NCBI GenBank assembly: GCA_963813995.1
Contig: CAWFAZ010000086.1
Location: 71,973 to 135,972 of the forward strand
Length of the DNA stretch: 64,000 bases
Direction of reading: 5' to 3'
Source of the DNA: an uncultured Verrucomicrobiae bacterium
Lineage (GTDB): Bacteria > Verrucomicrobiota > Verrucomicrobiia > Limisphaerales > Palsa-1400
In this document: piece after piece, positions 1 through 64,000 of the stretch
How positions within the stretch are numbered: the first letter of the stretch is position 1
Layout: the number at the start of each line of letters is the position of its first letter
Program-made: the position numbers and the translations under genes
Notes under the pieces: generated by a model
Told to the model about the DNA's origin: nothing
Database searches by the model: none
What the model saw: only the letters and a program-made list of their open reading frames with translations

Positions 1-420
1 TTTGATGAATTGGGCCTGGAATGTTTCGTGCAGGGCACCGGCACGCCCCGTTCGCTCATGCTGCAAAAATTCAAGCAGGACGTCGATTCCGTGCTTTTTG
101 GCACGGACAGTTTCTGGCAGGGGGTGGACGTGCCCGGCGAATCGTTGTCCAACGTCATCATCACGCGGCTGCCCTTCGCGGTGCCGGACCATCCGCTGGT
201 CGAGGCGAAAATTGAAAGCATCGAAGCGCGCGGCGGCAATTCGTTCATGGAATACTCGTTGCCGGAAGCGGTCTTGAAGTTTCGCCAGGGCATCGGGCGC
301 CTGATCCGGACCAAAACCGATCAGGGGATCATCGTTGTGCTGGACAATCGCATCCTGACGAAAAGATACGGCCAGGCCTTTCTGGACTCCGCCCCCAAAT
401 GCCCGATGGAAGTGGTGTGA
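1..420 (+). CDS. DinG/Rad3-like ATP-dependent helicase, C-terminal fragment (5' end lies outside the window)
   Basis: The frame is open from the window edge. The translation [34 protein letters not shown]...[25 protein letters not shown] resembles the C-terminal helicase motifs of DinG-type SF2 helicases. Confidence 0.7.
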
Positions 421-500
421 ATCACCTCACAAAAACCTTGGCTCAATATACAACCGCCGGTTCGTTTATTGAAACACTATTTCTGCCTTGCGTTCATCCG

Positions 501-3131
501 CTATTGTGCCTGGAGACAGTAATAAGCCGCGGCGGCGGTGGGGGCCACGCTGACGGTCCAGAACTTATTGGATGGGACGGCGGCATTGGTCACAACAGTC
601 CAAACGGGTGTCGCAGTCAGGTTCGTGGTTTGGTAAAGAAGATAAGGGGCGGAGACCTGGGGCCACGTGATGGATAGCAGACTACCGGCGGGAATGATTT
701 GCAGCGTCGGCCGCAGCATGGAATCGTTGGAGACATAACCGGCCAGCCACGCGACCGCGGAATTCCAATAGACCCCCGGCTCGGTCTGGTCGGCGTCTTG
801 AGTATCGATGTGGCATTTCCATGGGTAGGTCACGACAGGCGTGGCGGAACCGTCGCAGTTGATGCTGGCTCCGGCGATACCGGGAGGTTGCTCGAGAAGA
901 TTGGTCCACCATTGGGAATAGAAGTCCGCGTTGTACTGGTAGTTTTGTCCGTAACCGCTGGGAAAAACACGACTGACAGGGTTGCGTCCGCAAATGTAGT
1001 GCAAGGCCTGGGCGGCGGCCGTGTGGTAAGCGACGTTGCCGGTCCATTGCCAGGCGCGGGCCAGAACCATGCCGGAAGGGGCCACGACGCCGCCGGTGGA
1101 GCCCCAGTAGAGATGTCCGGGATAAAGCATCGGGATGCGATAGTCGGAACAGGCGGTGTAGTTGGTGAGGCAGTTGGCTTGATTCAGAAAGGCATTTTTC
1201 AAGATGGTCTGAATGTTGGTGTTCACGCCCGCGTTGGTGCAGCAGGCGTAATCCATGAAGGCCAAATTCAAAGGACCGGCACTGCTAAGGTAGGTGATGA
1301 CGTTGTCGCTGCCCCAACCGGTTTGGTCCGCGCCAAAGACGGGGCCGTTCAAAGTCGCGTCGCCATTCGCGTTGAATTGCGAGATGAAATAGTTGTTGTA
1401 AACGGCCTGCCCTGTCGCGATGAACAGTTCCACGGCGGCGTAGGCGCGGCATTGGTTGTCGAAGTTGGAGCCACCCCATGAAGTGTCCCACCCGCCCCCA
1501 TCCACGCCACTGACAAGGGGAAGGCGCGGCTGCATCATGTTGGTGTTAGCCTGCAGCCAGGACCACTCCAATAGGGCGTTGGAAAGGAGGACGCCGCTTT
1601 GGGCGGGCGTGAGCGACGGCCCCAAAATCGTGCAAGCTTTGGCGAATGTCCCGGCAGCGCAGGCAGTGGCCATGGAACTGATGTCCGATACCTGCTCCTT
1701 GTTGTTGTTCGACTGGACCCTGATATAATGGCATTCGCTGCCGTTGTTGGTGGCCTGCATCAGTCCGAGCCAGTTAAGCGCATTGTAAATGAGCGGGACG
1801 AGGTCGCTTTGGCCGGCGGTGGATTCGGGAAGATCGAGCGAATAGGCTGGCACGTTGGTCCCGAAGTCTTTGGCGGTTTCCAGCAGGAACCAGCAGGCGG
1901 TGGCGGTATTGGGGACATCGACATGGGTGTCGCCGGCGTCGAACCAGCAACCGCCGGCATTGCGGTTGGTTTTGGTCCCGAAATTGAAATGGCCGTTGGC
2001 CGCAGCGTAGTTGTAACCGGCGTTGGTGGCTTCGGGATGACAGGCGACGCGGGTATAACTTTCGGCATACGGGTTGGTGATGGCCACAGTGGCGCGTTGG
2101 TAGTAAAAGTAGCGCAGGGTGTCGCGAAAGAGCTTTTGATAAACATTTGTCGCAATAACAAACTGCGGCGAGCTGACGCCCAATTCCGGCAGTTGCAGGG
2201 TGTAGGTTCCGGGAGTCTGCAATGCGCCGAAGTCCGCCTGATAATCCACATCTCCGTCCACGTCAAACCCGCCAGCCTGCCAAATGCTGAGCGGGACGAA
2301 TTCTGTGATCGGCCCGGTCAGCACAGTCTGGCCGTTCGTGTTGACGATGTTGAAATTGGTCGGCGGAGTTGTAATCGCGCCGGGTTCCCAACTGATCACC
2401 CCTATTTTGGAAGGTTCCAACGGCGGATAACCGAGTTGATCGACCTTGGCGAATTCACTGTAGTTGGTTTGGGAGTTGGAAGGCACAACATCCATGGCGG
2501 AGATGTAGAGGATGCAATGATCCTTGTAAGTCTTCCCGGATATGGATGCCAGCTCAACTTGCCAGACGTGGGTAAGATCAATCGTTGATTTGGCGGCTAT
2601 AAAGTCAGAGCCGGGGATATAAACGTCCTGCCATCCATTGGTGGAGGCGGTGACGTAGCTGTTTAGCAGGACAGTCGATGTCTCGGCGCCGGCGGTGTTC
2701 CCGTTCGTCGTGTTCCCGGTGTTCCCGCTGATCTCCACATCCATGTTCCAGTTGCCGTTGGTTGGAATATGGCCCCACAGAAGGCACAGGTGAAGGGCTG
2801 GATTGGCCCCGGTGCGAAGCCAGTTGAGCGGATTGAGGCTGATTTTGAAGACAACATTCCAGGAACCGGAAGAATCGACAGAGTTGATGACCATTGCGGA
2901 CACGCCATTTACACTGGTGACAGGGAGGGCGCTGCTGACGTTGGAAACGGTCGCTGAACCGCTTGTAGAAACGGCGGAAAGCCACGTCGGATTGCCCCAA
3001 CTGGTCGGGTCCTGATAAGGGTTGAAGTAACGGACGGAGTGCAGCGGAAGTTCGGCTCTCCCCGGGAAAGTCAGCAGTCCTGCCAGCAATCCAATGGCAA
3101 ATAGTTGGATCGATAAAGATTTCCTGCTCAT
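501..3131 (-). CDS. Secreted glycoside hydrolase family 9 (endoglucanase-like) with N-terminal non-catalytic domains
   Basis: 876-aa ORF with a signal-peptide-like N-terminus (LSIQLFAIGLLAGLLTFPGRA). GH9-like blocks are present: GGCWFDAGDTHVDVPNTA, YICGRNPVSRVFPSGYGQNY and TEPGVYWNSAVAWLAGYV. Confidence 0.75.
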   Translation of the reverse strand: MSRKSLSIQLFAIGLLAGLLTFPGRAELPLHSVRYFNPYQDPTSWGNPTWLSAVSTSGSATVSNVSSALPVTSVNGVSAMVINSVDSSGSWNVVFKISLNPLNWLRTGANPALHLCLLWGHIPTNGNWNMDVEISGNTGNTTNGNTAGAETSTVLLNSYVTASTNGWQDVYIPGSDFIAAKSTIDLTHVWQVELASISGKTYKDHCILYISAMDVVPSNSQTNYSEFAKVDQLGYPPLEPSKIGVISWEPGAITTPPTNFNIVNTNGQTVLTGPITEFVPLSIWQAGGFDVDGDVDYQADFGALQTPGTYTLQLPELGVSSPQFVIATNVYQKLFRDTLRYFYYQRATVAITNPYAESYTRVACHPEATNAGYNYAAANGHFNFGTKTNRNAGGCWFDAGDTHVDVPNTATACWFLLETAKDFGTNVPAYSLDLPESTAGQSDLVPLIYNALNWLGLMQATNNGSECHYIRVQSNNNKEQVSDISSMATACAAGTFAKACTILGPSLTPAQSGVLLSNALLEWSWLQANTNMMQPRLPLVSGVDGGGWDTSWGGSNFDNQCRAYAAVELFIATGQAVYNNYFISQFNANGDATLNGPVFGADQTGWGSDNVITYLSSAGPLNLAFMDYACCTNAGVNTNIQTILKNAFLNQANCLTNYTACSDYRIPMLYPGHLYWGSTGGVVAPSGMVLARAWQWTGNVAYHTAAAQALHYICGRNPVSRVFPSGYGQNYQYNADFYSQWWTNLLEQPPGIAGASINCDGSATPVVTYPWKCHIDTQDADQTEPGVYWNSAVAWLAGYVSNDSMLRPTLQIIPAGSLLSITWPQVSAPYLLYQTTNLTATPVWTVVTNAAVPSNKFWTVSVAPTAAAAYYCLQAQ

Positions 3132-3423
3132 AAACGGGTCCCATATAATCGCCTGTCAATTGCCATGCTGCAACTGCCGCGCCAGCGCGGTAATGGGCTG
3201 CTTTGAAGTCCTTTGAAGGAACGGAAGCTAAAGAACCTGACCATACCCCGGCATGTTACATAACCGTTGAAAAGTTGTAAAGCAAAATCATGGAATATTC
3301 AAGGCAGCCGGCCACCGCCAGCGCCACTCTGCCTTGAACCCCTCTGCGCAGGCCCGCCAGGTCCTGTTTCTTTCCGCCTCGCCGCTCGAGTTCCCCGGTG
3401 TTTCCACTTTTTTGGACGCGGGC

Positions 3424-6174
<2,751 letters not shown>

Positions 6175-6296
6175 AAAAATTGATCCTTGTAGTCTCGCGG
6201 GTTTGGCGAGTTCCTAACGGCTGGACTCTATCAAATGCCGGGGCAGAGTCAATTGCCGTTTGTTGTTAATAATTGGCCAAAAATTGCGACTCGACC

Positions 6297-7190
6297 ATGC
6301 AAAAAACATTGCCAATCGCCCTTTATCGCTGCCTGTGGGCCGTGCTGATTCTGACTGCGTGCCACAAACAGTCCGTCCCCGCGCCAACGCCGGAACAAAC
6401 TTTCGTCGTCAACGGCCTGGTCAGGGAATTGGAGCCGGACGGCAAAACGGTCGTCATCCGGCACGAGGCCGTCTCCAATTACATGGCCGCCATGACCATG
6501 CCCTTCGAAGTCCGCGACCCGAAAGAGTTGCGCGGATTGAAACCCGGCGATGCCATTTCCTTTCGCCTCATCGTCACCAGCAAGGAAGGCTGGATTGAAG
6601 GCATCACCCAACGCCAAAAATCCCCGGAAACATCGCCCGCCCCGCCGGCCGTGCAAATTTCCCGCGCCGTCGAGCCGTTGGACGAGGGGGATTTGCTGCC
6701 CGACTGCCATTTTACCAACGAGTTGGGGCAAGCCGTCAGCCTGGGCCGGTACAAAGGCGGGGTGCTCGCCTTCACATTCTTCTTTACAAGCTGTCCCTTC
6801 CCGGATTTTTGCCCGCGCCTGGCCGGCAATTTTGCCGAAGCCGCCGCGCAACTCCGTCAAATGCCGGGCGCGCCGGCCCGGTGGCATTTGCTTTCCATTT
6901 CATTCGATCCCAAAAACGACACGCCGCAACGCCTGCTAAGCTACGCCAAAAGCGCGCGTTACGATCCCGGCCACTGGAGTTTTCTCACCGGCGATCCGGT
7001 CCAGATCAGCGAGTTGGCCGATCAATTTGGCGAGATTTTTTGGGCTGAAAACGGCGGCATCAGCCACAATCTTCGCACCGTGGTTGTGGATGCGCGCGGG
7101 CGGGTGCGAAAGATATTCCAGGGCAACAAATGGACCAGCGCCGAATTGGTCCGGGAAATGATCAATGCTGAATTAAGAAGTAAGAATTAA
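6297..7190 (+). CDS. SCO1/SenC-family copper chaperone fused to an N-terminal CusF-like copper-binding domain; probable lipoprotein
   Basis: Thioredoxin-fold CxxxC motif FTFFFTSCPFPDFCP. The N-terminal half has HEAVSNYMAAMTMPFEV...LKPGDAISFRL, a CusF-like pattern. LILTAC is lipobox-like. The ATG at 6297 is preferred over the TTG at 6273. Confidence 0.8.
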   Translation: MQKTLPIALYRCLWAVLILTACHKQSVPAPTPEQTFVVNGLVRELEPDGKTVVIRHEAVSNYMAAMTMPFEVRDPKELRGLKPGDAISFRLIVTSKEGWIEGITQRQKSPETSPAPPAVQISRAVEPLDEGDLLPDCHFTNELGQAVSLGRYKGGVLAFTFFFTSCPFPDFCPRLAGNFAEAAAQLRQMPGAPARWHLLSISFDPKNDTPQRLLSYAKSARYDPGHWSFLTGDPVQISELADQFGEIFWAENGGISHNLRTVVVDARGRVRKIFQGNKWTSAELVREMINAELRSKN

Positions 7191-7265
7191 GAAATCAGGA
7201 AATCGGTGGGGTGAGACTCCGTCGAACCCTGACTTTTTCTTCACTTCTTAATTCTTACTTCTTAA
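7173..7265. terminator. Perfect 21-bp inverted repeat between convergent genes (possible bidirectional terminator)
   Basis: TTAAGAAGTAAGAATTAAGAA (7173-7193) and its exact reverse complement TTCTTAATTCTTACTTCTTAA (7245-7265). The arms overlap the last codons and stops of the SCO gene and the SOD gene. Confidence 0.5.
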
Positions 7266-8004
7266 ATCTCTCCGCGACGTAATCCCAATTGATGACGTTG
7301 AACCAGGCGGCAATGTAATCGGGCCGGCGATTCTGATACTTCAAATAATACGCGTGCTCCCAAACGTCCAGGCCGAGCAAAGGTTGTTGGCCTGCGCTGA
7401 CGGGCGAGTCCTGATTCGGAGTGGCTTCGATTTTTAAATCGCCGCCGTCCGCAACAAGCCAGGCCCAGCCGCTGCCAAACTGGCCCGCCGCCGCCTTCGC
7501 AAATTGGGTTTTGAACTCAGCGAAGCTGCCGAACTTTTTGTCAATCGCCTTGGACAGTTCACCGACGGGTTCGCCGCCGCCGTTCTTTTTCATCATTTGC
7601 CAGAACATTGAATGGTTGTAATGGCCGCCGCCCTGATTGCGCACGGCGGCGCGAATTTTCTCAGGAACGGCGTTTAAGTCCTTGAGCAAATCCTCAACGG
7701 GCTTCTTTCCGAGATCAGGAAACTCGGCAACAGCCTTGTTCAGATTCGTCACATAAGCGGCATGATGTTTGTCGTGATGAATTTGCATCGTCCGGGCGTC
7801 AATATGCGGTTCAAGGGCATCGAACGCATAAGGCAGCGGCGGCAGAATGTAGGGGCCGCCGGAGGCGCTTGTGACGGCCGGGGCTTGAGCCGGTTGGGCG
7901 TCGGCCATGCGCAGGGGTGACGCGGCCGCATAAGCCACCGAGGCCAGCGCGGTTGTTTTCAGAGCCTGTCTTCGAGTCATCATAAGAATTCCTTTCGTTT
8001 GCAT
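7255..8004 (-). CDS. Fe/Mn superoxide dismutase with twin-arginine (Tat) signal peptide
   Basis: Fe/Mn-SOD motifs are present: [25 protein letters not shown] and [18 protein letters not shown]. The N-terminus [21 protein letters not shown] is Tat-like. The start is ATG 8004 or 7983; the ORF-track extension to 8142 is judged spurious. Confidence 0.9.
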
Positions 8005-8138
8005 TACTTTACCGGATTTCAATCCAGGCGCAACAGAATCTGGCGGCAGGCGCCCGAACGGGGGTGTGAGAAAAATTCTTCGCAATCCCATTCTTGCGGG
8101 AGAGATGTATATGCGGCCCAATAGACTCCTTTTGACTC

Positions 8139-8942
8139 TCATTTCTTAAACGGATTATCTGGATCACCGAGAAACTTCGCAACAGATCGCTTGATCTTTC
8201 CGGCTGCTCGCTTGATGTCATTCGTGAGCAGCCCGGCATTCACACGAAGTTTATCGTAGTCCTTCACAAACTGATACACTCCACCTGAGAGCGCGGTCAC
8301 GACAATCTTAAATGCCAGCGACCCGGATCGTATCTCTTCACACTCGACGCGGACGCCATTTGAGCCAAAACGAAAATCCGCCAGCGGTTGAATCAATCGC
8401 GCCAGTTCGATTTGCAGTCGATTGGCATACTCGGTTGGAAGTTTTCCGGGAGGGCCAAGTTGTATTTCAGGAAAATCCGCGTTGATTTCTGCCGAGAACC
8501 CTCCGGCAGCCTGCGCTCTGGGCGTGACGCCCGCCAAAGTCACGACACATTTTCGCGCGTAAATCGTGTCCGTATTTTCCTGCCAAAGAAGCGCCAATGT
8601 TTCCACCCACTTCAACAACGCCGCTTTTGTCTCATCGGGATTCGTCAGCGGCTTTTCTTGATGCGCAACTCGTGTGTTGCGAAAATCGTTGACGCTCTTG
8701 ATCGCTTCAAAAATGGCCCGCGCACCGGGCAATCGCAGTTCATCGCGAACGGCTTCGAATACTCCAGTCAACGCCGTCGAATCGTTCAGGGCATAGTCAT
8801 AACAGTTGCGCAACAACCCCAGCGGCGACACGCCAGTTTGATATACCAGCGTTTTTCGGAGGTTTCCGCTGAAAAGGGGATCCACCGTCGCCGCCGCATC
8901 CATTTCAATGCAGCAGTTCCACCAGACCCGGTTCTTCCGCAT
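8139..8942 (-). CDS. Hypothetical protein, third gene of the higB/higA-like locus; possible HEPN-like Rx4-6H motif
   Basis: 267-aa ORF. Its ATG (8940-8942) lies 3 nt after the antitoxin stop (TGA 8946-8948). It contains [10 protein letters not shown] (R-x5-H) within a helical-looking N-terminal region. I recognise no other motif. Confidence 0.5.
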
Positions 8943-8945
8943 GGC

Positions 8946-9233
8946 TCAAGCCTGGGTAAAACGCACTTTCAACCCCAGGGAAGACAAAACGGCGTTGAGG
9001 CTCGAAAGACGCGGATTTCCACGACGCGATAGCAGACGATAAAGGCTTTCCCGGTTCAGGTGGCTGGATTTCGCGGCCCGGCCAATTCCACCTTGAGCTT
9101 CAACAACGTCGCGCAGACCCAACAGGAAAACATCAGGACCTTCTTCAAAACAAGCGGTCAGATATTTCGCGGCTTGTTCCGAGTCCTGAAGACGCGGCTT
9201 GAGGATTTCTTCAAATTTCACGGCATTTTTCAT
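8946..9233 (-). CDS. higA: HigA-family addiction-module antidote protein (HTH antitoxin)
   Basis: From ATG 9233: MKNAVKFEEILKPRLQDSEQAAKYLTACFEEGPDVFLLGLRDVVEAQGGIGRAAKSSHLNRESLYRLLSRRGNPRLSSLNAVLSSLGLKVRF. This matches the antidote-protein family pattern (..ReslYr.Ls..gnPrlsTl..vl.aLGl..). Confidence 0.8.
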   Translation of the reverse strand: MKNAVKFEEILKPRLQDSEQAAKYLTACFEEGPDVFLLGLRDVVEAQGGIGRAAKSSHLNRESLYRLLSRRGNPRLSSLNAVLSSLGLKVRFTQA

Positions 9234-9237
9234 ATTC

Positions 9238-9570
9238 TTACTCTCGTTGCTTATAGTCGTGCCAGTATTGTTTGGCGCGCTGAATATCCTTTTCCTGTGT
9301 GCGCTTATCCCCGCCACACAGCAGGATCACCAGCGTCTGACCTTTCTGGGCGAAATACACCCGATACCCCGGACCGTAATCCACGCGCAATTCGGACACC
9401 CCTTCGCCTACGCTCTTGCAGTCGCCCAAATTCCCCCGCCGAACCCGGGCCAGACGGGCGAGCACGCGCGCCACAATGTTTTGATCATCCAGTTCGTCCA
9501 GCTACTCGTTAAAAGGGGTTCGCCCTTCACGCGTTCGATAGGCCAGCAACTCTTTTGGTGTGATCAGCAC
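9238..9570 (-). pseudogene. higB: HigB/RelE-type addiction-module killer gene interrupted by an in-frame TAG
   Basis: The minus-strand reading from GTG 9568-9570 gives VLITPKELLAYRTREGRTPFNE*LDELDDQNIVARVLARLARVRRGNLGDCKSVGEGVSELRVDYGPGYRVYFAQKGQTLVILLCGGDKRTQEKDIQRAKQYW. The stop (TAG, 9502-9504) sits where this family has a conserved Trp (..PF.eWl..L), consistent with TGG to TAG. Confidence 0.7.
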
Positions 9571-9886
9571 CGGGGCAATGTAGTGTAAAAGCTACAGCGG
9601 GTCAATCTTTTTTTTGCCGCTGCCTTTCATCCGCAAAACTTTTTGACAGCGGTTGATCGAGCGTTGCCAGACTGAATCCATGTTGCCTGGCCTCTGCCAA
9701 ACATTCCTGCCATCTGGATTATTTCCCGCAGAACGCAAAGCACGGGAAAAAAGGCCTTTGCCCGCTGAACACGCAGATGGACGCAGATGAAGAATTCTCA
9801 TTCCATATCTGCGTTAATCGGCGTGATCTGCGGGCAAGTCCGGATTCGGTTGCGGCTGGCCGCGCTGGGGTCTTTGTGGCAAAATG

Positions 9887-10098
9887 ATTTCGTGGTTTAC
9901 CCGGTTTTCCATAATCTTTCCGGGCACCCCGAAGAAGGCAGAAGGAAGAAGGCAGAATTAAGCGTAGCGGCGGCTCGGCAGAGCGCCGCACTCACCGGCT
10001 GTCTGCCGACAGCCGCTACGCGCTTCGACTTTTGGCTGTTTTTCAGATTTCTTACTTCTTAAATCGAAATTCTTTTCGGAATCCGTGGTCAAATTCTT
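9887..10098. repeat. Intergenic repeat family, copy A (two conserved blocks split by a 154-nt insert containing an imperfect hairpin)
   Basis: Block 1 at 9887-9926 matches 41659-41698 at 35/40 positions. Block 2 at 10081-10098 (ATCCGTGGTCAAATTCTT) is identical to 41716-41733. The insert carries an imperfect inverted repeat of about 21 bp at 9961-10024. Confidence 0.7.
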
Positions 10099-10463
10099 CA
10101 AAGACATTTCTGCTTTAAATTTTCCCGATTTCAGCGTTTTTGTAAAGGCCAACGTGTCAACAAGAAATAATGTCAAGAAAAAACAGCGCAAGTCGCAAAC
10201 ATCACAAGATAAAGCAGTTGCAACAAATCAAAACAGCCGTCAGACATCAGGGAAAAACCAAAACCGCGAATATTTCACTGTTTTTTTGGGCGGGTTTTCC
10301 TGGGAATTTCAAAGATGGACTTCGGATTTTTCCCGGCGCTTCAAAAAGAAAGGCAAAACCCGCGAAGAATTTTATCCCACACCCCCGAACGGGCGCAAAC
10401 CGGTTTTAGTTGGCCTTTTCCGGTTCCTGATCCTAATCTTGATCCCAATCCTGATCTTAACAG

Positions 10464-11294
10464 TTGACTCTAATCAATTTCATTTTGAATATTGTCGGAT
10501 TGCTGCTCTGGCTGAATTGGCGGGCCGCCGAGTTGCCTGTCGGGGGCCGGCCCGGAACGTCGCTCCTTTCGACCCTTCGTCCCGCCGGGCCGCCGCGGCC
10601 GCGCTATTATTATTGGGCGGGTTTGCCGGTCCTGCTGGCGGCGCGGGCGGTCTTTTATTGGCAGGCGGGCCAGCCGGTTCATTGGAGCCCGCGGATTTTT
10701 CTCGGTCCAACCACCTTGTCGTTTCGCAGCGATTTGCCGGGGCGCATGATCCTGTTTTCAGTGTTGAGTTTCGGCGTGGCCCTGGGGTTTTTTTATCTCT
10801 GGCTCCTCTTGCTCTCGTGGGTCAATGCACAGGTTCCCGACGCCGACCCGGTCCAGCGTCTGGTGCGCGTCTGGCTCGGCAGGCTGGAACGATGGCCGGG
10901 CGCAATCAAGTTGCTCCTGCCGCTGGCTGTCACCGCGCTGGCCTGGTGTCTGCTCCATCCGCTGCTGGCCCGGCTCAACATGGTGCCCGCCAACGCCCCG
11001 GGGCGCTTGCTGGCCCAGGGGGCGGTCATCGGGCTGGCGGGTTATCTGACGCTCAAGCACTTGGTCATCGCTCTTTTGATTTTGTACCTGCTCAACAGCT
11101 ACGTCTATCTGGGTGAATTCGCCTTGTGGAATTTTGTCGATGCGACGACGCGGCGGCTTTTGCGCCCGTTGCAAAGGCTGCCCCTCCGCGTGGGGAAAAT
11201 TGATTTTGCCCCGGTTCTCTCCATTATTCTGATTATGCTGGCGGCCGAATTCGCCCAGCGCGGATTGACCCATCTCTATCAGAAAATGCTTTAA
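10464..11294 (+). CDS. YggT-like integral membrane protein (extended form)
   Basis: 276-aa hydrophobic ORF with a TTG start. The C-terminal block TTRRLLRPLQRLPLRVGKIDFAPVLSIILIML resembles the YggT signature (..TeP.LrPiRr.iP..ggiDfSPl..). Confidence 0.55.
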   Translation: MTLINFILNIVGLLLWLNWRAAELPVGGRPGTSLLSTLRPAGPPRPRYYYWAGLPVLLAARAVFYWQAGQPVHWSPRIFLGPTTLSFRSDLPGRMILFSVLSFGVALGFFYLWLLLLSWVNAQVPDADPVQRLVRVWLGRLERWPGAIKLLLPLAVTALAWCLLHPLLARLNMVPANAPGRLLAQGAVIGLAGYLTLKHLVIALLILYLLNSYVYLGEFALWNFVDATTRRLLRPLQRLPLRVGKIDFAPVLSIILIMLAAEFAQRGLTHLYQKML

Positions 11295-11311
11295 CGCCCC
11301 TCGCCGATTCG

Positions 11312-12241
11312 TCATTCCTTGGTCATTCGTGCTTCGTCATTAGTCATTCCGCCGATAAAATCGGCGGCGACCGCATTGGCGCGGACTTGGGCGGGGTCCT
11401 TGCAGCCCGGAATAACCGCTGTCACCAACGGATTTTTCAGACACCAGGCCAGGGCATATTGCGACATTTGAACCCCCGGCGGGACTTCCTCCTTTTGGAT
11501 GCGTTCGATTTCGGCGAAGTCCTGCCGCATTCTTGCAGGGTCGAACGTGGCGCGGACATCGTTCGGCGCGAATGTGGTTCCGGGACGATATTTGCCGCTC
11601 AACAACCCGCTGGCCAGCGGCACACGCGCCAAAATGCCAAGGCGGTCGCGTTGCGCGTGGGGAAAGTAAATCTGCTCCGGCCGGCGATCGAGCCGGTTAT
11701 AAACCACCTGAAGAACCTCCGCGCCAAACCGCCGGGCCTCGCGCGCCTGGAATTCGCTCCCCTTGCCCAGGATGGAAATCCCCAAATGCCGGATTTTCCC
11801 CGCCCGCCTCTGTTCCGCGAGCATCGCCCACAACTCATCATTCTGAAAAAGCGCATCCGACCCCGAATGAAACTGATAAAGATCAATGCGCTCCACGCGC
11901 AAAGACCGGAGCGAATCCTCCAATTGCCGCCGCACATCGGCGGCGCTGAAAACGTCATCACGTTCCATGAACCCGCGGAAGTGATGTCCGAACTTTGTCG
12001 CCACAATCCAGCGGGAGCGATCGCGCCGGGCCAGGTATTCCCCAACCAATTTTTCAGAGGTATGATCCCCGTAACACTCCGCAGTATCGATCAAGTTAAT
12101 GCCGCTGGCGGCAGCCTGATCGAAAATGGCATCGGCCTCATTCTGGGAAAAGACGCGACCCCACTCCCCGCCCAGTTGCCAGGTTCCGATCCCGATCACC
12201 GACACCCGCAACCCAGTATCGCCAAGAATTCGATAACGCAT
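11312..12241 (-). CDS. Aldo/keto reductase
   Basis: MRYRILGDTGLRVSVIGIGTWQLGGEWG...INLIDTAECYGDHTSEKLVG is a typical AKR N-terminus with the catalytic-region pattern. Confidence 0.9.
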   Translation of the reverse strand: MRYRILGDTGLRVSVIGIGTWQLGGEWGRVFSQNEADAIFDQAAASGINLIDTAECYGDHTSEKLVGEYLARRDRSRWIVATKFGHHFRGFMERDDVFSAADVRRQLEDSLRSLRVERIDLYQFHSGSDALFQNDELWAMLAEQRRAGKIRHLGISILGKGSEFQAREARRFGAEVLQVVYNRLDRRPEQIYFPHAQRDRLGILARVPLASGLLSGKYRPGTTFAPNDVRATFDPARMRQDFAEIERIQKEEVPPGVQMSQYALAWCLKNPLVTAVIPGCKDPAQVRANAVAADFIGGMTNDEARMTKE

Positions 12242-12273
12242 GAGATAAAATGAAACCAGCTACTCTTTCGGTG

Positions 12274-14841
12274 TTAAAGCGAAGGAACGCGCAGGCTCTG
12301 CATTTGGAACAGATGCAGTGCCGCGATGTTGACATGGTTGTAGCTTCCTTCCCCACCCCCCGGCCCGGACGTATAGCGTTCGTTGTTTTTCAAATAGCTC
12401 ATGTTTCGGGAATATTCGTCTTCACTGATGCAAATGGAGTATTCTTCCCCCGCTTTGAAGCTCACGCTGACCGGCGAGGACATGTCCCACCGTTTCCAAT
12501 CACCGGATTGCGGCATGACCAGATAACCGCAGGCGAGCGCCTCTTTGCATCCGGCCTTGCGGATCTCCAGCTTCTTCACGGCGCAGGTGATGCCCGTATT
12601 GACCGGCCCGGAGCCGTTGGCGAATTCCGCGCGAATAACATAATGGCCGCTGCGATTCACCTTGAAGCTCCTTGTCAGCAGTTGGTCGCCGGGTTTGCCC
12701 CAATTCTCAAAGTGGTGGCCGGCGATCAGCGTTCCTCCGCGATTCTGCATGTCCCTGGCCGGAATCACCTTTAGCTGATCTTCCGTCCCGTAGCAGCGGG
12801 GCGGGCTGAGGTGCGAGGCGTTGCCGCTTTGAGAATCCACCGCCTCAACTGCGTAATAATGCACCGTGTCCCGGTAGTCGGCGGACAAGGGATCAGTCCA
12901 ACGCGTCTGCCGGATGCCCCTGGCGCAAAGTTGTCCATCACGATAGATGTTAAAGAGGACGTTCGCGGCGTCATCGTGGTGGTAATGCAACGCCAGGCGT
13001 CCATCCTGAACGGTGATGCCTGCTTGCTGAGCGTCGTCCCATGTCGGTTGAACCGGCCCGAACAGTGCCCGGTCGTTTGAGACATCCACCATTCGCAGTG
13101 GAGCGGCGTCCTGAGATTCTTTGGGGTCCTGAAGGTAAATGTCCCATTGATTGGCGGGTTGCAGCGAATCCGCGGTTGCGAACTCGTCGCCGATATTCTT
13201 CCCGTTGAGTTCCACGCGCTGAACGGCGCAAACGCCGCGCGCCTGTGAATGGGCCGGGGGGAGATGCACGCGCACCTGATTGCGGGTGTTCTGCCAGGCG
13301 AAATCCCGAAGTTCGATCTGATCGCTGTTGGGGAAGGTTTCATTCCGCATCTCCGCCGTGATGAAAGGCCGGAAACGAATGCCGTCCCAGGAAGTTTCCA
13401 AACCGAAGACGACGTCCTGCATCGTCGCAAGGTAGCCGGCCACCGACCAGAGTTGGCGGCGGGAGTTGATGACGGGGCCATTCAAAGCTTTGCCTTTTAC
13501 TTCCGCCTGGCCGGTGACAAAGTCGAAGTTCTCCATATTGGAAAGGTTGAAGGCAGCCAGGCGCTCCAGGGAGCGAACGCCCAGGTTTACGGCATCGGGA
13601 TTGTTTGCCTGGCGGGCAGCCTTGGTCCAATAAGCGGTCACAAATGGCCAGATGGCCTGGTTGTGATAAACAGGCACTGTCCGCTCCTGCGGCCAGACGA
13701 CCGGCGGCCCGTGCGATCCGACGGGGTAATTTTTCAGTATCGTTTCCGCCCTGGCCTGGTCGGCGACCCCAAACAGGATGGCCAGCGACTCGCCGAGCAA
13801 ATCGTAACGGTGAACGCGGATGTCATACACCCCGTCTGAAAGCAGACAGGTGCTGTAAAGGCCGGCTTCAGGATCGAAGAAATGTTCATTGATGGACGCT
13901 TTCAGATTCCCGGCCCACGCCGCATAACGGGAGGCGTCGGTTTTTCGTCCCAGCAAGCTCGAATACCCGGCGGTGGTCTTCAACAGGAAGTAATCGGCGG
14001 CGTTCACCGAGAGCGCTTTGGACATCGCGATGGGCAGCACGTTGTCCCTGGTCCAACCGGGATACGTTTGCTCGCGCCAGTCAAGAAATGATTGCTCGCC
14101 ACGGTAAAGTCCGTCGGCGGGGTCAAACACCAGCCGCCGGTCCTGTTCGATGGTATCACAAAGGATCGGATAAACCCTTTTGAGGAAGTTTTCCCGCTCC
14201 GCGCCGTCGAGGTATTTCAACGTCTCGCCCGCCCCCAGCGCCCAAACTATACGGTCGCTGGAAACCGGATAACTTCCGCCGGAACCGGTGTCCTGAATGA
14301 TCTGGTTGGTGAACCCGCCCGCAACGGAGGATTTGAGAACCGAGGTCTTGAAGAGGAGCGAGTTGACGGTCCGCCGCGAATCGAACCCGGCCAGGGCCAG
14401 ATGCACGGAATAAGCCAGGTCGCGCGTCCAAACGTAGGTCCAAAACTCCCCCGTCTGCCAGGCTTCGAGTTCAACGGGCTGGCCCTTGCCGTAAGCGCCG
14501 TCCTTGATTTGCGCGACGGAATTCTGCAACGCCTCGTGAACCGCCATGGCGTAGAGTCCGTCGAAGAGCACGTTGCCGGTCCGGAGTCTGGCATGACCCT
14601 TCGCTTCAGAAAACGTGATCCGCTTTTCCGCCGGTTTGTTATCACGCAACTCTGCGGTGCTCGTCAGTTCGTACGTGCGGAGGTCGCCTGATTGACTGAC
14701 CGACATGGTTGTCCGTGTCGGGCCTTCGGCCAAAGTAACGCTGCTTTGCGCCCTGGCGCAGGCCATTCCCAACCACCCGCCGGCAATGAGTGCTCCCGTT
14801 AAAACCGTGTTCATCAATAATTGCATGACAAGATTTGGCAA
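12274..14841 (-). CDS. Secreted six-hairpin (alpha/alpha)6 glycoside hydrolase, GDE_C/GH15-like, with C-terminal CBM6/35-like domain
   Basis: 855-aa ORF with a signal-like N-terminus. Barrel-type blocks are present: FWTYVWTRDLAYSVHLALAGFD, GLYRGEQSFLDWREQTYPGW and YHNQAIWPFVTAYWTKAA. The C-terminus YVIRAEFANGSGPVNTGITCAVKKLEI...GDWKRWDMSSPVSVSFKAGEEYSICI looks like a beta-sandwich CBM. The exact GH family is not resolved. Confidence 0.6.
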   Translation of the reverse strand: MPNLVMQLLMNTVLTGALIAGGWLGMACARAQSSVTLAEGPTRTTMSVSQSGDLRTYELTSTAELRDNKPAEKRITFSEAKGHARLRTGNVLFDGLYAMAVHEALQNSVAQIKDGAYGKGQPVELEAWQTGEFWTYVWTRDLAYSVHLALAGFDSRRTVNSLLFKTSVLKSSVAGGFTNQIIQDTGSGGSYPVSSDRIVWALGAGETLKYLDGAERENFLKRVYPILCDTIEQDRRLVFDPADGLYRGEQSFLDWREQTYPGWTRDNVLPIAMSKALSVNAADYFLLKTTAGYSSLLGRKTDASRYAAWAGNLKASINEHFFDPEAGLYSTCLLSDGVYDIRVHRYDLLGESLAILFGVADQARAETILKNYPVGSHGPPVVWPQERTVPVYHNQAIWPFVTAYWTKAARQANNPDAVNLGVRSLERLAAFNLSNMENFDFVTGQAEVKGKALNGPVINSRRQLWSVAGYLATMQDVVFGLETSWDGIRFRPFITAEMRNETFPNSDQIELRDFAWQNTRNQVRVHLPPAHSQARGVCAVQRVELNGKNIGDEFATADSLQPANQWDIYLQDPKESQDAAPLRMVDVSNDRALFGPVQPTWDDAQQAGITVQDGRLALHYHHDDAANVLFNIYRDGQLCARGIRQTRWTDPLSADYRDTVHYYAVEAVDSQSGNASHLSPPRCYGTEDQLKVIPARDMQNRGGTLIAGHHFENWGKPGDQLLTRSFKVNRSGHYVIRAEFANGSGPVNTGITCAVKKLEIRKAGCKEALACGYLVMPQSGDWKRWDMSSPVSVSFKAGEEYSICISEDEYSRNMSYLKNNERYTSGPGGGEGSYNHVNIAALHLFQMQSLRVPSL

Positions 14842-15150
14842 CGAACTGGTTGAGGGGCGCTTTTCACTTTTTCGGATGAAGATTAAGGCTGGGAGCCGGA
14901 AACCGCCACCCCAAAACAGTGAACTTGCAACCGTGCGATCTGTCGATTCCCTCGCCCCACGAAGTGGGGAGAGGGTTTCGTTCGGTCAATGGTAGCAGTG
15001 TACGGATGCACCCCGGGGGAATGACCGCATGAAGATGCGATAGATTTTCCGCCCGGAAAGGTGGATACTGTCTTGTTGTCCAGGCCCGAAGCGTTGTCGA
15101 AAGCCCCATGATGGGCGCTTGAATCGCAGCGGGTTCGCAACTGGTTATAC

Positions 15151-18100
15151 ATGAAAACTAAACTCTGCCCGGGGCTTGCCGTCATCGTTGCGGCAGCCTG
15201 CCTGATCCCCGCGCCCGCCCGCGCCTACACAACCAATGTTCACACCTCGTTCCACTGGCATATGCATCAGCCGATTTACTGGCCGAACCGCCGCGATTAC
15301 GGCGTTGACCATTATGAACGGGCCTGGGACACCATCCAGCAGCAGAACGCCGGCCGGCCCGACCCCAGCCCGGAAGTGTTGAGCAGCGTTTTCGGCGAAG
15401 CGGACCGCGTCAACGCCTATCAGACCTCGCCGTATGCTGCGCTCTCCAGCATCCTGAGTTACCCGAATTCCGGCGCGCAGATGAGTTTCTCCGGCGCCCT
15501 GATCGAAAACGCGCAAAGTCTCGCTGCGGCCGGCCAGTTGGGTTATGGCACGGGTTGGAATCAGGACAACCAGACATTGCGCAGTTGGACCACCTCCGGC
15601 GGGCATCCGCGCCTGGACCTGGTGAATTTCACTTACCATCACGCCCTCGCCCCGCTCGTCAGCGCGGCCACTCTCCAGATGGAACTGCTCATTCAGCAGC
15701 GACAGATGCAAATCTTCTGGGGCACAAGCCCGCCCCAGTCGCGCGGCTATTTTCCCGCCGAAACCTGCTTCGCTGAATACATGATTCCGACGCTGCAAAG
15801 CAATGGCATCGCGTGGTCCATCGTTGCCAACAACCATCTGGCGCGCGCCTGCGCGGATTTCCCGGTGGTCACCGGCTCGGGTGGCGAGAATTGCGACCTG
15901 CCCAACCTGGCCGACCAACTCGATCCCGCCCAGGGCGCGGCCAATTATCAGCGGCTCTCGATTCAGCGCGGTTGCGCGCCCACCCAGGTCATGCCCTTCG
16001 GATTCCAGGTTCACTATGCCCGTTATGTTAATCCGCAAACCGGCGCCGCCTCGACTCTGATGGTCGTGCCGGCCGATCAGGCCTTTGGCTGGATGGACAG
16101 TTACAGCACCTGGAACCTGGACCTGCTCGCGCCCTTGCAGGCCCGCAATAATCCCGCCAAACCGGCGCTGGCACTCTTCGCCCATGACGGCGACAATGCC
16201 TGGAGCGGCGGCTATTCATATTACAACGAGTGGGTTAACGAGTTGGCCGGCCAGGCCGGCAGCCTCGGTTACGAACCGACTACCATTGAACAGTTCCTTC
16301 AGGATTTTCCTCCCGCCACCAATGATATCGTTCATGTCGAAAACGGAGGCTGGGTCTTTGCGGACGGCGATTTCGGTTCGCCCATCTTCATCAACTGGCA
16401 CTGGCCCCCAAGTTACACCGCCGCCAACGGCAAAAATGTGGTGGACCCGAGCCAGGGAATCAGCGACAAAGCGGACAACTGGCGCGTGATTACCGCCACG
16501 GAAAACCGGGTCAAAACCGCCCAGCAAATCTCGGGCATCACGCCCAACATTGATCAGGTGCGCGATCCCGGCAGCTATTCGGGCGCGCCCAGCGCGGTGG
16601 ATTTGGGCTGGCATTATTATCTGGCTTCTCTGGACAGCGGATTTGTTTACTTCGGCTGCACGGGCGACGAATGCGAGCGCTCCACCGTTGCGCAATCCAA
16701 CGCGGTGCGCAATGTGGACCCGATCCTGTCCGCCAACCCCGCGGCCGACACCACGCCGCCCACTGTTTTCATCCCGCAACGCCATCCCTGGAATCCGGGC
16801 GGCACCAATTTCGGCGTGCAATATGGTTACACGCTGATCGTCGAGACCAACACGGATTTCTGGATTTGGACTTATGCCTACGATGTGTCAGGCATCACGA
16901 ACGCCGCCCTGTTCTTCCGCATCGACGGCACGAACCCGCCGGTCAGCGATGAGTTCAAGACTTACGCCGGAGGACATGACACCGGCCCCTGGATCACTTC
17001 CAACCTGACTCTGCGCGTCGTGACTCCAACGCTGGGCGTGACGCCGCAATACATCGCGGATTATTATTATACAAAGGTCACGGGCATCACCAATGCCTAC
17101 GTGGATTATTATGTCAGCGCCACGGACAGCCGGGGCAATGCCAGCCGGTCGCCGATCCAGCATGTCTGGGTTGGCGCAGGCTCGGGCGGCAGCGGCGGCG
17201 GCAATGGCAGCGGATGCGACGGCGCCGTCTGCGTCGCGCCAGCGACTCCGGTGGCCGGGTCGCAGGTCACCATTCAATATAATCCCGCCGGCGGCCCCAT
17301 CGCCTCAGCCACGAGCGTGGACATTCATCTGGGTTGGAACGGATGGAATCCCGTCGTCTCGCCGGACGCGCCCATGACTCTTCTGCTCGCATCCAACCTC
17401 TGGCAATACACCGTGACCATTCCGAATACCGCGACGCAGTTGAATTGCTGTTTCAACAACGGCAGCGGCGCCTGGGCCAACAACAGCGGGGCGAACTGGA
17501 ATTTCACTGTCACCGCGAACACCAATCCCGTAGTGCCGTCCCAACCGCAGAACCTTGCCGCCACCCCGGTGCAGACCAATCAAATCAATCTGGCCTGGTC
17601 GGCGGCGGCGGGCGCGACAGGCTACATCGTCAATCGCGGCGATTCGCCGGTCGCCCTGACCAGCGGCACAAACTATTCGGACACGGGCCTGATGACGAAC
17701 ACTTCTTATTGCTACTCGATCGTGGCCTCCAACAGTGTGGGTTTCTCGACCCCGAGCGCGACAGTCTGCACGAACACGCTGGCCGTCACCATCCCGGCAT
17801 TCGTGCTGGACGGCGCTTTCGATTACCCCGGTTATCAACTCGCTTCAAACTCGGCGATGGTGCTTTACGCGGCCTTGCGCGGGACGATTCTTTACGTTGC
17901 CACGGGGTCGCCCGGAGACAGCGGGCCGAACGACTGCTTCATTTTCGTGACCGACCAATTGTCGGCCAGCGCGACCAATCCCGCGCCTTGGGCCAAGGCT
18001 GGCATGGTGGCCGTGGCCACGAACAAGCCGTATCTGGCCGCCGAAAGCCAGAATACTTACATAAGTTGGTATCTCAATGACACTCAAACCAACTATCCTT

Positions 18101-18585
18101 GCGCCAAGTCCGCCGCCACCAATGGCGCGATGGAAGGCGCCATCGATCTGTTGCTCGCCTTCGGTCACATTCCCACGAACATTTATCTCTGCGCCGCGGC
18201 CTACGTCACCACCAATGGCGGCGCGCTGGTGGCGCAATGCCCCGCCGGTTCCGGCCCCAACATCAACCCGGGCGGCTTCCTGGAAATTCCCGCCATCGCG
18301 TTGGATGATTCCAATGGCAGCGGAGTATTTAACCTGCTTGATCCAACGCGCGGCTTTGTTCTGCTCGGCGCCTCGCTGACCAACGGCGTGGGCTTCACCC
18401 TCAATTGGGCCTCGATGCCGGGGCATGGCTACCAGGTGGTCTATCGCAACACCCTGACCAACCCCTGGACCGATTTGCCCGGCGCGTCCAACGTCGCGGG
18501 ACCGCTGCAACTCATCCTTTCCCACACCGACCCCGTGCCCGCCAATGCCGTTGAGCGTTTCTACGGGATAAAATTAACGCCTTAG
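15151..18585 (+). CDS. Secreted multidomain GH57-family alpha-glucan-active enzyme (GH57 + CBM25/53-like + FN3 + C-terminal module)
   Basis: Signal peptide MKTKLCPGLAVIVAAACLIPAPARA. GH57 region I is FHWHMHQPIYWP, the nucleophile-like block is GYFPAETCF, and the acid/base-like block is LFAHDGDNAWSGG. The starch-binding-like block is VTIQYNPAGGPIASATSVDIHLGWNGWN...GAWANNSGANWNF. The FN3-like block is PQNLAATPVQTNQINLAWSAAAGATGYIV. Confidence 0.75.
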   Translation: MKTKLCPGLAVIVAAACLIPAPARAYTTNVHTSFHWHMHQPIYWPNRRDYGVDHYERAWDTIQQQNAGRPDPSPEVLSSVFGEADRVNAYQTSPYAALSSILSYPNSGAQMSFSGALIENAQSLAAAGQLGYGTGWNQDNQTLRSWTTSGGHPRLDLVNFTYHHALAPLVSAATLQMELLIQQRQMQIFWGTSPPQSRGYFPAETCFAEYMIPTLQSNGIAWSIVANNHLARACADFPVVTGSGGENCDLPNLADQLDPAQGAANYQRLSIQRGCAPTQVMPFGFQVHYARYVNPQTGAASTLMVVPADQAFGWMDSYSTWNLDLLAPLQARNNPAKPALALFAHDGDNAWSGGYSYYNEWVNELAGQAGSLGYEPTTIEQFLQDFPPATNDIVHVENGGWVFADGDFGSPIFINWHWPPSYTAANGKNVVDPSQGISDKADNWRVITATENRVKTAQQISGITPNIDQVRDPGSYSGAPSAVDLGWHYYLASLDSGFVYFGCTGDECERSTVAQSNAVRNVDPILSANPAADTTPPTVFIPQRHPWNPGGTNFGVQYGYTLIVETNTDFWIWTYAYDVSGITNAALFFRIDGTNPPVSDEFKTYAGGHDTGPWITSNLTLRVVTPTLGVTPQYIADYYYTKVTGITNAYVDYYVSATDSRGNASRSPIQHVWVGAGSGGSGGGNGSGCDGAVCVAPATPVAGSQVTIQYNPAGGPIASATSVDIHLGWNGWNPVVSPDAPMTLLLASNLWQYTVTIPNTATQLNCCFNNGSGAWANNSGANWNFTVTANTNPVVPSQPQNLAATPVQTNQINLAWSAAAGATGYIVNRGDSPVALTSGTNYSDTGLMTNTSYCYSIVASNSVGFSTPSATVCTNTLAVTIPAFVLDGAFDYPGYQLASNSAMVLYAALRGTILYVATGSPGDSGPNDCFIFVTDQLSASATNPAPWAKAGMVAVATNKPYLAAESQNTYISWYLNDTQTNYPCAKSAATNGAMEGAIDLLLAFGHIPTNIYLCAAAYVTTNGGALVAQCPAGSGPNINPGGFLEIPAIALDDSNGSGVFNLLDPTRGFVLLGASLTNGVGFTLNWASMPGHGYQVVYRNTLTNPWTDLPGASNVAGPLQLILSHTDPVPANAVERFYGIKLTP

Positions 18586-18624
18586 AGCCTGTTTTAAAAC
18601 CCAGAGAAACCCAATTTTAACGCC

Positions 18625-20703
18625 ATGACCTGTCTAAGAATTGTCTGCGCCGCGTTGTCCATGGCAACCGCGGTGCTCGCCCAATCCAGCCAGCCCGGAT
18701 GGGGCTCCACGCCATACAGCAATTCCCCCGGGTCCGGCGTCACTTTCCGGGTCTGGGCTCCGAACGCGGCCAGCGTCCATGTCCCCGGCCAGTTTAACAA
18801 TTGGTCCACCACCGCGACCCCGTTGGGCAAGGAGTTGAGCAACAGCGTTTGGACCGGCGTCTGGTCCGCCGACGTGCCCGTCGCGTCCACGGGTCAACAA
18901 TATAAATACTACATCAATTCCACCAACATGAGCCAGCCCTGGAAGCACGACCCCAGAACCCGCTACGTGGTCCAGGCCGGCTCCGGCTATAACGACATCA
19001 TCTATGACCCGAAGGCTTATAATTGGACGGGCGACGTTGCGGTGCGGCCGCCGCTGGAGGATCTGGTCATCTATGAACTTCACATCGGTGACTTCTATGA
19101 TCCGCGTTCCGGCTCCGGGCTGCCAGGCCGCTTCATCGACGCCACCAACAAGCTCGGCTACCTGCAAAGCCTGGGCGTCAGCGCCGTCGAAGTGATGCCC
19201 ATCGCGGAATTCCCCGGCTTGAGCGATTGGGGCTACGACCCGGCCGACCCGTTCGCGGCCGATAATTACGCCTACGGCGGTCCGAACGGATTCAAGACTT
19301 TTGTTCTGGCCTGTCACAAGCGCGGCCTGGCCGTTTTGCTTGACGTGGTCCACAACCACTACGGGCCGACCGATCTTGACCTGTGGAATTTCGACGGATG
19401 GTACACCGCGCCCAATGAAGGGGGCATTTACTTTTATCAGAGTAATGATCTCTGTTGCACCGGCTACGGTTCCCGTCCGGACTACAGCACGCAACAGGTG
19501 CGCAATTACATTCAGGATAACTTCACCATGTGGCTGGACGAATGCCATGTGGACGGTTTCCGCTGGGACACCCCCGGCCTGATGATGAATGCCACCGGCT
19601 ACGGCTACATCGCCGATGCCGGAACGCTTATCGCCGAAATCAACGAGATGATTCACACCAATTCCGGCATCATCAGCATCGCCGAGGATGTGACCGGCTA
19701 CGGCTTTGACGGTACCTGGGACTTGGGTTTTTACCAATGGCTCACCCCGCAACTGGCCGATACCCTGGATTCCGGGCGCAACATGGCGGACATTGCCTAT
19801 CCCATCGTCACCAACACCCTCTTTGGTGGTCAGGCGGGTTTTAACCGGGTGGTGTATCTGGAATCGCATGATGTGGTCGGCGATTTGAATGGGACCAACG
19901 CCGTCCGCCTGGTCACCGCGATTGACTCCAGCGCACCCGGCAGCTACCGGGCCAGAAAACTTTCCACCCTGGGGGCCGTTCTCACCTTCACCGCACCGGG
20001 CGTGCCGATGATATTCGAGGGCCAGGAAATGCTTGAGAACCAGCAATTCGATTCCAGCCGGCCCGTGGATTGGACCAAAACCAACACCTACAGCTACATC
20101 GTCCGGCTTTACCACGATCTCATCAGCGTGCGTCGCGACGCGCAAGGCTGCACTCCGGGTTTGGAAGGCGGCCAGTGCCGGATATATGAGGAGGACAACG
20201 TGAACAAGTTGCTGGCCTATCGGCGATGGGCCAGTGCCAACAGCAGTCAGGACGTGTTCGTGATCGCCAACTGCTCCAGCAACATCCAAAGCAACTACTC
20301 GCTGGCTTTCCCCGAAGCGGGCGTCTGGTACGTTCACTTTAACAGCGACTCAACCAACTACGGACCGGACTATGGCAACACCGGGCCGGCCACAGTGACC
20401 GCCCAAGGCTCCCCGGTTACGGGCAGCATCACCATCGGGCCTTACAGCGCGCTCATTCTTTCGCAAACCCCGCCCGTTCCGCCGCAGCTCACCCTCGGGC
20501 AAACCAACGGTGTCCTGACCCTTTCCTGGCCGAATACCTACGGGTGGTGGGTGCTGGATTCCAGCCCGGTGCTGACGGGAAATCCCCCGCCGTGGGCTCA
20601 AGTGCCGTCCACGCAATTCCAAACCAACGCCGCGGCGGTTTTCATCCACCCCGTTGCCTCCGCCGGTTCCGTCTTTTATCGTTTGCGCAACACCAAACCG
20701 TAA
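18625..20703 (+). CDS. Secreted GH13 alpha-amylase-family enzyme with N-terminal CBM48 (branching/debranching-enzyme-like)
   Basis: Signal peptide MTCLRIVCAALSMATAVLAQ. The CBM48-like block is GVTFRVWAPNAASVHVPGQFNNWS. The GH13 regions are VLLDVVHNHYGP, DGFRWDTPG, ISIAEDV and VYLESHDV. Confidence 0.85.
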   Translation: MTCLRIVCAALSMATAVLAQSSQPGWGSTPYSNSPGSGVTFRVWAPNAASVHVPGQFNNWSTTATPLGKELSNSVWTGVWSADVPVASTGQQYKYYINSTNMSQPWKHDPRTRYVVQAGSGYNDIIYDPKAYNWTGDVAVRPPLEDLVIYELHIGDFYDPRSGSGLPGRFIDATNKLGYLQSLGVSAVEVMPIAEFPGLSDWGYDPADPFAADNYAYGGPNGFKTFVLACHKRGLAVLLDVVHNHYGPTDLDLWNFDGWYTAPNEGGIYFYQSNDLCCTGYGSRPDYSTQQVRNYIQDNFTMWLDECHVDGFRWDTPGLMMNATGYGYIADAGTLIAEINEMIHTNSGIISIAEDVTGYGFDGTWDLGFYQWLTPQLADTLDSGRNMADIAYPIVTNTLFGGQAGFNRVVYLESHDVVGDLNGTNAVRLVTAIDSSAPGSYRARKLSTLGAVLTFTAPGVPMIFEGQEMLENQQFDSSRPVDWTKTNTYSYIVRLYHDLISVRRDAQGCTPGLEGGQCRIYEEDNVNKLLAYRRWASANSSQDVFVIANCSSNIQSNYSLAFPEAGVWYVHFNSDSTNYGPDYGNTGPATVTAQGSPVTGSITIGPYSALILSQTPPVPPQLTLGQTNGVLTLSWPNTYGWWVLDSSPVLTGNPPPWAQVPSTQFQTNAAAVFIHPVASAGSVFYRLRNTKP

Positions 20704-20765
20704 AGGCGTTTCCACCCAGCCCGCATAAACATGCTGTTGCCCCGGCCCGATCCTTCGTGTATGGT

Positions 20766-23700
20766 ATGATAATGCCGCGTCGCATCCAATACTGTGTGAT
20801 TTTTGCGTTTTCGTTTCTGTTTGTCCAGAGCGTCCGGGCCGAAGCTATGCTGTCGTTGTTCCGACAAACTTGGAGCCAGGTAACACAAAGAATGCCGGAA
20901 ATGGCCGAGGCGGGTTACGACAGTCTGTGGCTGCCCCCTCCGACCAAGGGCAACAGCGGCACTTATTCCGTCGGCTACGATTTATTTGACCCGTTTGACC
21001 TGGGCGGCACCAACCAGTGTGGGACGATTGCCACCGCCTATGGCACTCAGTCTGATTTGCTTAACATGGTGCAAACCGCCCATCGCTTCGGCATACGCGT
21101 CTATTTCGACAACGTGATGAACCACCGGGCAAGTGCCATACCGGGGCTTCCGGGTGGCGAGCCGACCAATTATTTCCCCGGTTTGCTTCCGGCGGATTTT
21201 CACCTGCAGGTCATTTCCGGCGGATATACAAACTGGCCGAACATCAGCGATTGGTGCTATGCCGAGCAGGTCGAAAACAACCCCCTCGAAGGCTTGTGTG
21301 ATCTGGCGAATGAACCGGGCACGGTCAATTGGAACTTTGGCGCCACTTGGGGCGATGTGACGAACAAGCCGGTGTTTGTCCGGTTTCCGGGCCGGCCGGA
21401 TTTATACATGGACACCAACGGACCCTTGTTGGGCATCGGTTGGGGTGGCGCAGGTTGGCGGCCCTTCGATGGCAATGGCCAGCCGGTGCCGGAAGATGTG
21501 ACTGCTTATGAATGTCGCGCGGTGGCGTGGGAGCTTTACATGACCAAATGCGACGGGTTCCGGCTTGACGCGGTGAAGCAAGTGCCGTTGAGCTTTTTTG
21601 GCGCGGAAACCGGCCAGACGGATGACCCGTCCTTTAGCGGTTACACCGGCGCCATCCAGGCGATGTATGATTACGTCCACGGCTACGGCAGCAACGTCAC
21701 CGGCAACGGTTATATCGAGACCGATGGCAATCGCAACAGCTTGTTCAACACCGAGGCGCCGCGCAATGACGCCATGCTTTTCGGCGAATACGAACAGCAA
21801 GCGCTGGCTGCCGGCAGTGACTTTAATGACTATCTCCAGTCGGGCATGCGCCTGGAGAACTTTCCGCTTTTCAACTATTTCGAAAACGTGTTGGAGGACG
21901 GCGATTCCATGTCCGGCATGGACGGTCGCGATTTCAGCGCGCCAACGTGGTCTCAGGGCAATTGCGACAGCAACGGCAATTTCAGCGGAGCGCAGGCTGT
22001 CAACTTTCCGATGGTGCAAGACCCCGGTTTTCAATTCTTCCCAAACCAGGAATTCGGGGACTCTTATTTCTTCATGCACGAGGGGTTGCCGATGGCTTAT
22101 GCCGATGGCTTCAATCATAACACAGTCGCCAACTCGACGCCCACTGAATCCCTGGCCAATTATCTCGGTGAATTCAGCGATAACACCCTGCCGGACATGA
22201 TGTATGTGCATAACCAGCTTGCGCGCGGCGGCACCTGGTCGCGCTGGAGCGACCAGAATATCGTAATGTTCGAGCGCTACGATTACCGCGAAGGCAACAG
22301 TTCCGCGCCGCAGACGCAGGACGTGGTGCTGTTCGGCATGAATGACAAGACCAGTTATCCCGGCGACATCTCATTCGATGACGGTGTGAGCCGGACCAGC
22401 GATGGATATTATCTGAATCCTTCCAACACAACTTCCACCGCTGTCTCCAATTCGCGCGGTTTGGGAATCGTGGTTGGTTTTCCGCCCGGCACGGTGCTGA
22501 CGCAACTGGCCAGTTCTTCGCCGACAGGCGGTCGCGCTTATACAAACTTGCTGGTGCATGGTGCGACAACGAGTTTGTCCACAGCGGCGTCCACCGCGAA
22601 TGCCGCCCAAGCGACGAATCGGCTGATTTATGTCGGCGGCCAGACCCTGGCCTCGGGCGGCGGCGCGATTGAGCTGACCATTCCCACCATGTCGTGGGTC
22701 ATGTATGGCCTTCAATGGCCGCAGCCGAGCCAGGCGAATTCTTCGACCAACGCCATTATTCTCCGCCAGGGTGGTGGTATGGCCCCTCAAATCACGATTT
22801 ATCGCACCGACGGAACGAATGGCCCGACAAATTACAGTCCGCTCTTCCCCTTCAAAATGCGCGGCAGCGTGGATCCGTACACCGGGCTTCCGGTCATGGC
22901 CCCCGGGGAAGGCAACGTCTCCAATCTCACCTATGCCATTAACGTCCCGATCGTGACCAACGCCAACTTCGACATCCTCGTCCGCAGCGACGCCTCCACT
23001 TCCAACACGCTTGTCAAGCTGGATGGCGGCGCAGATTTGAACAGCCAGATGGGACTCGGCCCGACGAATTTCCAGGCCGGCATCGCCCCGACCAACTTTC
23101 TTGACCTGCGCGACAACCCTCCGGGTTACGCCGATGATGTTTTCCTGGGTTACGAACAGACCGCGTTTCAATTCCGCAACGGCCCGGAAAAATTCGCCGC
23201 CCGCAATGTTTTGAGCAACACCATCGTCTCGCTCGGCGCGGAAACGTATTATTACACCGTCGGCGGCTCCAGCAATGTGGCTTCCGGTTCCGGCTTCGGA
23301 CAATCCATTACCAACGAGACCGCCAACTGGGTCTGGCATGACCCGACGAACAGTGTCACGGCACTCAGCAACAGCCCCCCTTCGCAAATGAATCCGTTAA
23401 GCCCGACCTCCAGCCAGGCGGTGGATGTCTGGGTCAAGGTCGGCTACGAATTTCAAATCAACACCTGCTTCATTTATTACACAACGGACGGTTCGAATCC
23501 CGAAGGCGCGTTCGGCATCGGCAAGGGCAAGACACAGGTGGCGCAGGGAAACTGGGTCAACCATGACAGCGCGCAAACCAACATTGACTGGTGGAAGGGC
23601 ACGATTCCCGCGCAGGCCGCCGGCATACAGGTGCGTTACAAGGTCGGGTTATTTTATGGCGGCAGCGTCAATCCCGGCCAGAGCATCCAGCCGATTTCCT

Positions 23701-24881
23701 GCGCCGAGCCGTCTGGCTCGAAATTGTTCGGCGTGACGCAAGCGGCCATCACGAATTTCAACCCGGCGGCCGCCGTGGTCTGGCTGCACAACGACCTCAA
23801 CCCGGCCAACACCGTCACCGGTTTGCAGTCCGGTTTCCACATCCTGCGCGCCCGCGCCTTCCTGCCGCGCGCGGGCCAATCCAGCGTGTATAACACGTTT
23901 TTGCAGACGTTTTATTACGACGGCCCGCTGCCTACAGGTGTTATTGTCTATCCGGCCGGCGGCAGCACGATTGGCAGCAGCAATTACACCGTGATCGTGC
24001 GTACCGACAGCACTGTCACCGGCGCGACCTTTAACATTCAAGACTCTGACCACGCCAATGACGATGTGAACACCGGCCAGACGAATGGCATTGGTAATGA
24101 CACCAACGGCGCGCCCATTTTCCTTCCGGCCACACTGGCCAGCCCCGATTCCTCGTTAAGCCTCCAATATCCGAATTATCTGCAGGAGTTCCGGTTTGTT
24201 TATAACAAGGTCCCCCCCAGCGGCACTGCGACGATTTATGTGAAGCTCAATGAATACGGCACGGCCCTCTATACCAACCATTACACCATGCTCACCGCGA
24301 CGGTCAACACGCTCGGGCCCGAGGAAATCGTGCAGTTCTCCAGTCCGCCGTCCAACGGCAGCATTATCACGATGACCAGCAATACGACTTACACGATTCG
24401 CGCCTGTTTCACTCCTAACTTGGACACAAATCAACCCAATCTCTTCTACCTGACCATCAATGGCGTGTTGCAGTCTCAGTCTTCCAACCTGATTCGTCTC
24501 GCGGGGTTTGATCCCCCGGCATGCTCCAACATGAACTCCTTTTTCTACTTCTGGAAGCTCAGTTCGCCCGGCACAACGTTGGGCGCCAACCATCTCCAGC
24601 TCGTTTATTCCAACAGCAGCACCGGCGTGGTTTTAAGCGACGCAATGTCAGTCCTTGTGGCCCCGCCTTTGATCATTTCAGGCTTGGGGGGCGTCAACCA
24701 TCAGCTTGTCTCGTGGGCCAGCGCGTCGAACGTGACTTATCAGGTGTGGGCGACGACCAATTTGGCCCGGCCGTTTCAACTCATCAGCACCAACATTCCG
24801 AGCCAGGGTTCCACCACATCCTTTTACGACTCGAACTCGGCGCCGCAAAAATTCTATCAAATCGAGGCGATCCAGCAGTGA
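20766..24881 (+). CDS. Secreted giant GH13 alpha-amylase with about 800 aa of uncharacterised C-terminal domains
   Basis: From ATG 20766: MIMPRRIQYCVIFAFSFLFVQSVRA (signal peptide). The GH13 regions are GYDSLWLPPPTKG, GIRVYFDNVMNHRA and DGFRLDAVKQVP. The ORF-track start at 20544 overlaps the upstream gene and is judged spurious. Confidence 0.8.
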   Translation: MIMPRRIQYCVIFAFSFLFVQSVRAEAMLSLFRQTWSQVTQRMPEMAEAGYDSLWLPPPTKGNSGTYSVGYDLFDPFDLGGTNQCGTIATAYGTQSDLLNMVQTAHRFGIRVYFDNVMNHRASAIPGLPGGEPTNYFPGLLPADFHLQVISGGYTNWPNISDWCYAEQVENNPLEGLCDLANEPGTVNWNFGATWGDVTNKPVFVRFPGRPDLYMDTNGPLLGIGWGGAGWRPFDGNGQPVPEDVTAYECRAVAWELYMTKCDGFRLDAVKQVPLSFFGAETGQTDDPSFSGYTGAIQAMYDYVHGYGSNVTGNGYIETDGNRNSLFNTEAPRNDAMLFGEYEQQALAAGSDFNDYLQSGMRLENFPLFNYFENVLEDGDSMSGMDGRDFSAPTWSQGNCDSNGNFSGAQAVNFPMVQDPGFQFFPNQEFGDSYFFMHEGLPMAYADGFNHNTVANSTPTESLANYLGEFSDNTLPDMMYVHNQLARGGTWSRWSDQNIVMFERYDYREGNSSAPQTQDVVLFGMNDKTSYPGDISFDDGVSRTSDGYYLNPSNTTSTAVSNSRGLGIVVGFPPGTVLTQLASSSPTGGRAYTNLLVHGATTSLSTAASTANAAQATNRLIYVGGQTLASGGGAIELTIPTMSWVMYGLQWPQPSQANSSTNAIILRQGGGMAPQITIYRTDGTNGPTNYSPLFPFKMRGSVDPYTGLPVMAPGEGNVSNLTYAINVPIVTNANFDILVRSDASTSNTLVKLDGGADLNSQMGLGPTNFQAGIAPTNFLDLRDNPPGYADDVFLGYEQTAFQFRNGPEKFAARNVLSNTIVSLGAETYYYTVGGSSNVASGSGFGQSITNETANWVWHDPTNSVTALSNSPPSQMNPLSPTSSQAVDVWVKVGYEFQINTCFIYYTTDGSNPEGAFGIGKGKTQVAQGNWVNHDSAQTNIDWWKGTIPAQAAGIQVRYKVGLFYGGSVNPGQSIQPISCAEPSGSKLFGVTQAAITNFNPAAAVVWLHNDLNPANTVTGLQSGFHILRARAFLPRAGQSSVYNTFLQTFYYDGPLPTGVIVYPAGGSTIGSSNYTVIVRTDSTVTGATFNIQDSDHANDDVNTGQTNGIGNDTNGAPIFLPATLASPDSSLSLQYPNYLQEFRFVYNKVPPSGTATIYVKLNEYGTALYTNHYTMLTATVNTLGPEEIVQFSSPPSNGSIITMTSNTTYTIRACFTPNLDTNQPNLFYLTINGVLQSQSSNLIRLAGFDPPACSNMNSFFYFWKLSSPGTTLGANHLQLVYSNSSTGVVLSDAMSVLVAPPLIISGLGGVNHQLVSWASASNVTYQVWATTNLARPFQLISTNIPSQGSTTSFYDSNSAPQKFYQIEAIQQ

Positions 24882-24974
24882 TGCCGCCCGGGCAATCAGG
24901 CTGGCCCACCGTTGTTCATTGAACCCTGCCGCCAATTTATGTGATTGCCACCGGTTCGGGTTCGTGCGACTTAG

Positions 24975-27218
24975 TTGGCACAATTGAAACCGCGCCCCAA
25001 AGCACCGCAGGCCGCAGCCCCGCCCCTGGTTCCGCGCCATAAGTGGCTGTTCCGCATCGCGGCGCTCCTGGTCATGCCGTTGCTGGCACTGGCCGTGTTG
25101 GAGGCGGCGTTGCGCCTGGCGGGCTGCGGTTACACGACCAGTCTGTTCGAGAAGGTCCGCCTCCAAGGCCGGGATGTTCTGCTCAACAATGAAAACTTCA
25201 GCCTCCGCTTTTTTCCGCCGGAATTGTCCCGCTGGCCCGGCCCGCTGATGATCGAGCCGGTGAAACCTGCGGGCACATGCCGCATTTTTATTTTTGGCGA
25301 ATCGGCTGCGCAAGGTGATCCGGAGCCGGCCTTTGCGGCGAGCCGGTATTTGGAAGCCTTGTTGCGGGAACGGTATCCCGGCGTGAATTTCGAGGTGGTC
25401 AACTTTGGCATCACTGCGATCAGTTCCCATGTCATCGTGCCCATCGCCCGCGAATGCGCCCGCTACCAGGGCGACCTTTGGATCATCTACATGGGGAACA
25501 ATGAAATGATCGGGCCGTTTGGCGCGGCCACCGTTTTCGGCGCCAAAGCTCCTCCCTGGCCGGTGGTGCGATTGGGGCTGGCTTTGCAGACAACGCGCGT
25601 CGGCCAACTGCTCATGAACCTCGGACGGAAATTGAAAGGCCACGCGGCCGCGCCGCGCGTTTGGCACGGGTTGGAAATGTTTCTCGGCAATCAACTGGCC
25701 CCGGATGACCCGCGCAAGGAGGCCGTCTATAACAATTTTCAGAGGAACCTGCAAGACATCCTGCGGGCGGGCCGCAACGCCGGCGCCGCCATCATCCTCA
25801 ATACCGTCGCGGTGAACCTCAAGGATTGCCCGCCCTTTGCCTCGCTCAATTCCAGCCGTCTGGCGCCACCCGACCGGGAGAAATTCGACCGCTGGTGCGC
25901 GGAGGGACGCGGGGCGGAGATGAGCAACGACTGGAAGCTGGCGGCGGCTGATTTTGGAGAGGCCGTCGCGCTGGACCCGCAAATGGCCGAAGCCCAATTC
26001 CGCGAAGGGGAATGCCTCTTGCAGTTGAACGATGCCGCCGACGCAGCAGGGCATTTCCAGAAAGCGTGCGACTGTGACGCGCTTGTCTTCCGGGCCGATT
26101 CGCGCATCAACGGCATCATCCGGGAAACGGGCCAGCAACTGGGCGGGCCGGACCTCGTTTTATGCGACGCCGCGGCCTCCCTGCCTGAACCCGGAAGCAT
26201 TCCCGGCCAGGAAACCTTCTACGAGCACGTCCATTTGAACTTCGACGGCAATTACCGGCTGGCCAAATTGTGGGCGGCCCAGGCCGAACGGCTCCTGCCC
26301 GAAAATGTCAAGACCAAGGCACAGGGCGGCTGGGCCTCCCAGGAAATCTGCGAGGCGCGCCTGGGCTTGACGGACCGGAACCGGGGGAACGTGCTGCACG
26401 AGGTGCAGCGGCGCATGGAGGGGCCGCCGTTCAACAGCCAGTTCAACAACGAGCGGCGCGTCTCCGAATTGTCGGCCCGGCTTGACAGCATGCTCCGGCA
26501 CAGGGACGCAACGGCAGCAACCAATGCGCGCTCTCTCTACACCGATGCCATCGCCCGCGCGCCGCGCGATTATCTGCTGCACGAGAACTACGGGGAATTC
26601 CTCGAACTGACCGGGGACTTCAAGCAAGCCGCGCTGGAATGGAAGCAAGCGCGGCAGTTGATGCCGCGCAACCCGTTCGCGTTTCTCACCGAAGGCCAGT
26701 TGTTGGAGAGGCAAGGGGACTTGTCCTCAGCGCGGGAATCCTTTCGCCAGGCGGTGATTCTTCATCCGCGCTACGCCGAGGCTTGGTTTGAGTTGGGCAA
26801 ACTCGCCGCCGTGGAAGGCAAGCTCGATGAAGCCCTGGAGAACTATCGCCGGTCGGCGGCGTTGCAGCCCAACGATCCGCAAACTTATCTTTGCATGGGC
26901 AAAGCGTTGTCGCTCTTGAAGCGATCGGACGAGTCGCTGCAAAACTTCCGGCACGCGCTCGAATTGGACGGAGCGAACTGGGAGGCGCATTACGCGCTGG
27001 GCGGGGAGTTGGGCATGCATGGGCGGTTCGCGGAGGCGAAACCGGAATTCCAACAAGTGGTCCGCCTTCAGCCGCAATACGCCATGGGCCACCTGAACCT
27101 GGGCGTCGCCTTGTTCAAACTCAACGACCCGCAAGGCGCGCGGCGGGAATTTGCCGAAACCTTGCGCCTGGACCCGACCAACAAATCGGCCCGAGCCTAC
27201 ATGGCTGCCGCCAAATGA
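24975..27218 (+). CDS. TPR-repeat protein with N-terminal SGNH/GDSL-like hydrolase-fold domain
   Basis: The N-terminal TM/signal is WLFRIAALLVMPLLALAVL. The SGNH-like blocks are RIFIFGESAAQG, NFGITAISS and IIYMGNNE. The C-terminal half has repeated 34-aa TPR-like units (AEAWFELGKLAAVEGKLDEALENYRRSAALQPND...). The start codon is TTG. Confidence 0.65.
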   Translation: MAQLKPRPKAPQAAAPPLVPRHKWLFRIAALLVMPLLALAVLEAALRLAGCGYTTSLFEKVRLQGRDVLLNNENFSLRFFPPELSRWPGPLMIEPVKPAGTCRIFIFGESAAQGDPEPAFAASRYLEALLRERYPGVNFEVVNFGITAISSHVIVPIARECARYQGDLWIIYMGNNEMIGPFGAATVFGAKAPPWPVVRLGLALQTTRVGQLLMNLGRKLKGHAAAPRVWHGLEMFLGNQLAPDDPRKEAVYNNFQRNLQDILRAGRNAGAAIILNTVAVNLKDCPPFASLNSSRLAPPDREKFDRWCAEGRGAEMSNDWKLAAADFGEAVALDPQMAEAQFREGECLLQLNDAADAAGHFQKACDCDALVFRADSRINGIIRETGQQLGGPDLVLCDAAASLPEPGSIPGQETFYEHVHLNFDGNYRLAKLWAAQAERLLPENVKTKAQGGWASQEICEARLGLTDRNRGNVLHEVQRRMEGPPFNSQFNNERRVSELSARLDSMLRHRDATAATNARSLYTDAIARAPRDYLLHENYGEFLELTGDFKQAALEWKQARQLMPRNPFAFLTEGQLLERQGDLSSARESFRQAVILHPRYAEAWFELGKLAAVEGKLDEALENYRRSAALQPNDPQTYLCMGKALSLLKRSDESLQNFRHALELDGANWEAHYALGGELGMHGRFAEAKPEFQQVVRLQPQYAMGHLNLGVALFKLNDPQGARREFAETLRLDPTNKSARAYMAAAK

Positions 27219-27500
27219 TTCATGTTGCAGTTTTAGTCCCCAACCTGTAGGCTGGCAGCCTGTCGGATTTGACGTAAGTTGTTGATTTGCAACGTTGATC
27301 CATGTTGGCGCTAAAATTAAGATGTTGATTACGAAGAACTTGCAATTCATCAATGGCCCAGGTCCGACAAATTGCCAGGCGCAAGCCTGTGGCCGGCCTT
27401 TGACGAGGCAAACCTCACAGCACAAACATGCGGTAGCGGAACGAACGTGGGTGTGCTACGTTTGAAGAAGCGACCCAACAAGTCAACATAGAAAAACATT

Positions 27501-29363
27501 ATGAATACAAAATTATCCACAAAAGCCATCCAGCGCGGCCTCTGGATGGGAGCTTTGCTCCTAAGCGCCGCAGCAGCATCCGCCTCATCATCAATCTTAA
27601 CGTTCCAAGTTGATATGACGCCCCAGCTCGGGTCCTCATTTAACCCGGGTAACGGCGATACCTTATGGGTTAACGGGACGTTCTATGGATGGGGAGGCGT
27701 GCAACTGACCGCTGCCCCCACCGAGGAGTATCCCAACCTCTACACCGGAACAGTCAATGACCAGGACGACGCCAATGGAGGGGTGGTGGATTACAAGATC
27801 GTCATTAACGAAAACAACTGGGAGAATCCGGACGACTATGACAATCGTTGCGCGACTCTTCCCAGCACCAGCGGGGGCAGCCTGCTGCTGCCTGTGCAGT
27901 ACTTTGGCGATGCCGGCACTCCCGTGGAAAACAGCATTACTTTCCAGGTGGATATGGCCGAGCAGCTCAATACCGGGGCTTTCAACACGAGTTACCCCGT
28001 TTATTGCTACGGCTATTTCCAAGGCTGGAACAACAGCTTCCAATTGACAGAAGGATCTCCCGTTATCCAGAATGGCAACATAGTTTCCCTGCCTTATACG
28101 GGCACTTACACCACCTGGTCGGCCTCTCCCGGCGGCGCCAATGAGTACAAATTTGTTTACAACAACGGCGGCACTGTATATGAGAACCCGACTACAGGTG
28201 ATCCCGACAATGGTCAAAACCGCTTCTGCTTTAACGAACCTCAAGTGCTGCCAATTGTATGGTTCAGTGATGTGAAGTATAGCAAGACCGTGACGAACGT
28301 CATCACGTTTGAAGTGGACATGTCGGTCCAGATTTTGAACGGCAACTTCACGAATGGCACCAGCACGGTGTATCTCCAGGGAGACTTCAATAACTATGCC
28401 GGCCCGGCTATGACGGAGGAGGCCCCGCCCAACCAGAATATTTACTACTACACGCAAACTATTGTGGACGCGGCTGGTGCGTTGCATCTGTTCAAATATC
28501 AGATCGCGCCGTGGACGGGGAATTCGGAAGGCATCTGGGAAACCCCTTCGGCCGCCAATGAATATCCCGGAACGCAAAATCGCTTTCTGTATCTTACAGG
28601 TGCGAACGCGTCTTACGTCAACGGCCCAGTTTTTTTCAGTGACCTGAATATAAGTGCCGTCACTCCGGGACCCTGCCTGGTGACCTTTACCGTCGATATG
28701 ACACCGGCGGCTCCGGGCGGCAATGATGACACCTGTAATAGCGGCGGACCCTTCCTCGGCGGAGCACAAAACGAAGATTTCGATACCGTTTATATTAACG
28801 GCGTTTACGAAGGCTCTGACGGCAGTTGGTGGTCATGGGGTAGTGTGGGGGACCCCGACTATGCAATGACTCAAATTGGTGACACCGGCAATCTTTACAC
28901 GATTACCCTGCCCATAAACGCAGGCCAGTCCATCAATCTGATCTATAAGTATGGCATCGATGGGGCAGATAACGAGGCTCCCAGTGGCAACAACCACTAC
29001 CGTTACATCCGCAGCATTATCAACAGCGGTTCGGGTTATATCATGCCGACGGATTTATTTGCCAATAATAGAAACGGGAACACAGGGGAACCGTCATTCG
29101 GCAATTTGGCGATTAGCCAGTCTGCCGATAACGTAGTGCTGTCATGGCTCGGACGAACCACGGTTCAATTGCAAAGCACCACCAGCCTGACTCCGCCAAT
29201 CACTTGGACGCCACTGCCCGCGACCGATGGAGCTACTTTAATTGTCACGCCTGGCAACGAGTTGCAGGGCATTGCGCCTGGCGCGGCGCTCGGCACAAAT
29301 GTCAGCATAAGCTACCCCATCGGGGGCGGTAATGTGTACTACGAGTTGATTGGGCCTCAATAG
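27501..29363 (+). CDS. Secreted protein with four tandem CBM20-like (starch-binding-type) modules and a C-terminal W..W..YY module
   Basis: Signal peptide. There are four repeats of about 100 aa, each opening with the same block: ILTFQVDMTPQL, ITFQVDMAEQL, ITFEVDMSVQI and VTFTVDMTPAA. Each is followed by aromatic G-W / Y-K-(F/Y) positions. Confidence 0.6.
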   Translation: MNTKLSTKAIQRGLWMGALLLSAAAASASSSILTFQVDMTPQLGSSFNPGNGDTLWVNGTFYGWGGVQLTAAPTEEYPNLYTGTVNDQDDANGGVVDYKIVINENNWENPDDYDNRCATLPSTSGGSLLLPVQYFGDAGTPVENSITFQVDMAEQLNTGAFNTSYPVYCYGYFQGWNNSFQLTEGSPVIQNGNIVSLPYTGTYTTWSASPGGANEYKFVYNNGGTVYENPTTGDPDNGQNRFCFNEPQVLPIVWFSDVKYSKTVTNVITFEVDMSVQILNGNFTNGTSTVYLQGDFNNYAGPAMTEEAPPNQNIYYYTQTIVDAAGALHLFKYQIAPWTGNSEGIWETPSAANEYPGTQNRFLYLTGANASYVNGPVFFSDLNISAVTPGPCLVTFTVDMTPAAPGGNDDTCNSGGPFLGGAQNEDFDTVYINGVYEGSDGSWWSWGSVGDPDYAMTQIGDTGNLYTITLPINAGQSINLIYKYGIDGADNEAPSGNNHYRYIRSIINSGSGYIMPTDLFANNRNGNTGEPSFGNLAISQSADNVVLSWLGRTTVQLQSTTSLTPPITWTPLPATDGATLIVTPGNELQGIAPGAALGTNVSISYPIGGGNVYYELIGPQ

Positions 29364-29427
29364 GTGATTGGTTGTTGCGCGCCCCGGTCAGCCACGCGCT
29401 GATCGGGGCGGCAATGAACATTCAGAT

Positions 29428-30306
29428 ATGAAACGTCAAAAGGCATTTACATTGATTGAATTACTGGTGGTCATCGCCATTATCGCCATACTGGCGGCCA
29501 TGTTGCTGCCCGCCCTTGCCCGTGCAAAAACGGCGGCCCTTTCGGTTAAATGCATGAGCAACAAGAAGCAAATGCAGTTGGCTTGGAGCATGTATGCCGG
29601 CGATAACCATGAGGTTCTTGCCGATAATCATGACTACCACGATTTTGGAAATTGGTCACCACCGACTCCGCCGGGAACGCCAGCCTGGTGCGAAGGGTGG
29701 TTGACGTGGGGTGTTGGTTCTCCTCCTTCTGACAACACCAACACAGCCCTCCTCAGCGGAATACCTTTGAATGGAAGAGTTTATGCGTTACTGGGGCCGT
29801 ACGTCGGCAATCAACTGGCCGTATTTCGCTGCCCCGGCGATACTTACGCCAGTGCGGCCCAGCACGCAGCCGGATGGGCGACTCGTGATCGCAGTATTGC
29901 CATGGATGGAAACATTGGGGGTGGAGAGAAATATGCATTTGAAGGTTGGACGCTCACGAATGCCATTACCAAAGCGGGCAATTTTACCTCGCCGGGGGCT
30001 GCCATGAGCTGGGTGTTCATGGATGAGCATCCTGATTGGATTGATGACTCCATTCTTTATGTTAACCCCGCCGAAACAAACGGGGTGGGTGAATTTACTG
30101 AACTGCCGGGGAGCTTTCACAATAATGCCTGTGGAATCAGTTTTGCCGATGGCCATGCCGAAATCCATAAATGGACGGATTCTCGAATCAATCTGCGGGT
30201 CCTATATGAGTATCAACAAGATCTTGGACCCGGTGGAATCAGCTTCCCGGCTGGTAACCCTTGCAAGGATCTGGCATGGATGGCACAGCGCACACCTTAC
30301 CAATAA
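29428..30306 (+). CDS. DUF1559 / H-X9-DG protein with prepilin-type N-terminal cleavage/methylation domain
   Basis: [34 protein letters not shown] is a type IV pilin-like leader and helix. The C-terminal [21 protein letters not shown] fits the H-x9-DG pattern. The ATG at 29428 is preferred to the upstream ORF-track start. Confidence 0.85.
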
Positions 30307-30376
30307 GTGCGGTGTGACGGCGTCGCCCAAACGGGGGCTTCCTGATTCGACGAAGTGAACGCTCCGCGCCCCGCCG

Positions 30377-31015
30377 TCACCCGCGAAGGTATTTCACCAC
30401 CGCGTCCGTCCGCGAATGCACGTGCAGTTTCTCATACACCGTGCGCACGTAGCTGCGCACCGTGTCGATGCTGATGTTCATCCGGTCCGCGATTTCCTTG
30501 TAAGCGTAGCCTTTGGACAGTTGGTCCAGAAATTCCCTTTCCCCCGGCGCCAGGCGCGACACCGGCGAGTTGTCCCCGGCCGGCTTGGAAAAAAACTGCA
30601 CCACCCGCCGCGCCAGTTGCGGCGTCATGGGCGAACCGCCGCCGTGAACATCGTGGATCGCCTCCAGCAGCCGCGCCAACGCGGTCCGCTTCAGCAGGTA
30701 GCCGCTGGCCCCGGCCTTCAAGGAATTGAACAGCGAGTCGCTGTCCTCATAAACTGTCAACATGAGAATTTGCGCCTTGGGCAGGATGGCTCTCAATTGC
30801 CGGACGCATTCCACGCCGTTCATCCCCGGCAGGTTGATGTCCATCAGCACCACGTCCGGCGGACGGTTGGGGATTTCTTTCAGGGCCGTTTCGGCGTCAG
30901 GATAGTCGCCCGTCAGGCGCAGCGCCGGCGCGCGCCGGATGAGCGTTGCCAGACTGGCGCGGATGCCCTCGTCATCATCCACGATCGCCACTTTGATCTG
31001 GGTCTTTTCTGTCAT
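30377..31015 (-). CDS. NarL/LuxR-family two-component response regulator
   Basis: The REC domain is KVAIVDDDEGIRASL...DVVLMDINLPGMNGVE. The LuxR HTH is EREFLDQLSKGYAYKEIADRMNISIDTVRSYVRTVYEKLHV. An alternative start lies at 31042. Confidence 0.9.
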   Translation of the reverse strand: MTEKTQIKVAIVDDDEGIRASLATLIRRAPALRLTGDYPDAETALKEIPNRPPDVVLMDINLPGMNGVECVRQLRAILPKAQILMLTVYEDSDSLFNSLKAGASGYLLKRTALARLLEAIHDVHGGGSPMTPQLARRVVQFFSKPAGDNSPVSRLAPGEREFLDQLSKGYAYKEIADRMNISIDTVRSYVRTVYEKLHVHSRTDAVVKYLRG

Positions 31016-31095
31016 GACAGTATAACAGTTGTCATGCTCCATTCATGGCATATAACCGCCCCTTCCGGCAATCACTGAACGTGCGGCGGCGAAGT

Positions 31096-34000
31096 TCAAG
31101 CTGCGGCCTTTCCGTTGCTGTGAATCAGCGCAAAATGCAGGCTCAATCTGACGGTGGTTCCCTGGCCGGGACGGCTCTCGATGGTCACGTTCTCGCCTAT
31201 CGCCTGCGCCCGGCGGCGCATATTGCCCAACCCGTTGCCCCGGCTCTGTCCGTTGATGTCAAACCCCCTGCCATCGTCCTGCACCATGATTTCCAACGCG
31301 TTGCCCGCCGCCTTGGCGCGGATGAGGACCTCGCGCGCGGCGGCATGTTTGAGCGCGTTGGCCAGCGCTTCCTTGACGACCAAAAAAATATTATGCCGGA
31401 CTTCCGGCGGCAGCGGAAGCGCCGGCAAATCGTGCGGCAGGTCCAGCCGGCAACGTATCCCGCCGCCTTCGAATAATTCATTGGCAAAGTGGGCGATGTA
31501 TTCCACAAGGCTTTGCAGCGAATCGCTCCCGGGCCGGACCGCCCAGACAATCTCCTCCAAGGCCCGCACGGTTTGATCGGCGGACTGGGAAATCTTGACC
31601 GCGTGGCTTTCGACCTGGCTGGGATTGTCCCGGTCCGCCTTGAGCAGGCCGCTCAAAAGCGAAATGCGGGCCAGGGACGAACCCAAATCATCGTGCAAAT
31701 CGCGCGCGATGCGCTCCCGTTCATGCGCCAGGGCGCGCTCCTGCTCCAATTGTTCCAACCGGCGGTGCAGTTTGCGCTTTTCCATCACCCGCGAGGTTGC
31801 CGCGATGATGACCAGCAATCCCAGCGAGGCTGGCACCCGAAACCACCACGTCTGCCATAAGTGCGGCTGCACGGTTACCGAGACACTTGCGCCCGTCTTG
31901 CTCCAGCCCCCTTCCCCGTTTCCAGCGATGACCTGAAATCGGTATTTGCCGAACGGCACATAAGGAAAGGAGGCCGAGCGGCTCGAGCCGGCTTCCACCC
32001 AATCGGAATCCAGTCCTTCGAGCCGATACCGGAAGCGCACCCGTTCGGGAGCATCGAAATTAAGGCCCGTGTATCGAAACTCAAGCCGGTGCTTGCCGGG
32101 TCCAAGACGCAATGATTCCGCCGCATCCGGCACCCCGTCCACCAGCGTCTCCTCCAGCACCACCGCTGGCGCGGGAATCCCCGTCGTTTGGTGATGTGGA
32201 TCAGCCACCACAATCCCCTCCTGCGTGGGGAACCAGAGCAGCCCTGATTCTGTTCTGAGGCCAATCGGAAAAAATCCGCTGATGCATTCCTCCGACAACA
32301 TGCCCTCTGTGCGGCCATAGGCCTGCGGATACGCCGCCGCTATCTTTTGCGCCGCCAAATCCTCCAATTCATGCTTGCTCACACAAACAATGCCCCGGTC
32401 GCCTCCCAGCCAAAGATTGCCCGCGTCATCTTCGAGTATTTGCGATATCGTATTGTCGGGAAGCCCTTCGCGCGTTGTAAATGTCGCCACCTTCCCCTCT
32501 TTCAACCGGCTCAACCCGCCGCCGCCCGTTCCGATCCAAAGTGTGCCTTCCGCATCCGGGTACAGTGTGCGGACCCAATCGCTCAGCAATCCGTTCCGTT
32601 TCCTCCAATGCCCGTCCGCCCTGCCTTCAACACTGAACAATCCATCGCCGGCGGTTCCCACCCATGTGGAGCCATCCTGCTGCGGCACAATGGCTGTTAT
32701 CGCATGGACGTGCTGGCCGTTCTTTTGTGCCAGCCACTGCCCATTGTCCTGCCACCAAAGCTCCCCTTGTCGTGTCCCCACCCACAGCCTGCCCTGCGCA
32801 TCCTGTCCCAACGCACTCACGTCCAGGTTGGTCAACGCCGCCAACCCGGGTTCGATCTCAACATTGCGCGCGTCCTTGAATTGCAGCAACCCGCGCGCGC
32901 CGCCCATCCAGCAACTGCCGTCCCTGGCCATCAGCAGCGCTCCCGCCCGGCCATCCCCCGGCGACAAGCCTGCGGCGGGCAGCGGCCTGAAATAACGGCC
33001 ATCCCAAAGATAGAGGCCCTCGCTTGATTTGCTCGCCCAAATCATACCCGGCGTTACCTCCGCCAGGCCCTGCACTGCGCCGTTGCCCAGCCCCTCGTTA
33101 TAGCTGATCACGGACAGGTTTTTGGGCCGCAGCCGATTCAAGCCTCCGTGCGTGCCCACCCAAAGTTTTCCTTCCCGATCCACCAGCAGCGCCTCCACCA
33201 AATTGTCCGACAAACCGCTGCTCGCATTCACAGCCACCAGCTTCCCATGCTTGAACTGGAACAAACCCTCGCTCACCGACCCCGCCCAAACCGTGCCGTC
33301 GGCATCCTCCGCCAGCGCGCTGACGTAGTGCCTCGCCAGGTGACGGGGAAACCGGTAGCGCCGCCACTGCTCCCCCTCGCGATACAGCACCGAGTCATCA
33401 CCCGCGCCGACCCAGATGCGCCCTTCATAATCCACCAGCAGGCAATGCGGATCCTCCAGCAAATTATCGAAGACCGGGTCATGCACCTTCAATAGTTCCC
33501 CGCCCCGCAGACTGAACACCCCGGCGCCCTTCGCCCCGATCCACATCGCGCCGGTGCGCTTGCTGAACAGCGACGTGATCGGTTTTCCGGCCAGTTCAGC
33601 CGGGGCGCTGGAAGTATCCAGATGCCCATTCCGCCATGCCGCCAACCCCGCTTCCGTGCCGACCCAAAGCCTCCCTTCGCTGTCCTCCGCCAGCGCATTC
33701 ACTGAATCCGACGGCAGTCCGTCCTGGGTGGTAAACGCCGTAAACCGCCCGTTCTGCCATCGTCCCAACCCCCGGCCCACGCTCCCGATCCACAGCGCCC
33801 CCTGCCCATCCCCCAACAGCGTCTGCACCGGCCCGGCTTGAAACCCTTCCGGCAAACCGAACGACACAAACCTCACCCCGTCAAACCGGCTCACCCCGGC
33901 ATCGCTCCCCACCCAAAGGTAACCATCCCTGGTCTGCGCCAGCGCCCGCACGAAATTCTGCGGCAACCCCTGCTCCCGTTGCCACACCCGGAACGTGAAT

Positions 34001-34773
34001 GGCAACTGCCCGCGCCCGATGGTCAGGCCCGCGTTGCCCGATTTTATTCCGCTCTCGTCCACCACGAAATCGCTGAACGACGTTGCAATCGCCATCTCGC
34101 TGAACGTCCAGCCATCCCCGCCCCCGCCGTGGCGCAGGCGGATTTGGTTGAACGACGCGTTCGCGGCGAACTTCGTCGTCAGGCTTTCCATCTGGTTGGC
34201 CTCCGTCGCGCCCGGCCCAAGATCCGGATCCAGCCACACCGTCACCAAATCCTTGCCCCCCGCCACATATTGCGCTTTAAAAACAATCGTCCGCTCAATC
34301 CCCTTGCGCGGCAGCTCATACAACTGCCCGGCCGCCGGCTTCGACGAATTCAAGTCAATGCCGTAATCCGTGGTTGCATTGTTCGTCCTGCCGGTTTCGA
34401 AAACATTGAAATTGGTTTTGCCGACCTCAAAAACATTAAACGCGCCGTAGGCCCAGGCCTGGAGCGCATTGCCCACCCCCAGCCGTTCCGTGTCCCCTTC
34501 GTACAGCTCGAACGCGGCAAAATAAGGCTCCGTGCCCGCATCCGATATCGGGTTCACATGAAACTTGAAATACAGCCTGTCCGTCGCCGCATCATCCCGT
34601 TTCACCGCCCCTCCCAGAATATCCGAGCCTGGCCCCGTCTCATGCGCCAGCGTCGCGCCCAAATCGCTCCAGATGATATCCGCCCGGCAGGAGGCCGATG
34701 CCAGGAACATCCATCCCGCCGCCACCCACACCCGCGCAGCGGGGCGGAGCGAAAAAACGGCCAGCGTGATCAT
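31096..34773 (-). CDS. Sensor histidine kinase: N-terminal unknown domain + beta-propeller (Reg_prop) repeats + Y_Y_Y + TM + HisKA_3 + HATPase_c
   Basis: The propeller repeats include DGYLWVGSDAGVSRFDG and similar units. The Y_Y_Y block is RLEFRYTGLNFDAPERVRFRYRLEGLDSDWVEAG. The TM segment is WWFRVPASLGLLVIIAATS. The HisKA_3 block is ERERIARDLHDDLGSSLARI, and the ATPase block is GRGFDI...GNGLGNMRRRA. The start is ATG 34773, with TTG 34821 also possible. Confidence 0.85.
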   Translation of the reverse strand: MITLAVFSLRPAARVWVAAGWMFLASASCRADIIWSDLGATLAHETGPGSDILGGAVKRDDAATDRLYFKFHVNPISDAGTEPYFAAFELYEGDTERLGVGNALQAWAYGAFNVFEVGKTNFNVFETGRTNNATTDYGIDLNSSKPAAGQLYELPRKGIERTIVFKAQYVAGGKDLVTVWLDPDLGPGATEANQMESLTTKFAANASFNQIRLRHGGGGDGWTFSEMAIATSFSDFVVDESGIKSGNAGLTIGRGQLPFTFRVWQREQGLPQNFVRALAQTRDGYLWVGSDAGVSRFDGVRFVSFGLPEGFQAGPVQTLLGDGQGALWIGSVGRGLGRWQNGRFTAFTTQDGLPSDSVNALAEDSEGRLWVGTEAGLAAWRNGHLDTSSAPAELAGKPITSLFSKRTGAMWIGAKGAGVFSLRGGELLKVHDPVFDNLLEDPHCLLVDYEGRIWVGAGDDSVLYREGEQWRRYRFPRHLARHYVSALAEDADGTVWAGSVSEGLFQFKHGKLVAVNASSGLSDNLVEALLVDREGKLWVGTHGGLNRLRPKNLSVISYNEGLGNGAVQGLAEVTPGMIWASKSSEGLYLWDGRYFRPLPAAGLSPGDGRAGALLMARDGSCWMGGARGLLQFKDARNVEIEPGLAALTNLDVSALGQDAQGRLWVGTRQGELWWQDNGQWLAQKNGQHVHAITAIVPQQDGSTWVGTAGDGLFSVEGRADGHWRKRNGLLSDWVRTLYPDAEGTLWIGTGGGGLSRLKEGKVATFTTREGLPDNTISQILEDDAGNLWLGGDRGIVCVSKHELEDLAAQKIAAAYPQAYGRTEGMLSEECISGFFPIGLRTESGLLWFPTQEGIVVADPHHQTTGIPAPAVVLEETLVDGVPDAAESLRLGPGKHRLEFRYTGLNFDAPERVRFRYRLEGLDSDWVEAGSSRSASFPYVPFGKYRFQVIAGNGEGGWSKTGASVSVTVQPHLWQTWWFRVPASLGLLVIIAATSRVMEKRKLHRRLEQLEQERALAHERERIARDLHDDLGSSLARISLLSGLLKADRDNPSQVESHAVKISQSADQTVRALEEIVWAVRPGSDSLQSLVEYIAHFANELFEGGGIRCRLDLPHDLPALPLPPEVRHNIFLVVKEALANALKHAAAREVLIRAKAAGNALEIMVQDDGRGFDINGQSRGNGLGNMRRRAQAIGENVTIESRPGQGTTVRLSLHFALIHSNGKAAA

Positions 34774-34865
34774 GCGCCAAATATGCGTCAACCCGCGCCG
34801 CAAGACAAGCGCCGACCTCAATTCTCCGGTGGGAACAAATTGGGGGGTTCTGGAGTGACGATGAG

Positions 34866-37433
34866 CTACGCCACCCGCTCGAACTCCTTAAGTCGCACTT
34901 GCGATTGCAGATAACCAATCAACGCCTCCCGCTCCTGGGGGCTGAGCTGCGACAGTGAGCCGAAGAGGCTTGCGTCACGAGCGCGCAGTTCAGCGAACCT
35001 GCCTTCCTCCAGCAGCATCCGGCTTTGCTCATCCAGCAGGAAAGCCACGAACACCATGCGCAATTCCCGGTTGTGAGTGGCGCTGGTTTCTTGCGTGGTG
35101 ATGAAACGTTCAAACGCTTCATCCGCAAGCTCGCCGCGCGTCGGGATGTTCGGAGCTAAACCGAACACTCGGGCGAGTATTTCCCGCAAACTCGGCAAGC
35201 GATCCGTTTTGTAAACCTCCTGAAGCTTTGGCAGATTCCAGAATTCTTGAGGCTTCTCGAACAGCAGGCGGCGGATGCGTGTCTCGACCGCGGGCCAGTC
35301 CTCCGCGTCGTACGCTTGCCGCAGAAGAGCGTCACTGGCGACAGCCTCGCTGGCCTGGTGTGCAAAACGCTCGCGATACATTTCGCGGTCAATCCGCATT
35401 CCGAAAAGTCCAACCTCATCACGGATGACAGTGGCCATCGGGTCAGGCGATGTGTTGGTGAAATCCTCAATGCGAATACCTCCCCCGCCGCCATCACCTC
35501 CGCTGCCTTCTTCGGGCGGCCCTTTCGGCAACGACAGCTTCCGGTCGTAATCAAATTCCCCCTCGAAGAACTCGAAGTTGGCGAAGAAGTCGAAGAGGGC
35601 GAAGCTGTCCTTCCTGGCAGTCCTTTGACTTGCGCCCTCGCCATGTTGGAACGTGAACAGCCGCGTCCCACGGCCTTTGATCTGGATGAAATCGGTGGGC
35701 GAAAAAATCGGTCGCGCCAGCGCCACATTTAGCACGTCTTCGCAATCGTAGCCGGTGGTCATCATCCCCACCGTTACGCAAACGCGGGTTCGGCTCGTGT
35801 CGTAATCGCGAAACTCTTCCCCCCGCCACTTCGATTTGCCATTAAGGTTGTTGTTTGCAAAATCAATCGTCATCTGCTGCGCTCCGGCTATCTCTGACGT
35901 GACTTGCACCGCAAACGTCGAACCGGCGGCGTATTCTTTCGGCCAGCGGCGCGTCGCTTCCTCGTTGAGCAATGTCACCAGCTTGGTCGCGTGCTTGCGA
36001 CTGACGGCAAACATGATGGCCTTGCCGGTTTCGCCGGTAACTGGATCGCACTTGGCGTTGTCCAGGAAACAGCGGACAAAGCTCAGGTTGGTTTCATCCG
36101 AGAAAAATCTCCGCTCGTAATCGCGCTTGCCGAAAACAAGTTCGGTCTCCTGGCTCTCCTCGTTGGCCGGCACAGTGACTGCGTAACCTTCGTCGGAAAG
36201 CATTTGCGTGGTGATGTCCGTGCGCGCATCGAGCGTGACGGGATTACAGAGGTAGGGCGGCACATGCTGAACGGCGTTGGGCAGGGTGTAACGGAACGTT
36301 GGCTTGCCGTCATCGCTGCCGAAAGTCCGGTACGTGTCGAGGAGCAGCCGCCGCTCGTATTCGCGTGGATCGTTTTGCCGCGCCTTGTCATCCAAACCCT
36401 TGAGGTAATCCCTGGGTGTCGCGGTGAGGCCGAGTTTTGCGCCGATGAAATACTCAAAGATGGCCCGGTTGTTTCCGCTGATGGTGCGATGCGCCTCGTC
36501 GCTGATAATGAGTTGGAAATCCGTCGGGGCAAACTCATGCAGGAAGCGGTTGCGGGCCGCAAGGCTTTGAATCGTCGTCACCATCACTTGCGCCTGCTTC
36601 CACTCCTCCCGCCGCTGTTTGTAGATGACCGTCTGAATGCCGTCGTTGGCGAGGTAGGCGTTGAAATTCTTCCACGCCTGAGTCTCCAGCTCCAATCGGT
36701 CCACGAGAAACAAAATGCGCGTGGCATTTTCGGTGCGGAGGTACAGCTTGGCGATGGCCGCGCTCAAGAGCGTCTTGCCCGTTCCGGTCGCCATTTCGAA
36801 AAGAAATCGGTGGTTTTGCGGTGTCGCCGCCTTTTGCAGCGCGCGAATGCCTTCAAGCTGGTAATCGCGCAGGAGGCGGATTTTCTTGTTCCCCATCACC
36901 GCCGCGCGATCGGCTGGGGAATACGAAAGCCACGCGGCATCCTGCGAAACGGCAATGTAATTCTCATCCACCGGGACGGCGGCGAGCCGGGTGGAATCGG
37001 GCCGCCACTCTGCCGCCTTCCCCAAGTCTGCTAGCGGCAGGAAACGCGATACCTTGACCGGATTGCCCTGCCGCAGATTCCAGTAGTAATGCACCAGCCC
37101 ATTGCTGAGGAAAATGTGGCTGGCCCCGAGGCTCTCCGCGTAACTGCGCGCCTGCTCCTTGCCGGTGAGCGGGTCAATGCTCTCGCGCTTGGCTTCCGTA
37201 ACTGCCACCGGCCGTTGGTCGGTGTTCAGCAGCACGTAATCCACGAAACCCTGCGGCGCGTGCTCGAAATCATTGCCCAAGTCCTGGCTGGGGGAAAACA
37301 CCCGCCGCGTGACACGGTGCTCGCAGATGATGTTCTCGCGCCGCCCCTGCGCATCAGGCAGGAAACGCCAGCCTGCTTCCTCCAGTAGCTTGTTGATGGT
37401 GATGCGCGCTTGGGCTTCGGATGATCGAATCAT
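34866..37433 (-). CDS. hsdR: Type I restriction enzyme R-subunit-like protein (PD-(D/E)xK nuclease + SF2 helicase + EcoEI_R_C-like tail)
   Basis: The N-terminus is SEAQARITINKLLEEAGWRF...GFVDYVLLNTDQRPVAVTEAKRE (D...E-x-K nuclease pattern). Helicase motif I is EMATGTGKT, motif II is IISDEAHR and motif VI is QIKGRGTR. The ATG at 37431-37433 follows the upstream gene's stop (TGA 37435-37437) by 1 nt. Confidence 0.85.
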   Translation of the reverse strand: MIRSSEAQARITINKLLEEAGWRFLPDAQGRRENIICEHRVTRRVFSPSQDLGNDFEHAPQGFVDYVLLNTDQRPVAVTEAKRESIDPLTGKEQARSYAESLGASHIFLSNGLVHYYWNLRQGNPVKVSRFLPLADLGKAAEWRPDSTRLAAVPVDENYIAVSQDAAWLSYSPADRAAVMGNKKIRLLRDYQLEGIRALQKAATPQNHRFLFEMATGTGKTLLSAAIAKLYLRTENATRILFLVDRLELETQAWKNFNAYLANDGIQTVIYKQRREEWKQAQVMVTTIQSLAARNRFLHEFAPTDFQLIISDEAHRTISGNNRAIFEYFIGAKLGLTATPRDYLKGLDDKARQNDPREYERRLLLDTYRTFGSDDGKPTFRYTLPNAVQHVPPYLCNPVTLDARTDITTQMLSDEGYAVTVPANEESQETELVFGKRDYERRFFSDETNLSFVRCFLDNAKCDPVTGETGKAIMFAVSRKHATKLVTLLNEEATRRWPKEYAAGSTFAVQVTSEIAGAQQMTIDFANNNLNGKSKWRGEEFRDYDTSRTRVCVTVGMMTTGYDCEDVLNVALARPIFSPTDFIQIKGRGTRLFTFQHGEGASQRTARKDSFALFDFFANFEFFEGEFDYDRKLSLPKGPPEEGSGGDGGGGGIRIEDFTNTSPDPMATVIRDEVGLFGMRIDREMYRERFAHQASEAVASDALLRQAYDAEDWPAVETRIRRLLFEKPQEFWNLPKLQEVYKTDRLPSLREILARVFGLAPNIPTRGELADEAFERFITTQETSATHNRELRMVFVAFLLDEQSRMLLEEGRFAELRARDASLFGSLSQLSPQEREALIGYLQSQVRLKEFERVA

Positions 37434-37434
37434 A

Positions 37435-38259
37435 TCAAGCCACCCCCAATTCAAGTTGGTGTTGATGCGGCGGCGCGAACACCCCAACGATTATCCACGG
37501 ATTCGGCGCGAAGCCATGAAATTGCTGCGTCGTGCCAAGGAAGAAATGCAAATCGCGTTTGCCGAACTCATCCAGATACTTGGCTTTTACTTTTTCCAGC
37601 GCCACCGACTCCTCGCCATATCGCCGGAAGCAATTCCAATAAAGCTGGCCGCACTCCCAATCCAAAACTTGCATGGTGCTTTTCCGGCCGGCTACATCCT
37701 CAATTTGATACGAGAAGGCGTATGGCAGCTTGGGAATGACTTTGAACGCCTGCCGCCAGGACTCCTCGGCAAAGAGTTCAGTTTGCCGGTTCATATTCCG
37801 CATTTGTGCCAGCTTGTTTTCATCCCACTCGCGGTCGTCATCTTCCCAAATGAAACCACGAATCTTAGCCGGCTTGAAAACCGCCAAAGACAGCCGGTTT
37901 TCCTTCGCGCCGACGAAGAGCGGCTCAAGCTGTTCGTAAACCGTGGCCCGCTTCAACAGCAATTCACGCCGTTCCCGCCAGTTGTCTTCCGTTCCCATGT
38001 GGCCGCTTGGGAGCAGCTTGGTGGGGTCGGCGGGGTGGTGCGTTTCCGGGCGGATGTCCGAACGGCTTCGGATGAAATCAGCTTCGATCCAATCGAACTT
38101 CTTATATTGCTCCTGCTCCTCCAAGCGTCGGAACGGCACGGGATAAATCCGCATCCACGACCCATCGGCGCGCACGCCGGCTGTGCAAACGGTCTCGCCG
38201 TATTTTCGCGACAGCGTCGGGTAGGTCTTGACCGTGATTAGCACGCGCTCCTTGGGCAT
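37435..38259 (-). CDS. Hypothetical protein, no recognisable family (passenger gene 2 in the R-M operon)
   Basis: 274 codons starting at MPKERVLITVKTYPTLSRKYGETVCTAGVRADGSWMRIYPVPF. It lies 11 nt after the DUF488 gene's stop, and its own stop lies 1 nt before the hsdR start. It has a sensible amino-acid composition and the same strand and spacing as the rest of the operon. Confidence 0.6.
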   Translation of the reverse strand: MPKERVLITVKTYPTLSRKYGETVCTAGVRADGSWMRIYPVPFRRLEEQEQYKKFDWIEADFIRSRSDIRPETHHPADPTKLLPSGHMGTEDNWRERRELLLKRATVYEQLEPLFVGAKENRLSLAVFKPAKIRGFIWEDDDREWDENKLAQMRNMNRQTELFAEESWRQAFKVIPKLPYAFSYQIEDVAGRKSTMQVLDWECGQLYWNCFRRYGEESVALEKVKAKYLDEFGKRDLHFFLGTTQQFHGFAPNPWIIVGVFAPPHQHQLELGVA

Positions 38260-38270
38260 AACCCTTGTCC

Positions 38271-39164
38271 CTACAAATGCACCACCGCCGAATCCTTTCC
38301 CGCGCCCTGCGCCAGCGCTTCCGCCACACAATGCCGGTGGCATTGCTGCGGCAATAATTCAAAACACGTCAACGCCACCCGATCGCCTTCCCCGATCCAG
38401 CCGCGGATTTTCGCCAGCGCTTCGCTCTGCTTGGGCAGGCTCTTGCGCTCATACTCGACAAACAACGCATCGTAATCCGCCTGTGTCTTCAGGTCGCGGC
38501 GCTCCCCCGAATCAATGCCCAGCTCCGGCAAATGCTCGTAACGAATCCCCACGCCTTCGCACACCTTGCTCAGCGTGCTTTTGGAAAATCCATACTTGCG
38601 GCTCAATGGATTCCGGCGCACGTCACACAACAGCGTCACGGAATTCTTGAGCAGCAGATTCAAATACGCCTCCAGACTCCGGCCTTCATAGCCGATCGTC
38701 ACCAGTCCGGGCTGACCTTTTTCCGGATGCGCCTCAATCACGCGCTGGCGCGACCCGGCATCCGGCAACACTTTTTCCACGATCTCACTGCGCGTCGCGT
38801 AGTAGGGGAACTTCCGGTATTGCTCGGCAATGAGCGCATTCCCCCGGAGCCTGGCATGGTCGCGGCAAAACCGCGCCACCATCAGCGGCATCACCGCCTC
38901 CTTGCGGGCTGTCTGGCGTCCTGCCTCCGTGAGTTGCCACTGGTTTTCGTCCGCCGTCAGGAGGCCGGCCACCGCCAGCCGCCGCTTGTCCGCGTAGGAC
39001 GTGAACGAAAACGCCCCAAACTTGTAGGGCACGAATTCGTAGGTGGGGGATTCCTCGCATTGCTGCGTGTAAAGAAACAGCAGCTTCTGGAAATCAGTGT
39101 TCGCCACCGGCCCGCCAAGGGCGTCCAGCATCGTTAATAGCAGGCGTTGGCGTTCAAATAACAT
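38271..39164 (-). CDS. DUF488-domain protein with an extra N-terminal domain of about 125 aa (passenger gene 1 in the R-M operon)
   Basis: The C-terminal half VTIGYEGRSLEAYLNLLLKNSVTLLCDVRRNPLSRKYGFSKSTL...ALTCFELLPQQCHRHCVAEAL matches my recollection of DUF488. The N-terminal part FQKLLFLYTQ...YEFVPYKFGAFSFTSYADKRRL is an additional domain. Confidence 0.7.
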   Translation of the reverse strand: MLFERQRLLLTMLDALGGPVANTDFQKLLFLYTQQCEESPTYEFVPYKFGAFSFTSYADKRRLAVAGLLTADENQWQLTEAGRQTARKEAVMPLMVARFCRDHARLRGNALIAEQYRKFPYYATRSEIVEKVLPDAGSRQRVIEAHPEKGQPGLVTIGYEGRSLEAYLNLLLKNSVTLLCDVRRNPLSRKYGFSKSTLSKVCEGVGIRYEHLPELGIDSGERRDLKTQADYDALFVEYERKSLPKQSEALAKIRGWIGEGDRVALTCFELLPQQCHRHCVAEALAQGAGKDSAVVHL

Positions 39165-39204
39165 TTCAGCGCAAGTTAACCCAAAACCGTGACAAGTAAA
39201 AGCT

Positions 39205-39363
39205 CTAATTCATTCCCCGGCCCCCGCACCATTCCCCCCGGTCGAGGACGCATTGGATTTTGGCCTCGAAGCGGGGGATCAGCGACCGCACCGCCCCCAT
39301 CTGTGCCGCCTCCGCGTCCAGTTCGGCCAGAAGAAACCTTAGCTCAGTATCCAACAATTTCAT
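39205..39363 (-). CDS. Possible 52-aa ORF translationally coupled to the methylase gene
   Basis: It falls below the 60-aa ORF-track cutoff. The minus strand reads ATGAAATTG...: the ATG (39361-39363) overlaps the methylase TGA (39360-39362) as ATGA, and GGAGGA lies 9 nt upstream. The product is MKLLDTELRFLLAELDAEAAQMGAVRSLIPRFEAKIQCVLDRGEWCGGRGMN, and the stop is TAG at 39205-39207. Confidence 0.3.
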   Translation of the reverse strand: MKLLDTELRFLLAELDAEAAQMGAVRSLIPRFEAKIQCVLDRGEWCGGRGMN

Positions 39364-41372
39364 TTTTCTTCGTCCTCCGGCCCAAGAATGGTTTCAACAT
39401 GTGTTTTCTTTGCTGCGGTTTTCAACAGTGATTCAGCTGTCTCGAAGACTTTCTCCGCCAAACGTAAGAACTCCGGGTTGGTCGCGCTCCGTTTCAGGCT
39501 CAACGCTATTTCTTCAATTTGCTTTGCGTGCTCCTCGGCTAAGTAAACCTCTATTATTTCCTTTTGTATTTCCGGCTTCGGAACGGGAATTACAAGATTC
39601 AGCAGTTGCGTGCTGCTCATCGTGATGTTGGTTGCACCAGACATCAATGGAACGAGGATCTGGTATCGCAGACGACTTAGTAGTATAAACAAATAACGCG
39701 GAATTACCTCTTTCTCGTTTTTTGAAAAGAGCGCGCACATTGTCGTAGCTATAGCAAACTTCCCTTCTTGGTAATGGAGGCGTTTGATGTCAGCCTTGCC
39801 GTGTCCGGCAGACGAAACCAGCGGAATACAAACCGCATTACCTTCGAAGTCCCAGTGGTCTGATGTTTTTCTCTCTTCTGCAGGGACAACGAGAGCGTAA
39901 TCGCCCGGCGGCGTTGCCATGTTGGGCGAGAGACCATCTTTAACGTCACAGATGTCGCCCAGCCTACGGAGCGGAATGTCTGGTCGGTGTGTGATGCGGT
40001 TTGGGAGGTCATACCAGCGGCCAAGAAGATTCCGTTCCTCATCTTGCTTAATCGTGTCCTTGGAAACCGTGAATGCCATTACTCCCTTCTTCCGACGTTT
40101 CCACGGGCGGTGCTGGCCGACTGCCTGGCTGAAGCCCTTTACAACCTCCAGTGCAGCGGGAAGTTCATTGCCTTCAATTGGCAGGCGGGTGTCGCTTTGC
40201 GTGAAGCCGTCATTTTCAATTTCGACAAACAGAATCTCGCGTGATTGTCGGGAAAGAGATTTGTCCGCCAGCAAGATATGAGTCTTCACGCTGGCGTAGG
40301 GTTTGAAGACTCCGTGCGGTAGCGTGATGTCGGCGAGCAACATGTCCTCATCCACGAGCATTCTGCGAAGTTTTGTCTGTGCGCCTTGCTCATTGGACAT
40401 GATGCCTTCGGGAACGATTACCCCGGCGCGACCGTTGGCGTTGAGATGTTCAAGCATGTAGTCCAAGAAGAGTACCTCGGCCTTGCGGCTTGCGACGCCA
40501 AAGCGGGTGTGCGGGGTCACGCCGCCTTTGGGAGTCATGAACGGCGGGTTGGCAAGGATGAGGTCGGCCTTCTCGTGCCAGCGGGCATCGTTGCTCAGGG
40601 TGTCGTAGATGTGGATGGCGGGGTCGGGAAAGCCGTGGAGGAAGAGGTTCACCTTGCTCAGCTTCACCATGAGGTCGGTGATGTCGTAGCCGGCGAGATT
40701 GCCATAGAGTTTCTGGCGCTGGTCGTGCGTGAGCCGGTCGCCGGAAATGTTCGAGCCGGGCGAGGTGCTTTGCGCCAGGATGTGTTTGTAGGCGGAAACA
40801 AGGAATCCACCCGTGCCGCACGCGGGATCGAGGATTTTGTCGCCCGGCTGCGGGTCAAGGCAGGCGACGATGAAATCAATGATGTGGCGCGGGGTGCGGA
40901 ATTGGCCGTTCTCGCCCTGTGTGCCCATGCACTGGAGGAGATATTCGAAGGCGTTGCCGAGTTCCTCGCTGTGCGAGTAGGCGAAGCCGTTCACCTCCGT
41001 AAGGAACATCGTGAGGATGCGCCCGTCGCGGAATTTCAGGAAGGCATTGCGGAAGATGTCGCGGAAGAGGCCGGGCAGGTGCGCGGCTTTCTTTGGATTT
41101 CCCAGCGCCTCGATTCCTTCGGAAAAGAGCGTGACGCGCTGCTCGGCGGAGACGGTTTGCGGAAGGAGATTGCGCCAGCGATATTTTGCGAGGTCGCCGA
41201 TGAAGAAGGAGCGTTTGCCACCGAGCTTCACGGATTCCTCGTCGAGGTCGTCCATGAACTTGTAGATCAGTGCGAGCGTGATGAGTTCGACCTGGTCGGA
41301 GGGCAGCGGGAGCTTGCCAACGAGTACGTCGCGGCAGGCATCAATGCGGCGTTTGGTTTCAGAGGTAAGCAT
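39360..41372 (-). CDS. hsdM: N6-adenine DNA methyltransferase (HsdM-like) fused to a single HsdS-type target-recognition domain
   Basis: The HsdM_N-like N-terminus is IDACRDVLVGKLPLPSDQVELITLALIYKFMDD. The SAM motif is ILDPACGTGGFLV and the catalytic motif is LILANPPFMTPKGG. The C-terminal region of about 240 aa (LRRLGDICDVKDGLSPN...VIPRYLFILLSRLRYQILVPLMSGATNITMSSTQLLNLVIPVPKPEIQKEII) follows the type I S-subunit TRD pattern. Confidence 0.85.
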   Translation of the reverse strand: MLTSETKRRIDACRDVLVGKLPLPSDQVELITLALIYKFMDDLDEESVKLGGKRSFFIGDLAKYRWRNLLPQTVSAEQRVTLFSEGIEALGNPKKAAHLPGLFRDIFRNAFLKFRDGRILTMFLTEVNGFAYSHSEELGNAFEYLLQCMGTQGENGQFRTPRHIIDFIVACLDPQPGDKILDPACGTGGFLVSAYKHILAQSTSPGSNISGDRLTHDQRQKLYGNLAGYDITDLMVKLSKVNLFLHGFPDPAIHIYDTLSNDARWHEKADLILANPPFMTPKGGVTPHTRFGVASRKAEVLFLDYMLEHLNANGRAGVIVPEGIMSNEQGAQTKLRRMLVDEDMLLADITLPHGVFKPYASVKTHILLADKSLSRQSREILFVEIENDGFTQSDTRLPIEGNELPAALEVVKGFSQAVGQHRPWKRRKKGVMAFTVSKDTIKQDEERNLLGRWYDLPNRITHRPDIPLRRLGDICDVKDGLSPNMATPPGDYALVVPAEERKTSDHWDFEGNAVCIPLVSSAGHGKADIKRLHYQEGKFAIATTMCALFSKNEKEVIPRYLFILLSRLRYQILVPLMSGATNITMSSTQLLNLVIPVPKPEIQKEIIEVYLAEEHAKQIEEIALSLKRSATNPEFLRLAEKVFETAESLLKTAAKKTHVETILGPEDEEK

Positions 41373-41658
41373 TAAATTTTGAGCTTCATCGTCGTTTCTT
41401 GCCGCAACCGCCGCGCCAGCGCCACTTTACTTTTATCCCGTTTGCCCAAGCCCGGCAAGTCTTGTTCCTTCCATAACCCGTCCAAGTCAACGCTCCTTTG
41501 TGACGGGGTGGTGATCCGCCGTCGCCGCCGGTTTGACTTTAGCCTTTAGCATTCAGCCTCTTGTCTCGCCACAGCTTCCGAGCGGCGGCAGATCAGCATT
41601 TGCTCTGTGCCGTGCAGGCCCGGATTTGTAAGAAGTTCGGAGTTCGCGTCTTTCGCAT

Positions 41659-41733
41659 ATTTCGCGGTTAACCCGGTTTTCCATGATCTGTCAGGGCATC
41701 CGTGAAATCCGTGCCATCCGTGGTCAAATTCTT
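41659..41733. repeat. Intergenic repeat family, copy B (compact form)
   Basis: ATTTCGCGGTTAACCCGGTTTTCCATGATCTGTCAGGGCA, then a 17-nt linker containing ATCCGTG iterations, then ATCCGTGGTCAAATTCTT. See copy A at 9887-10098. Confidence 0.7.
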
Positions 41734-42023
41734 AAACCAAGTCCAAGTCAACCTGATCGTTAAAAGGCTTCCGCCTGCGCTGCGGCAGCCACGGCGCGAT
41801 GAGATGGCGGCCCGACGAAAGTTCTGAAAAACTGCCAGTCGGAGCGCCGCAACCTGACCATTGTCAACTGCAAATAATTGCCGATTACGCAAGTGCCTTG
41901 CTGACAACTGGTTGTGACTATTCAAAATGTCGAATTTTTCACCGTTTTTTTCGGGGCGGTATTCTTCAACGCAAGTTGTCCTGAGAAAATCAAAGGTGGA
42001 TTTTGGATTTTTTTGTGCCCCGG

Positions 42024-42040
42024 CCTTGCAAACTGCAAGG
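42024..42040. promoter_or_regulatory. Perfect 7-3-7 palindrome about 115 nt upstream of the GH13 gene (candidate operator)
   Basis: CCTTGCA-AAC-TGCAAGG at 42024-42040, with a related half-site GTGCAAAC about 40 nt downstream. No cognate regulator has been identified. Confidence 0.2.
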
Positions 42041-42155
42041 TTTCAAAAACTGATCTCCCCCGCACGTTTATGCGGTTGTGCAAACAGGGCGTTTCCGATA
42101 ATATGCGCCTGGAATTCACGGACACGCACAACAGCGCAAACAAGAATCAATCACT

Positions 42156-43583
42156 TTGAAAAGCAAACTTGGAATCATCATCGGCTCCCTGGCGGTGGTG
42201 TTATTGTGCCAGCCTGCGGCGCGGGCGGATAATCTTTCCCAAATCCCGGCGCGAACGTCCCCGGCATGGCTGCGCGACGGCGTGGTTTACGAAATCTTCC
42301 CGCGTGATTTTTCCCCCGCCGGAAATCTCGACGGGGTCATCGCGAGCCTGGATGAATTGAAGGATTTGGGCGTGACCATCCTGTGGACCATGCCGATCCA
42401 TCCGATTGGCGAAAAGTGCCGCAAGGGCGAGTTTGGCAGCCCGTATTCCATCAAGGATTTTTACGCCGTGGATCCCCATTACGGAACGGTGGACGATTTC
42501 AAACGGCTTGTCGCCGAAGCCCACAAGCGCGGTTTGAAGGTCATCATGGATATCGTGGCCAACCATACGTCGTGGGACAACGCGATGATGCAGCAGCACC
42601 CGGAATATTACCTGCAAGACGCGCAAGGCAAAATCATCCCGCCGGATCCTGGCTGGTTGGATGTCGCGGGGTTGAATTATGCGAACCCGGCGCTGCGCCA
42701 ATACATGATTGCCATGATGAAGTATTGGGTGCAGACGTGCAACGTGGATGGTTTCCGCTGCGACGTCGCCTGGAATGTGCCGACGGATTTCTGGGAAGCG
42801 GCGCGCGCCCAACTCGAAAGCGTCAAGCCGGACATCGTGTTGCTGGCCGAGGCGAGCAAGCCCGATCTGCTGGTGAAGGCATTTGACGTTGATTACGCCT
42901 GGCCGCTGATGGGCACGCTCAATGATGTGCTGATCAAAGGCGCGCCGGCCTCCAAGCTGCGCGCTTCGTGGGAGGAGAGCCTGCGGCAGTTCCCGCGCGA
43001 TTCGCTCCACATGCGTCTCACGGACGATCACGATGAACCGCGCGCGGTCTCGCGCTTTGGTGTGCGCGGCGCGCTGGCCGGCTCGGCGCTGATGTTCACG
43101 CTGGACGGCGTGCCGCTGCTTTACAACGGGATGGAAGTGGGTGACGCTACGGAATCCGGCGACCCTGCGCTGTTCGACAGGCTGCCTATTTTCTGGTCGC
43201 CCAAGGACCGCCCGCCTTTGCGCAGGATTTATCACGACCTGATCCAGTTGCGCAAAGAGAACGCCCCCTTCCGCAACGGCCGCGTCATTTGGCTGCACAA
43301 TTCAAACGAAGGCAGCCTCGTCACGTTCAAGCGCGCGGATGAGACGAATGAATTCGTGGTGGTGATCAATTTCTCGAACCGCCCCATCCACGGGCAGGTG
43401 GAAGTCACCAACGGCGGGGATTTCAAGCCGGTGCGGATTGCCGGAATGCCCCAGGTTCCGAACCAGGATTTTCCATCGGTTCATTTGGGAGGTTTTGACT
43501 GGCGCATCTATCAGCGCAGTCTGCCGGTCGCGCGGCATACCCCTGCGGACACAAGGCCGGTCCAGATTGGCCTGGCGCACTGA
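42156..43583 (+). CDS. Secreted GH13 alpha-amylase-family enzyme
   Basis: TTG start and signal peptide MKSKLGIIIGSLAVVLLCQPAARA. The GH13 blocks are VVYEIFPRDFSPAGNLDGV...LGVTILWTMPIHPIG, KVIMDIVANHTS, DGFRCDVAWNVP, VLLAEA and LTDDHDEPR. Confidence 0.85.
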   Translation: MKSKLGIIIGSLAVVLLCQPAARADNLSQIPARTSPAWLRDGVVYEIFPRDFSPAGNLDGVIASLDELKDLGVTILWTMPIHPIGEKCRKGEFGSPYSIKDFYAVDPHYGTVDDFKRLVAEAHKRGLKVIMDIVANHTSWDNAMMQQHPEYYLQDAQGKIIPPDPGWLDVAGLNYANPALRQYMIAMMKYWVQTCNVDGFRCDVAWNVPTDFWEAARAQLESVKPDIVLLAEASKPDLLVKAFDVDYAWPLMGTLNDVLIKGAPASKLRASWEESLRQFPRDSLHMRLTDDHDEPRAVSRFGVRGALAGSALMFTLDGVPLLYNGMEVGDATESGDPALFDRLPIFWSPKDRPPLRRIYHDLIQLRKENAPFRNGRVIWLHNSNEGSLVTFKRADETNEFVVVINFSNRPIHGQVEVTNGGDFKPVRIAGMPQVPNQDFPSVHLGGFDWRIYQRSLPVARHTPADTRPVQIGLAH

Positions 43584-43610
43584 AACAAAAGCCCGCTGGT
43601 TTATGACACC

Positions 43611-44999
43611 ATGAGCGCAGTGCGAGATGAACCCGCCCCCCGGCTAAAAACCGCCGGGCCGAAGCCACGGTTGAGTTTCTGGCAAATCTGGAACATGAGC
43701 TTCGGCTTTCTCGGCATCCAGTTCGGCTGGGGTCTGCAGATGGCGAACATGAGCTCCATTTACCGGTACCTCGGGGCGAACTACGATTCCCTGCCCATCT
43801 TGTGGCTGGCCGCGCCCGTCACCGGCTTGCTCATCCAACCCTTGGTCGGCCAATCCAGCGACCGCATCTGGACCCGGCTGGGCCGGCGGCGCCCGTTTAT
43901 TCTGGGCGGCGCGATTCTCGCCTCGCTGGCTCTGGTCTTGATGCCTAATTGCCCGTCGGTTTGGATGGCGGCGGGACTGCTCTGGGTGCTGGATGGAACC
44001 ATCAATGCCAGCATGCAGCCTTTCCGGGCGTTGGTGGCGGACAATCTTCCCGAAGAACAAAACTCGCAAGGCTTTGCCATCCAATCCCTGTTCATTGGGT
44101 TGGGCGGCACCATTGCATCAGCGTTGCCTTGGATGATGACCAACTGGTTTGGAGTTGCCTCCGAAGGCGCGGGGCAGGGACATGTGCCCGCTTCCGTCAG
44201 GCTCTCGTTTTACATCGGCGCGGCGGCGTGCATGGGCGCGGTGCTCTGGACGGTTTTTACCACCTCGGAATATCCGCCTTCCGAATCGGAACTGGCCGCC
44301 ATCCGCATCAGGAAATTCGACTGGACTCTTGGGTTGGGCGACATCTATGCGCTGGTTTTTCATTTGCCCCGGCGGATGTGGGAGCTGGGGTTGGTTCAGT
44401 TCTTTACCTGGGTCGGAATGTTCACGCTTTGGGTTTATTTTCCCCCGGCTGTTGCGAAAAACATATTTCATGCGGCGACAGGCTCGGTGGCAATGGAAGC
44501 TTCCGGTTCCTGGTCGGGCTTCTGTTTTGCCGCGTATAATGCCGTTTGCTTCATTTTTTCATTCGTGCTGCTGTGGGGCACGAAATACACCGGCCCCAAG
44601 CTGATGCACATTCTCTGTCTGGCGGCGGGTGCGCTGGGGCTGGCGTCCGTTCCTCTGGCTTCAGACAAGTATCACCTGTTGATCGCCATGACCGCGGTCG
44701 GCATCGCGTGGGCGAGCATCCTTTCCATGCCTTACGCCATGCTGGTGCCCGCGCTGCCGAAGGAAAAAGTCGGGGTCATGATGGGGATGTTCAATCTGTT
44801 CATCGTGCTGCCGCAGATTGCCGCTTCCAGCCTGCTCGGTTACATCTTGAAAAATTATCTGCACAGCGAACCCATGAATGCCCTCGTCCTGGGCGGGGCG
44901 AGCATGGGACTGGCCGCCGTGCTGACGCTGTTGGTGGTGACCTTCAAGCGTCTTGAGCGTTGCCCTGCTCCTGCAGATGCTGGCACAGTGGGTGGATGA
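43611..44999 (+). CDS. MFS transporter, SLC45/GPH-like (putative maltose/malto-oligosaccharide:H+ symporter)
   Basis: 462-aa polytopic ORF. The N-terminus is FWQIWNMSFGFLGIQFGWGLQMANMSSIY...GQSSDRIWTRLGRRRPFILGG, as in SLC45-type sugar transporters. It sits between an amylase gene and malQ. Confidence 0.8.
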   Translation: MSAVRDEPAPRLKTAGPKPRLSFWQIWNMSFGFLGIQFGWGLQMANMSSIYRYLGANYDSLPILWLAAPVTGLLIQPLVGQSSDRIWTRLGRRRPFILGGAILASLALVLMPNCPSVWMAAGLLWVLDGTINASMQPFRALVADNLPEEQNSQGFAIQSLFIGLGGTIASALPWMMTNWFGVASEGAGQGHVPASVRLSFYIGAAACMGAVLWTVFTTSEYPPSESELAAIRIRKFDWTLGLGDIYALVFHLPRRMWELGLVQFFTWVGMFTLWVYFPPAVAKNIFHAATGSVAMEASGSWSGFCFAAYNAVCFIFSFVLLWGTKYTGPKLMHILCLAAGALGLASVPLASDKYHLLIAMTAVGIAWASILSMPYAMLVPALPKEKVGVMMGMFNLFIVLPQIAASSLLGYILKNYLHSEPMNALVLGGASMGLAAVLTLLVVTFKRLERCPAPADAGTVGG

Positions 45000-45027
45000 A
45001 AAGTCCGCGTCCGCCTGATCCCCGCCC

Positions 45028-47733
45028 ATGAAAATCACCATTCGATTGCGTTACCATACGCATTTTGGCCAGGCGCTGTTTCTTTGTGGCGATCACAAAT
45101 GGTTTGGCGGCGGCCAGCAGGAGAGCGCGCTGCCTTTGCATTATGTGAATGAGGAATTCTGGGAGGCGGCGCTCGACCTGCCGGACACGCGCCCGCCCAA
45201 AGCGCCGGTGAGTTATTACTTCCTTTTGCGCAATCAGGACGGCTCAGTGATTGAAGATTTCGGCGGCGACCGAAAACTTGATCTTGCCGGCCTCACCCGC
45301 GGCCACACCGTTATCATGGATTCATGGAACGACTTGGGCGCGGTCGAAAATGTTTTCTTCACCGAACCGTTTAAAAATGTTTTGCTCCGGACGGAAAAAG
45401 AGCCGGTCAGCGCCAAATCGCCCGTCGTCGCCACGCATTCGTTCACGGTCAAAGCGCCGTTGCTGCCGAAGGGACAGACCATCTGCCTGCTGGGCGGCGC
45501 CATCACAGTGGGCGGTTGGAACCAGGCCGCGCCGGTATTGCTGCGACGCTGCGCGGAGAACGGATGCTTCAGTGTGCAACTTGATTTCGCAAGGGAACCC
45601 TTTCCCGTCGCTTACAAATACGGCGTCTATGATATCGAAAGAAATGCGTTTGTCCGGTATGAGGACGGCGCGAATCGCCTGCTCGCAGAAGCTGCCCCCC
45701 CGGACGTGCAGGTGATCGTCAACGACGGCTTCGCGCATTTGCCAGGCGCGCCGTGGCGGGGCGCGGGCGTGGCCATGCCGGTATTCAGCCTGCGCAGCGC
45801 AAGAAGTTTTGGCGTGGGTGAATTTTTGGATTTGCCACTGCTGGCGGATTGGGCGCGCCGCGCCGGACTCAAGCTGATTCAAATCCTGCCGGTAAACGAC
45901 ACGAGCGCCACGCACACCTGGATGGACTCGTATCCGTACGCCGGGATTTCCGCGTTTGCGCTGCATCCGCTCTATCTGAATCTTGACCGCCTGGCCGGAA
46001 CCGGCGCCCGGCATTTGCTCAAAAGCCTGGCCGGCCGGCGCGAACAACTCAACGCGCTGGCAACGGTGGATTACGAGGCGGTGATGAAAGCCAAGCTGGC
46101 GTTCGTGCGGGAGATTTTTCCGGCGCAACGGGAGGAAACATTTGCCGGCGCGGAGTATCGGAAGTTTTTCTCGCAAAACAAAAACTGGCTCGCCCCGTAC
46201 GCGGCCTTTTGTTTTTTGCGCGACAAGTTCGGGACGGCGGATTTCAACCAATGGCCGGAACATCGCGTCTATGACGCGAAGAAGATCAGCGCCCTGGCTG
46301 CGCGGGATGCCGCCGCGGGCGATGAGATGGCTTTGCATTGCTTCATCCAGTTTCATTTGCATCTCCAACTGCGCGAAGCGGCCGATGATGCGCATGCCCG
46401 GGGCTTGATTCTCAAGGGCGACATTGCCATCGGCGTCCATCCCCACAGCGCGGAGGTCTGGCAGCAGCCGGCGTTGTTTCACACCGACATGCAGGCCGGC
46501 GCGCCGCCGGACGCCTTCGCCGCCAAAGGCCAGAATTGGGGCTTCCCCACTTACAACTGGCCGCGCATGAAGCAGGACGGCTTTGATTGGTGGAAGCGGC
46601 GCTTCGCGCAGATGAGTTGTTATTTTGATGCCTTTCGCATCGACCACATTCTCGGCTTCTTTCGCATCTGGAGCATTCCGCGGAACGCCGTCGAAGGCAT
46701 TCCCGGTTATTTCGTGCCCGCCCTGCCGGTGCAGGCCGGCGAATTCGCCGCGCGCGGCATCGCCTTCAATTACGAACGATTCACCCGGCCATTCATCAAC
46801 GACGCCGTGTTGCGCGAAATATTCGCCGGGCGCGCCGGGAGCGTGAAGCGCGAATTCCTGAATCCCGCCTCGCGCGGAACGTATTCGCTAAAACCGGAAT
46901 TTGCGACGCAACAGGACGTGGAAAGACATTTTGCGTTGTTGGAAGAAGACAGGCGCGAAGCGCGGCTAAAGGAGGGGCTGTTTGATTTGATCAGCAACGT
47001 GCTGCTGATCGAGGTTCCGGGCAGCGCGGGCGCGGCATTTCATTTCCGGCTGGGCATGGAGCAAACGGCCTCCTTCCGGCAACTGGATCAGGCCACCCGG
47101 GCGCGGCTGAAGGATTTGTATGTGGATTATTTTTTCCGGCGGCAGGACGGGTGTTGGAGGCGGGAGGCGCTGCAGAAATTGCCCGCCCTGAAACGCGTCA
47201 CGAACATGCTCATCTGCGGCGAAGATTTGGGGATGGTCCCGGCCTGTGTGCCGGAGGTGATGAAACAACTGGGCCTGTTGAGCCTGGAAATTCAGCGCAT
47301 GCCCAAGGACTTGCATCTGGATTTTTCGCGTCCGGCGGACGCTCCTTATCTGAGCGTCGTCACGCCCTCGACGCATGACATGAGCACGATTCGCGGCTGG
47401 TGGCTGGAGGACAAAAAGCTCACGCAAAAATTTTTCAACCAGGAGTTGCGGCGCCCCGGCGCGCCGCCGTCCCAATGCGAGCCGTGGGTCAACCGGGAAA
47501 TCATCCGCCAGCATCTGGATTCGCCGGCGATGTGGAGCATTTTTCAATTGCAGGACCTGCTGGGCATGGACGGCGCGCTGCGCCGCCCCGACGTGGACGC
47601 GGAACGCATCAATGTGCCGGCCATTCCCAAGTATTACTGGCGCCACCGCATGTCTCTGCCATTGGAGGCGCTGGTCCGGGCGGAGAATTTTAACCGGCTG
47701 GTGGAAAATCTGGTCCGGCAGAGCGGGCGCTGA
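45028..47733 (+). CDS. malQ: 4-alpha-glucanotransferase (GH77, DPE2-like long form with N-terminal CBM20-type domains)
   Basis: 901 aa. The GH77 blocks are GAGVAMPVFSLRSARSFGVGEFLDL, KLIQILPVNDTS, ILKGDIAIGV, FRIDHILGFFRIW, LICGEDLGMVP and TPSTHDMSTIRGWW. Confidence 0.9.
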   Translation: MKITIRLRYHTHFGQALFLCGDHKWFGGGQQESALPLHYVNEEFWEAALDLPDTRPPKAPVSYYFLLRNQDGSVIEDFGGDRKLDLAGLTRGHTVIMDSWNDLGAVENVFFTEPFKNVLLRTEKEPVSAKSPVVATHSFTVKAPLLPKGQTICLLGGAITVGGWNQAAPVLLRRCAENGCFSVQLDFAREPFPVAYKYGVYDIERNAFVRYEDGANRLLAEAAPPDVQVIVNDGFAHLPGAPWRGAGVAMPVFSLRSARSFGVGEFLDLPLLADWARRAGLKLIQILPVNDTSATHTWMDSYPYAGISAFALHPLYLNLDRLAGTGARHLLKSLAGRREQLNALATVDYEAVMKAKLAFVREIFPAQREETFAGAEYRKFFSQNKNWLAPYAAFCFLRDKFGTADFNQWPEHRVYDAKKISALAARDAAAGDEMALHCFIQFHLHLQLREAADDAHARGLILKGDIAIGVHPHSAEVWQQPALFHTDMQAGAPPDAFAAKGQNWGFPTYNWPRMKQDGFDWWKRRFAQMSCYFDAFRIDHILGFFRIWSIPRNAVEGIPGYFVPALPVQAGEFAARGIAFNYERFTRPFINDAVLREIFAGRAGSVKREFLNPASRGTYSLKPEFATQQDVERHFALLEEDRREARLKEGLFDLISNVLLIEVPGSAGAAFHFRLGMEQTASFRQLDQATRARLKDLYVDYFFRRQDGCWRREALQKLPALKRVTNMLICGEDLGMVPACVPEVMKQLGLLSLEIQRMPKDLHLDFSRPADAPYLSVVTPSTHDMSTIRGWWLEDKKLTQKFFNQELRRPGAPPSQCEPWVNREIIRQHLDSPAMWSIFQLQDLLGMDGALRRPDVDAERINVPAIPKYYWRHRMSLPLEALVRAENFNRLVENLVRQSGR

Positions 47734-47760
47734 TTTTCTTTGGTCATTAGTTTAAACAAA

Positions 47761-47850
47761 TGGCGGAAGGGGTGGGATTCGAACCCACGTTGGGGTTTCC
47801 CCCAAGCCTGATTTCGAGTCAGGTACATTCAACCACTCTGCCACCCTTCC
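47761..47850 (-). tRNA. tRNA-Ser (anticodon CGA), long variable arm, CCA encoded
   Basis: The reverse complement is GGAAGGGTGGCAGAGTGGTTGAATGTACCTGACTCGAAATCAGGCTTGGGGGAAACCCCAACGTGGGTTCGAATCCCACCCCTTCCGCCA. The acceptor stem is GGAAGGG/CCCTTCC, the anticodon stem is CCTGA/TCAGG with loop CTCGAAA, and the T arm is GTGGG-TTCGAATC-CCCAC. Confidence 0.93.
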
Positions 47851-47853
47851 ACT
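47811..47853. repeat. 43-bp direct repeat, copy 1 (tRNA-Ser positions 1-40 plus 3 upstream nt)
   Basis: ATTTCGAGTCAGGTACATTCAACCACTCTGCCACCCTTCCACT is identical to 50062-50104. Confidence 0.95.
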
Positions 47854-47956
47854 CGTTGATAACAACGGTAATTATTATGGCCGGATAAAGGTCAGCGGCA
47901 AGATCATTCGTGAGAGTCTGATTTTTTGCCCAATCGAACAGTTCGACGCATTTCCC

Positions 47957-48202
47957 ATGCTTGCCGGGTTTGTCGGAGTTCCGCGAGCAGCGCCTTTTCG
48001 TCAGGCAATTTCAGAAGGTAATCAGCGGCCACTATTTGATTGGGCAATCCTTCCAAGGCGTAACGGGCGACATCGCTTTCAGCGGCAGAACGTCGTCGCG
48101 TTTCCGAAGCTGCCGGAGTTCCAGCAAGTCACGCTGAAAGTGCTGCGCTGGGAAGAACGGGACAAACGGCTGGTCATCAAAGAGGCCGAAATGGCGGCAT
48201 GA
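47957..48202 (+). CDS. Hypothetical small ORF (weak call)
   Basis: 81-aa ORF with no recognisable motif. The only support is a GC-rich hairpin immediately downstream. The minus-strand frames here are broken. Confidence 0.25.
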   Translation: MLAGFVGVPRAAPFRQAISEGNQRPLFDWAILPRRNGRHRFQRQNVVAFPKLPEFQQVTLKVLRWEERDKRLVIKEAEMAA

Positions 48203-48213
48203 ACGACACGGTG

Positions 48214-48260
48214 AAGGGGCGGCGGGGGAGCCGGGCGGAGCCCGGCCCCCCGTCGCCCTT
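48214..48260 (+). terminator. GC-rich imperfect hairpin downstream of the 47957-48202 ORF
   Basis: AAGGGGCGGCGGGGGAGCCGGG-cggag-CCCGGCCCCCCGTCGCCCTT forms a stem of about 19 bp with two bulges and one mismatch. It is followed by a T-containing tract. Confidence 0.35.
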
Positions 48261-48499
48261 AACCTTGTTTAATAGTCTAATAACTGTCCCAATAATGAAG
48301 CCGCTGTCCAAAACGTCCAGTGAGGCTCTTCCCGCATGGTGATGAGGCAGGCTTCTGCTGGAAACCTTATGTGGTCATGTGGTTTTTAACGTGATTCTCT
48401 GCTTGCATTGACATTAGACGGGGTGTAAGAATGAGGCTGAAATCAGGTTATCGATTATCGATCTAATGATCACAACCAAACTCGAATCCAATATCCATT

Positions 48500-49624
48500 A
48501 TGAAAGCAAAATTACGCTTTCTCATTATCGCGCTGGCCTTGTTTGCCGGCGTTCATCAGACTGCCGCCCAATTGCCCGTCATAACCTCCTTGAGTCAGAA
48601 CGGGCTGCTGGTCTGCTCCAATTTGCAGCCAGGCAGCGTGGCGACGGTGGAATGGGCGTCGTCTGCGTCCGGGCCGTGGCAGAGCAACTGGGCCGGGTTG
48701 GGCGCGGTGACAGTGAACTCGAACGGCACGATCTCGGTCAGTGTGCCGATGTTCTACTGTGTGCTTGGGGTGGCGCAGACCACCACGTCCGACGGCATGG
48801 CGCTCATTCCTGCGGGTTCGTTCACGATGGGGGACACTCTGGATGGCGAGAGCGATGCCATCCCCACGAACATATATGTGTCGTCGTTTTACATGGACAC
48901 GAACCTGGTGAGCTACAGTCAATGGCAGTCGGTTTATAATTGGGCCATCGCCAACGGATATGGCTTTGACAATGCCGGTTCTGGCAAGGCGGCGAATAAT
49001 CCGGTGCAGACGGTGGATTGGTATGATGTGGTGAAGTGGAGCAATGCGCGGTCGCAGCAGGCGGGTTTGACTCCGGTGTATTACACGGATGCGGGTTTGA
49101 CGCAGGTCTATACGACTGGGGATGTAGCGCCCTATGTAAATTGGTCGGCCAACGGCTATCAATTGCCAACGGAAGCTGAGTGGGAGAAGGCGGCGCGGGG
49201 TGGATTGAGCGGGCAACGGTTTCCGTGGGGCGACACGATTTCCTGGAGTCAGGCGAATTACTACGGGGATCCCGGGTCACTGGGTGGATACGCCTACGAC
49301 CTTGCGATGGCCATTGACTATGATCCGGCCTTCGATACCGGGGGGTATCCCTACACGAGTCCGGTGGGCTATTTTGCGGCGAACGGTTATGGACTTTACG
49401 ACATGGCAGGGAATGTATGGGAGTGGTGTTGGGACTGGTATGGCACGCCCTATGATCAACCAACTACTACTAATCCAACAGGACCGGCATCTGGGAGCAT
49501 CCGTGTTATGCGCGGCGGCGGCTGGGCCAGCAACGCCAGCCTCGTGCGGTGTGCCAATCGCGGCAACTACAGCCCGTCGTACAACGTCTACAGCATTGGG
49601 TTTCGTTGTGTGAGGGGGCTTTAA
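48500..49624 (+). CDS. Secreted formylglycine-generating-enzyme (SUMF1/FGE-sulfatase) domain protein
   Basis: Signal peptide MKAKLRFLIIALALFAGVHQTAA. The FGE-domain blocks are MALIPAGSFTMGD, NPVQTVDWYDVVKWSNARS, GYQLPTEAEWEKAARGG, YGLYDMAGNVWEWCWDWY and RVMRGGGWAS...SIGFRCVR. Confidence 0.85.
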   Translation: MKAKLRFLIIALALFAGVHQTAAQLPVITSLSQNGLLVCSNLQPGSVATVEWASSASGPWQSNWAGLGAVTVNSNGTISVSVPMFYCVLGVAQTTTSDGMALIPAGSFTMGDTLDGESDAIPTNIYVSSFYMDTNLVSYSQWQSVYNWAIANGYGFDNAGSGKAANNPVQTVDWYDVVKWSNARSQQAGLTPVYYTDAGLTQVYTTGDVAPYVNWSANGYQLPTEAEWEKAARGGLSGQRFPWGDTISWSQANYYGDPGSLGGYAYDLAMAIDYDPAFDTGGYPYTSPVGYFAANGYGLYDMAGNVWEWCWDWYGTPYDQPTTTNPTGPASGSIRVMRGGGWASNASLVRCANRGNYSPSYNVYSIGFRCVRGL

Positions 49625-50061
49625 TTTTTGCTCTTTTACCCTTTAACCCTGGGCTCTTGAGACCAGCCGTGGTGGATCAGACGCATTTCCTTCAACTCCC
49701 TGGTGGTGATGACGGTGGATTCCATGTTGCGAAGGGGAAAGAGGGCGCAAGCTGGAATCCAGCGACTTCACGACCAGGCACTTGTCGGGGCGGAGGGTTC
49801 GCGTGTTGGCATTTGGCTTGGCCTTGGTGTTTTTAGCAAGCCGGATGATCCGCCTTCGTCAAGACTACGGCAGGACAGGCAACACGGGAACGCGCAGTGG
49901 GGAAAGCCTTATGGTTTCGGGCAAATCTGATACTGCAATCTGATACTGTTTGCCAATTTTCGGGCGGATTCGTGATGATTCAGGCAGACGGAAAACGCTG
50001 TAAAGCCTTGATAATCAAGGCCGGGATGACGTGTGAGGACTCCTGAAAAATATATTTGTCA

Positions 50062-50104
50062 ATTTCGAGTCAGGTACATTCAACCACTCTGCCACCCTTC
50101 CACT
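50062..50104. repeat. 43-bp direct repeat, copy 2 (orphan 5' half of tRNA-Ser)
   Basis: Identical to 47811-47853. The sequence on the low-coordinate side, where the tRNA 3' half would be, is unrelated to tRNA. Confidence 0.95.
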
Positions 50105-50293
50105 GGCGTGTGCCGCCGGGAAAATCTACGACGTTTCGAGCGGGAGGCAAGTGGATTCAAGCGGCTCGCTTGAAGATGAACTCTTCCCGGATGAAATTGA
50201 AGGATGGACTGTCCAAGACGCCTCTGCCGCGGTCTGGCCGCATTTGGGAAGTAATACCATTTGCAATATGGAACTGCACTATTCAGCAGGAGT

Positions 50294-50364
50294 CCAAGCT
50301 CCGTAGGAGCGCCATATTTGTAGTAACGCGCCTAAACAATCCAAAGCTCCGTAGGAGCGGCATA
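50294..50364. repeat. Two copies of a short REP-like hairpin element
   Basis: CCAAGCTCCGTAGGAGCGCCATA (50294-50316) and CCAAAGCTCCGTAGGAGCGGCATA (50341-50364). The core GCTCC-GTA-GGAGC can form a stem-loop. The copies replace the body of the integrase gene. Confidence 0.6.
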
Positions 50365-50381
50365 GTGCAATTGCTCACTGG

Positions 50382-50615
50382 AAATGGTATAATCGCGTTA
50401 AATGATTGACTTGGTGTGCTGGCGGCGACCTCCTTTTGGGCGAGGATGGTCAGAAACCGTTTCAGTTAATGTTCACTTGGCAAATGCAGGGGCAGCCCCT
50501 TGAGGAAGTCGCAATATCGCCTGAGCCTCGCGTGGCAAGTGCGCTCGGTCGCGAGCGCAAGGTGTTTGCGTCGAAGAACTCCCGTAAGCCGCCGCACCGC
50601 TTCATTCGTGTTCAT
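50382..50615 (-). pseudogene. Tyrosine recombinase/integrase remnant (N-terminal SAM-like domain only, in-frame TAA, then truncated)
   Basis: The minus-strand reading is MNTNEAVRRLTGVLRRKHLALATERTCHARLRRYCDFLKGLPLHLPSEH*LKRFLTILAQKEVAASTPSQSFNAIIPF. It parallels the integron-integrase/XerD-like N-terminal pattern (..R.rHYS.rTE.aY..W.rrFi.Fh...hP......FL..La....VaasTqnQA.sAl.FL). The stop is TAA at 50466-50468, and no catalytic domain follows. Confidence 0.6.
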
Positions 50616-50721
50616 TTGGCCGTTGTAATGCTCGAACAAACTGTTTTATATTAATTGTCAGGCGGTGAGCGTTTGCTTTATTTTCATTTCAGTCACAATC
50701 AAATGTCGAAAGGCGCGGTTT

Positions 50722-51863
50722 ATGATAAGGACAGTTCTTGGGTTATTAGCGGCAGCAGCGATTTCGTGCGGCATTACCGGCTGTCGCGCGGCACCACGAG
50801 CATCCGCTTGGAAATATTGTGACAACACACCTCCGGGCACGGAGTCTGTTCCAGCGCTCAAGGACGTGTTTAAAAAGCAGTTCTACATTGGCGCGGCAGT
50901 GGCGGCAGACGAGATTTCGGGCGGGGACACACCCGTCAGTTCCCTGATAAAGAAACAGTTCAACGCCATTACGTCCGAGAATTGCCTGAAGTGGGAGAAT
51001 GTGCATCCCCGGCCGGGGTGTACGACTTCAAACAGGCCGACCAGTTCGTCGCCTTCGGCGAGAAGAATAAGATGTTCATCGTCGGCCATGTTCTGATTGG
51101 GCGGACACAGGTTCCGGATTGGGTGTTTCAGGACTCGGAGGGAAAACAGGTCAGTCGCGAGATCCTGTTGGAGCGAATGCGAGACCATATTGTCACGATC
51201 ATGAGCCGCTACAAGGGCCGCGTTAACGGTTGGGACGTCGTGAATGAGGCCATTGGAAGCGATGGTCAAATAAGAACCAAGTGGAGCCGGATCATAGGGG
51301 AAGATTACATCGAAAAGGCGTTCGCTTATGCGCGTGAAGCCGACCCGAATGCCGAGTTGTATTTTAATGGGCACAACATGCTCACGCCCGAGGCCGCCAG
51401 AAGTATTGTTCGTGTTTTAAAGGATATCAGAGGCAAGGGCGGACGGGTTGACGGCGTCGGAGTGCAGGCGCACTGGCAGCTTGATTATCCGCCGTTGAAT
51501 GAAATCGAGGCCGGCATCGTGACACTTTCCCGGTCGGGGGTGAAGGTGATGATTACGGAGATGGATATCACGGTTCTGCCCAGGGATAAAGGAACAGGGG
51601 CGGAGCTTAATCCCTATCGCGATGCGTTGCCTGAAGAAGCGCAGGAGAAACTCGCAAAGCGTTACGGTGACTTGTTCGGGATTTTTAACAAGCACCACGA
51701 GAAGATCAGTCGGGTGGCGTTCTGGGGTGTTGACGACGGGCAATCCTGGCTGAATGACTACCCGATTCGCGGGCGGACCGACTATCCACTGCTGTTCGAC
51801 CGCACATTCCGGCCCAAGCCGGCTTTCTTCGCGGTCGTGAAATCGGTCAAGGGCAACGAGTGA
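50722..51863 (+). pseudogene. GH10 endo-1,4-beta-xylanase, lipoprotein-type signal, disrupted by a 1-nt frameshift in a G-run
   Basis: Frame 1 gives MIRTVLGLLAAAAISCGITGC...FNAITSENCLKWENVHPRPG. Frame 3 continues VYDFKQADQFVAFGEKNKMFIVGHVLIGRTQVPDWVF...WDVVNEAI...ITEMDI. The switch occurs at GGGG 51015-51018, and one extra nucleotide there restores ...HPRPGVYDFKQ... Confidence 0.8.
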
Positions 51864-51892
51864 TTACCTGGACGAAGTGAACAACAGACAAA

Positions 51893-53512
51893 GGGGTCAA
51901 ACCATAGGGCGTGTTGCCCAAATGGTCATGATTAAGCGGTGAGAGGCGGAGGAGCATCTTTTGCGCGTCGGTAGTTTTTTTAATCGACGAAAGTTGAGGG
52001 AGCAGTCCATAGCGGCAGGAATGTGAGTCTTTCGGCTCGAAAGGGCGTCTTCAACCCCCCGATTTGTAACGCCATCGCAGGTTGTAGCTTCTTGACTGTT
52101 GCTTTAAGCAGGATTTTGACGTTCTGCACCGTGGCAATCAGCCAGTCCTGAATTTGCTGACGCCATAATCGTCGCCAGCGCGCTCGCTTGAAGCCGTGCT
52201 CGTTGGCCGCCTGGGCAAAGCTGCCTTCGATGAGGTGTTGGCGGCGGCGGCGATCCTGCCGGGCACGTGCGCTACGGGCCATCTGCCGGCCTTGCATCAC
52301 GAGGTCTTCTTTCTCATGGCGTTGTACAGACCGGCCTAGCTTGGCGGTCGTGCATTGTGTCCGCAACGGGCAAGCTTGGCAGATCCCGCGACGCGTGGTG
52401 TATTCCCAAGTTTTGCGAAGAGGATGAAGGCGCCGCCGCTCCAGCTTCTGGCCAGCGGGACATTGGTAGGTATCACTCTTTGCCTCATATATAAAGTGGC
52501 TCTCATCGAACAACCGAGCGGCTCCTTTGGGCCGGCTCCCGGCCTTCTTTCCCTCTCCCAAATGCGGCGCGATGCCGGCGGCCACGCAGGCCGCCAGATT
52601 CTCCGCCGTGCCGTACCTGCTGTCGGCCACGGCGGTGGCAACTTGGGCTGCGGTGTTGCATTGATGCTGCTGGACTAAATCCATCAATTTGCTGTTTTCT
52701 CCGATGCTGCCCGGCGTCGTCTCCACCGCTGTGATCACCCCATGGGCGTCATCGACGGCTCGATGGTGATGATAACGGGGCCGGCTCTGGCCGCCGCCTT
52801 TGCGCGCCAGCGCCGCGTCAGGGTCCGTTGTGCTGACCATGTGATCGTTGACCGCTTGATATCCGGCAGCAGTCATCCCCTCTTCCAGTTTGGCTTCCTG
52901 CGCCTGGTAGGCTTCTTTGTAGGCGGCGATCAGTTCGGGAGAACTTTTGACCACCGACTCTCTGGAGGCGTTGGCGTCGATCAAGCTGGCATCCACATGG
53001 ATTTTGCTCCCGTCCACCAAGCCGGCTTGGACGCACTGTTGGACGGTGTGAACGAAAACCTTGGCAAACACTTCCGAACCCCAACGCCGCCGGGCCTTGC
53101 TCAGCACACTGTGGTCCGGGATGGGATCCTCCAAGCCATAGCCCAAAAACCAGAGGTAATCCAATCGCTCCGGCAACCGCTCCATCAGTTCGCGCTCGCT
53201 CGCCACATCATCAAAAAAGAGCAGAAACATCAGCTTGAGCAGCACCACCGGGTCAATGCCGACGTTGCCATTGCGACCGTAGCAGCCGGCCACCTCTTGG
53301 CGTACAAAAGTAAAATCAATGGCGGCGGCGATGCGGCGCAAGGGATGATCCCGACGCACCCGGTGCTCCAAATTGACACGATAGCTGAACAGTTGGTTCT
53401 GAGTTTGATGCACGCCCATCATATTAACATTACAGACCGGGCCGGTTTCGCTCGTGTTCAAACTTTGTCAAATAAATAATGATTTGGGCAACACGCCCTA
53501 TGGTTTGACCCC
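51893..53512 (-). mobile_element. Complete IS element, IS1182/IS5-superfamily type (1620 bp)
   Basis: Perfect 31-bp terminal inverted repeats GGGGTCAAACCATAGGGCGTGTTGCCCAAAT lie at 51893-51923 and, as reverse complement, at 53482-53512. They enclose a single transposase ORF. I found no clear target-site duplication. Confidence 0.85.
51980..53461 (-). CDS. DDE transposase (IS1182-like)
   Basis: 493 aa. The N-terminus is NQLFSYRVNLEHRVRRDHPLRRI...DPVVLLKLMFLLFFDDVASERELMERL. The Cys-rich region is CQACPLRTQCT, and the C-terminus is HLIEGSFAQAANEHGFKRARWRRLWR. Confidence 0.85.
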   Translation of the reverse strand: MNTSETGPVCNVNMMGVHQTQNQLFSYRVNLEHRVRRDHPLRRIAAAIDFTFVRQEVAGCYGRNGNVGIDPVVLLKLMFLLFFDDVASERELMERLPERLDYLWFLGYGLEDPIPDHSVLSKARRRWGSEVFAKVFVHTVQQCVQAGLVDGSKIHVDASLIDANASRESVVKSSPELIAAYKEAYQAQEAKLEEGMTAAGYQAVNDHMVSTTDPDAALARKGGGQSRPRYHHHRAVDDAHGVITAVETTPGSIGENSKLMDLVQQHQCNTAAQVATAVADSRYGTAENLAACVAAGIAPHLGEGKKAGSRPKGAARLFDESHFIYEAKSDTYQCPAGQKLERRRLHPLRKTWEYTTRRGICQACPLRTQCTTAKLGRSVQRHEKEDLVMQGRQMARSARARQDRRRRQHLIEGSFAQAANEHGFKRARWRRLWRQQIQDWLIATVQNVKILLKATVKKLQPAMALQIGGLKTPFRAERLTFLPLWTAPSTFVD

Positions 53513-53516
53513 TCAG

Positions 53517-53990
53517 ATGCAAAAATTAACCGGCGACCTCGAAGCCGCCAAAGCCAAAGCGGCCGCATTGGAAATAATCCACAACCAAACCACTGAGACA
53601 CGCGCCAGAGGCGAGGGCGTGGACGCTCAACGCCATGCGCAACGGGCGCTTGAGAACGGAACCGCCACGCCGCAAGAAATAGCGACGGCTCAAGATGCGG
53701 CCACTCGCAACGCAGCGGCGCACGAGAGCAATGCGGGAGGCGCCGCGCAGATCGACGCCAGCCAAACCGCCGCCCACGCCAGAACGCTGGAAAGCCAGCT
53801 ACGAAACCAGCGCCCGCAAGACAGGGACCCGGAACACATGGCGGACGTGCATAACGCTTTGGAACGGATGCTCGGTCTGATGGAAAACAGCAACGTCAGC
53901 CCCGCGCAAAAAGTGGACATGCAGGACATCATCCGCCGCATCGAATACCTCGAAGCCTACGCTGGCCTAACCGGCAATATCCGACGATAG
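53517..53990 (+). CDS. Hypothetical Ala/Gln-rich, probably helical protein
   Basis: The ATG at 53517 lies 4 nt beyond the IS right end. The ORF-track start at 53454 lies inside the IS. The product begins MQKLTGDLEAAKAKAAALEIIHNQ..., and I recognise no family. Confidence 0.4.
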   Translation: MQKLTGDLEAAKAKAAALEIIHNQTTETRARGEGVDAQRHAQRALENGTATPQEIATAQDAATRNAAAHESNAGGAAQIDASQTAAHARTLESQLRNQRPQDRDPEHMADVHNALERMLGLMENSNVSPAQKVDMQDIIRRIEYLEAYAGLTGNIRR

Positions 53991-54051
53991 CGAATATTGG
54001 TCTGTTCAGATTTTTGTTGACCATCTTGGTCACCGGTGGCACAGTGCGTTC

Positions 54052-54402
54052 ATGATGAACGGGCGAACACTCAGGCAACCCAGGCTGACATGGTTGATCA
54101 TATTGGCCGCCTCAATCGCTGCATACGTCTGGATCGCTTTCCTACCTGCCAACTACGATCAGCATCACGAATGGCCCGTGCTGGTTGGCCTGGCCGCGCT
54201 GGTGTTTGGCATATACGGAGCCGCCACCCTCTTTTGGTCCGCCGTGCCTCGGCAGCACACCGCCAAAGTCTTTTTCTACCTTGGCATCGGTCTGATGCTT
54301 CTCTGCTGGCTGGCAGTGCCATCCTTGGCCGGGGTGATTGTTGGAGCCGTGGCCACCCTGATAGGCGCGGCCCTGATGGTCCTCCAAGCTCAAACCCGCT
54401 GA
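54052..54402 (+). CDS. Hypothetical small membrane protein (three predicted TM segments)
   Basis: 116 aa with three hydrophobic stretches: WLIILAASIAAYVWIAF, WPVLVGLAALVFGIYGAATLFW and VFFYLGIGLMLLCWLAVPSLAGVIVGAVATLIGAALMVL. Confidence 0.4.
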   Translation: MMNGRTLRQPRLTWLIILAASIAAYVWIAFLPANYDQHHEWPVLVGLAALVFGIYGAATLFWSAVPRQHTAKVFFYLGIGLMLLCWLAVPSLAGVIVGAVATLIGAALMVLQAQTR

Positions 54403-54709
54403 TCTGGCCGGCTTGGTGAAATTCCACCGCCAAAGCTTATATATGCAAGGGGAGGCTTTGTCGCTGGACATCACCAAGCCGATCGATATGCAATATGCAT
54501 CGACTCTGCACGGTCCCTGCATAGGTTGTGCAGAGTGGAAACTTCTACCCTTTTTTACCGTCTTGCCGAGCCACCCTTTTCAACCCATTTCACGGTGTCC
54601 GGGCAACCCATTTCACGTTCTTGCCGCGCCTCCGCTACGCTACTTCGCTCCGGCTGCTGCCGCAAACGGATGGTCGGGGCAAGCTGATTCAACAGACTCT
54701 TAAAACAGA

Positions 54710-57700
54710 TCACACAGGTGTTTGTGCCACGGCGGGGTGTTCGGCGGGGTGGAACGGGAGTTCGAGGGTGAAGGTGGCGCCTTTGCCCAGGCCTTTGCTC
54801 TGGGCGCGAAGGGAGCCGCCCATTTCCCTGGCGGCCAACGCGCCGCTGTGCAGGCCGAAGCCGTGACCGTCTTTGCGGGTGGTGAAGCCGTGTGCGAAGA
54901 TGTGCGTCAGGTTCCCCGGATCGATTCCCACGCCGGTGTCGGAGACTGAGACGCGAACGAAACCGTCGCCGTTGCGATGGATGCCGATGGTGAGGAGACG
55001 CTGCTGAACGGACTTGGCGCAAAGGGAGTGCCTGGCATTGCTGATGAGGTTGACGAGGATTTGGAGGACCTTGTGCTTATCCAGGGGAATATCAGGCAGC
55101 TCGTCGTACTCGCGGATGATCCGGACGTTGTGGCGTTCGAAGCCGGCGGCGTGCATGCGGACGGCGTCTTCAACGAGCGCGGGAAGGGACTGGGGTTCGA
55201 TGGCGCCGGAGACTGTCGCGTAGCTTTGCTGCATGGCGACGATTTGATTGATGTGTTCGATGTTCTGGCCGAGGTCGCGCAGTTCGGACATGACGGTGGC
55301 CTGCTGGGCGGCGAGGTGTTTGTCGAGGCTCTTGAGGTAGTTGATGACGCTGGCGGCGCGGTTGTCCCGGCTGAGGAATTCGCCCAGGGCGTCGCCGTGT
55401 TCCTCGAGGAGGCCCGTGACTTTGCCAATGCCATCGCCGGGGATGCCGCGCATGAGGCCGGTGATGACGCTGGCGGAGGTGTTGACGCTGTTGAGGACGT
55501 TGCCGACGTTGTGGAGGACGCTGGTGGCGACTTCGGCCTGGCCGGCGCGGCGGGAGGCATCGACGAGTTCCCGGTGGACATTTTCGATTTCGGCCTGGAC
55601 GCGTTTGCGTTGTTCGATTTCCTTGCGGAGTTCGAGGGTGCGTTCCGCGACTTTGATTTCGAGGAGGTCGCGGGCCTTTTGCAATTGTTCCTGTTTGCGG
55701 GTGAGGTGCTTGAGCCGCCAGGTGTAGATTGCGGAGAGGACGGCGATGAAGGCGGCGATGACAAGGAAAATGAACCATCCAGTTTGGTAAAAGTGGGGGA
55801 GCAGTTCAACATCAACGGCTGCGGAGGCGGGACTCCAGACGCCGTCTTCGTTGCAGGCTTGGACGAGGAAACGATATTGTCCGGGTTTGAGGTTTGTGTA
55901 GAAAGCGGAGCGGCGCATGTCGGCGTCAACCCATTCTTTATTGTAACCCTCGAGCCTGTAGCGGTAGTGGATTCGCTGGGGGGCGATGTAGCTGAGGCCG
56001 GCGTACTGGAATTCCAAGTCACCCTTGCCGGGGCGCGCGGTTTTCCCGCCGGGTTTGAGTTCCTCTCCATCGACACGGGTGCTTTGGATGTAAATGCGCG
56101 GAGGAACCGACCGGGTTTTCATGTGGTCGGGATCAATCATGACGACGCCCTCCGACGTGGGAAACCAGATGCGGCCGTCGAGCGTCCTGCAGCCGGTGTC
56201 TTTTTGATACAATCGCTCCGAACTCTTGACACCGTCCAGTCCGGTGTAATCGGCGCAAATGAGATGATCGATTTTGCCGCTGGCGAATTCATCGAAATCC
56301 CGGGTGGCAAAGCTGAAGAAGCCGCGGCTGGAATCGACCCAGATATGGCCGTGATTGTCCGGGAGGATTGCGTGGATGATGTTGTCGAACAAGCCCTGGC
56401 GGCGATTGACGGCGACAATTTTTCCATTTTTGAGCCGGGCGATGCCTTTGTTCAGGCCGGCCCAGACAACGCCCTGGTTGTCTTCGCTGACGCAGACGAC
56501 GTGGCTTTCGGGAAGGCCATCATTGGCGGTCCATAATTTGAACGCGCCATCCTTGATGCGGCAAATGCCGGCGTCGGTGGCCAGCCAGAGGCCGCCGTCG
56601 CGGCCGGGGGCAATGTTGAAAATCCAGCCGAGTTCCGGGTGCTGACCGCCGACAAATTGGAAGGGTGAAAAGTAATTTGCGCCAACGCGGAAAAGGTTTT
56701 TTGCGATGCCGACGACCACGCCGGTGTCATCTTCGCCAAAAGTGGTGGGCCAGTCGCTGTTGGTGTAGCGGGCGAGCACTTTGCCGCCGCGGAAAATCTC
56801 GATGTCCTTGTAACCGTTGATGAGGTAGATGTCTGCGCTTTTTGCCTCGAAGACTCTGTTGACGTATTCGTTGGTCAGGCCCAGGAGCGTTGTGGTGCTG
56901 CTGCCTTTTCCGTCGAAGTAGGCAAAGCCGTTGCCGGTTGCCAGCCAAAGTCCGCCCCTGCGCGAGGCGGAAACGTCAATGATGACCCCGGCAGGCACTC
57001 CTTCGGTTTTGGCAAAGGTGGGGAGTTTCACGTCGGTGAACTGGCTGAGACCATGCTGGGTGCCAACCCACAGGTTGCCCTCCTGGTCTTCGGCCAGCGC
57101 GGCAACCTTGTCATCGGCCAGACCGTCCTGTTTGCGAAACGAAGTGATCGTGCCGTTCTGGTATTTGATCAGGCCCGAGCCGGTGGTTCCCATCCATAGT
57201 GTGCCCTCTCGATCAACGAGGAGGGCGCGGATGGGATACCACGGGAAGGAAAAGTCCTTTCTCAGGAAGTTTGAATCGAAGCAAAGCGGCCCCCAATCGG
57301 TGCCGATCCAGATCCATCCGTTCTTATCCACGGCCAAGGCACGAATCTCCTGGGAATCAACGGCATGACCGGGGAACTGTCTGAGGACTCCGTTTTCCCA
57401 CCAGAAAAGGCCGCGATGGGCGGTTCCGATCCAGGTTCGGCCCTTGGAATCCTGCATGACCGCAGTGGTGTCGGTGCTGCTGATGGTTTGAAAGAGACGC
57501 TCCCTGGTCAGTCTGGCGCATTGAGTCTCCGCCGCCAACCACACCGCGTGGTCGGGGGTTTCCAAGATGGAATGAACGTCGAGGTTGACGCCGCCCCAGG
57601 CCTCACTGCCCTGGTATGTAATGTTTTGTCCGTCGCAGTAAGCGAAGGCGCCATGCTCCATGCCGATCCAAAGGCCGCCGGCACTGGAGCTGGAGAGGCT

Positions 57701-57991
57701 GGTGACGATCTGGCTTTGCAGATTGCTGAGGCCGAGCGATTTGAATTCAATGCCGTCGAATGAGACAAGGCCCGCGGCGGTCCCAAGCCACAGGTAGCCG
57801 TCGGCGGTTTGGGCGATGGCGTTGACGCCGCCGGCCGGGAGGCCGTTCTGGCCGGTCCAGGTCCTGCAATTGTATTGGAAGATGGTCTTTTCGGGGTCAA
57901 GCGCCAGGCAGCGGGACGCGGCGAGGCACAAGACGAGAGCGCCCCGGAGGAATGGGGATCCGGACCGAGACAGATGCGTATTTTCGCTCAC
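54710..57991 (-). CDS. Sensor histidine kinase: beta-propeller (Reg_prop) repeats + Y_Y_Y + TM + coiled coil + HisKA-like + HATPase_c; no adjacent response regulator
   Basis: The propeller units include DGYLWLGTAAGLVSFDG. The Y_Y_Y block is DLEFQYAGLSYIAPQRIHYRYRLEGYNKEWVDA. The TM segment is GWFIFLVIAAFIAVLSAIY. The H-box-like block is VATSVLHNVGNVLNSV, and the ATPase block is DTGVGI...GHGFGLHSGALAAREMGG. Confidence 0.85.
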   Translation of the reverse strand: MSENTHLSRSGSPFLRGALVLCLAASRCLALDPEKTIFQYNCRTWTGQNGLPAGGVNAIAQTADGYLWLGTAAGLVSFDGIEFKSLGLSNLQSQIVTSLSSSSAGGLWIGMEHGAFAYCDGQNITYQGSEAWGGVNLDVHSILETPDHAVWLAAETQCARLTRERLFQTISSTDTTAVMQDSKGRTWIGTAHRGLFWWENGVLRQFPGHAVDSQEIRALAVDKNGWIWIGTDWGPLCFDSNFLRKDFSFPWYPIRALLVDREGTLWMGTTGSGLIKYQNGTITSFRKQDGLADDKVAALAEDQEGNLWVGTQHGLSQFTDVKLPTFAKTEGVPAGVIIDVSASRRGGLWLATGNGFAYFDGKGSSTTTLLGLTNEYVNRVFEAKSADIYLINGYKDIEIFRGGKVLARYTNSDWPTTFGEDDTGVVVGIAKNLFRVGANYFSPFQFVGGQHPELGWIFNIAPGRDGGLWLATDAGICRIKDGAFKLWTANDGLPESHVVCVSEDNQGVVWAGLNKGIARLKNGKIVAVNRRQGLFDNIIHAILPDNHGHIWVDSSRGFFSFATRDFDEFASGKIDHLICADYTGLDGVKSSERLYQKDTGCRTLDGRIWFPTSEGVVMIDPDHMKTRSVPPRIYIQSTRVDGEELKPGGKTARPGKGDLEFQYAGLSYIAPQRIHYRYRLEGYNKEWVDADMRRSAFYTNLKPGQYRFLVQACNEDGVWSPASAAVDVELLPHFYQTGWFIFLVIAAFIAVLSAIYTWRLKHLTRKQEQLQKARDLLEIKVAERTLELRKEIEQRKRVQAEIENVHRELVDASRRAGQAEVATSVLHNVGNVLNSVNTSASVITGLMRGIPGDGIGKVTGLLEEHGDALGEFLSRDNRAASVINYLKSLDKHLAAQQATVMSELRDLGQNIEHINQIVAMQQSYATVSGAIEPQSLPALVEDAVRMHAAGFERHNVRIIREYDELPDIPLDKHKVLQILVNLISNARHSLCAKSVQQRLLTIGIHRNGDGFVRVSVSDTGVGIDPGNLTHIFAHGFTTRKDGHGFGLHSGALAAREMGGSLRAQSKGLGKGATFTLELPFHPAEHPAVAQTPV

Positions 57992-58099
57992 ACCGTTCCT
58001 GAGATAAGTTCTTATGGTTATCGGCGGAAATGACCTGCGGCTTAACTATGAACGATCTGTCTTGCCCGGCACATGGTGATGCGGTAATTTGCGGCTGTT

Positions 58100-59275
58100 A
58101 TGGATGATCAACCGCCACCGCATCAGCCGCCGCCGCCGCCAGCCGCTCCGCCTCCTCCGTTGGCGCCGCCGCCGATCATTTCCGCCCCGCGCGCCAGCCG
58201 GTCGGGCTGCAGTTCCGTCTGGAGAATTCTTGCCATCGTCTTTTTGGCGCTGCTTTGCCTGAGCCTTTTCAGCCGGGTGCTGGTCTTTTCCCATGCCGTC
58301 GCGCCCCGCGGCCGCGCGTTCACGGACCGGAGCCGCGCTTTGGAAGAAGTCGTGATTGAGCAGACTAATGGCGACAACAAAATAGCGGTCATCAGCGTGG
58401 ATGGCATTATCACGGACCGGAACGTGGATAATTCGAGCATGACCCAGGTGGAATTCATTTCCGAACAGTTGAAGACGGCCGAAAGCGACAAGTGTGTCAA
58501 AGCTGTCATTCTCAAGGTCAATTCCCCCGGGGGCGAAGTTCTGGCCTCGGACGACATCAATGCTGCGATCCAAAAGTTCCAGGAGAAGTCGCACAAGCCG
58601 GTGGTGGCCTCGATGGGCGCCCTGGCCGCATCGGGAGGCTATTATATTACCGCGCCATGCCGCTGGATCGTCGCCAATGAACTGACCATCACGGGCAGCA
58701 TCGGCGTGCTGATGGACACTTGGAATTACCGCGGATTAATGAACAAGGTCGGCATCCGTCCGCACGTCTTCAAGAGCGGCCGCTTCAAGGATATGTTGAG
58801 CGGCGAACAGGAGCCTGACACCGACAAGCTTTCGCCCGAGGAACAAAAAACCCGCCAGGAAGAGGACCGGATGGTGCAGTCGCTCATTGACGAAACCTAC
58901 AACAAATTCAAGACTGTGGTCAAAACGGGACGAACACATGCGGCCGACGAGAACGATGGCAAGGGCAAGGCCCTGGTGGAGAATTGGCAGGATTACGCCG
59001 ATGGCCGCGTTCTTTCCGGCCAGCGCGCCCTGGAACTGGGTTTCGTCGATGAACTGGGCAATTTTGACGTCGCCGTCAAGCGCGCCGAAAAACTGGCCAA
59101 CATCCCCGGCGCTTCGCTGGTTGAGTACCGCGTCCTTTTCGATTTTCAATCTGTTCTGTCGCATCTTTTTGGCAAGTCCGATGTCCCCGCGCTCAAGGTC
59201 GATTTGGGCATTGGCCCGCCGCAGTTGGAAGCCGGCCGGCCTTATTACATCCTGCCCACGGCTGTTTTGCATTGA
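58100..59275 (+). CDS. sppA: Signal peptide peptidase SppA (36K type, S49 family) with Pro-rich N-terminus
   Basis: VKAVILKVNSPGGEVLASDDI, VVASMGALAASGGYYITAPC and ITGSIGV are S49 blocks. The N-terminus is MDDQPPPHQPPPPPAAPPPPLAPPP, followed by a TM segment. Confidence 0.85.
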   Translation: MDDQPPPHQPPPPPAAPPPPLAPPPIISAPRASRSGCSSVWRILAIVFLALLCLSLFSRVLVFSHAVAPRGRAFTDRSRALEEVVIEQTNGDNKIAVISVDGIITDRNVDNSSMTQVEFISEQLKTAESDKCVKAVILKVNSPGGEVLASDDINAAIQKFQEKSHKPVVASMGALAASGGYYITAPCRWIVANELTITGSIGVLMDTWNYRGLMNKVGIRPHVFKSGRFKDMLSGEQEPDTDKLSPEEQKTRQEEDRMVQSLIDETYNKFKTVVKTGRTHAADENDGKGKALVENWQDYADGRVLSGQRALELGFVDELGNFDVAVKRAEKLANIPGASLVEYRVLFDFQSVLSHLFGKSDVPALKVDLGIGPPQLEAGRPYYILPTAVLH

Positions 59276-59420
59276 GGAGGCCGGCCGCGGGATGGGGCGC
59301 GCCGGAATGATGTTGCGTCCCCGCGCTGAAATTGTTTTGATCTCATCCAGATAAAAATGTCATCCGCCAAACCAAAAATACATCCGCCAAACTGACGCCT
59401 GCCGCGCCGTTTCATAAACC

Positions 59421-60551
59421 ATGAGCAAATCTGAAAATATATTGATCGTCGCGGACAGCGAGCACGACGCGAACATGCTCTACGCCGTCGGCATGTTCGT
59501 GCCTGATCCTTTCATCTATTTTCGTTGTGACGGCCAGTGCCACGTCGTGTTGAGCGATCTGGAGATTGACCGGGCGCGAAAAAATGCCCGGCATTGCCGC
59601 ATCCTCTCCTACAACCAATGCGTCGAAAAACTGCGCCGCCGGGTCAAGCGCCCCAGCCTGGCCGCCGTCATCAATTTGCTGATGCGCGAAAGGCGGCTGC
59701 GCAAAATTTTTGTTCCGGCCAATTTCCCCCACGGCCTGGCCCGCGAATTGCGCAATTACAAAATCAAACTCCGGGTCAAAAAAGGGGGCGTCTTCCCGCA
59801 ACGGGAATTCAAGCGGGCCGACGAAGTCAAAAAAATCAGCGCCGCCCTCATGATGGCCGAGGTCGGACTGGCCGAGGGCCTCTTTGCCTTGAAAACGGCC
59901 AAGGTGGGACGCGACCGGAAGTTGACTTATCACGGCGCGCCGCTGACCAGTGAAAAACTGCGCGCCGTCATTGACACCGCGATCCTCCAGGCCGGCGGCC
60001 TGGCCAGCCACACCATTGTCGCGGGCGGCCGCCAGGGGTGCGATCCGCATGAGCCGGGACACGGCGCCTTGCGCGCCCATGAACCCATCATCCTCGATGT
60101 TTTTCCGCGCTCGCAAAAAACCGGTTACTATGGCGACATCACGCGAACGGTCGTCCGGGGCCGGGCCAGCGAAGCCGTCCGCCGTTTATATGACACGGTG
60201 GCGCGCGGCCAGGAAATGGCCTTCGAGAAGATACTTTGCGAAGCGCGCGCGTCCGACATTCACCGGGCCATTCAATCTTTTTTTGAGAGCGAGGGCTACA
60301 AGACCGGCAGGAAAAATGGCCGCATGCAAGGCTTTTTTCACGGCACCGGGCACGGCTTGGGCATGGAAATCCATGAAGCGCCCCGCATCAGCCTCACCTC
60401 CAACGATATCCTCAAGACCGGCCACGTTGTGACGGTGGAACCGGGGCTTTATTACCCGCAAATTGGCGGAGTCCGCCTGGAAGATGTTGTCACCGTCACC
60501 CCCAACGGCGCGCGGAACCTGACCAAGTTCGAGAAGGTGTTGGAGGTCTGA
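59421..60551 (+). CDS. M24-family metallopeptidase (Xaa-Pro aminopeptidase-like)
   Basis: IILDVFPRSQKTGYYGDITRTVV, FHGTGHGLGMEIHEAPRI and VTVEPGLYYPQIGGVRLEDVV form the pita-bread metal-ligand pattern. Confidence 0.85.
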   Translation: MSKSENILIVADSEHDANMLYAVGMFVPDPFIYFRCDGQCHVVLSDLEIDRARKNARHCRILSYNQCVEKLRRRVKRPSLAAVINLLMRERRLRKIFVPANFPHGLARELRNYKIKLRVKKGGVFPQREFKRADEVKKISAALMMAEVGLAEGLFALKTAKVGRDRKLTYHGAPLTSEKLRAVIDTAILQAGGLASHTIVAGGRQGCDPHEPGHGALRAHEPIILDVFPRSQKTGYYGDITRTVVRGRASEAVRRLYDTVARGQEMAFEKILCEARASDIHRAIQSFFESEGYKTGRKNGRMQGFFHGTGHGLGMEIHEAPRISLTSNDILKTGHVVTVEPGLYYPQIGGVRLEDVVTVTPNGARNLTKFEKVLEV

Positions 60552-60614
60552 CATTTATTTTCTGAAGCGAAGAATGGCAAGAAACGCCAAATTGATAGAT
60601 AGGTCCAAAAAATC

Positions 60615-61957
60615 CATAAGCATTAACCTAAAGGCTTGCCAAATGGTTTGGACGGGCTATGCTGGGGAGCCATGAACAATGATGATTGCCTTCCAGAAGA
60701 TTGGGAGATTCTGCGCCGGTGGCTCCCCGAAGATCTCAATGCCCGGGCCAAACGATTTGACTTTTTCCAGCGGACGCGGGGCTTGACCGACGGTGAGCGG
60801 TGGTTGCGGTTAATCCTCATGCATGTGGCCGGCGGACTGTCTTTGGAACAAACCGCCTTGCGGGCCAGGGAATTGGGGCTGGCCAGCATCAGCGGGGTGG
60901 CTTTGTTCAAGCGGTTGCGCAAGGCTGAAGCCTGGCTGGGAAGCCTCTGCCAACATTTGCTGGCGGAGCAGCAGAACCGTTTGGGCCAGTGCCTATGGCC
61001 CAGCCAATACCGGGTTCGAGCCATCAATGCGACGGACATCCAGGAACCCGGCAGTACGGGCAGCGCCTGGCGTCTGCACTACAGCATCACTCTGCCGGAA
61101 CTGGTCTGCGACCACTATGAAGTCACCGACCAGCATGGCGGTGAGAGCCTGGGGCGATTCCAGTTTAAAAAGGATCAACTCATCTTGGTGGATCGGGGCT
61201 ACAGCCGAGCGACTGGAGTGGCCAAAGTCCTGGAGAGCGGCGCGGCGCTGTTGATGCGCTGGCATACCACCGCGCTTCCGGTGCAGGATCCTCACGGCAG
61301 GGCGCTGGACCTGCTGGCACTTCTGCGGGGCTTGCCCAAACACAATTCGGATCATTGGAAGGTCCAATTTTTTCATCAGGGCAAGGTTTATCGTCTGCGC
61401 TTGTGCGCCATCCGCAAGAACCGGCTGGCGACGGAGCGGGCGCGGCGCCAAGTCTTGGACAATGCCCAGATTCATGGCTATCAGGCCAGTGCGGAAAGCT
61501 TGGAATTGGCCGAGTACGTCCTGGTGCTGACCACCCTGCCCAGAGAATTTACGGCCAGCCAGGCCCTGACGCTCTACCGCTGCCGCTGGCAGGTGGAACT
61601 GGCTTTCAAGCGCCTGAAGAGTTTGCTCTCAACTGGTCATGTGCCCAAAAGCAACGACCAGTCAGCCCGGGCTTGGATGCAAGCCAAGATACTGACGGCA
61701 CTGCTGCTGGAGCGACTGTTGCTGGAGGCAAAGATTTTTTCCCCCTGGGGATATGGCTTGCCAGAGTTTGAGCCGCTGGCGCGCCACGTTGGAGGCGCGT
61801 GACACATTATTGCAGGTGCTGGCACCGGCTTTGAGCTTGCCGAACTTTCTGCGGCGAGGCCCAGATATAGCAAGGGCCTGGCGAGTTCTGCGACCGCGCC
61901 GTCCAATGCAATTAATCCAAGTCGGCCAAATTTTGAATCGTTAGGTTAATGCTTATG
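60615..61957 (+). mobile_element. Complete IS4-family element (1343 bp) with 11-bp target-site duplication
   Basis: The 17-bp terminal inverted repeats CATAAGCATTAACCTAA lie at 60615-60631 and, as reverse complement, at 61941-61957. The flanking direct repeats are TCCAAAAAATC (60604-60614) and TCCAAAAAACC (61958-61968), which match at 10/11 positions. Confidence 0.8.
60672..61802 (+). CDS. IS4-family DDE transposase
   Basis: LILVDRGYSRATGVAKVL is the DDE D2 region, and LYRCRWQVELAFKRLKS is the IS4 Y-2-R-3-E-6-K signature. The ATG at 60672 is preferred to the TTG at 60636. Confidence 0.85.
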   Translation: MNNDDCLPEDWEILRRWLPEDLNARAKRFDFFQRTRGLTDGERWLRLILMHVAGGLSLEQTALRARELGLASISGVALFKRLRKAEAWLGSLCQHLLAEQQNRLGQCLWPSQYRVRAINATDIQEPGSTGSAWRLHYSITLPELVCDHYEVTDQHGGESLGRFQFKKDQLILVDRGYSRATGVAKVLESGAALLMRWHTTALPVQDPHGRALDLLALLRGLPKHNSDHWKVQFFHQGKVYRLRLCAIRKNRLATERARRQVLDNAQIHGYQASAESLELAEYVLVLTTLPREFTASQALTLYRCRWQVELAFKRLKSLLSTGHVPKSNDQSARAWMQAKILTALLLERLLLEAKIFSPWGYGLPEFEPLARHVGGA

Positions 61958-62017
61958 TCCAAAAAACCCGTAACACCGCAACAAGTGTTGATAGTCAACG
62001 ACTTAGCCGGTAACAAA

Positions 62018-63352
62018 AGGTTCCTCAACGTTTTCAGTGGAATTAAACATGGGGCAGGCGGAGTTTGCCGGCGACCAGATAGAGGATGGTGATCAGGTAA
62101 ACCGTGGAACGATAGCCCCGCGCCTTGCGCTTGACCGCGCTGAAGACGCTATTGAGTCCTTCCATAAAGGCGTTGGTCAGGCCCCATTTCCAGTGGGCCA
62201 GGATTCCGGCCAGATGGTTCTCCACCATGTTGGCCAGCTTGATCATCGCTCTGAAAACGTAGGATTTGTAAAACCGGGCCACCCATCGCACCCAGCGGCA
62301 CCAAACCTTAAAGCGCTTTTGGGCCACCATGGCGTTGGAGCTGCGATAGATGTCCTGCAGGACCAGGCGCATCTGATAAGCCTTGCCGGTGCAGAGATTT
62401 TTTTCTTTGATTTTGGCCAACCGGCTCTGTTCGTCCCGGTCGAGGTTTTCCGGGTTCTTGCGCCAGAGCCACTGGCTCTGGCGGAGGGACTCCCGCACGT
62501 CGTTGCCGCCCACGCTGAACTCCGCCCGACGCACTTGGTCAACCGACTTGTTGGCATTGGCCAGGACATGAAACTTGTCAAATACCACCTGGGCGTTGCG
62601 GCAGTTGTCTTTGACGCCCTTCTCGTAGCCTGCGCTCATGTCCATGCTCACTTGGGTGATGGCGTACTGGTGCCCATTGTGCGCCGCCAATGCCTGGACA
62701 AACGCTTGCCAAGTCTCGTGGCCGTGGCCTTCTGTAGCAAAGATCACCCGCTTGGCCACCAAATCAGCAAACACACTGATATACTCCTGGCCTTTGCGCA
62801 CGCCCATCTCATCGACTCCGACGCAGCACACGTTGCCAAAGTCGGCTTGGGCGTAAGCCCCATCCACATGCTTAAAGAGCATCCGCCACAGGCGCATGTC
62901 GCTCTCCCCGGTCACTTCGGCTACTTTGGCCATGGGCATCTCGCGCATCAGCAGCAGTGCGAACGCTTCAAACTCCTTGGTGAAGTGCAGGCTTAATCCT
63001 TCCCAGGGCGGACGCACCCGAAAGACATGGCCGCACTGGCGGCACTTGCCGCGCGGCAACCGGCAGGTGATCTCACAGCGATGTTGGAAGATATTGAGAT
63101 GGCGCCAAGTCAGCACTTCGGTATGGTCATAGCAAAAAACCAACCCTCCATCCTGGGGACAACGAAGCGAGTCCCATAAACGCGATGTTTCCTTGATTTC
63201 CAGGCAGACCGTTCCGCTGGCGGCGTCAAAGCGGCTCTCGACTACTTCCCAGTTCAAGCTCAAACCCAACAATTCATGAAATAATTTTTCAGGTGTCATC
63301 CCAAAAACTACCAAGACTCCACCTCTATTCCACTGAAAACGTTGAGGAACCT
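62018..63352 (-). mobile_element. Complete ISL3-family element (1335 bp)
   Basis: Perfect 26-bp terminal inverted repeats AGGTTCCTCAACGTTTTCAGTGGAAT lie at 62018-62043 and, as reverse complement, at 63327-63352. The flanking 8-mers (GTAACAAA / AACACGAG) do not match, so there is no evident TSD. Confidence 0.85.
62043..63299 (-). CDS. ISL3-family transposase
   Basis: MTPEKLFHELLGLSLNWEVVESRFD...LRCPQDGGLVFCYDH...CRLPRGKCRQCGHVFRVRPPWEG is the zf-ISL3 region. The DDE region is VGVDEMGVRKGQEYISVFADL... Confidence 0.85.
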   Translation of the reverse strand: MTPEKLFHELLGLSLNWEVVESRFDAASGTVCLEIKETSRLWDSLRCPQDGGLVFCYDHTEVLTWRHLNIFQHRCEITCRLPRGKCRQCGHVFRVRPPWEGLSLHFTKEFEAFALLLMREMPMAKVAEVTGESDMRLWRMLFKHVDGAYAQADFGNVCCVGVDEMGVRKGQEYISVFADLVAKRVIFATEGHGHETWQAFVQALAAHNGHQYAITQVSMDMSAGYEKGVKDNCRNAQVVFDKFHVLANANKSVDQVRRAEFSVGGNDVRESLRQSQWLWRKNPENLDRDEQSRLAKIKEKNLCTGKAYQMRLVLQDIYRSSNAMVAQKRFKVWCRWVRWVARFYKSYVFRAMIKLANMVENHLAGILAHWKWGLTNAFMEGLNSVFSAVKRKARGYRSTVYLITILYLVAGKLRLPHV

Positions 63353-63796
63353 AACACGAGAAGTAACAGATCGGTAACATGTTACTGGTTTTCGTCTTTC
63401 GCTTCCTCGTGAGCTGTATAAATTTAGCCATCTGAAGAGGGAATGGCAAGAACATGGGGGCAAGAACATACAATTGCCCCAAGCAGTTTTCACCCGGCAC
63501 TCTCCACTCGCCAGTCGCCAATTAAATGATAGAAGGTCCAAAAACGCACCCTGGCATCACACCCACCGCGTCCGCTCATGGCAACGGCGGCGTGGGCCAG
63601 GGCCAAAGCGAAGGAGAAAGCGGCCGCTCAGGCCGCCTGAATAAGCTCCCATCTGGCTTGATTCAACTTTTGGGCCAGACCTTTGTCCGTTCCTCCCCCG
63701 CTGCATACGATGGAAGGGAAGGTCACAATTATGCAGGGATATTCAAAGGATTTTCCTGTCTCCCATGTCGTATAGGAGGAGAATGAAAGGAACATT

Positions 63797-64000
63797 ATGC
63801 AACGATGGGCGGTGATAGCTGCGATTCTGCCTTGTTTGCTGCTGGTTGACTCGACTCACCTCGTCGCAGCCGAACCGGTTTTCCCCGGCGTGAATTGGGA
63901 GCGCGACACAAATGGCCTTTCACCGGAGACCGTCCGGGGAGTTGACGCATTCATGCATACGCTCGATACCACTGGCCTGATGGTTGTGAAGAATGGCCGC
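63797..64000 (+). CDS. Secreted serine-hydrolase/beta-lactamase-family protein, N-terminal fragment (runs off the window)
   Basis: The ATG at 63797 gives MQRWAVIAAILPCLLLVDSTHLVAAEPVFPGVNWERDTNGLSPETVRGVDAFMHTLDTTGLMVVKNGR. This is a signal peptide plus the usual opening of class-C-like serine hydrolases. The catalytic SxxK lies beyond the window. Confidence 0.45.
   Translation, partial: MQRWAVIAAILPCLLLVDSTHLVAAEPVFPGVNWERDTNGLSPETVRGVDAFMHTLDTTGLMVVKNGR

Follow-up and report, generated by a model that had tools for sequence, protein, structure and literature searches.

The window, which is the whole 64,000-nt stretch of DNA that was analysed, contains a Type I-like restriction-modification (R-M) operon with two non-R-M genes nested in it, and the domain searches uphold this part of the first-pass annotation. 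The operon is comprised of five co-directional minus-strand open reading frames (ORFs) with minimal junctions. They are present in the ORF listing of the sequence at exactly 34866-41372, and all the coordinates and junctions described previously match the sequence. The features, with the sources of each assignment in brackets, are:

34866-37433, minus strand: hsdR, 855 aa (Pfam, NCBIfam, relatives)
37435-38259, minus strand: gene of PDC-M19B, 274 aa (PADLOC, AF2, Foldseek)
38271-39164, minus strand: gene of PDC-M19A, 297 aa (PADLOC, Pfam, PHROG, AF2/Foldseek)
39205-39363, minus strand: 52-aa ORF (homology to the C-terminal ends of longer M-S fusions)
39360-41372, minus strand: fusion of hsdM and a single-TRD half-hsdS, 670 aa (Pfam, PADLOC)
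41373-42155, no strand: upstream non-coding region of ~780 nt, 5' of hsdM-S

The products of the hsdM-S, PDC-M19A, PDC-M19B and hsdR genes are called M-S, A, B and R below. The stop codon of the M-S gene and the start codon of the 52-aa ORF overlap in an ATGA at 39360-39363, and a gap of 40 nt separates this ORF from the A gene, the ATG of which is at 39164. The A gene ends with a TAG, followed after 11 nt by the ATG of the B gene at 38259; the ATG of hsdR (37433) lies 1 nt after the preceding TGA. The sizes of 274 aa for B and 855 aa for R follow from the ATGs chosen in the first-pass annotation and agree with the starts of the homologues and with gene calls on identical contigs. Longer variants of 302 aa for B and 873 aa for R were rejected, because these homologues and gene calls start downstream. 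The operon promoter is presumed to lie within 41373-42155, where the ORF listing has no long ORF with a family match. A scan for sigma-70-type promoters gave nothing above chance or shuffled expectation, a terminator scan found no convincing terminator within the operon, and the GC content of the locus bears no foreign signature.

The product of 39360-41372 is, by its domains, the methylase and the specificity subunit of a Type I-like R-M system. The earlier call of an M-TRD fusion is borne out by the Pfam matches to N6_Mtase (7e-50, residues 136-445) and Methylase_S (4e-10, residues 469-608). These domains, the match to PADLOC MTase_I (2e-90) and the DPACGTGGFL and NPPF motifs of the translation identify M as a gamma-class N6-adenine methyltransferase of the HsdM type. 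Instead of a separate HsdS with two TRDs there is one Methylase_S domain, fused to HsdM, and the second TRD is missing. The 670-aa fusion is not a truncated pseudogene, since natural single-TRD fusions of 623-677 aa are common among its relatives in the same R-M family, and the TRD of one of them (677 aa, locus L114) is closely related to that of the window (1e-49). Membership of MADS, considered owing to a mad2 match of M, was rejected at an NCBIfam MAD2 score of 106.9 bits against a cutoff of 720; the other four ORFs of the operon had no mad matches in PADLOC.

The 52-aa ORF exists as described, but its standing as an independent gene does not hold. It shares homology with the final ~40 residues of longer two-TRD M-S fusions in relatives, with 75-82% identity over 34-36 residues; it aligns to residues ~784-820 of the 828-aa fusion in locus L012 and also matches the fusion ends in L009, L010, L053, L054, L057 and L058. 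The profiles of Pfam, PADLOC, NCBIfam and PHROG gave no family match. On this homology the ORF is assigned as what remains of the conserved C-terminal helix once carried by an ancestral M-S fusion with two TRDs; it is probably no functional gene, and the same homology led to rejection of a small regulatory or adaptor gene.

The hsdR product is, judged from its domains, a PD-(D/E)xK nuclease and SF2 translocase related to the EcoAI/EcoEI family, and its nuclease and helicase motifs are intact. The HsdR-like call made at first reading agrees with the Pfam matches HSDR_N_2, ResIII, Helicase_C and EcoEI_R_C and with the D..EAK, GTGKT and DEAH motifs of the translation. The match to NCBIfam EcoAI/FtnUII (6e-50, 170 bits) is below the cutoff of 550, so that R is a relative and not an equivalog of this family. 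Full-length HsdR relatives are up to 86-88% identical.

The first passenger, A, matches the PADLOC model PDLC04505 (PDC-M19A) at 9.3e-105 over nearly its full length (residues 3-296, model positions 2-293 of 294) and phrog_14939 at 2e-52. It is indeed a long DUF488 protein, with the DUF488 domain at residues 164-284 (Pfam, 3e-25). The AF2 model (pLDDT 92.6) has a helical/winged-helix domain at the N-terminus, which resembles the C-terminal domain of DarG, and the DUF488 domain at the C-terminus. The top Foldseek match is 7yk3_D, from a DarTG complex (probability 1.00, E=4e-3, TMt=0.48), and the next matches of the N-domain are PadR and MarR proteins. The similarity to DarG is structural only; hhalign gave E=0.054 over 41 columns, and PADLOC gave no DarG match for A. 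Among 121 homologues the N-domain has a median pI of 9.3. Such a basic domain speaks against the ssDNA mimicry reported for the C-terminal domain of DarG, and an acidic mimic of this kind was rejected for A. A DNA-binding winged helix is just as compatible with the basic character.

The second passenger, B, has no Pfam family match, in keeping with the earlier remark that it has no recognisable motif. It matches PADLOC PDLC04508 (PDC-M19B) at 4e-106 (residues 29-299 of the 302-aa ORF, model positions 1-268 of 269). The AF2 model (pLDDT 88.1, pTM 0.87) suggests a tandem OB-fold protein, a predicted nucleic-acid binder with no recognisable catalytic fold by AF2 and Foldseek. Its Foldseek matches are RPA, the HIN domains of p202/p204, CST, Teb1, SSB, RecO, the baculovirus LEF-3 and phage SSBs; the TM-scores of only 0.2-0.4, at 5-13% identity, support the fold class only. 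The B family has 2263 clusters at 50% identity, and the residues D68, R70, E72, D200, W201, T243 and G259 are invariant in its alignment. In P0018, P0022 and P0029, B is fused to a C-terminal Mrr_cat nuclease, and a DUF488 gene still precedes it. This domain, which would mark a Type IV (Mrr-like) protein, is missing from the window's B. PDB sequence searches with the single proteins and with family profiles gave no match for A or B.

By these full-length matches, the A-B pair of the window is an instance of a catalogued candidate, PDC-M19, and is already known. The two genes are adjacent on the minus strand, A then B, with the 11-nt gap, in the cassette order of Table S8 of Payne et al. (10.1101/2024.01.29.577857), where FAM_02799>>FAM_02993 is listed with a count of 174 and the entry 'Assign as candidate PDC-M19'. 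Payne, Hughes, Fineran and Jackson (2024, bioRxiv 10.1101/2024.01.29.577857) defined PDC-M19 as a two-gene candidate because it occurs inside BREX, DISARM or Type I R-M loci. The first-pass annotation was right to regard the nested genes as defence candidates, and the pair recurs beside R-M and other defence genes. The proposal that the module is new does not stand, because the candidate had been published from the same kind of embedding. Most PDCs are unvalidated. The guilt-by-embedding approach has validated 7 systems. Beyond the catalogue entry, the literature search found no domain analysis, mechanism, assay or other experimental test of PDC-M19.

The linkage of the pair was surveyed in 48 species genomes (GTDB loci) and 25 viral contigs (IMG/VR), using for the GC-rich loci a gene caller based on the GC content of the third codon position (GC3). 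A and B are near-invariantly adjacent across phyla, phages and plasmids, as the earlier suggestion that the passengers belong together would have it. In essentially all 48 GTDB loci, which span eight phyla, the A gene immediately precedes the B gene on the same strand; 22 of the 25 IMG/VR contigs have an adjacent DUF488 gene, and all seven phage records with B (7/7) also contain DUF488. The pair is retained even where it is convergent, in Rhizobium pRL8 and the Gordonia phage Nymphadora. In the Sulfolobus plasmid pSOG2, DUF488 was not detectable in the gene after B. The gaps in the A-before-B arrangement are 4-11 nt, and this order and spacing fit an antitoxin-toxin operon. Short partners of B, consisting of DUF488 only, exist alongside the long form of A; these and the convergent pairs are unusual for classical toxin-antitoxin operons. 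B is frameshifted or truncated next to an intact A in about 7 loci and the reverse was found in none, an asymmetry that comes from few loci, all of them retrieved through B.

Only about a quarter of the pairs in the 48 genomes and 25 viral contigs are in or beside Type I R-M genes, and the neighbours are mostly housekeeping genes. Temperate phages, conjugative plasmids and viral contigs that lack R-M genes carry the pair too, and the Hyalangium copy stands alone. In temperate Gordonia phages the pair belongs to the lysogeny module, beside the repressor and the integrase; the 'immunity repressor' gp44 of a Gordonia phage was considered as a homologue of A, and no homology was found. The distribution is patchy and suggestive of horizontal transfer, with 57-83% identity between phyla.

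The site between the M and R genes is a variable slot, the cargo of which is independent of the R-M phylogeny. Among close relatives of the window's R-M system the slot is empty in loci L055, L058, L062 and L063, and it holds DarT and DarG in L057 and L059, RhuM/PDC-S05 in L054 and L056, PDC-M25 in L053 and PDC-M19 in L061, where B is only 48% identical to that of the window. The HsdR identity of relatives with an empty slot or other cargo is as high as that of PDC-M19 carriers, and R identity among the relatives does not track the cargo. One of the alternative occupants, PDC-S05, protected E. coli (PMC12881386).

The best overall explanation, with a probability of about 0.6, is that A and B form an autonomous, horizontally mobile, DNA-directed and toxin-antitoxin-like cassette in the M/R slot of a Type I-like operon. 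The part of this reading that concerns autonomous PDC-M19 cargo in a variable R-M slot is very probable. The cassette would be transcribed with the R-M genes and function on its own, as an immunity or addiction module. The tandem OB folds of B would bind DNA, probably single-stranded DNA or replication and recombination intermediates of an invader. B may be the harmful or effector component, to which an Mrr-type nuclease has been added in some lineages, and A, encoded first, would restrain or reverse B in uninfected cells. The means might be the DUF488 enzyme domain of A and, for long A proteins, also the domain that resembles the toxin-binding C-terminal domain of DarG. This DarG domain binds DarT, inhibits it and shares homology with DUF4065 antitoxins (PMC13621843). 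On infection B would be set free, or A overwhelmed, and replication would be blocked. The specific polarity, in which B is the toxin and A the antitoxin, is tentative and on balance doubtful. Still less likely is the fully specified version, that PDC-M19 is an unrecognised form of DNA-directed toxin-antitoxin immunity in which a tandem-OB (RPA/HIN-like) protein poisons or marks replicating DNA and a DUF488 enzyme with a DarG-C-terminal/Panacea-like tether neutralises it.

Reversed roles would make the pair a sensor and an effector of abortive infection: B would be a harmless tandem-OB (HIN/RPA-like) sensor of phage DNA or ssDNA that activates a toxic DUF488 domain of A. The Pfam subclade name 'Active DUF488-N3 subclade' suggests that DUF488 is an effector-type domain in conflict systems, as does the match of one B fusion domain to 'NACHT-associated inactive REase 1'. 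A and the short partners from phages and plasmids retain the conserved polar motifs of DUF488, and the modelled fold of B matches those of DNA sensors and binders. This arrangement is nevertheless unlikely. It predicts that A would decay beside an intact B equally often, whereas only decay of B was seen; the Mrr nuclease fusions place an obvious effector domain on B and not on A; and the literature on DUF488 function, Pfam subclade names and accession numbers yielded nothing useful and no biochemical activity.

Less probable again is a role outside immunity, either as a selfish addiction or stabilisation module of mobile elements or as a DNA-repair or processing pair, which would simply build up at recombination hot spots, R-M slots among them. 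The presence of the pair on conjugative plasmids, in prophage lysogeny modules and on viral contigs would suit such a role, as would its patchy spread between phyla and the lack of a published defence assay of PDC-M19. However, the other occupants of the slot are validated or candidate defence systems (DarTG; PDC-S05, PMC12881386), the embedding approach has a record of validated systems, and a sporadic distribution does not suit housekeeping repair.

The proposal of the first-pass annotation that the passengers may work with the R-M enzyme, for instance in HsdR recruitment, in modulation of restriction alleviation or as a PrrC-like back-up suicide upon R-M inhibition, can draw on the translationally tight position of A-B within the operon, on recurrent embedding in three or more distinct Type I families (the window type, L021 and L033), Type I genes flanking the pair on both sides in L023 and L034 too, on the Bartonella copy, which adjoins an EcoR124-type system in a toxin-antitoxin-rich island but is not inside it, and on a B that is a predicted DNA binder with no nuclease of its own in its window form, but it is very unlikely, as no Type I gene lies within a distance of three genes in 14 of 20 well-flanked loci, the same R-M family occurs with an empty slot or unrelated cargo, and the pair has no similarity to PrrC or RloC. 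Of the tight coupling from which that proposal was drawn, co-transcription stands; a shared mechanism does not follow from the junctions.

As a discovery the locus has little value, because the pair is already PDC-M19 in PADLOC, and the same reasoning, from genes nested in R-M loci, had led to it. The locus is instead a well-documented instance of PDC-M19, and its R-M family exhibits a swappable cargo slot that is empty or holds DarTG, RhuM, PDC-M25 or PDC-M19. The structure predictions provide a first concrete hypothesis for PDC-M19, an OB-fold DNA binder B with a DUF488/DarG-C-terminal-like A. If the toxin-antitoxin immunity reading were true, it would give a first function to the large orphan DUF488 family and to the Pfam-less B family of more than 2000 sequence clusters, and the known immune modules would gain a bacterial DNA sensor or effector of the tandem-OB type.

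Compared with known systems, the pair is like PDC-M19 in its full-length matches, its A>>B order and its embedding between Type I genes, and nothing distinguishes the two. It resembles DarTG as a two-gene module, DNA-directed as proposed for A-B, that shares the M/R slot of the sister loci L057 and L059. The modelled N-domain of A is structurally closest to the DarT-binding DarG C-terminal domain, and one partner combines an enzyme domain with a partner-binding domain, as proposed for A. In contrast to DarTG, A-B has neither an ADP-ribosyltransferase nor a macrodomain (Pfam, PADLOC); the DarT models of these collections match neither passenger, yet readily detect DarT in L057 and L059. Compared with DarG, A has its domains in the opposite order, and the two genes are in the opposite order too, DarT preceding DarG; B is an OB-fold protein, and the N-domain of A is basic and not an acidic DNA mimic. 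With Panacea/DUF4065 (PanA) the likeness lies in the homology of DUF4065 to the DarG C-terminal domain (PMC13621843), the structure matched by the N-domain of A, and in the position of both PanA and A upstream of an unrelated partner; A, however, has no Pfam DUF4065 match even at E<=10 and has the extra DUF488 domain. PrrC of EcoprrI and RloC are similar as cargo that sits between hsdM/S and hsdR and shares their transcription. The passengers are unlike them, as had been noted, in having no match to an ABC-type ATPase N-domain or an ACNase domain (PADLOC, Pfam, NCBIfam); PrrC is almost exclusively embedded (Payne et al., 10.1101/2024.01.29.577857), whereas most copies of PDC-M19 stand by themselves.

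The best structural matches of the B model are the tandem OB-fold binders RPA, CST, Teb1, HIN-200 proteins (p202/p204/AIM2-like receptors) and LEF-3, from which B differs in its own invariant acidic and Arg motifs and in its obligatory DUF488 partner. Truncated HsdS subunits of EcoDXXI and EcoR124I dimerise and recognise symmetric target sites. The R-M genes of the window resemble such half-size-HsdS Type I systems in having a single TRD followed by one conserved helix and a separate HsdR with nuclease and SF2 motor, and differ from them in having TRD and HsdM joined in a single polypeptide of 670 aa.

The R-M operon of the window consists of five minus-strand open reading frames, which are real and whose junctions match the sequence exactly as the first-pass annotation had described them:

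39360-41372, minus strand: hsdM fused to a single-TRD half-hsdS (M), 670 aa; ATGA overlap with the next frame
39205-39363, minus strand: 52-aa ORF; gap of 40 nt to the next gene
38271-39164, minus strand: DUF488 protein (A), 297 aa; TAG, 11 nt and ATG at the next junction
37435-38259, minus strand: second passenger (B), 274 aa; TGA, 1 nt and ATG at the next junction
34866-37433, minus strand: hsdR (R), 855 aa

A site scan inside the block found no terminator- or promoter-like site exceeding shuffled expectation, so a single transcript is plausible. The GC content of the block does not deviate, and no integrase or transposase adjoins it (flanks 29368-34821 and 42156-47850). The bordering genes are housekeeping genes: a Reg_prop/Y_Y_Y histidine kinase and a LuxR-type response regulator on one side, and alpha-amylase, an MFS transporter and 4-alpha-glucanotransferase on the other. 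Both flanks resemble ordinary chromosome; a prepilin-type N-methyl protein and tRNA-Ser(cga) are also found there.

The methylase has an N6_Mtase and one Methylase_S domain and matches PADLOC MTase_I (2e-90). R, with HSDR_N_2, ResIII, Helicase_C and EcoEI_R_C domains, is a relative of the EcoAI family, scoring under that family's curated cutoff. The methylase is probably intact, working as a dimer, since fusions of 623-677 aa with a single TRD are naturally common in this R-M family and locus L114 has a TRD closely related to that of M. Close relatives (L009, L010, L012, L054, L059 and L061) have two-TRD fusions of 828-990 aa ending in '...LVAELDAEAAQMDSVRSLLPRFEAKIQRVLDRVWG'. The 52-aa ORF, downstream of the 670-aa single-TRD fusion, corresponds to the conserved C-terminal helix of these proteins (75-82% identity). 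To judge from this sequence likeness it is a recombination relic and not a gene, which implies that past recombination swapped in a single-TRD specificity region. In the sister locus L015, a 150-aa IS200-like Y1 transposase (8008-8460) has inserted at the M-S gene's 3' end and detaches a 92-aa remnant bearing the same helix.

The first-pass annotation had proposed two uncharacterised passengers forming a new defence module. Its observation stands and its interpretation does so in part: the passengers are catalogued as defence candidates on the same embedding logic, and the module is not new. The DUF488 and 274-aa proteins match PDC-M19A and PDC-M19B of PADLOC-DB over their full length (9e-105 and 4e-106). 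PDCs are the 'phage defence candidates' of Payne et al. (bioRxiv 10.1101/2024.01.29.577857), who started from genes nested within BREX, DISARM and Type I R-M loci, took out known defence, mobility and housekeeping genes, and named 145 candidates; their Table S8 gives CAS_00089, FAM_02799>>FAM_02993, with a count of 174 and the remark 'Assign as candidate PDC-M19'. A literature search did not find PDC-M19 by name in the running text of the papers covered, and according to a 2026 survey validation is still awaited for most PDCs. PDC-M19 is therefore already known, as a candidate, and a catalogued, uncharacterised pair was rediscovered by the reasoning of Payne et al.

B has no Pfam family, and its homologues number thousands (2263 clusters at 50% identity). 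The linkage of the two passengers extends to 48 species-representative genomes of eight phyla, where, at practically all loci with sufficient sequence, A directly precedes B on the same strand. The constant partner of B is the DUF488 domain and not the N-terminal domain of A, since in L031, L035 and L036 B is partnered by a short DUF488-only protein. A DUF488 gene is next to B in 22 of 25 IMG/VR viral contigs carrying B, and DUF488 is likewise present in each of the seven phage genomes with B. In Gordonia phage Nymphadora (NC_031061, L137 4974-6271), B (gp43) directly follows the immunity repressor, near the integrase. Convergent to it lies gp42; its annotation reads 'HipA toxin', yet it is a short DUF488 protein with 36% identity to A residues 154-297. 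Together gp42 and gp43 probably form a convergently oriented PDC-M19-like pair carried by a prophage. The pair also occurs on conjugative plasmids, e.g. Rhizobium pRL8. The archaeal conjugative plasmid pSOG2 of Sulfolobus islandicus (L138, 3998-4864) has a B homologue (29% identity) beside an integrase; DUF488 is not detectable in the 168-aa gene downstream. At about seven loci (L040-L042, L044, L045, L047, L048) an intact A stands next to a B that has a frameshift, a truncation or an internal deletion; no decayed A beside an intact B was seen among the examined loci. The two Latescibacterota loci have the same short B remnant, perhaps a conserved mini-form instead of a decay product.

Both passengers gave confident AF2 models. 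That of A (pLDDT 92.6, pTM 0.89) has chain D of the M. tuberculosis DarTG complex as its best Foldseek match (probability 1.00, E=4e-3); PadR and MarR winged-helix proteins rank next. There are weak matches to dual-specificity phosphatases and similar alpha/beta folds and, as the searches used the whole chain, we infer that these would belong to the DUF488 half. The C-terminal domain of DarG is a DarT-binding inhibitor with homology to DUF4065 antitoxins (PMC13621843); its sequence similarity to A is weak (hhalign E=0.054). The N-domain of A is basic, which argues against a DNA-mimic mode. The model of B (pLDDT 88.1, pTM 0.87) best matches tandem OB-fold nucleic-acid binders, among them RPA on DNA, CST, Teb1, SSB and RecO, and further the p202 and p204 HIN domains on dsDNA, baculovirus LEF-3 and phage SSBs. 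With TM-scores of only 0.2-0.4, the model supports the fold class, tandem OB-fold, and nothing finer. D68, R70, E72, D200, W201 and E202 are unusually conserved polar residues. Three relatives of B (P0018, P0022, P0029) have a C-terminal Mrr_cat nuclease, the DUF488 gene still preceding. One variant with this restriction-endonuclease domain behind a DUF488 gene (L049:9095-11302) adjoins an Unstab_antitox TA pair amid sugar-metabolism genes.

PDC-M19 is best read as an autonomous cassette for immunity or addiction, probably DNA-directed and toxin-antitoxin-like, in which B would be the DNA-binding harmful component and A a DUF488-based restraint on it. This reading is supported by the order of the genes, by the nuclease fusions that B carries and by the domain of A that resembles a partner-binding one. 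The mobile-element contexts fit such a cassette, and the asymmetric decay of B and A adds support. All of this is our inference, and the polarity, B harmful and A restraining, has a probability of about 0.3. A sensor-effector model in which DUF488 is the effector is doubtful; the nuclease fusions are on B and not on A. Pure addiction or a non-defence role is unlikely; plasmid and prophage copies would agree with it, and the other occupants of the slot, validated or candidate defence systems, point the other way.

The neighbours of the pair that can be identified are most often Type I S, M and R proteins, and the passengers do recur near R-M genes. Twenty loci have flanks of 3 kb or more in both directions: in 14 of them the three nearest genes on either side include no Type I gene, in four Type I genes flank the pair on both sides, and in two on one side. 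With short-flank loci taken in, the pair lies inside or next to Type I R-M genes in about 9 of 34. The slot was compared in 80 metagenomic loci encoding relatives of the window HsdR, the close ones (64-86% identity) sharing the M-S to R order.

Content of the slot between M-S and hsdR
Empty: L055, L058, L062, L063
DarT and DarG: L057, L059
RhuM-family protein (PDC-S05): L054, L056
PDC-M25A and B: L053
PDC-M19: L061

HsdR identity to the window reaches the same level in loci with other cargo (86% and 85%) as in PDC-M19 carriers (88, 80, 74, 68 and 67%), and B of L061 is only 48% identical to the window's B; by these comparisons the cargo is replaced independently of the R-M system. HsdR relatives at greater distance (44-49% identity) show the opposite order, R to M, and no PDC-M19 pair. 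Extra cargo adjoins A-B in L009 (a protein like the 23S-rRNA intervening-sequence protein) and L010 (HTH and IrrE-type peptidase, then a 193-aa ORF). The slot and cargo data argue strongly that the pair is no obligatory functional partner of the R-M enzyme; the suggestion that the passengers might work jointly with it is not borne out, the slot being empty or otherwise filled in sister loci and most pairs lying away from Type I genes, and an R-M accessory role is improbable. The window locus illustrates cleanly how the slot for defence cargo in an R-M operon can vary, and it supplies a testable hypothesis for the orphan system PDC-M19.

Follow-up and report, generated by a model that had tools for sequence, protein, structure and literature searches.

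The window, a stretch of 64,000 nt from an uncultured Verrucomicrobiae bacterium, carries a type I R-M operon on the (-) strand, into which two further genes, here termed A and B, are inserted directly upstream of hsdR. The host operon, which lies outside the A-B cassette, comprised a fused type I M-S gene (39360..41372; N6_Mtase and one Methylase_S TRD by Pfam, PADLOC MTase_I at E 2.2e-90) and an hsdR of the EcoAI/EcoEI type (34866..37433; HSDR_N_2, ResIII, Helicase_C and EcoEI_R_C by Pfam and NCBIfam), together with a small ORF for a helical protein of 52 aa (39205..39363, from translation), which overlaps the M-S stop codon (ATGA). Gene A (38271..39164) encodes a 297-aa protein with a wHTH and a DUF488 domain and was assigned to PADLOC PDC-M19A (PDLC04505, E 9.3e-105); its stop codon is followed after 11 nt by the ATG of gene B (37435..38259), a member of the PADLOC PDC-M19B family. 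All of these genes are read from the (-) strand.

The junction of B and hsdR (37433..37437, (-) strand) was read from the sequence and agreed with the initial annotation, in that the B stop codon TGA (37437-37435) is separated by 1 nt (37434) from the hsdR ATG (37433-37431). A G-rich, SD-like GGGGGTGG was found within the 3' end of gene B. The hsdR start was placed at ATG 37433 and not at the upstream TTG 37487, since the HsdR alignments at four other loci (L011, L012, L014, L017) start 1-10 nt past the B stop. At least 13 loci, which between them carry two HsdR families, show junctions of 1-11 nt between B and hsdR, and the tight junction implies that B is co-expressed with hsdR. That so tight a junction recurs with both families could be due to a genuine functional link, which would speak against regarding the pair as cargo only. 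Scanning for promoters and terminators within the operon gave no signal above shuffled sequences, and base composition at the locus gave no island signal.

The ORF of gene B, identified by translation, spans 275 codons including the stop and thus encodes 274 aa; the coordinates and the quoted sequence of the initial annotation were correct, its length of 275 aa was not. Homology searches yielded 4,490 homologues at E<=1e-3, which were clustered at 50% identity into 2,263 representative clusters, and members were distributed over many bacterial phyla, plasmids, a temperate phage and archaeal plasmids. Against the PADLOC PDC-M19B model PDLC04508, residues 1-271 aligned with model positions 1-268 of 269 (E 2.8e-106), and PHROG 25907 was matched at E 3.5e-63. 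With this full-length match and a family of such size and spread, the former description of B as an orphan had to be given up. The absence of an assignable motif was borne out: Pfam and NCBIfam, searched with the whole protein and with its separate domains up to E 10, returned no meaningful match, a recognisable catalytic or toxin domain was not found, and sequence and profile searches of the PDB remained without match. A maximum Kyte-Doolittle hydropathy of 0.77 agreed with the predicted lack of TM segments. Strong purifying selection acts on gene B, with pN at 0.10-0.16 against a saturated pS of 0.6-0.85 and dN/dS at about 0.06-0.09 where computable, and B is therefore a real gene; a Ka/Ks of about 1, named at the outset as a sign to the contrary, was not seen. 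The proposal of a folded soluble protein gained support. The acidic WEDDDREWDENKL and the Trp/Cys-rich stretches highlighted earlier are present; the invariant residues across the diverse family are R37, D68, R70, E72 and W201, with E22, C25, K54, R97, S124, D200 and E202 conserved in >=90% of members.

The AF2 model of B (pLDDT 79, pTM 0.81) showed an N-terminal all-beta domain with strands between residues 4 and 87 and, by the secondary structure of the model, a C-terminal alpha/beta domain. The predicted N-terminal barrel (residues ~1-90; 37990..38259, (-) strand), described as OB-fold-like on the basis of the model, weak Foldseek matches and conservation, holds the conserved E22, C25, R37, K54 and D68-x-R70-x-E72, and the C-terminal domain (residues ~94-262; 37474..37980, (-) strand) holds R97, S124 and D200-W201-E202. 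Foldseek matches of the barrel were weak throughout and led to OB and ssDNA-binding proteins (CTC1 at 5e-3, RPA, Teb1, S12, LEF-3 and SSB), with E 5e-3 to 0.1 and TM 0.2-0.27. No match at E<1e-3 was obtained for the model in the PDB and BFVD, and the alpha/beta domain stayed unmatched. These weak matches suggest that B combines an OB-like N-terminal barrel with a structurally unmatched alpha/beta domain. The Pfam family DuOB (PF22557) was considered as a relative of the B family on account of a shared N-terminal beta-barrel motif, C-x-A-G...G-x-W-x-R-x-x-P. Only 3 of 94 diverse B members matched it at E<=0.1, all under the gathering score (best 18.7 bits vs 27 bits); the sub-threshold matches (E ~2e-3) came from phage and archaeal members, and window protein B gave none. 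Homology to DuOB was therefore rejected and is kept only as a lead.

In three close relatives of B (P0018, P0022, P0029; 80% identical), and in these only, the protein is extended by a C-terminal Mrr_cat nuclease domain of the PD-(D/E)xK type (residues 309-425), which window B lacks. The B module thereby takes the position that the DNA-recognition domain usually has in Mrr-type (type IV) restriction enzymes, which consist of an N-terminal DNA reader and a C-terminal Mrr_cat. Such enzymes have no DUF488 partner, whereas the B-Mrr_cat fusions retain theirs: gene A still precedes them, and they do not lie within R-M operons.

Gene A contains a DUF488 domain at residues 164-284 (38313..38675, (-) strand; Pfam PF04343, E 2.7e-25), with a score of 89.8 bits (Pfam gathering cutoff 22.2) and with the conserved TxGY, DVR and C-x-E...CHR motifs; T156-x-G158-Y159, D181-V-R183, C267-x-E269 and C275-H-R-H-C279 are invariant. 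By Foldseek, the DUF488 fold bears a weak likeness to Cys-phosphatases and to tetrapyrrole-methylase halves, which, together with the conserved Cys/His/Arg residues, suggests an enzymatic role. Papers on DUF488 give no function for it, two Aravind-lab eLife papers do not mention the domain, and no mention of PDC-M19, DUF488-N3 or DuOB was found in literature text. The N-terminal domain of A (residues 1-150; 38715..39164, (-) strand) was assigned by Foldseek and tblastn as a PadR-like winged helix. Among its fold matches the best was 7yk3_B, covering DarG residues ~168-342 (Foldseek E 9e-3, probability 1.0, TMt 0.50), with PadR and Rv0047c as further matches, and tblastn with the domain led to a PadR-annotated gene at E 5e-5. 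The likeness to the DarG CTD was confined to the fold: two hhalign runs against DarG CTD profiles did not rise above the controls (E 0.04 in the deep profile-profile comparison, 0.055-0.077 for the controls).

PDC-M19 was named as a "guilt-by-embedding" phage-defence candidate found within type I R-M, BREX and DISARM systems (Payne, Hughes, Fineran & Jackson 2024, bioRxiv 10.1101/2024.01.29.577857) and originates from cassette CAS_00089 (FAM_02799>>FAM_02993), with 174 RefSeq instances in the same study. The window pair is a member and differs in no structural respect: A and B each match the full-length HMMs (E 1e-104 to 1e-106), lie on the same strand with A before B and an 11-nt spacer, follow the same gene order and are embedded among R-M genes. 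For the analysis of genomic neighbourhoods, gene calls at GC-rich loci were anchored by homology. In each of the genome loci (80/80), the DUF488 gene A lay directly upstream of B and in the same orientation, mostly with 6-16 nt from the A stop to the B start, and the distance matrices of A and B correlated (r 0.505, Mantel p~0.001), which supports the suspected tie of B to its DUF488 neighbour as a functional link. Type I R-M genes were located near 29 of these loci. The invariable partner of B is thus DUF488, not HsdR, and of the two neighbours whose constant presence had been proposed as a check, only DUF488 held.

Altogether, three gene arrangements that link B and DUF488 were observed, spread over bacterial phyla, plasmids and a temperate phage. 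B precedes DUF488 in Calothrix (hhalign 95.6%), and the two genes converge in Streptomyces, Rhizobium pRL8, Pseudomonas, Arthrobacter, Burkholderia pYS1 and Gordonia phage Eviarto (gp43/gp42); many distant members have a DUF488 partner that is devoid of the N-domain and transcribed towards B. The Gordonia phage pair is situated in the lysogeny/immunity module, past the repressor. Three other neighbours were discarded as partner candidates: the "immunity repressor" gp44 of the Gordonia phage and the KfrA-like protein of pYS1 as homologues of A, both by BLASTP and Pfam, and small ORFs 3' of B in Sulfolobales plasmids as DUF488 genes. In mobile contexts the A-B pair was accompanied by integrase, relaxase, ArdC, primase and TA modules. 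Plasmid and ICE neighbours such as primase, ArdC, RadC, KfrA and relaxase would fit MGE establishment or anti-defence equally well as defence.

The relation to R-M genes was then followed through the same loci and through relatives of the host operon. Among the 31 loci with >=6 kb on both sides, 14 had type I R-M genes nearby and 17 did not, and no R-M genes were near 51 of all 80; the distribution of B homologues with respect to R-M genes is thus strongly non-random (29/80; 14/31), as expected in the initial annotation. The R-M-linked loci involve two unrelated HsdR families. On the B tree at least 23 changes of context were counted, with R-M gained and lost repeatedly, and the nearest relatives of B (81-83% identical: L003, L006, L008, L010) have no R-M genes; A-B without R-M was also found on plasmids and in a temperate phage. 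The A-B pair moves independently of R-M genes.

Viewed from the host operon, A-B was carried by only 1 among the 80 closest HsdR relatives. Operons that keep the fused M-S gene, and an HsdR 64-86% identical to that of the window, lack both A and B, a pattern which had been named beforehand as evidence against B as an accessory subunit. In related operons, the slot between M-S and hsdR was empty (L103, 51 nt) or occupied by DarT and DarG (orthologous operons L105 and L107), by RhuM or by an AAA_21 ABC-ATPase pair. The 52-aa small ORF, which is among the called genes of L001 and L002, was conserved at 60-82% in R-M-linked loci irrespective of whether the cargo was A-B, DarTG, RhuM or the ABC-ATPase, and it was absent from A-B loci without R-M; it belongs to the R-M operon and delimits the cargo slot on the upstream side. 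Neither obligate co-occurrence with hsdR nor conservation in orthologous operons, both to be expected of an HsdR subunit, was found, and the proposal of B as accessory subunit or stoichiometric partner of HsdR was left without support. Judged by gene content, the pair appears to be an exchangeable cargo of the R-M operon and not a dedicated HsdR subunit, and the locus is an example of how a gene can be tightly coupled to hsdR in translation without its product having to be a subunit. As to other occupants of the slot, DarTG counts as an established defence against phage (LeRoux et al. 2022, cited in PMC12170906), and the RhuM (PDC-S05) and AAA_21 (HEC-01) candidates protected against phage (10.1101/2024.09.26.614923). 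In the latter study, whose assayed candidates do not include PDC-M19, only about half of the embedded candidates protected E. coli.

Taken together, A-B is probably an autonomous, mobile two-gene conflict cassette, a PDC-M19 candidate carried as cargo between the M-S gene with its small ORF and hsdR, and its role is most likely directed against phage or MGEs. In such a cassette, B would be a nucleic-acid binder, with ssDNA or invader DNA as the probable target of the OB-like barrel, and its alpha/beta domain may act as a sensor or effector-adaptor; in some relatives an Mrr-type nuclease is added on the same chain. In A, the DUF488 domain, with its Cys-His-Arg motif and phosphatase-like alpha/beta fold, may supply or reverse an enzymatic step, and the winged-helix domain may regulate or restrain B. 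The net role would most likely be to complement restriction by a defence against phage or MGEs. A-B is a self-contained mobile unit, and it contends with DarTG, RhuM and ABC-ATPase systems for a single slot of a type I R-M operon. With a B family of >2,000 clusters at 50% identity and, as its partner, a widespread domain of unknown function, the pair offers a well-defined and cheaply testable candidate immune system and a concrete route to the function of DUF488.

Three other readings were weighed against the autonomous cassette. In one, the guard or accessory role raised in the initial annotation, which we regard as improbable, B together with A would be kept inactive by the HsdR/M-S complex or would act jointly with it, firing when a phage anti-restriction protein disables restriction, or would modulate HsdR directly. 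Strong enrichment near type I R-M would suit this, as would the identical order S->A->B->R, in which 1-11 nt separate B from hsdR genes of two unrelated families. The classic backup of restriction is PrrC, a non-R-M gene nested among hsd genes and co-expressed with them. Its embedding in EcoprrI provides a precedent (PMC2610378; Payne et al., 10.1101/2024.01.29.577857). PrrC, however, is almost exclusively embedded in type I R-M (Payne et al., 10.1101/2024.01.29.577857), whereas most A-B copies are not (17/31 long-flank loci are free of R-M), the nearest B relatives among them, and copies of the pair also lie in the immunity region of a phage and on plasmids that carry no hsd genes. Furthermore, 79/80 of the closest HsdR relatives do without A-B, the slot is interchangeable and takes unrelated cargo, and the B-Mrr_cat variants bring their own nuclease outside R-M operons. 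PrrC is also a single ABC-ATPase/anticodon-nuclease protein, whereas A-B consists of two genes, neither of which shows a signal of an ATPase or RNase, and no PrrC or ABC match was found for either in Pfam, NCBIfam or PADLOC. In embedded copies a facultative guard role in the manner of PrrC may nonetheless apply, with low probability. Very unlikely, in our estimate, is that an SSB-like OB protein B and a DUF488 phosphoesterase-like enzyme aid incoming plasmid, ICE or prophage DNA instead of defending the host. The roles envisaged for such a module include ssDNA protection, end processing and restriction alleviation. Homologues on conjugative plasmids, in ICE-like regions and on archaeal conjugative plasmids, the primase/toprim, relaxase, RadC, ArdC, KfrA and integrase genes beside them and the fold matches of B to ssDNA-binding proteins are consistent with this; repeated embedding in R-M operons, in a slot of validated defence systems, and the Mrr-type restriction nuclease fused to some B relatives speak against it. 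The temperate-phage copy behind the repressor is moreover typical of prophage-encoded defence, and mobilome-associated families were removed before PDCs were named (Payne et al., 10.1101/2024.01.29.577857).

The third reading puts a specific mechanism to the autonomous cassette, in which B would be an ssDNA-directed toxin of new fold and A a bifunctional antidote, whose N-domain sequesters B and whose DUF488 domain reverses its action; we hold this to be rather unlikely. It draws on DarTG, likewise a two-gene cassette, which takes exactly the same slot in L105 and L107: the best structural match of A is the C-terminal domain of DarG, which neutralises DarT (Deep et al. 2023, as cited in PMC12170906), the antidote-like protein joins an enzyme and a binding domain, in parallel to DarG with its macrodomain and CTD, its gene comes first and is tightly coupled, the partner with its OB-like barrel looks ssDNA-directed, and TA modules are frequent near A-B. 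The Foldseek E-value of that match is just 9e-3, however, and the sequence profiles are not significantly related, hhalign scoring no better than controls. Domain and gene orders differ between the two systems. No ART signal was seen in B, DarT (PF14487) was found neither by Pfam nor among the best 50 PDB Foldseek matches listed, and Pfam gave DUF488 instead of a macrodomain in A. Distant DUF488 partners, often without the N-domain and convergent, are also atypical for TA pairs. That A-B represents a new abortive-infection toxin-antidote system parallel to DarTG and built from unrelated parts, with B as an ssDNA-directed effector of undescribed fold, which A sequesters by its winged-helix domain and whose action A reverses by DUF488, is unlikely; if true, it would provide the first biochemical function for the large DUF488 family.

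Gene B was located on the minus strand at 37435–38259, with the coordinates and sequence of the initial annotation, its length being corrected from 275 to 274 residues plus stop. Its stop codon TGA (37437–37435, minus) is separated by one base, as initially annotated, from the ATG of hsdR at 37433 (minus; EcoAI/EcoEI-type; Pfam ResIII, HSDR_N_2, Helicase_C and EcoEI_R_C), a start supported by the HsdR alignments of related loci, which begin 1–10 nt past the B stop. Gene A (38271–39164, minus; 297 aa), the 3′ end of which lies 11 bases upstream of B, encodes DUF488 in its C-terminal half (Pfam, E 2.7e-25). In B, a TM segment was not found and no Pfam or NCBIfam match was obtained, in line with the annotated lack of a TM segment and of an assignable motif. 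Non-synonymous divergence was 0.10–0.16 against saturated synonymous divergence, and dN/dS was 0.06–0.09 where computable, not about 1; B is therefore a real, constrained gene. A promoter and terminator scan between the operon genes gave no signal above chance. The flanks encode a protein with a prepilin-type N-terminal methylation motif (29368–30306, plus) and a Y_Y_Y-like sensor histidine kinase of very large size (31096–34821, minus), accompanied by a LuxR-type response regulator (30377–31042); flanking genes and nearest homologues are consistent with a Verrucomicrobiota chromosome.

The description of B as an orphan did not hold. A word-indexed search returned 4,490 homologues, and an exhaustive HMMER search of sequences clustered at 50% identity gave 2,263 clusters, of which 1,302 reached E ≤ 1e-10. 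In PADLOC-DB, B matched PDC-M19B over its full length (E 2.8e-106) and A matched PDC-M19A (E 9.3e-105); the PHROGs entries for both are families of unknown function. PDC-M19 corresponds to cassette CAS_00089 (FAM_02799>>FAM_02993; 174 RefSeq instances; Table S8 in Payne et al., 10.1101/2024.01.29.577857), a literature search found no paper whose text mentions it, and it is absent among the candidates assayed in a later study (10.1101/2024.09.26.614923). The locus thus belongs to a candidate system that had been catalogued before, and, since PDC-M19 is a "guilt-by-embedding" candidate, the arrangement first annotated is the very pattern that defined it. Added here are an unvarying linkage to DUF488 in three gene orders, the occurrence of B in a phage and on archaeal plasmids, its Mrr fusions, an exchangeable slot common to DarTG, RhuM and ABC-ATPase systems, and the lack of a structural match for B in PDB and BFVD. 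The DUF488 domain of A also matched PDC-M45B and PDC-M45C, two components of candidate system PDC-M45 (E 5e-14 and 1e-10), so DUF488 recurs in embedded candidate systems.

A–B is probably an autonomous conflict cassette of DUF488 plus B that a type I R-M operon carries as cargo, with anti-phage or anti-MGE defence as its most likely role; that it is cargo and not a subunit is much firmer than that it is defence. The host operon has a fused M-S gene (39360–41372, minus; 670 aa; methyltransferase plus a single Methylase_S target-recognition domain) and no separate HsdS, which with an EcoAI-type HsdR is an atypical type I architecture. A helical 52-aa ORF (MKLLDTELRFLLAELDAEAAQMG...; 39205–39363, minus), overlapping the M-S stop codon (ATGA), is conserved at 60–82% in related R-M operons irrespective of cargo and at about 45% in distant operons with the order hsdR→M-S. 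It may represent a conserved helix that has become detached from the specificity subunit. The converse survey, of HsdR relatives for A–B, is decisive: among the 80 closest metagenomic relatives of the window's HsdR (44–86% identity) only one locus (L109) contained A–B, and relatives at 64–86% identity still have the M-S fusion and the 52-aa ORF in place upstream. Cargo is exchanged at a hot spot just before hsdR: the slot is empty in L103 (51 nt) and occupied by DarT+DarG in L105 and L107, by RhuM in L102 and L104, and by an AAA_21 ABC-ATPase with a partner (243-aa ORF) in L101. DarTG is recognised as a phage defence (LeRoux et al. 2022, as cited in PMC12170906), and protection of E. coli was obtained with RhuM (PDC-S05) and AAA_21 (HEC-01) candidates (10.1101/2024.09.26.614923). 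A–B is thus interchangeable defence-slot cargo; the proposed accessory subunit of HsdR is not borne out, the ORF being missing where the flanking genes are kept, and the 1-nt junction indicates co-expression, which does not establish the proposed stoichiometric tie.

The annotated neighbourhood of B and DUF488 proved general. An A homologue lay directly upstream of B on the same strand in 80/80 loci from GTDB genomes (Verrucomicrobiota, Acidobacteriota, Myxococcota, Nitrospirota, Proteobacteria, Planctomycetota, Chloroflexota, Elusimicrobiota and spirochaetes), with mostly 6–16 nt from A stop to B start, and the A and B distance matrices correlated (r 0.505, Mantel p~0.001). Distant B homologues (27–35% identity) retain the partner in different layouts: downstream of B on a Calothrix plasmid, as a DUF488 gene of 140 aa (hhalign 95.6%), or as a standalone DUF488 gene tail-to-tail with B, 3′ ends abutting or overlapping, on Streptomyces, Rhizobium (pRL8), Pseudomonas, Arthrobacter and Burkholderia plasmids. 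B (gp43) and DUF488 (gp42) of the temperate Gordonia phage Eviarto (L092, 4024–6271) are convergent beside the integrase, and gp43 overlaps the stop of the preceding annotated immunity repressor gp44 (HTH_31), a position typical of prophage-encoded defence. The sole exceptions were the Sulfolobales plasmid copies, in which no DUF488 was recognisable. That B and DUF488 stay linked through three gene orders and across phyla argues strongly that they form a functional unit. In the representative library, P0134 (305 aa) combines a complete B domain with a DUF488 C-terminus, and P0245 (372 aa) an impB/mucB domain with a fragment of B; each may be a true fusion or a run-on gene call.

The AF2 model of B (pLDDT 79, pTM 0.81) has an all-beta N-terminal domain (residues ~1–90) and an alpha/beta domain (~94–262) with a disordered loop (157–172). 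Against PDB and BFVD no structural match with E < 1e-3 was obtained, the weak best matches being OB-fold ssDNA binders (CTC1, RPA, Teb1, S12, LEF-3, SSB, DnaE-OB); sub-threshold Pfam DuOB matches occurred in phage and archaeal members (3/94 in all). Across 94 diverse members R37, D68, R70, E72 and W201 are invariant, and E22, C25, K54, R97, S124, D200 and E202 are ≥90% conserved. Three close relatives carry a C-terminal Mrr_cat nuclease (residues 309–425) with gene A still upstream, which places the B module where type IV enzymes have DNA-reader domains. B may be pictured as binding nucleic acid via an OB-like barrel, as sensor or effector-adaptor, with DUF488 as the putative enzymatic partner and the winged helix of A possibly regulating or restraining B.

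In a survey of 80 B loci, whose flanks were searched with a HsdR, HsdM and HsdS query panel, type I genes were present in 29, and in 14 of the 31 flanked by ≥6 kb on each side. The layout was in almost every case M/S→(A→B)→R with a B–hsdR gap of 1–11 nt, and embedded copies occur with HsdR proteins of two unrelated architectures (EcoAI/EcoEI type and HSDR_N+SWI2_SNF2+T1RH type). In the B tree, embedded copies are interspersed with free ones, with at least 23 context changes, R-M genes were not found near the closest B relatives (81–83% identical), and other copies adjoin TA modules, integrases, a relaxase, ArdC, primase or ordinary metabolic genes. B homologues are hence non-randomly but not always beside HsdR, the association with R-M being far from random and not obligatory. 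A facultative PrrC-like guard of restriction, favoured by the recurrent layout and disfavoured by the free copies, appears quite unlikely, and a role in MGE establishment or anti-defence, favoured by mobile-element neighbours and disfavoured by embedded copies, slightly less likely still. In L027, the HsdR downstream of A–B (8823–12380) has a DUF559 (Vsr-like endonuclease) insert at residues 311–416, between HSDR_N and the SWI2/SNF2 motor.

Within the defence-cassette reading, a DarTG-like toxin–antidote mechanism is a more specific version, which we consider rather unlikely. In the model of A (pLDDT 87.7), a winged-helix N-domain is followed by the alpha/beta DUF488 domain, whose Cys/His/Arg motifs are invariant. 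The best fold match of the N-domain was the DarT-neutralising C-terminal domain of DarG (7yk3_B; E 9e-3, probability 1.0), followed by PadR-type regulators, and tblastn matched a PadR-annotated gene; profile–profile comparison with 115 DarG C-terminal domains was no better than controls, so the likeness is taken as resemblance only. For the DUF488 half, weak fold likeness was seen to Cys-phosphatases and to halves of tetrapyrrole methylases; the model of the DUF488-N3a subclade, which Pfam sets apart as "active", weakly matched A. The PADLOC Specificity_I model PDLC03184 (positions 437–547 of 554) weakly matched A residues 29–128 (38781–39080; E 9.5e-4), and some HsdS may carry a C-terminal extension related to the A N-domain. 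P0407, a relative of the DarG C-terminal domain, has a DarG-CTD-like domain with PF08780 in place of the macrodomain, which suggests that the toxin-binding domain of DarG is a movable module.

Follow-up and report, generated by a model that had tools for sequence, protein, structure and literature searches.

Among the 145 candidate phage-defense systems (PDCs) drawn from genes that lie within BREX, DISARM and type I restriction-modification (R-M) systems (Payne et al., 10.1101/2024.01.29.577857), PDC-M19 is a two-gene family whose only domain annotation is DUF488, and a search of the literature found no mention of the name. PrrC, a latent anticodon nuclease encoded between hsdS and hsdR in the prr locus (EcoprrI), is found almost only inside type I R-M systems (10.1101/2024.01.29.577857). 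Two groups of antitoxins provide further points of comparison. DarG, the partner of DarT in the DarTG system, is built of two parts, a macrodomain and a C-terminal domain (DarG-CTD), and PDB entry 7YK3 contains DarG chains of 189 aa that represent the DarT-binding fragment. The Panacea (SocA) proteins (DUF4065; PF13274) are recognized by a conserved central helix and a GPV motif in β2 (PMC8832971), neutralize many different toxins, and are more commonly encoded ahead of the toxin in the two-gene PanAT operons (Kurata et al. 2022, PMC8832971). According to a 2026 paper, DUF4065/Panacea proteins are homologous to the C-terminal domain of DarG. The type IV restriction enzymes of the Mrr family, lastly, have a reader-plus-nuclease layout.

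The window considered here, a stretch of 64,000 nucleotides from an uncultured Verrucomicrobiae bacterium, carries a type I R-M operon with all of its genes on the minus strand. The operon begins with an hsdM-hsdS fusion (hsdMS; 39360..41372), recognized by both Pfam and PADLOC, which encodes an N6 adenine methyltransferase (N6_Mtase, E 7.3e-50, aa 136-445) followed by a single target-recognition domain (Methylase_S, E 4.3e-10, aa 469-608) and matches the PADLOC model MTase_I at E 2.2e-90. Its stop codon is overlapped (ATGA) by a 52-aa ORF (orf52; 39205..39363), which in a relative has its homologue in frame as the C-terminal tail of HsdMS; here that tail is split off. Two further genes follow, gene A (38271..39164; 297 aa) and gene B (37435..38259; 274 aa), and then hsdR (34866..37433), which encodes the 855-aa restriction subunit with ResIII (E 9e-36) and HSDR_N_2 domains and a match to PADLOC REase_I (E 4.1e-52); the call of this gene was taken from a locus (L088) with a 100% identical B. 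The spacing is tight, with the ATG of hsdR only 1 nt past the stop codon of B. Modification, specificity and restriction functions are all contained in this one operon, with one target-recognition domain only, and gene A does lie inside it, as a preliminary description of the sequence had stated.

The ORF of gene A, read from the sequence with an ATG start, contains every peptide quoted in that description, and its start is backed by R5 and L10, which are conserved in 43 diverse homologues. The start of gene B, placed by homologue alignments, is Met29 in the longest ORF and lies 11 nt past the stop codon of A. Gene A matches PADLOC PDC-M19A (PDLC04505) over nearly its whole length (E 9.3e-105; aa 3-296, profile positions 2-293 of 294), and gene B likewise matches PDC-M19B (PDLC04508; E 4e-106; profile positions 1-268 of 269); among phage orthologous groups, A matches phrog_14939 (E 1.7e-52) and B matches phrog_25907 (E 3.5e-63). 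The two genes lie side by side on one strand within a type I R-M operon, the very arrangement by which the PDCs were defined (10.1101/2024.01.29.577857), and they show no difference from the catalogued family. Judged by these profile matches, A-B is a typical member of the already catalogued candidate phage-defense pair PDC-M19. The earlier statement that DUF488 is without an established function stands in the experimental sense; the pair itself had already been catalogued.

Gene A has 6673 matches, of which the best 120 share 72-93% identity with it and have, with few exceptions, much the same length. The long architecture, in which an N-terminal domain precedes DUF488, is fixed and widespread, and not unusual as had been supposed. 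Full-length A was not found in the collections of phages and plasmids searched, where the matches were DUF488-only proteins aligned with the C-terminal half of the query; such DUF488-only proteins are widespread on plasmids and in phages, as ordinary small genes. The AlphaFold2 model of A is of high confidence (pLDDT 95.9, pTM 0.92), and its two domains, the first DarG-CTD/Panacea-like and the second DUF488, are predicted to form one rigid body.

The N-terminal domain (aa 1 to ~150; 38715..39164), delimited from the model, from profiles and from conservation, bears out the claim that A carries an extra domain at this end. Searched by itself against 1.84 billion representatives, it returns 792 matches at E<=1e-3, of which 317 reach E<=1e-10; by this measure it is a real conserved domain despite lacking a family match, as searches of Pfam, NCBIfam and the PDB sequences with residues 1 to ~150, by single sequence and by profile, yielded nothing at threshold. 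DUF488 also follows it in 56 of 60 complete-length matches, among the matches listed. In the model a long central helix (aa 22-36; DFQKLLFLYTQ) is followed by a β-hairpin (aa 44-53; FVPYKFGAFS), then by a segment like a winged helix (aa 54-80) and lastly by a bundle of helices (aa 93-144); F44, P46, G50, S53 and P120 are invariant among the 43 homologues. The possibility that this domain acts as an acidic mimic of ssDNA was considered and dropped, because the domain is basic (pI 8.9).

The closest known relative of the N-terminal domain appears to be the DarG C-terminal domain/Panacea group, which it resembles by remote homology or by fold only. Foldseek finds 7yk3_D as the best PDB match to the model of A (E 2e-3, prob 1.0, 183 columns of 187 residues), and the N-terminal profile also reaches the DarG chain of this entry at the level of a motif (7yk3_B, 'DNA ADP-ribosyl glycohydrolase'). 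The alignment pairs DFQKLLFL...YEFVPYKFGAFS of A with EIQKLMYF...LDFTPGRYGPYS of DarG, in which the motif QKL(L/M)(F/Y)...F-x-P-x-x-x-G-x-x-S is shared. The modeled likeness to a DarG-type toxin-binding domain is accordingly one of fold, the sequence match being non-significant (E 1.1). A further parallel with DarTG is the two-part build of A, an enzyme domain joined to a DarG-CTD-type domain, together with the dependence of the partner gene on it. The differences are nonetheless considerable: the order of domains in A is reversed and the gene order places the putative neutralizer first, the enzyme domain is a DUF488 of phosphatase-like fold rather than a macrodomain (Pfam yields no Macro match), and B has no similarity to DarT/DUF4433, with neither an ART nor a DarT among its Foldseek matches.

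The Panacea-like look ascribed to this domain in the preliminary description seems to hold at the remote or fold level only, and membership of PF13274 does not. The gene A protein has no match to PF13274 at E <= 10; 6 of the 43 relatives match at E <= 1, the best of them at 17.4 bits against a gathering cut-off of 25.7, and the consensus of the A family reaches 13.1 bits, under that same cut-off. The family consensus and several members do, however, match profile positions 24-110 colinearly over ~100 columns (E 0.009-0.19, sub-threshold), and an hhalign comparison with 40 bona fide Panacea proteins yields P 0.017 over 98 columns, with a low probability of 2.6%, where eight controls gave P 0.11-0.9. 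By these profile scores the domain is not a PF13274 member. The two appear to share a conserved helix at the center and, after it, a small β-sheet that has a conserved Gly: DFQKLLFL of A aligns with KLQKLLYF of Panacea, and G50 with the glycine of GPV, the P and V being replaced (G-A-F-S). In the A family this element reads G-(A/C/P)-(F/Y)-S, and A differs further in its extra winged-helix-like insert, in its fusion to an enzyme and in having one fixed partner family instead of many toxins. The A-B operon has its putative antitoxin first, which is the commoner order for PanAT. The Panacea profile did not retrieve DarG from the PDB sequences, so the link between Panacea and DarG rests on the 2026 paper and on the N-terminal profile.

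The C-terminal half of A is a DUF488 domain (aa 153-290; 38295..38708), as first described, with a Pfam envelope at aa 164-284 (PF04343; E 2.7e-25; 89.8 bits where the cut-off is 22.2, with 2-121 of the 121 profile positions covered). The residues conserved throughout DUF488 (GYE, DVR, (T)C-x-E and CHR) are all present, and G158, Y159, D181, V182, R183, C267, E269, C275, H276 and R277 are invariant in the 43 homologues and also in the 17 loci without an intact B. Invariance and the model together point to a putative active-site loop, C267-F-E269-x5-C275-H276-R277 (38334..38366; codons read from the sequence), in which C267 closes a β-strand (aa 262-267) and R277 starts a helix (aa 277-287) in the manner of a P-loop, the spacing being C-x9-R and not C-x5-R. 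The Cys/His metal site that had been proposed for the segment QQCHRHC is rejected because only C275-H276-R277 is invariant while H278 and C279 vary. Foldseek matches of this half include DUSP19 (4d3q_B, prob 0.97), SsoPTP (7mpc, prob 0.93) and a tetrapyrrole-methylase domain (3hh1_D, prob 0.95), and its BFVD matches are DUF488, DUF4326 and viral phosphatases (PTPs); DUF4326 and DUF488-N3a are weaker relatives. The modeled fold is Rossmannoid and Cys-phosphatase-like, and would fit the rhodanese-phosphatase superfamily. Burroughs and Aravind reportedly made this assignment of DUF488 computationally in 2023, and are said to have predicted DNA-end processing roles for its clade. A typical DUF488 protein is a single domain, whereas the A subfamily has an extra 150-aa N-terminal domain and an obligate partner; for the E. 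coli member YeaO there is no literature, per a 2024 preprint.

Gene B is the more elusive of the two: no Pfam family matches it at E <= 5, and NCBIfam and the PDB sequences likewise gave nothing at threshold, whether searched with a single sequence or with a profile. Its AlphaFold2 model is of moderate confidence (pLDDT 75.7), the quality probably being limited by the alignment of only 28 sequences at 68-84% identity from which it was built. The Foldseek matches of this model (CST, Teb1, RPA, Pot1, S12 and CSD; all E >= 0.012) weakly suggest a resemblance to tandem OB-fold ssDNA binders. In three proteins (P0288, P0292 and P0299) B is fused at the N-terminus of an Mrr_cat domain, where the Mrr-type PD-(D/E)xK nuclease retains an intact D...ExK motif. 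These fusions have the reader-plus-nuclease layout of the Mrr family, from which the present locus differs in that its B is without a nuclease domain and is not a known reader domain. The P0292 loci (L089-L091) have no HsdR gene nearby, and in one of them (L089) the pair, with its Mrr-bearing B, stands alone beside another toxin-antitoxin (TA) pair. The OB-like model and the Mrr fusions of some copies lead us to infer that B is a nucleic-acid-directed effector. An apparent fusion of B to HsdR in another locus (L016) proved to be a longest-ORF artefact, the two genes being separate and abutting.

The association of the two genes was followed in relatives, whose loci were called with a GC3-weighted gene caller. 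Of the genome loci that were informative, 69 from many phyla, 52 have an intact B directly after A, and the pair is patchily distributed, in ten or more phyla and at 57-85% identity, a pattern that implies horizontal transfer. A occurs without an intact B in 17 of the 69, with all 20 key residues kept in these copies of A; the loci where B is missing or truncated are from MAG assemblies, and some of these cases could reflect errors of assembly. B without a DUF488 partner was encountered in 0 of ~60 loci, and the asymmetry is significant (Fisher p = 9e-6). Relaxed constraint on the N-terminal domain was not seen in the B-less loci (N/C identity ratio 0.81 vs 0.79). About one third of the pairs are located between hsdS and hsdR, and about two thirds do not adjoin R-M genes. 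The same-strand neighbors upstream are Methylase_S (13/79), N6_Mtase (7/79) and AAA_21 (6/79), and those downstream are HsdR (12/55) and PIN (2/55); only type I R-M subunits and ABC-ATPase-type defense genes recur, the rest being singletons. An independent, B-seeded metagenome set agrees with this, having HsdR downstream in 12/38 loci and HsdM/S upstream in 10/36. Some copies of the pair sit among polysaccharide or metabolic genes, and some adjoin TA pairs or PIN toxins.

The reading that we favor, with slightly less than even confidence, is that A-B is a PDC-M19 cassette in the hsdS-hsdR slot, in which A neutralizes or regulates the DNA-directed effector B much as DarG does DarT. A would hold B harmless by binding it, by enzymatic reversal or pre-emption, or by both; the enzymatic route would have A undo the action of B on nucleic acid, for instance by removing a phosphate-linked group. 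The logic would be that of type II/IV toxin-antitoxin systems, like DarTG, and phage infection, possibly through inhibition of the surrounding type I enzyme, would free B to attack DNA as a second line of defense. The DarG-like domain of A suggests how A and B may interact. PrrC offers a precedent for the location, with A-B filling the same position between hsdS and hsdR, and a back-up-defense logic is plausible for both by analogy. The parts are different, as domain searches of A and B show neither the ABC-ATPase N-domain nor the anticodon-nuclease C-domain of PrrC, and A-B comprises two genes with many copies outside R-M loci. Should the pair indeed guard type I restriction, the PrrC principle would have a second example, assembled from unrelated parts. 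The subfamily would also serve as a handle on DUF488, through its obligate partner, its TA-like dependency and a nuclease fusion that points to DNA.

A more specific form of this reading, to which we give only a minor chance, takes A-B as a DarTG-like system of reversible nucleic-acid modification. B, a novel kind of tandem-OB-like enzyme or else a DNA-targeting toxin, would mark or attack (ss)DNA; the DUF488 domain of A, in place of the macrodomain of DarG, would erase or pre-empt the mark, and the N-terminal domain would dock on B. If true, this would give the very large orphan family DUF488, to which E. coli YeaO belongs, its first biochemical function, and would connect Panacea-type domains with antitoxins that bear an enzyme and lie inside R-M operons.

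It is about equally improbable that A and B are accessory subunits of a restriction enzyme, with B targeting or loading the nuclease (HsdR or a fused Mrr) and A processing DNA ends or regulating restriction. The 1-nt spacing of B and hsdR here, their abutment in relatives and the presence of HsdR within 400 nt in 9/38 B-seeded loci speak for this, and so do the three Mrr fusions, including the P0292 loci where no HsdR is near; the DNA-end processing roles that Burroughs and Aravind reportedly predicted in 2023 would also agree. About two thirds of the pairs, however, have neither a nearby R-M gene nor a nuclease fusion, and the same slot is taken elsewhere by Shedu, ABC ATPases, OLD-like proteins and VapBC, sometimes beside A-B; as these systems are unrelated, cargo fits better than subunits.

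Less likely again is a reversal of roles, in which the DUF488 domain of A is a toxic or nucleic-acid-attacking effector, its N-terminal domain a neutralizer or sensor in cis, after the fashion of CapRel and other fused toxin-antitoxins, and B a sensor or accessory. The predicted rigid-body packing of the two domains (pTM 0.92), the near-constant fusion of the N-terminal domain to DUF488, the invariant, enzyme-like site and the embedding in R-M systems could all be understood in this way, and a toxin-like DUF488 was what the preliminary description had suggested. The genomic record fits it poorly, as A is intact where B has been lost, even where it alone represents the cassette beside hsdR (L060), and B is never found without a DUF488 gene; moreover, DUF488-only proteins are common on plasmids and phages as ordinary small genes, and it is B, not A, that acquired a nuclease. 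A housekeeping or repair pair without a role in conflict, such as a nucleotide or nucleic-acid phosphatase with an ssDNA-binding protein that came to lie near R-M genes by chance, is the least credible proposal, for although some copies do sit among polysaccharide or metabolic genes and YeaO has no known defense role, the spread of the pair is patchy and implies horizontal transfer, its only recurrent neighbors are R-M and defense-type genes, with copies beside TA pairs and PIN toxins, and B often decays.

Several observations weigh against the favored reading, in which A restrains B. The likeness to Panacea and DarG stays under the family thresholds in sequence and has modest Foldseek and hhalign scores, the N-terminal domain is basic and no less constrained in B-less loci, the model of B is of moderate confidence with weak fold matches, and some two thirds of the copies do not adjoin R-M genes. 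At one locus (L135) a homologue of B is paired with a 150-aa DUF488-only protein, and PADLOC also has a shorter M19A model, from which it follows that the N-terminal domain is not indispensable to the A-B relationship.

Gene A, the ORF under study, starts with ATG, encodes 297 aa and lies at exactly 38271..39164 (minus strand), as the preliminary description had placed it; all of the peptides quoted there are found in its product. The C-terminal DUF488 domain it had recognized is borne out by Pfam (PF04343; aa 164-284; E 2.7e-25), and the first ~150 residues find no above-threshold match in Pfam, NCBIfam or the PDB sequences. Despite these absent database matches, the N-terminal ~150 aa constitute a genuine domain, as had been proposed: queried alone against 1.84 billion cluster representatives, this part returns 792 matches (E ≤ 1e-3), and DUF488 follows it in 56 of the 60 listed matches long enough to be complete, so that the two-domain architecture is both fixed and common. 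A returns 6673 matches; the best 120 share 72-93% identity with it, and almost all of these are similar in length. Gene A was located in 80 genome loci from the Verrucomicrobiota, Nitrospirota, Acidobacteriota, Myxococcota, Gemmatimonadota, Proteobacteria, Lentisphaerota, Synergistota, Chloroflexota and others, and its 57-85% identity across these phyla points to horizontal transfer.

The AlphaFold2 model of A, for which 43 diverse homologues supplied the alignment, has very high confidence (pLDDT 95.9, pTM 0.92), and its top PDB match is chain 7yk3_D of the M. tuberculosis DarT-DarG complex (E 2e-3, prob 1.0; TM 0.50 on the target, with 183 columns aligned to a chain of 187 residues). The 189-aa chains of 7YK3, 'DNA ADP-ribosyl glycohydrolase' by name, are DarG, the antitoxin of DarTG. 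One of these chains is also among the only two matches of the N-terminal profile in PDB sequences, at a non-significant E of 1.1, with the A profile (lsntdfqklLflftqea..psYeFvPykfGafS) aligned on ISHLEIQKLMY-FANEADPDLALDFTPGRYGPYS of DarG. According to a 2026 paper, DUF4065 (Panacea) proteins are homologous to the DarT-binding C-terminal domain of DarG. The Panacea family PF13274 is matched below threshold by 6 of the 43 A-family members; the family consensus and two of four examined members align query residues ~44-117 onto positions 24-110 of the 113-position profile, the other two reach only its C-terminal part, and the sub-threshold E-values of the consensus and the four members range from 0.009 to 0.19. 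For a profile-profile comparison, 40 PF13274 proteins were aligned with Listeria phage B025 gp27 as the seed; against this alignment the N-terminal one scores P 0.017 in hhalign, colinear over 98 columns, and eight reversed or unrelated controls score P 0.11-0.9 over 1-30 columns. The elements most conserved in Panacea, a central helix and a Gly-containing strand (PMC8832971), are those aligned in the N-terminal domain of A. We place this domain in the DarG-CTD/Panacea fold neighbourhood, closest to DarG. The earlier comparison with Panacea was a good lead, but the domain falls short of the PF13274 threshold, and the assignment could not be made from sequence alone. A winged-helix-like insert (aa 54-80) accounts for weak HemN_C and HTH_45 matches and for matches to PadR and OhrR.

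Gene A belongs to a minus-strand operon in the order hsdM-hsdS fusion (39360..41372; N6_Mtase and one Methylase_S domain), 52-aa ORF (39205..39363, overlapping the hsdMS stop at ATGA), A, B (37435..38259; 274 aa, with the true start at Met29 of the longest ORF) and hsdR (34866..37433; 855 aa), with spacers of 11 nt between A and B and 1 nt between B and hsdR. Both A and B match PADLOC models end to end, namely PDC-M19A (E 9.3e-105) and PDC-M19B (E 4e-106). PDC stands for 'phage defence candidate', a set of 145 untested systems picked by guilt-by-embedding because their genes lie within BREX, DISARM or type I R-M systems (Payne et al., bioRxiv 10.1101/2024.01.29.577857). The present locus typifies this catalogued, uncharacterised candidate family, and the name PDC-M19 was not found in the literature searched.

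When same-strand neighbours of the A-seeded loci were scanned with Pfam, the families recurring upstream of A were Methylase_S (13/79), N6_Mtase (7) and AAA_21/AAA_15 ABC ATPases (6), those recurring downstream were HsdR domains (12/55) and PIN (2), and nearly all others were singletons. The recurrent neighbours are of R-M or defence type, and not the non-defence setting that the preliminary description had named as evidence against its reading. By neighbour clustering, 29 of 78 loci contain type I R-M genes, usually in the order M, S, sometimes another embedded system (Shedu SduA, ABC ATPases or an OLD-like ATPase), A, B and R. These findings recur in 80 metagenome loci gathered independently with B as the seed, where HsdR lies downstream in 12/38 (nine within 400 nt) and HsdM/S upstream in 10/36. 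Copies outside R-M lie at unrelated places, as would an inserted module. It is unlikely that A and B are accessory subunits of the restriction enzyme.

Within the hsdS-hsdR slot, which behaves as a cargo site in relatives, extra defence genes just upstream of A-B include Shedu SduA (L014:6780-7877), large AAA_15/AAA_21 ABC ATPases (L015:4394-7696, L016:5138-7672, L025:2809-5535) and an OLD-like TOPRIM ATPase (L055:2685-4607). A 141-aa ORF separates A from B at L131:3569-3994, where hsdR follows B.

Gene B has no relative in Pfam, NCBIfam or PDB sequences. Its model is of moderate quality (pLDDT 75.7, pTM 0.78) and all its fold matches are weak (E ≥ 0.012). OB-fold nucleic-acid binders are numerous among the best of them, and the matches that span most of the protein are tandem-OB ssDNA binders (CTC1 of CST, Teb1, TEBP-alpha, Pot1 and RPA). 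Three homologues of B (P0288, P0292 and P0299) end in an Mrr_cat nuclease domain (E 1.3e-28) that keeps an intact D...ExK. B is thus probably DNA-directed. The loci of P0292, L089:7095-9302 (also L090 and L091), hold a stand-alone pair with a 433-aa B-Mrr_cat fusion, which adjoins an Unstab_antitox-type TA pair among polysaccharide-synthesis genes and has no R-M genes in its vicinity.

The two genes differ in their dependence on one another. Of the A-seeded loci, 69 extend far enough downstream to be informative: B is intact in 52 and absent, truncated or replaced in 17, all of which retain every key residue of A in both domains. VapBC (a VapB-like and a PIN protein) takes the place of B between an intact A and hsdR at L035:8925-9622, as do a 274-aa protein lacking a Pfam match and a PIN protein at L001:3555-4892, and hsdR directly follows A at L060. 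Of ~60 informative B-seeded loci, 58 carry full-length A immediately upstream, one an N-truncated A and one (L135) a 150-aa DUF488-only partner; none has B without a DUF488 gene. This asymmetry (Fisher p = 9e-6) is what would be expected of a toxin (B) and antitoxin (A) pair. It counts against DUF488 as the toxic moiety, the role that the preliminary description had suggested for it, and a toxin fused within A is less probable still than a restriction subunit. A housekeeping pair is very improbable. The DUF488-only protein (L135:3387-4816; ~150 aa), which lies 6 nt upstream of its B homologue and lacks a DarG-like domain, shares 35% identity with A's C-terminal half. Together with a shorter M19A model in PADLOC, it shows the DUF488 enzyme to be the constant partner of B; a DarG-like domain usually accompanies the enzyme, but the pairing can do without it.

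Foldseek places the DUF488 domain among Cys-dependent phosphatases, namely DUSP19 (prob 0.97), SsoPTP (0.93), DUSP1, DUSP12 and MKP5, and also near tetrapyrrole and diphthine-type methylase domains; matches in a viral library are to DUF488, DUF4326 and poxvirus and giant-virus phosphatases. Computational work has reportedly assigned DUF488 to the rhodanese-phosphatase superfamily. Invariant in the 43 homologues are G158, Y159, D181, V182, R183, S188, Y209, G216, R222, Y238, C267, E269, C275, H276 and R277. The model has C267 at the end of a strand and R277 at the start of the following helix, a predicted P-loop-like C-x9-R in which another Cys stands two residues ahead of the Arg. The conserved Cys/His metal site envisaged earlier in 'QQCHRHC' is unlikely, since H278 and C279 vary.

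We infer that A neutralises or regulates B in a DarG-like manner, through an enzymatic and a docking part, and that B would act on DNA, the cassette serving as an autonomous or back-up defence. By analogy with PrrC, an anticodon nuclease embedded in a type I R-M locus, B might be released once the host type I enzyme is inhibited. DUF488 remains a large, experimentally uncharacterised orphan domain. The DarG-CTD/Panacea-type assignment, the asymmetry and the B-Mrr fusion are new as far as the literature searched shows, and provide a concrete, cheap experimental programme for it.

The 670-aa hsdM-hsdS fusion of the window has a single target-recognition domain, in place of the usual separate HsdM and two-TRD HsdS, and also weakly matches the MADS mad2/MAD5 models. 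The 52-aa ORF is homologous to an in-frame HsdMS C-terminal tail in L007, with matching regions in L001, L043 and L102, and is therefore a specificity-subunit tail split off in the window. The split adjoins an A-rich run (GAAGAAAAATGAAA), is 100% identical in two independent assemblies (L087 and L088), and might reflect a frameshift, phase variation or a true small subunit. Long antisense ORFs over A (38532..39137, plus strand; 201 aa) and B (37273..38241, plus strand; 322 aa) are read as probable by-products of GC-rich coding DNA and not as genes; such ORFs misled length-based ORF calling in 27 related loci. Immediately downstream of hsdR, on the same strand, lie a 1241-aa sensor histidine kinase (Reg_prop beta-propeller repeats, Y_Y_Y, HisKA_3) and a LuxR-type response regulator (30377..34821), and the plus strand at 42156..47850 carries a starch/glycogen utilisation cluster (alpha-amylase, MFS transporter, CBM20 4-alpha-glucanotransferase), followed by tRNA-Ser(CGA) (47761..47850, minus strand). 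In three contigs of another lineage (L081:6244-9903, also L082 and L083), A-B is directly preceded on its own strand by a 1219-aa protein lacking a Pfam match, which may be a third component there; a PIN toxin pair is nearby.
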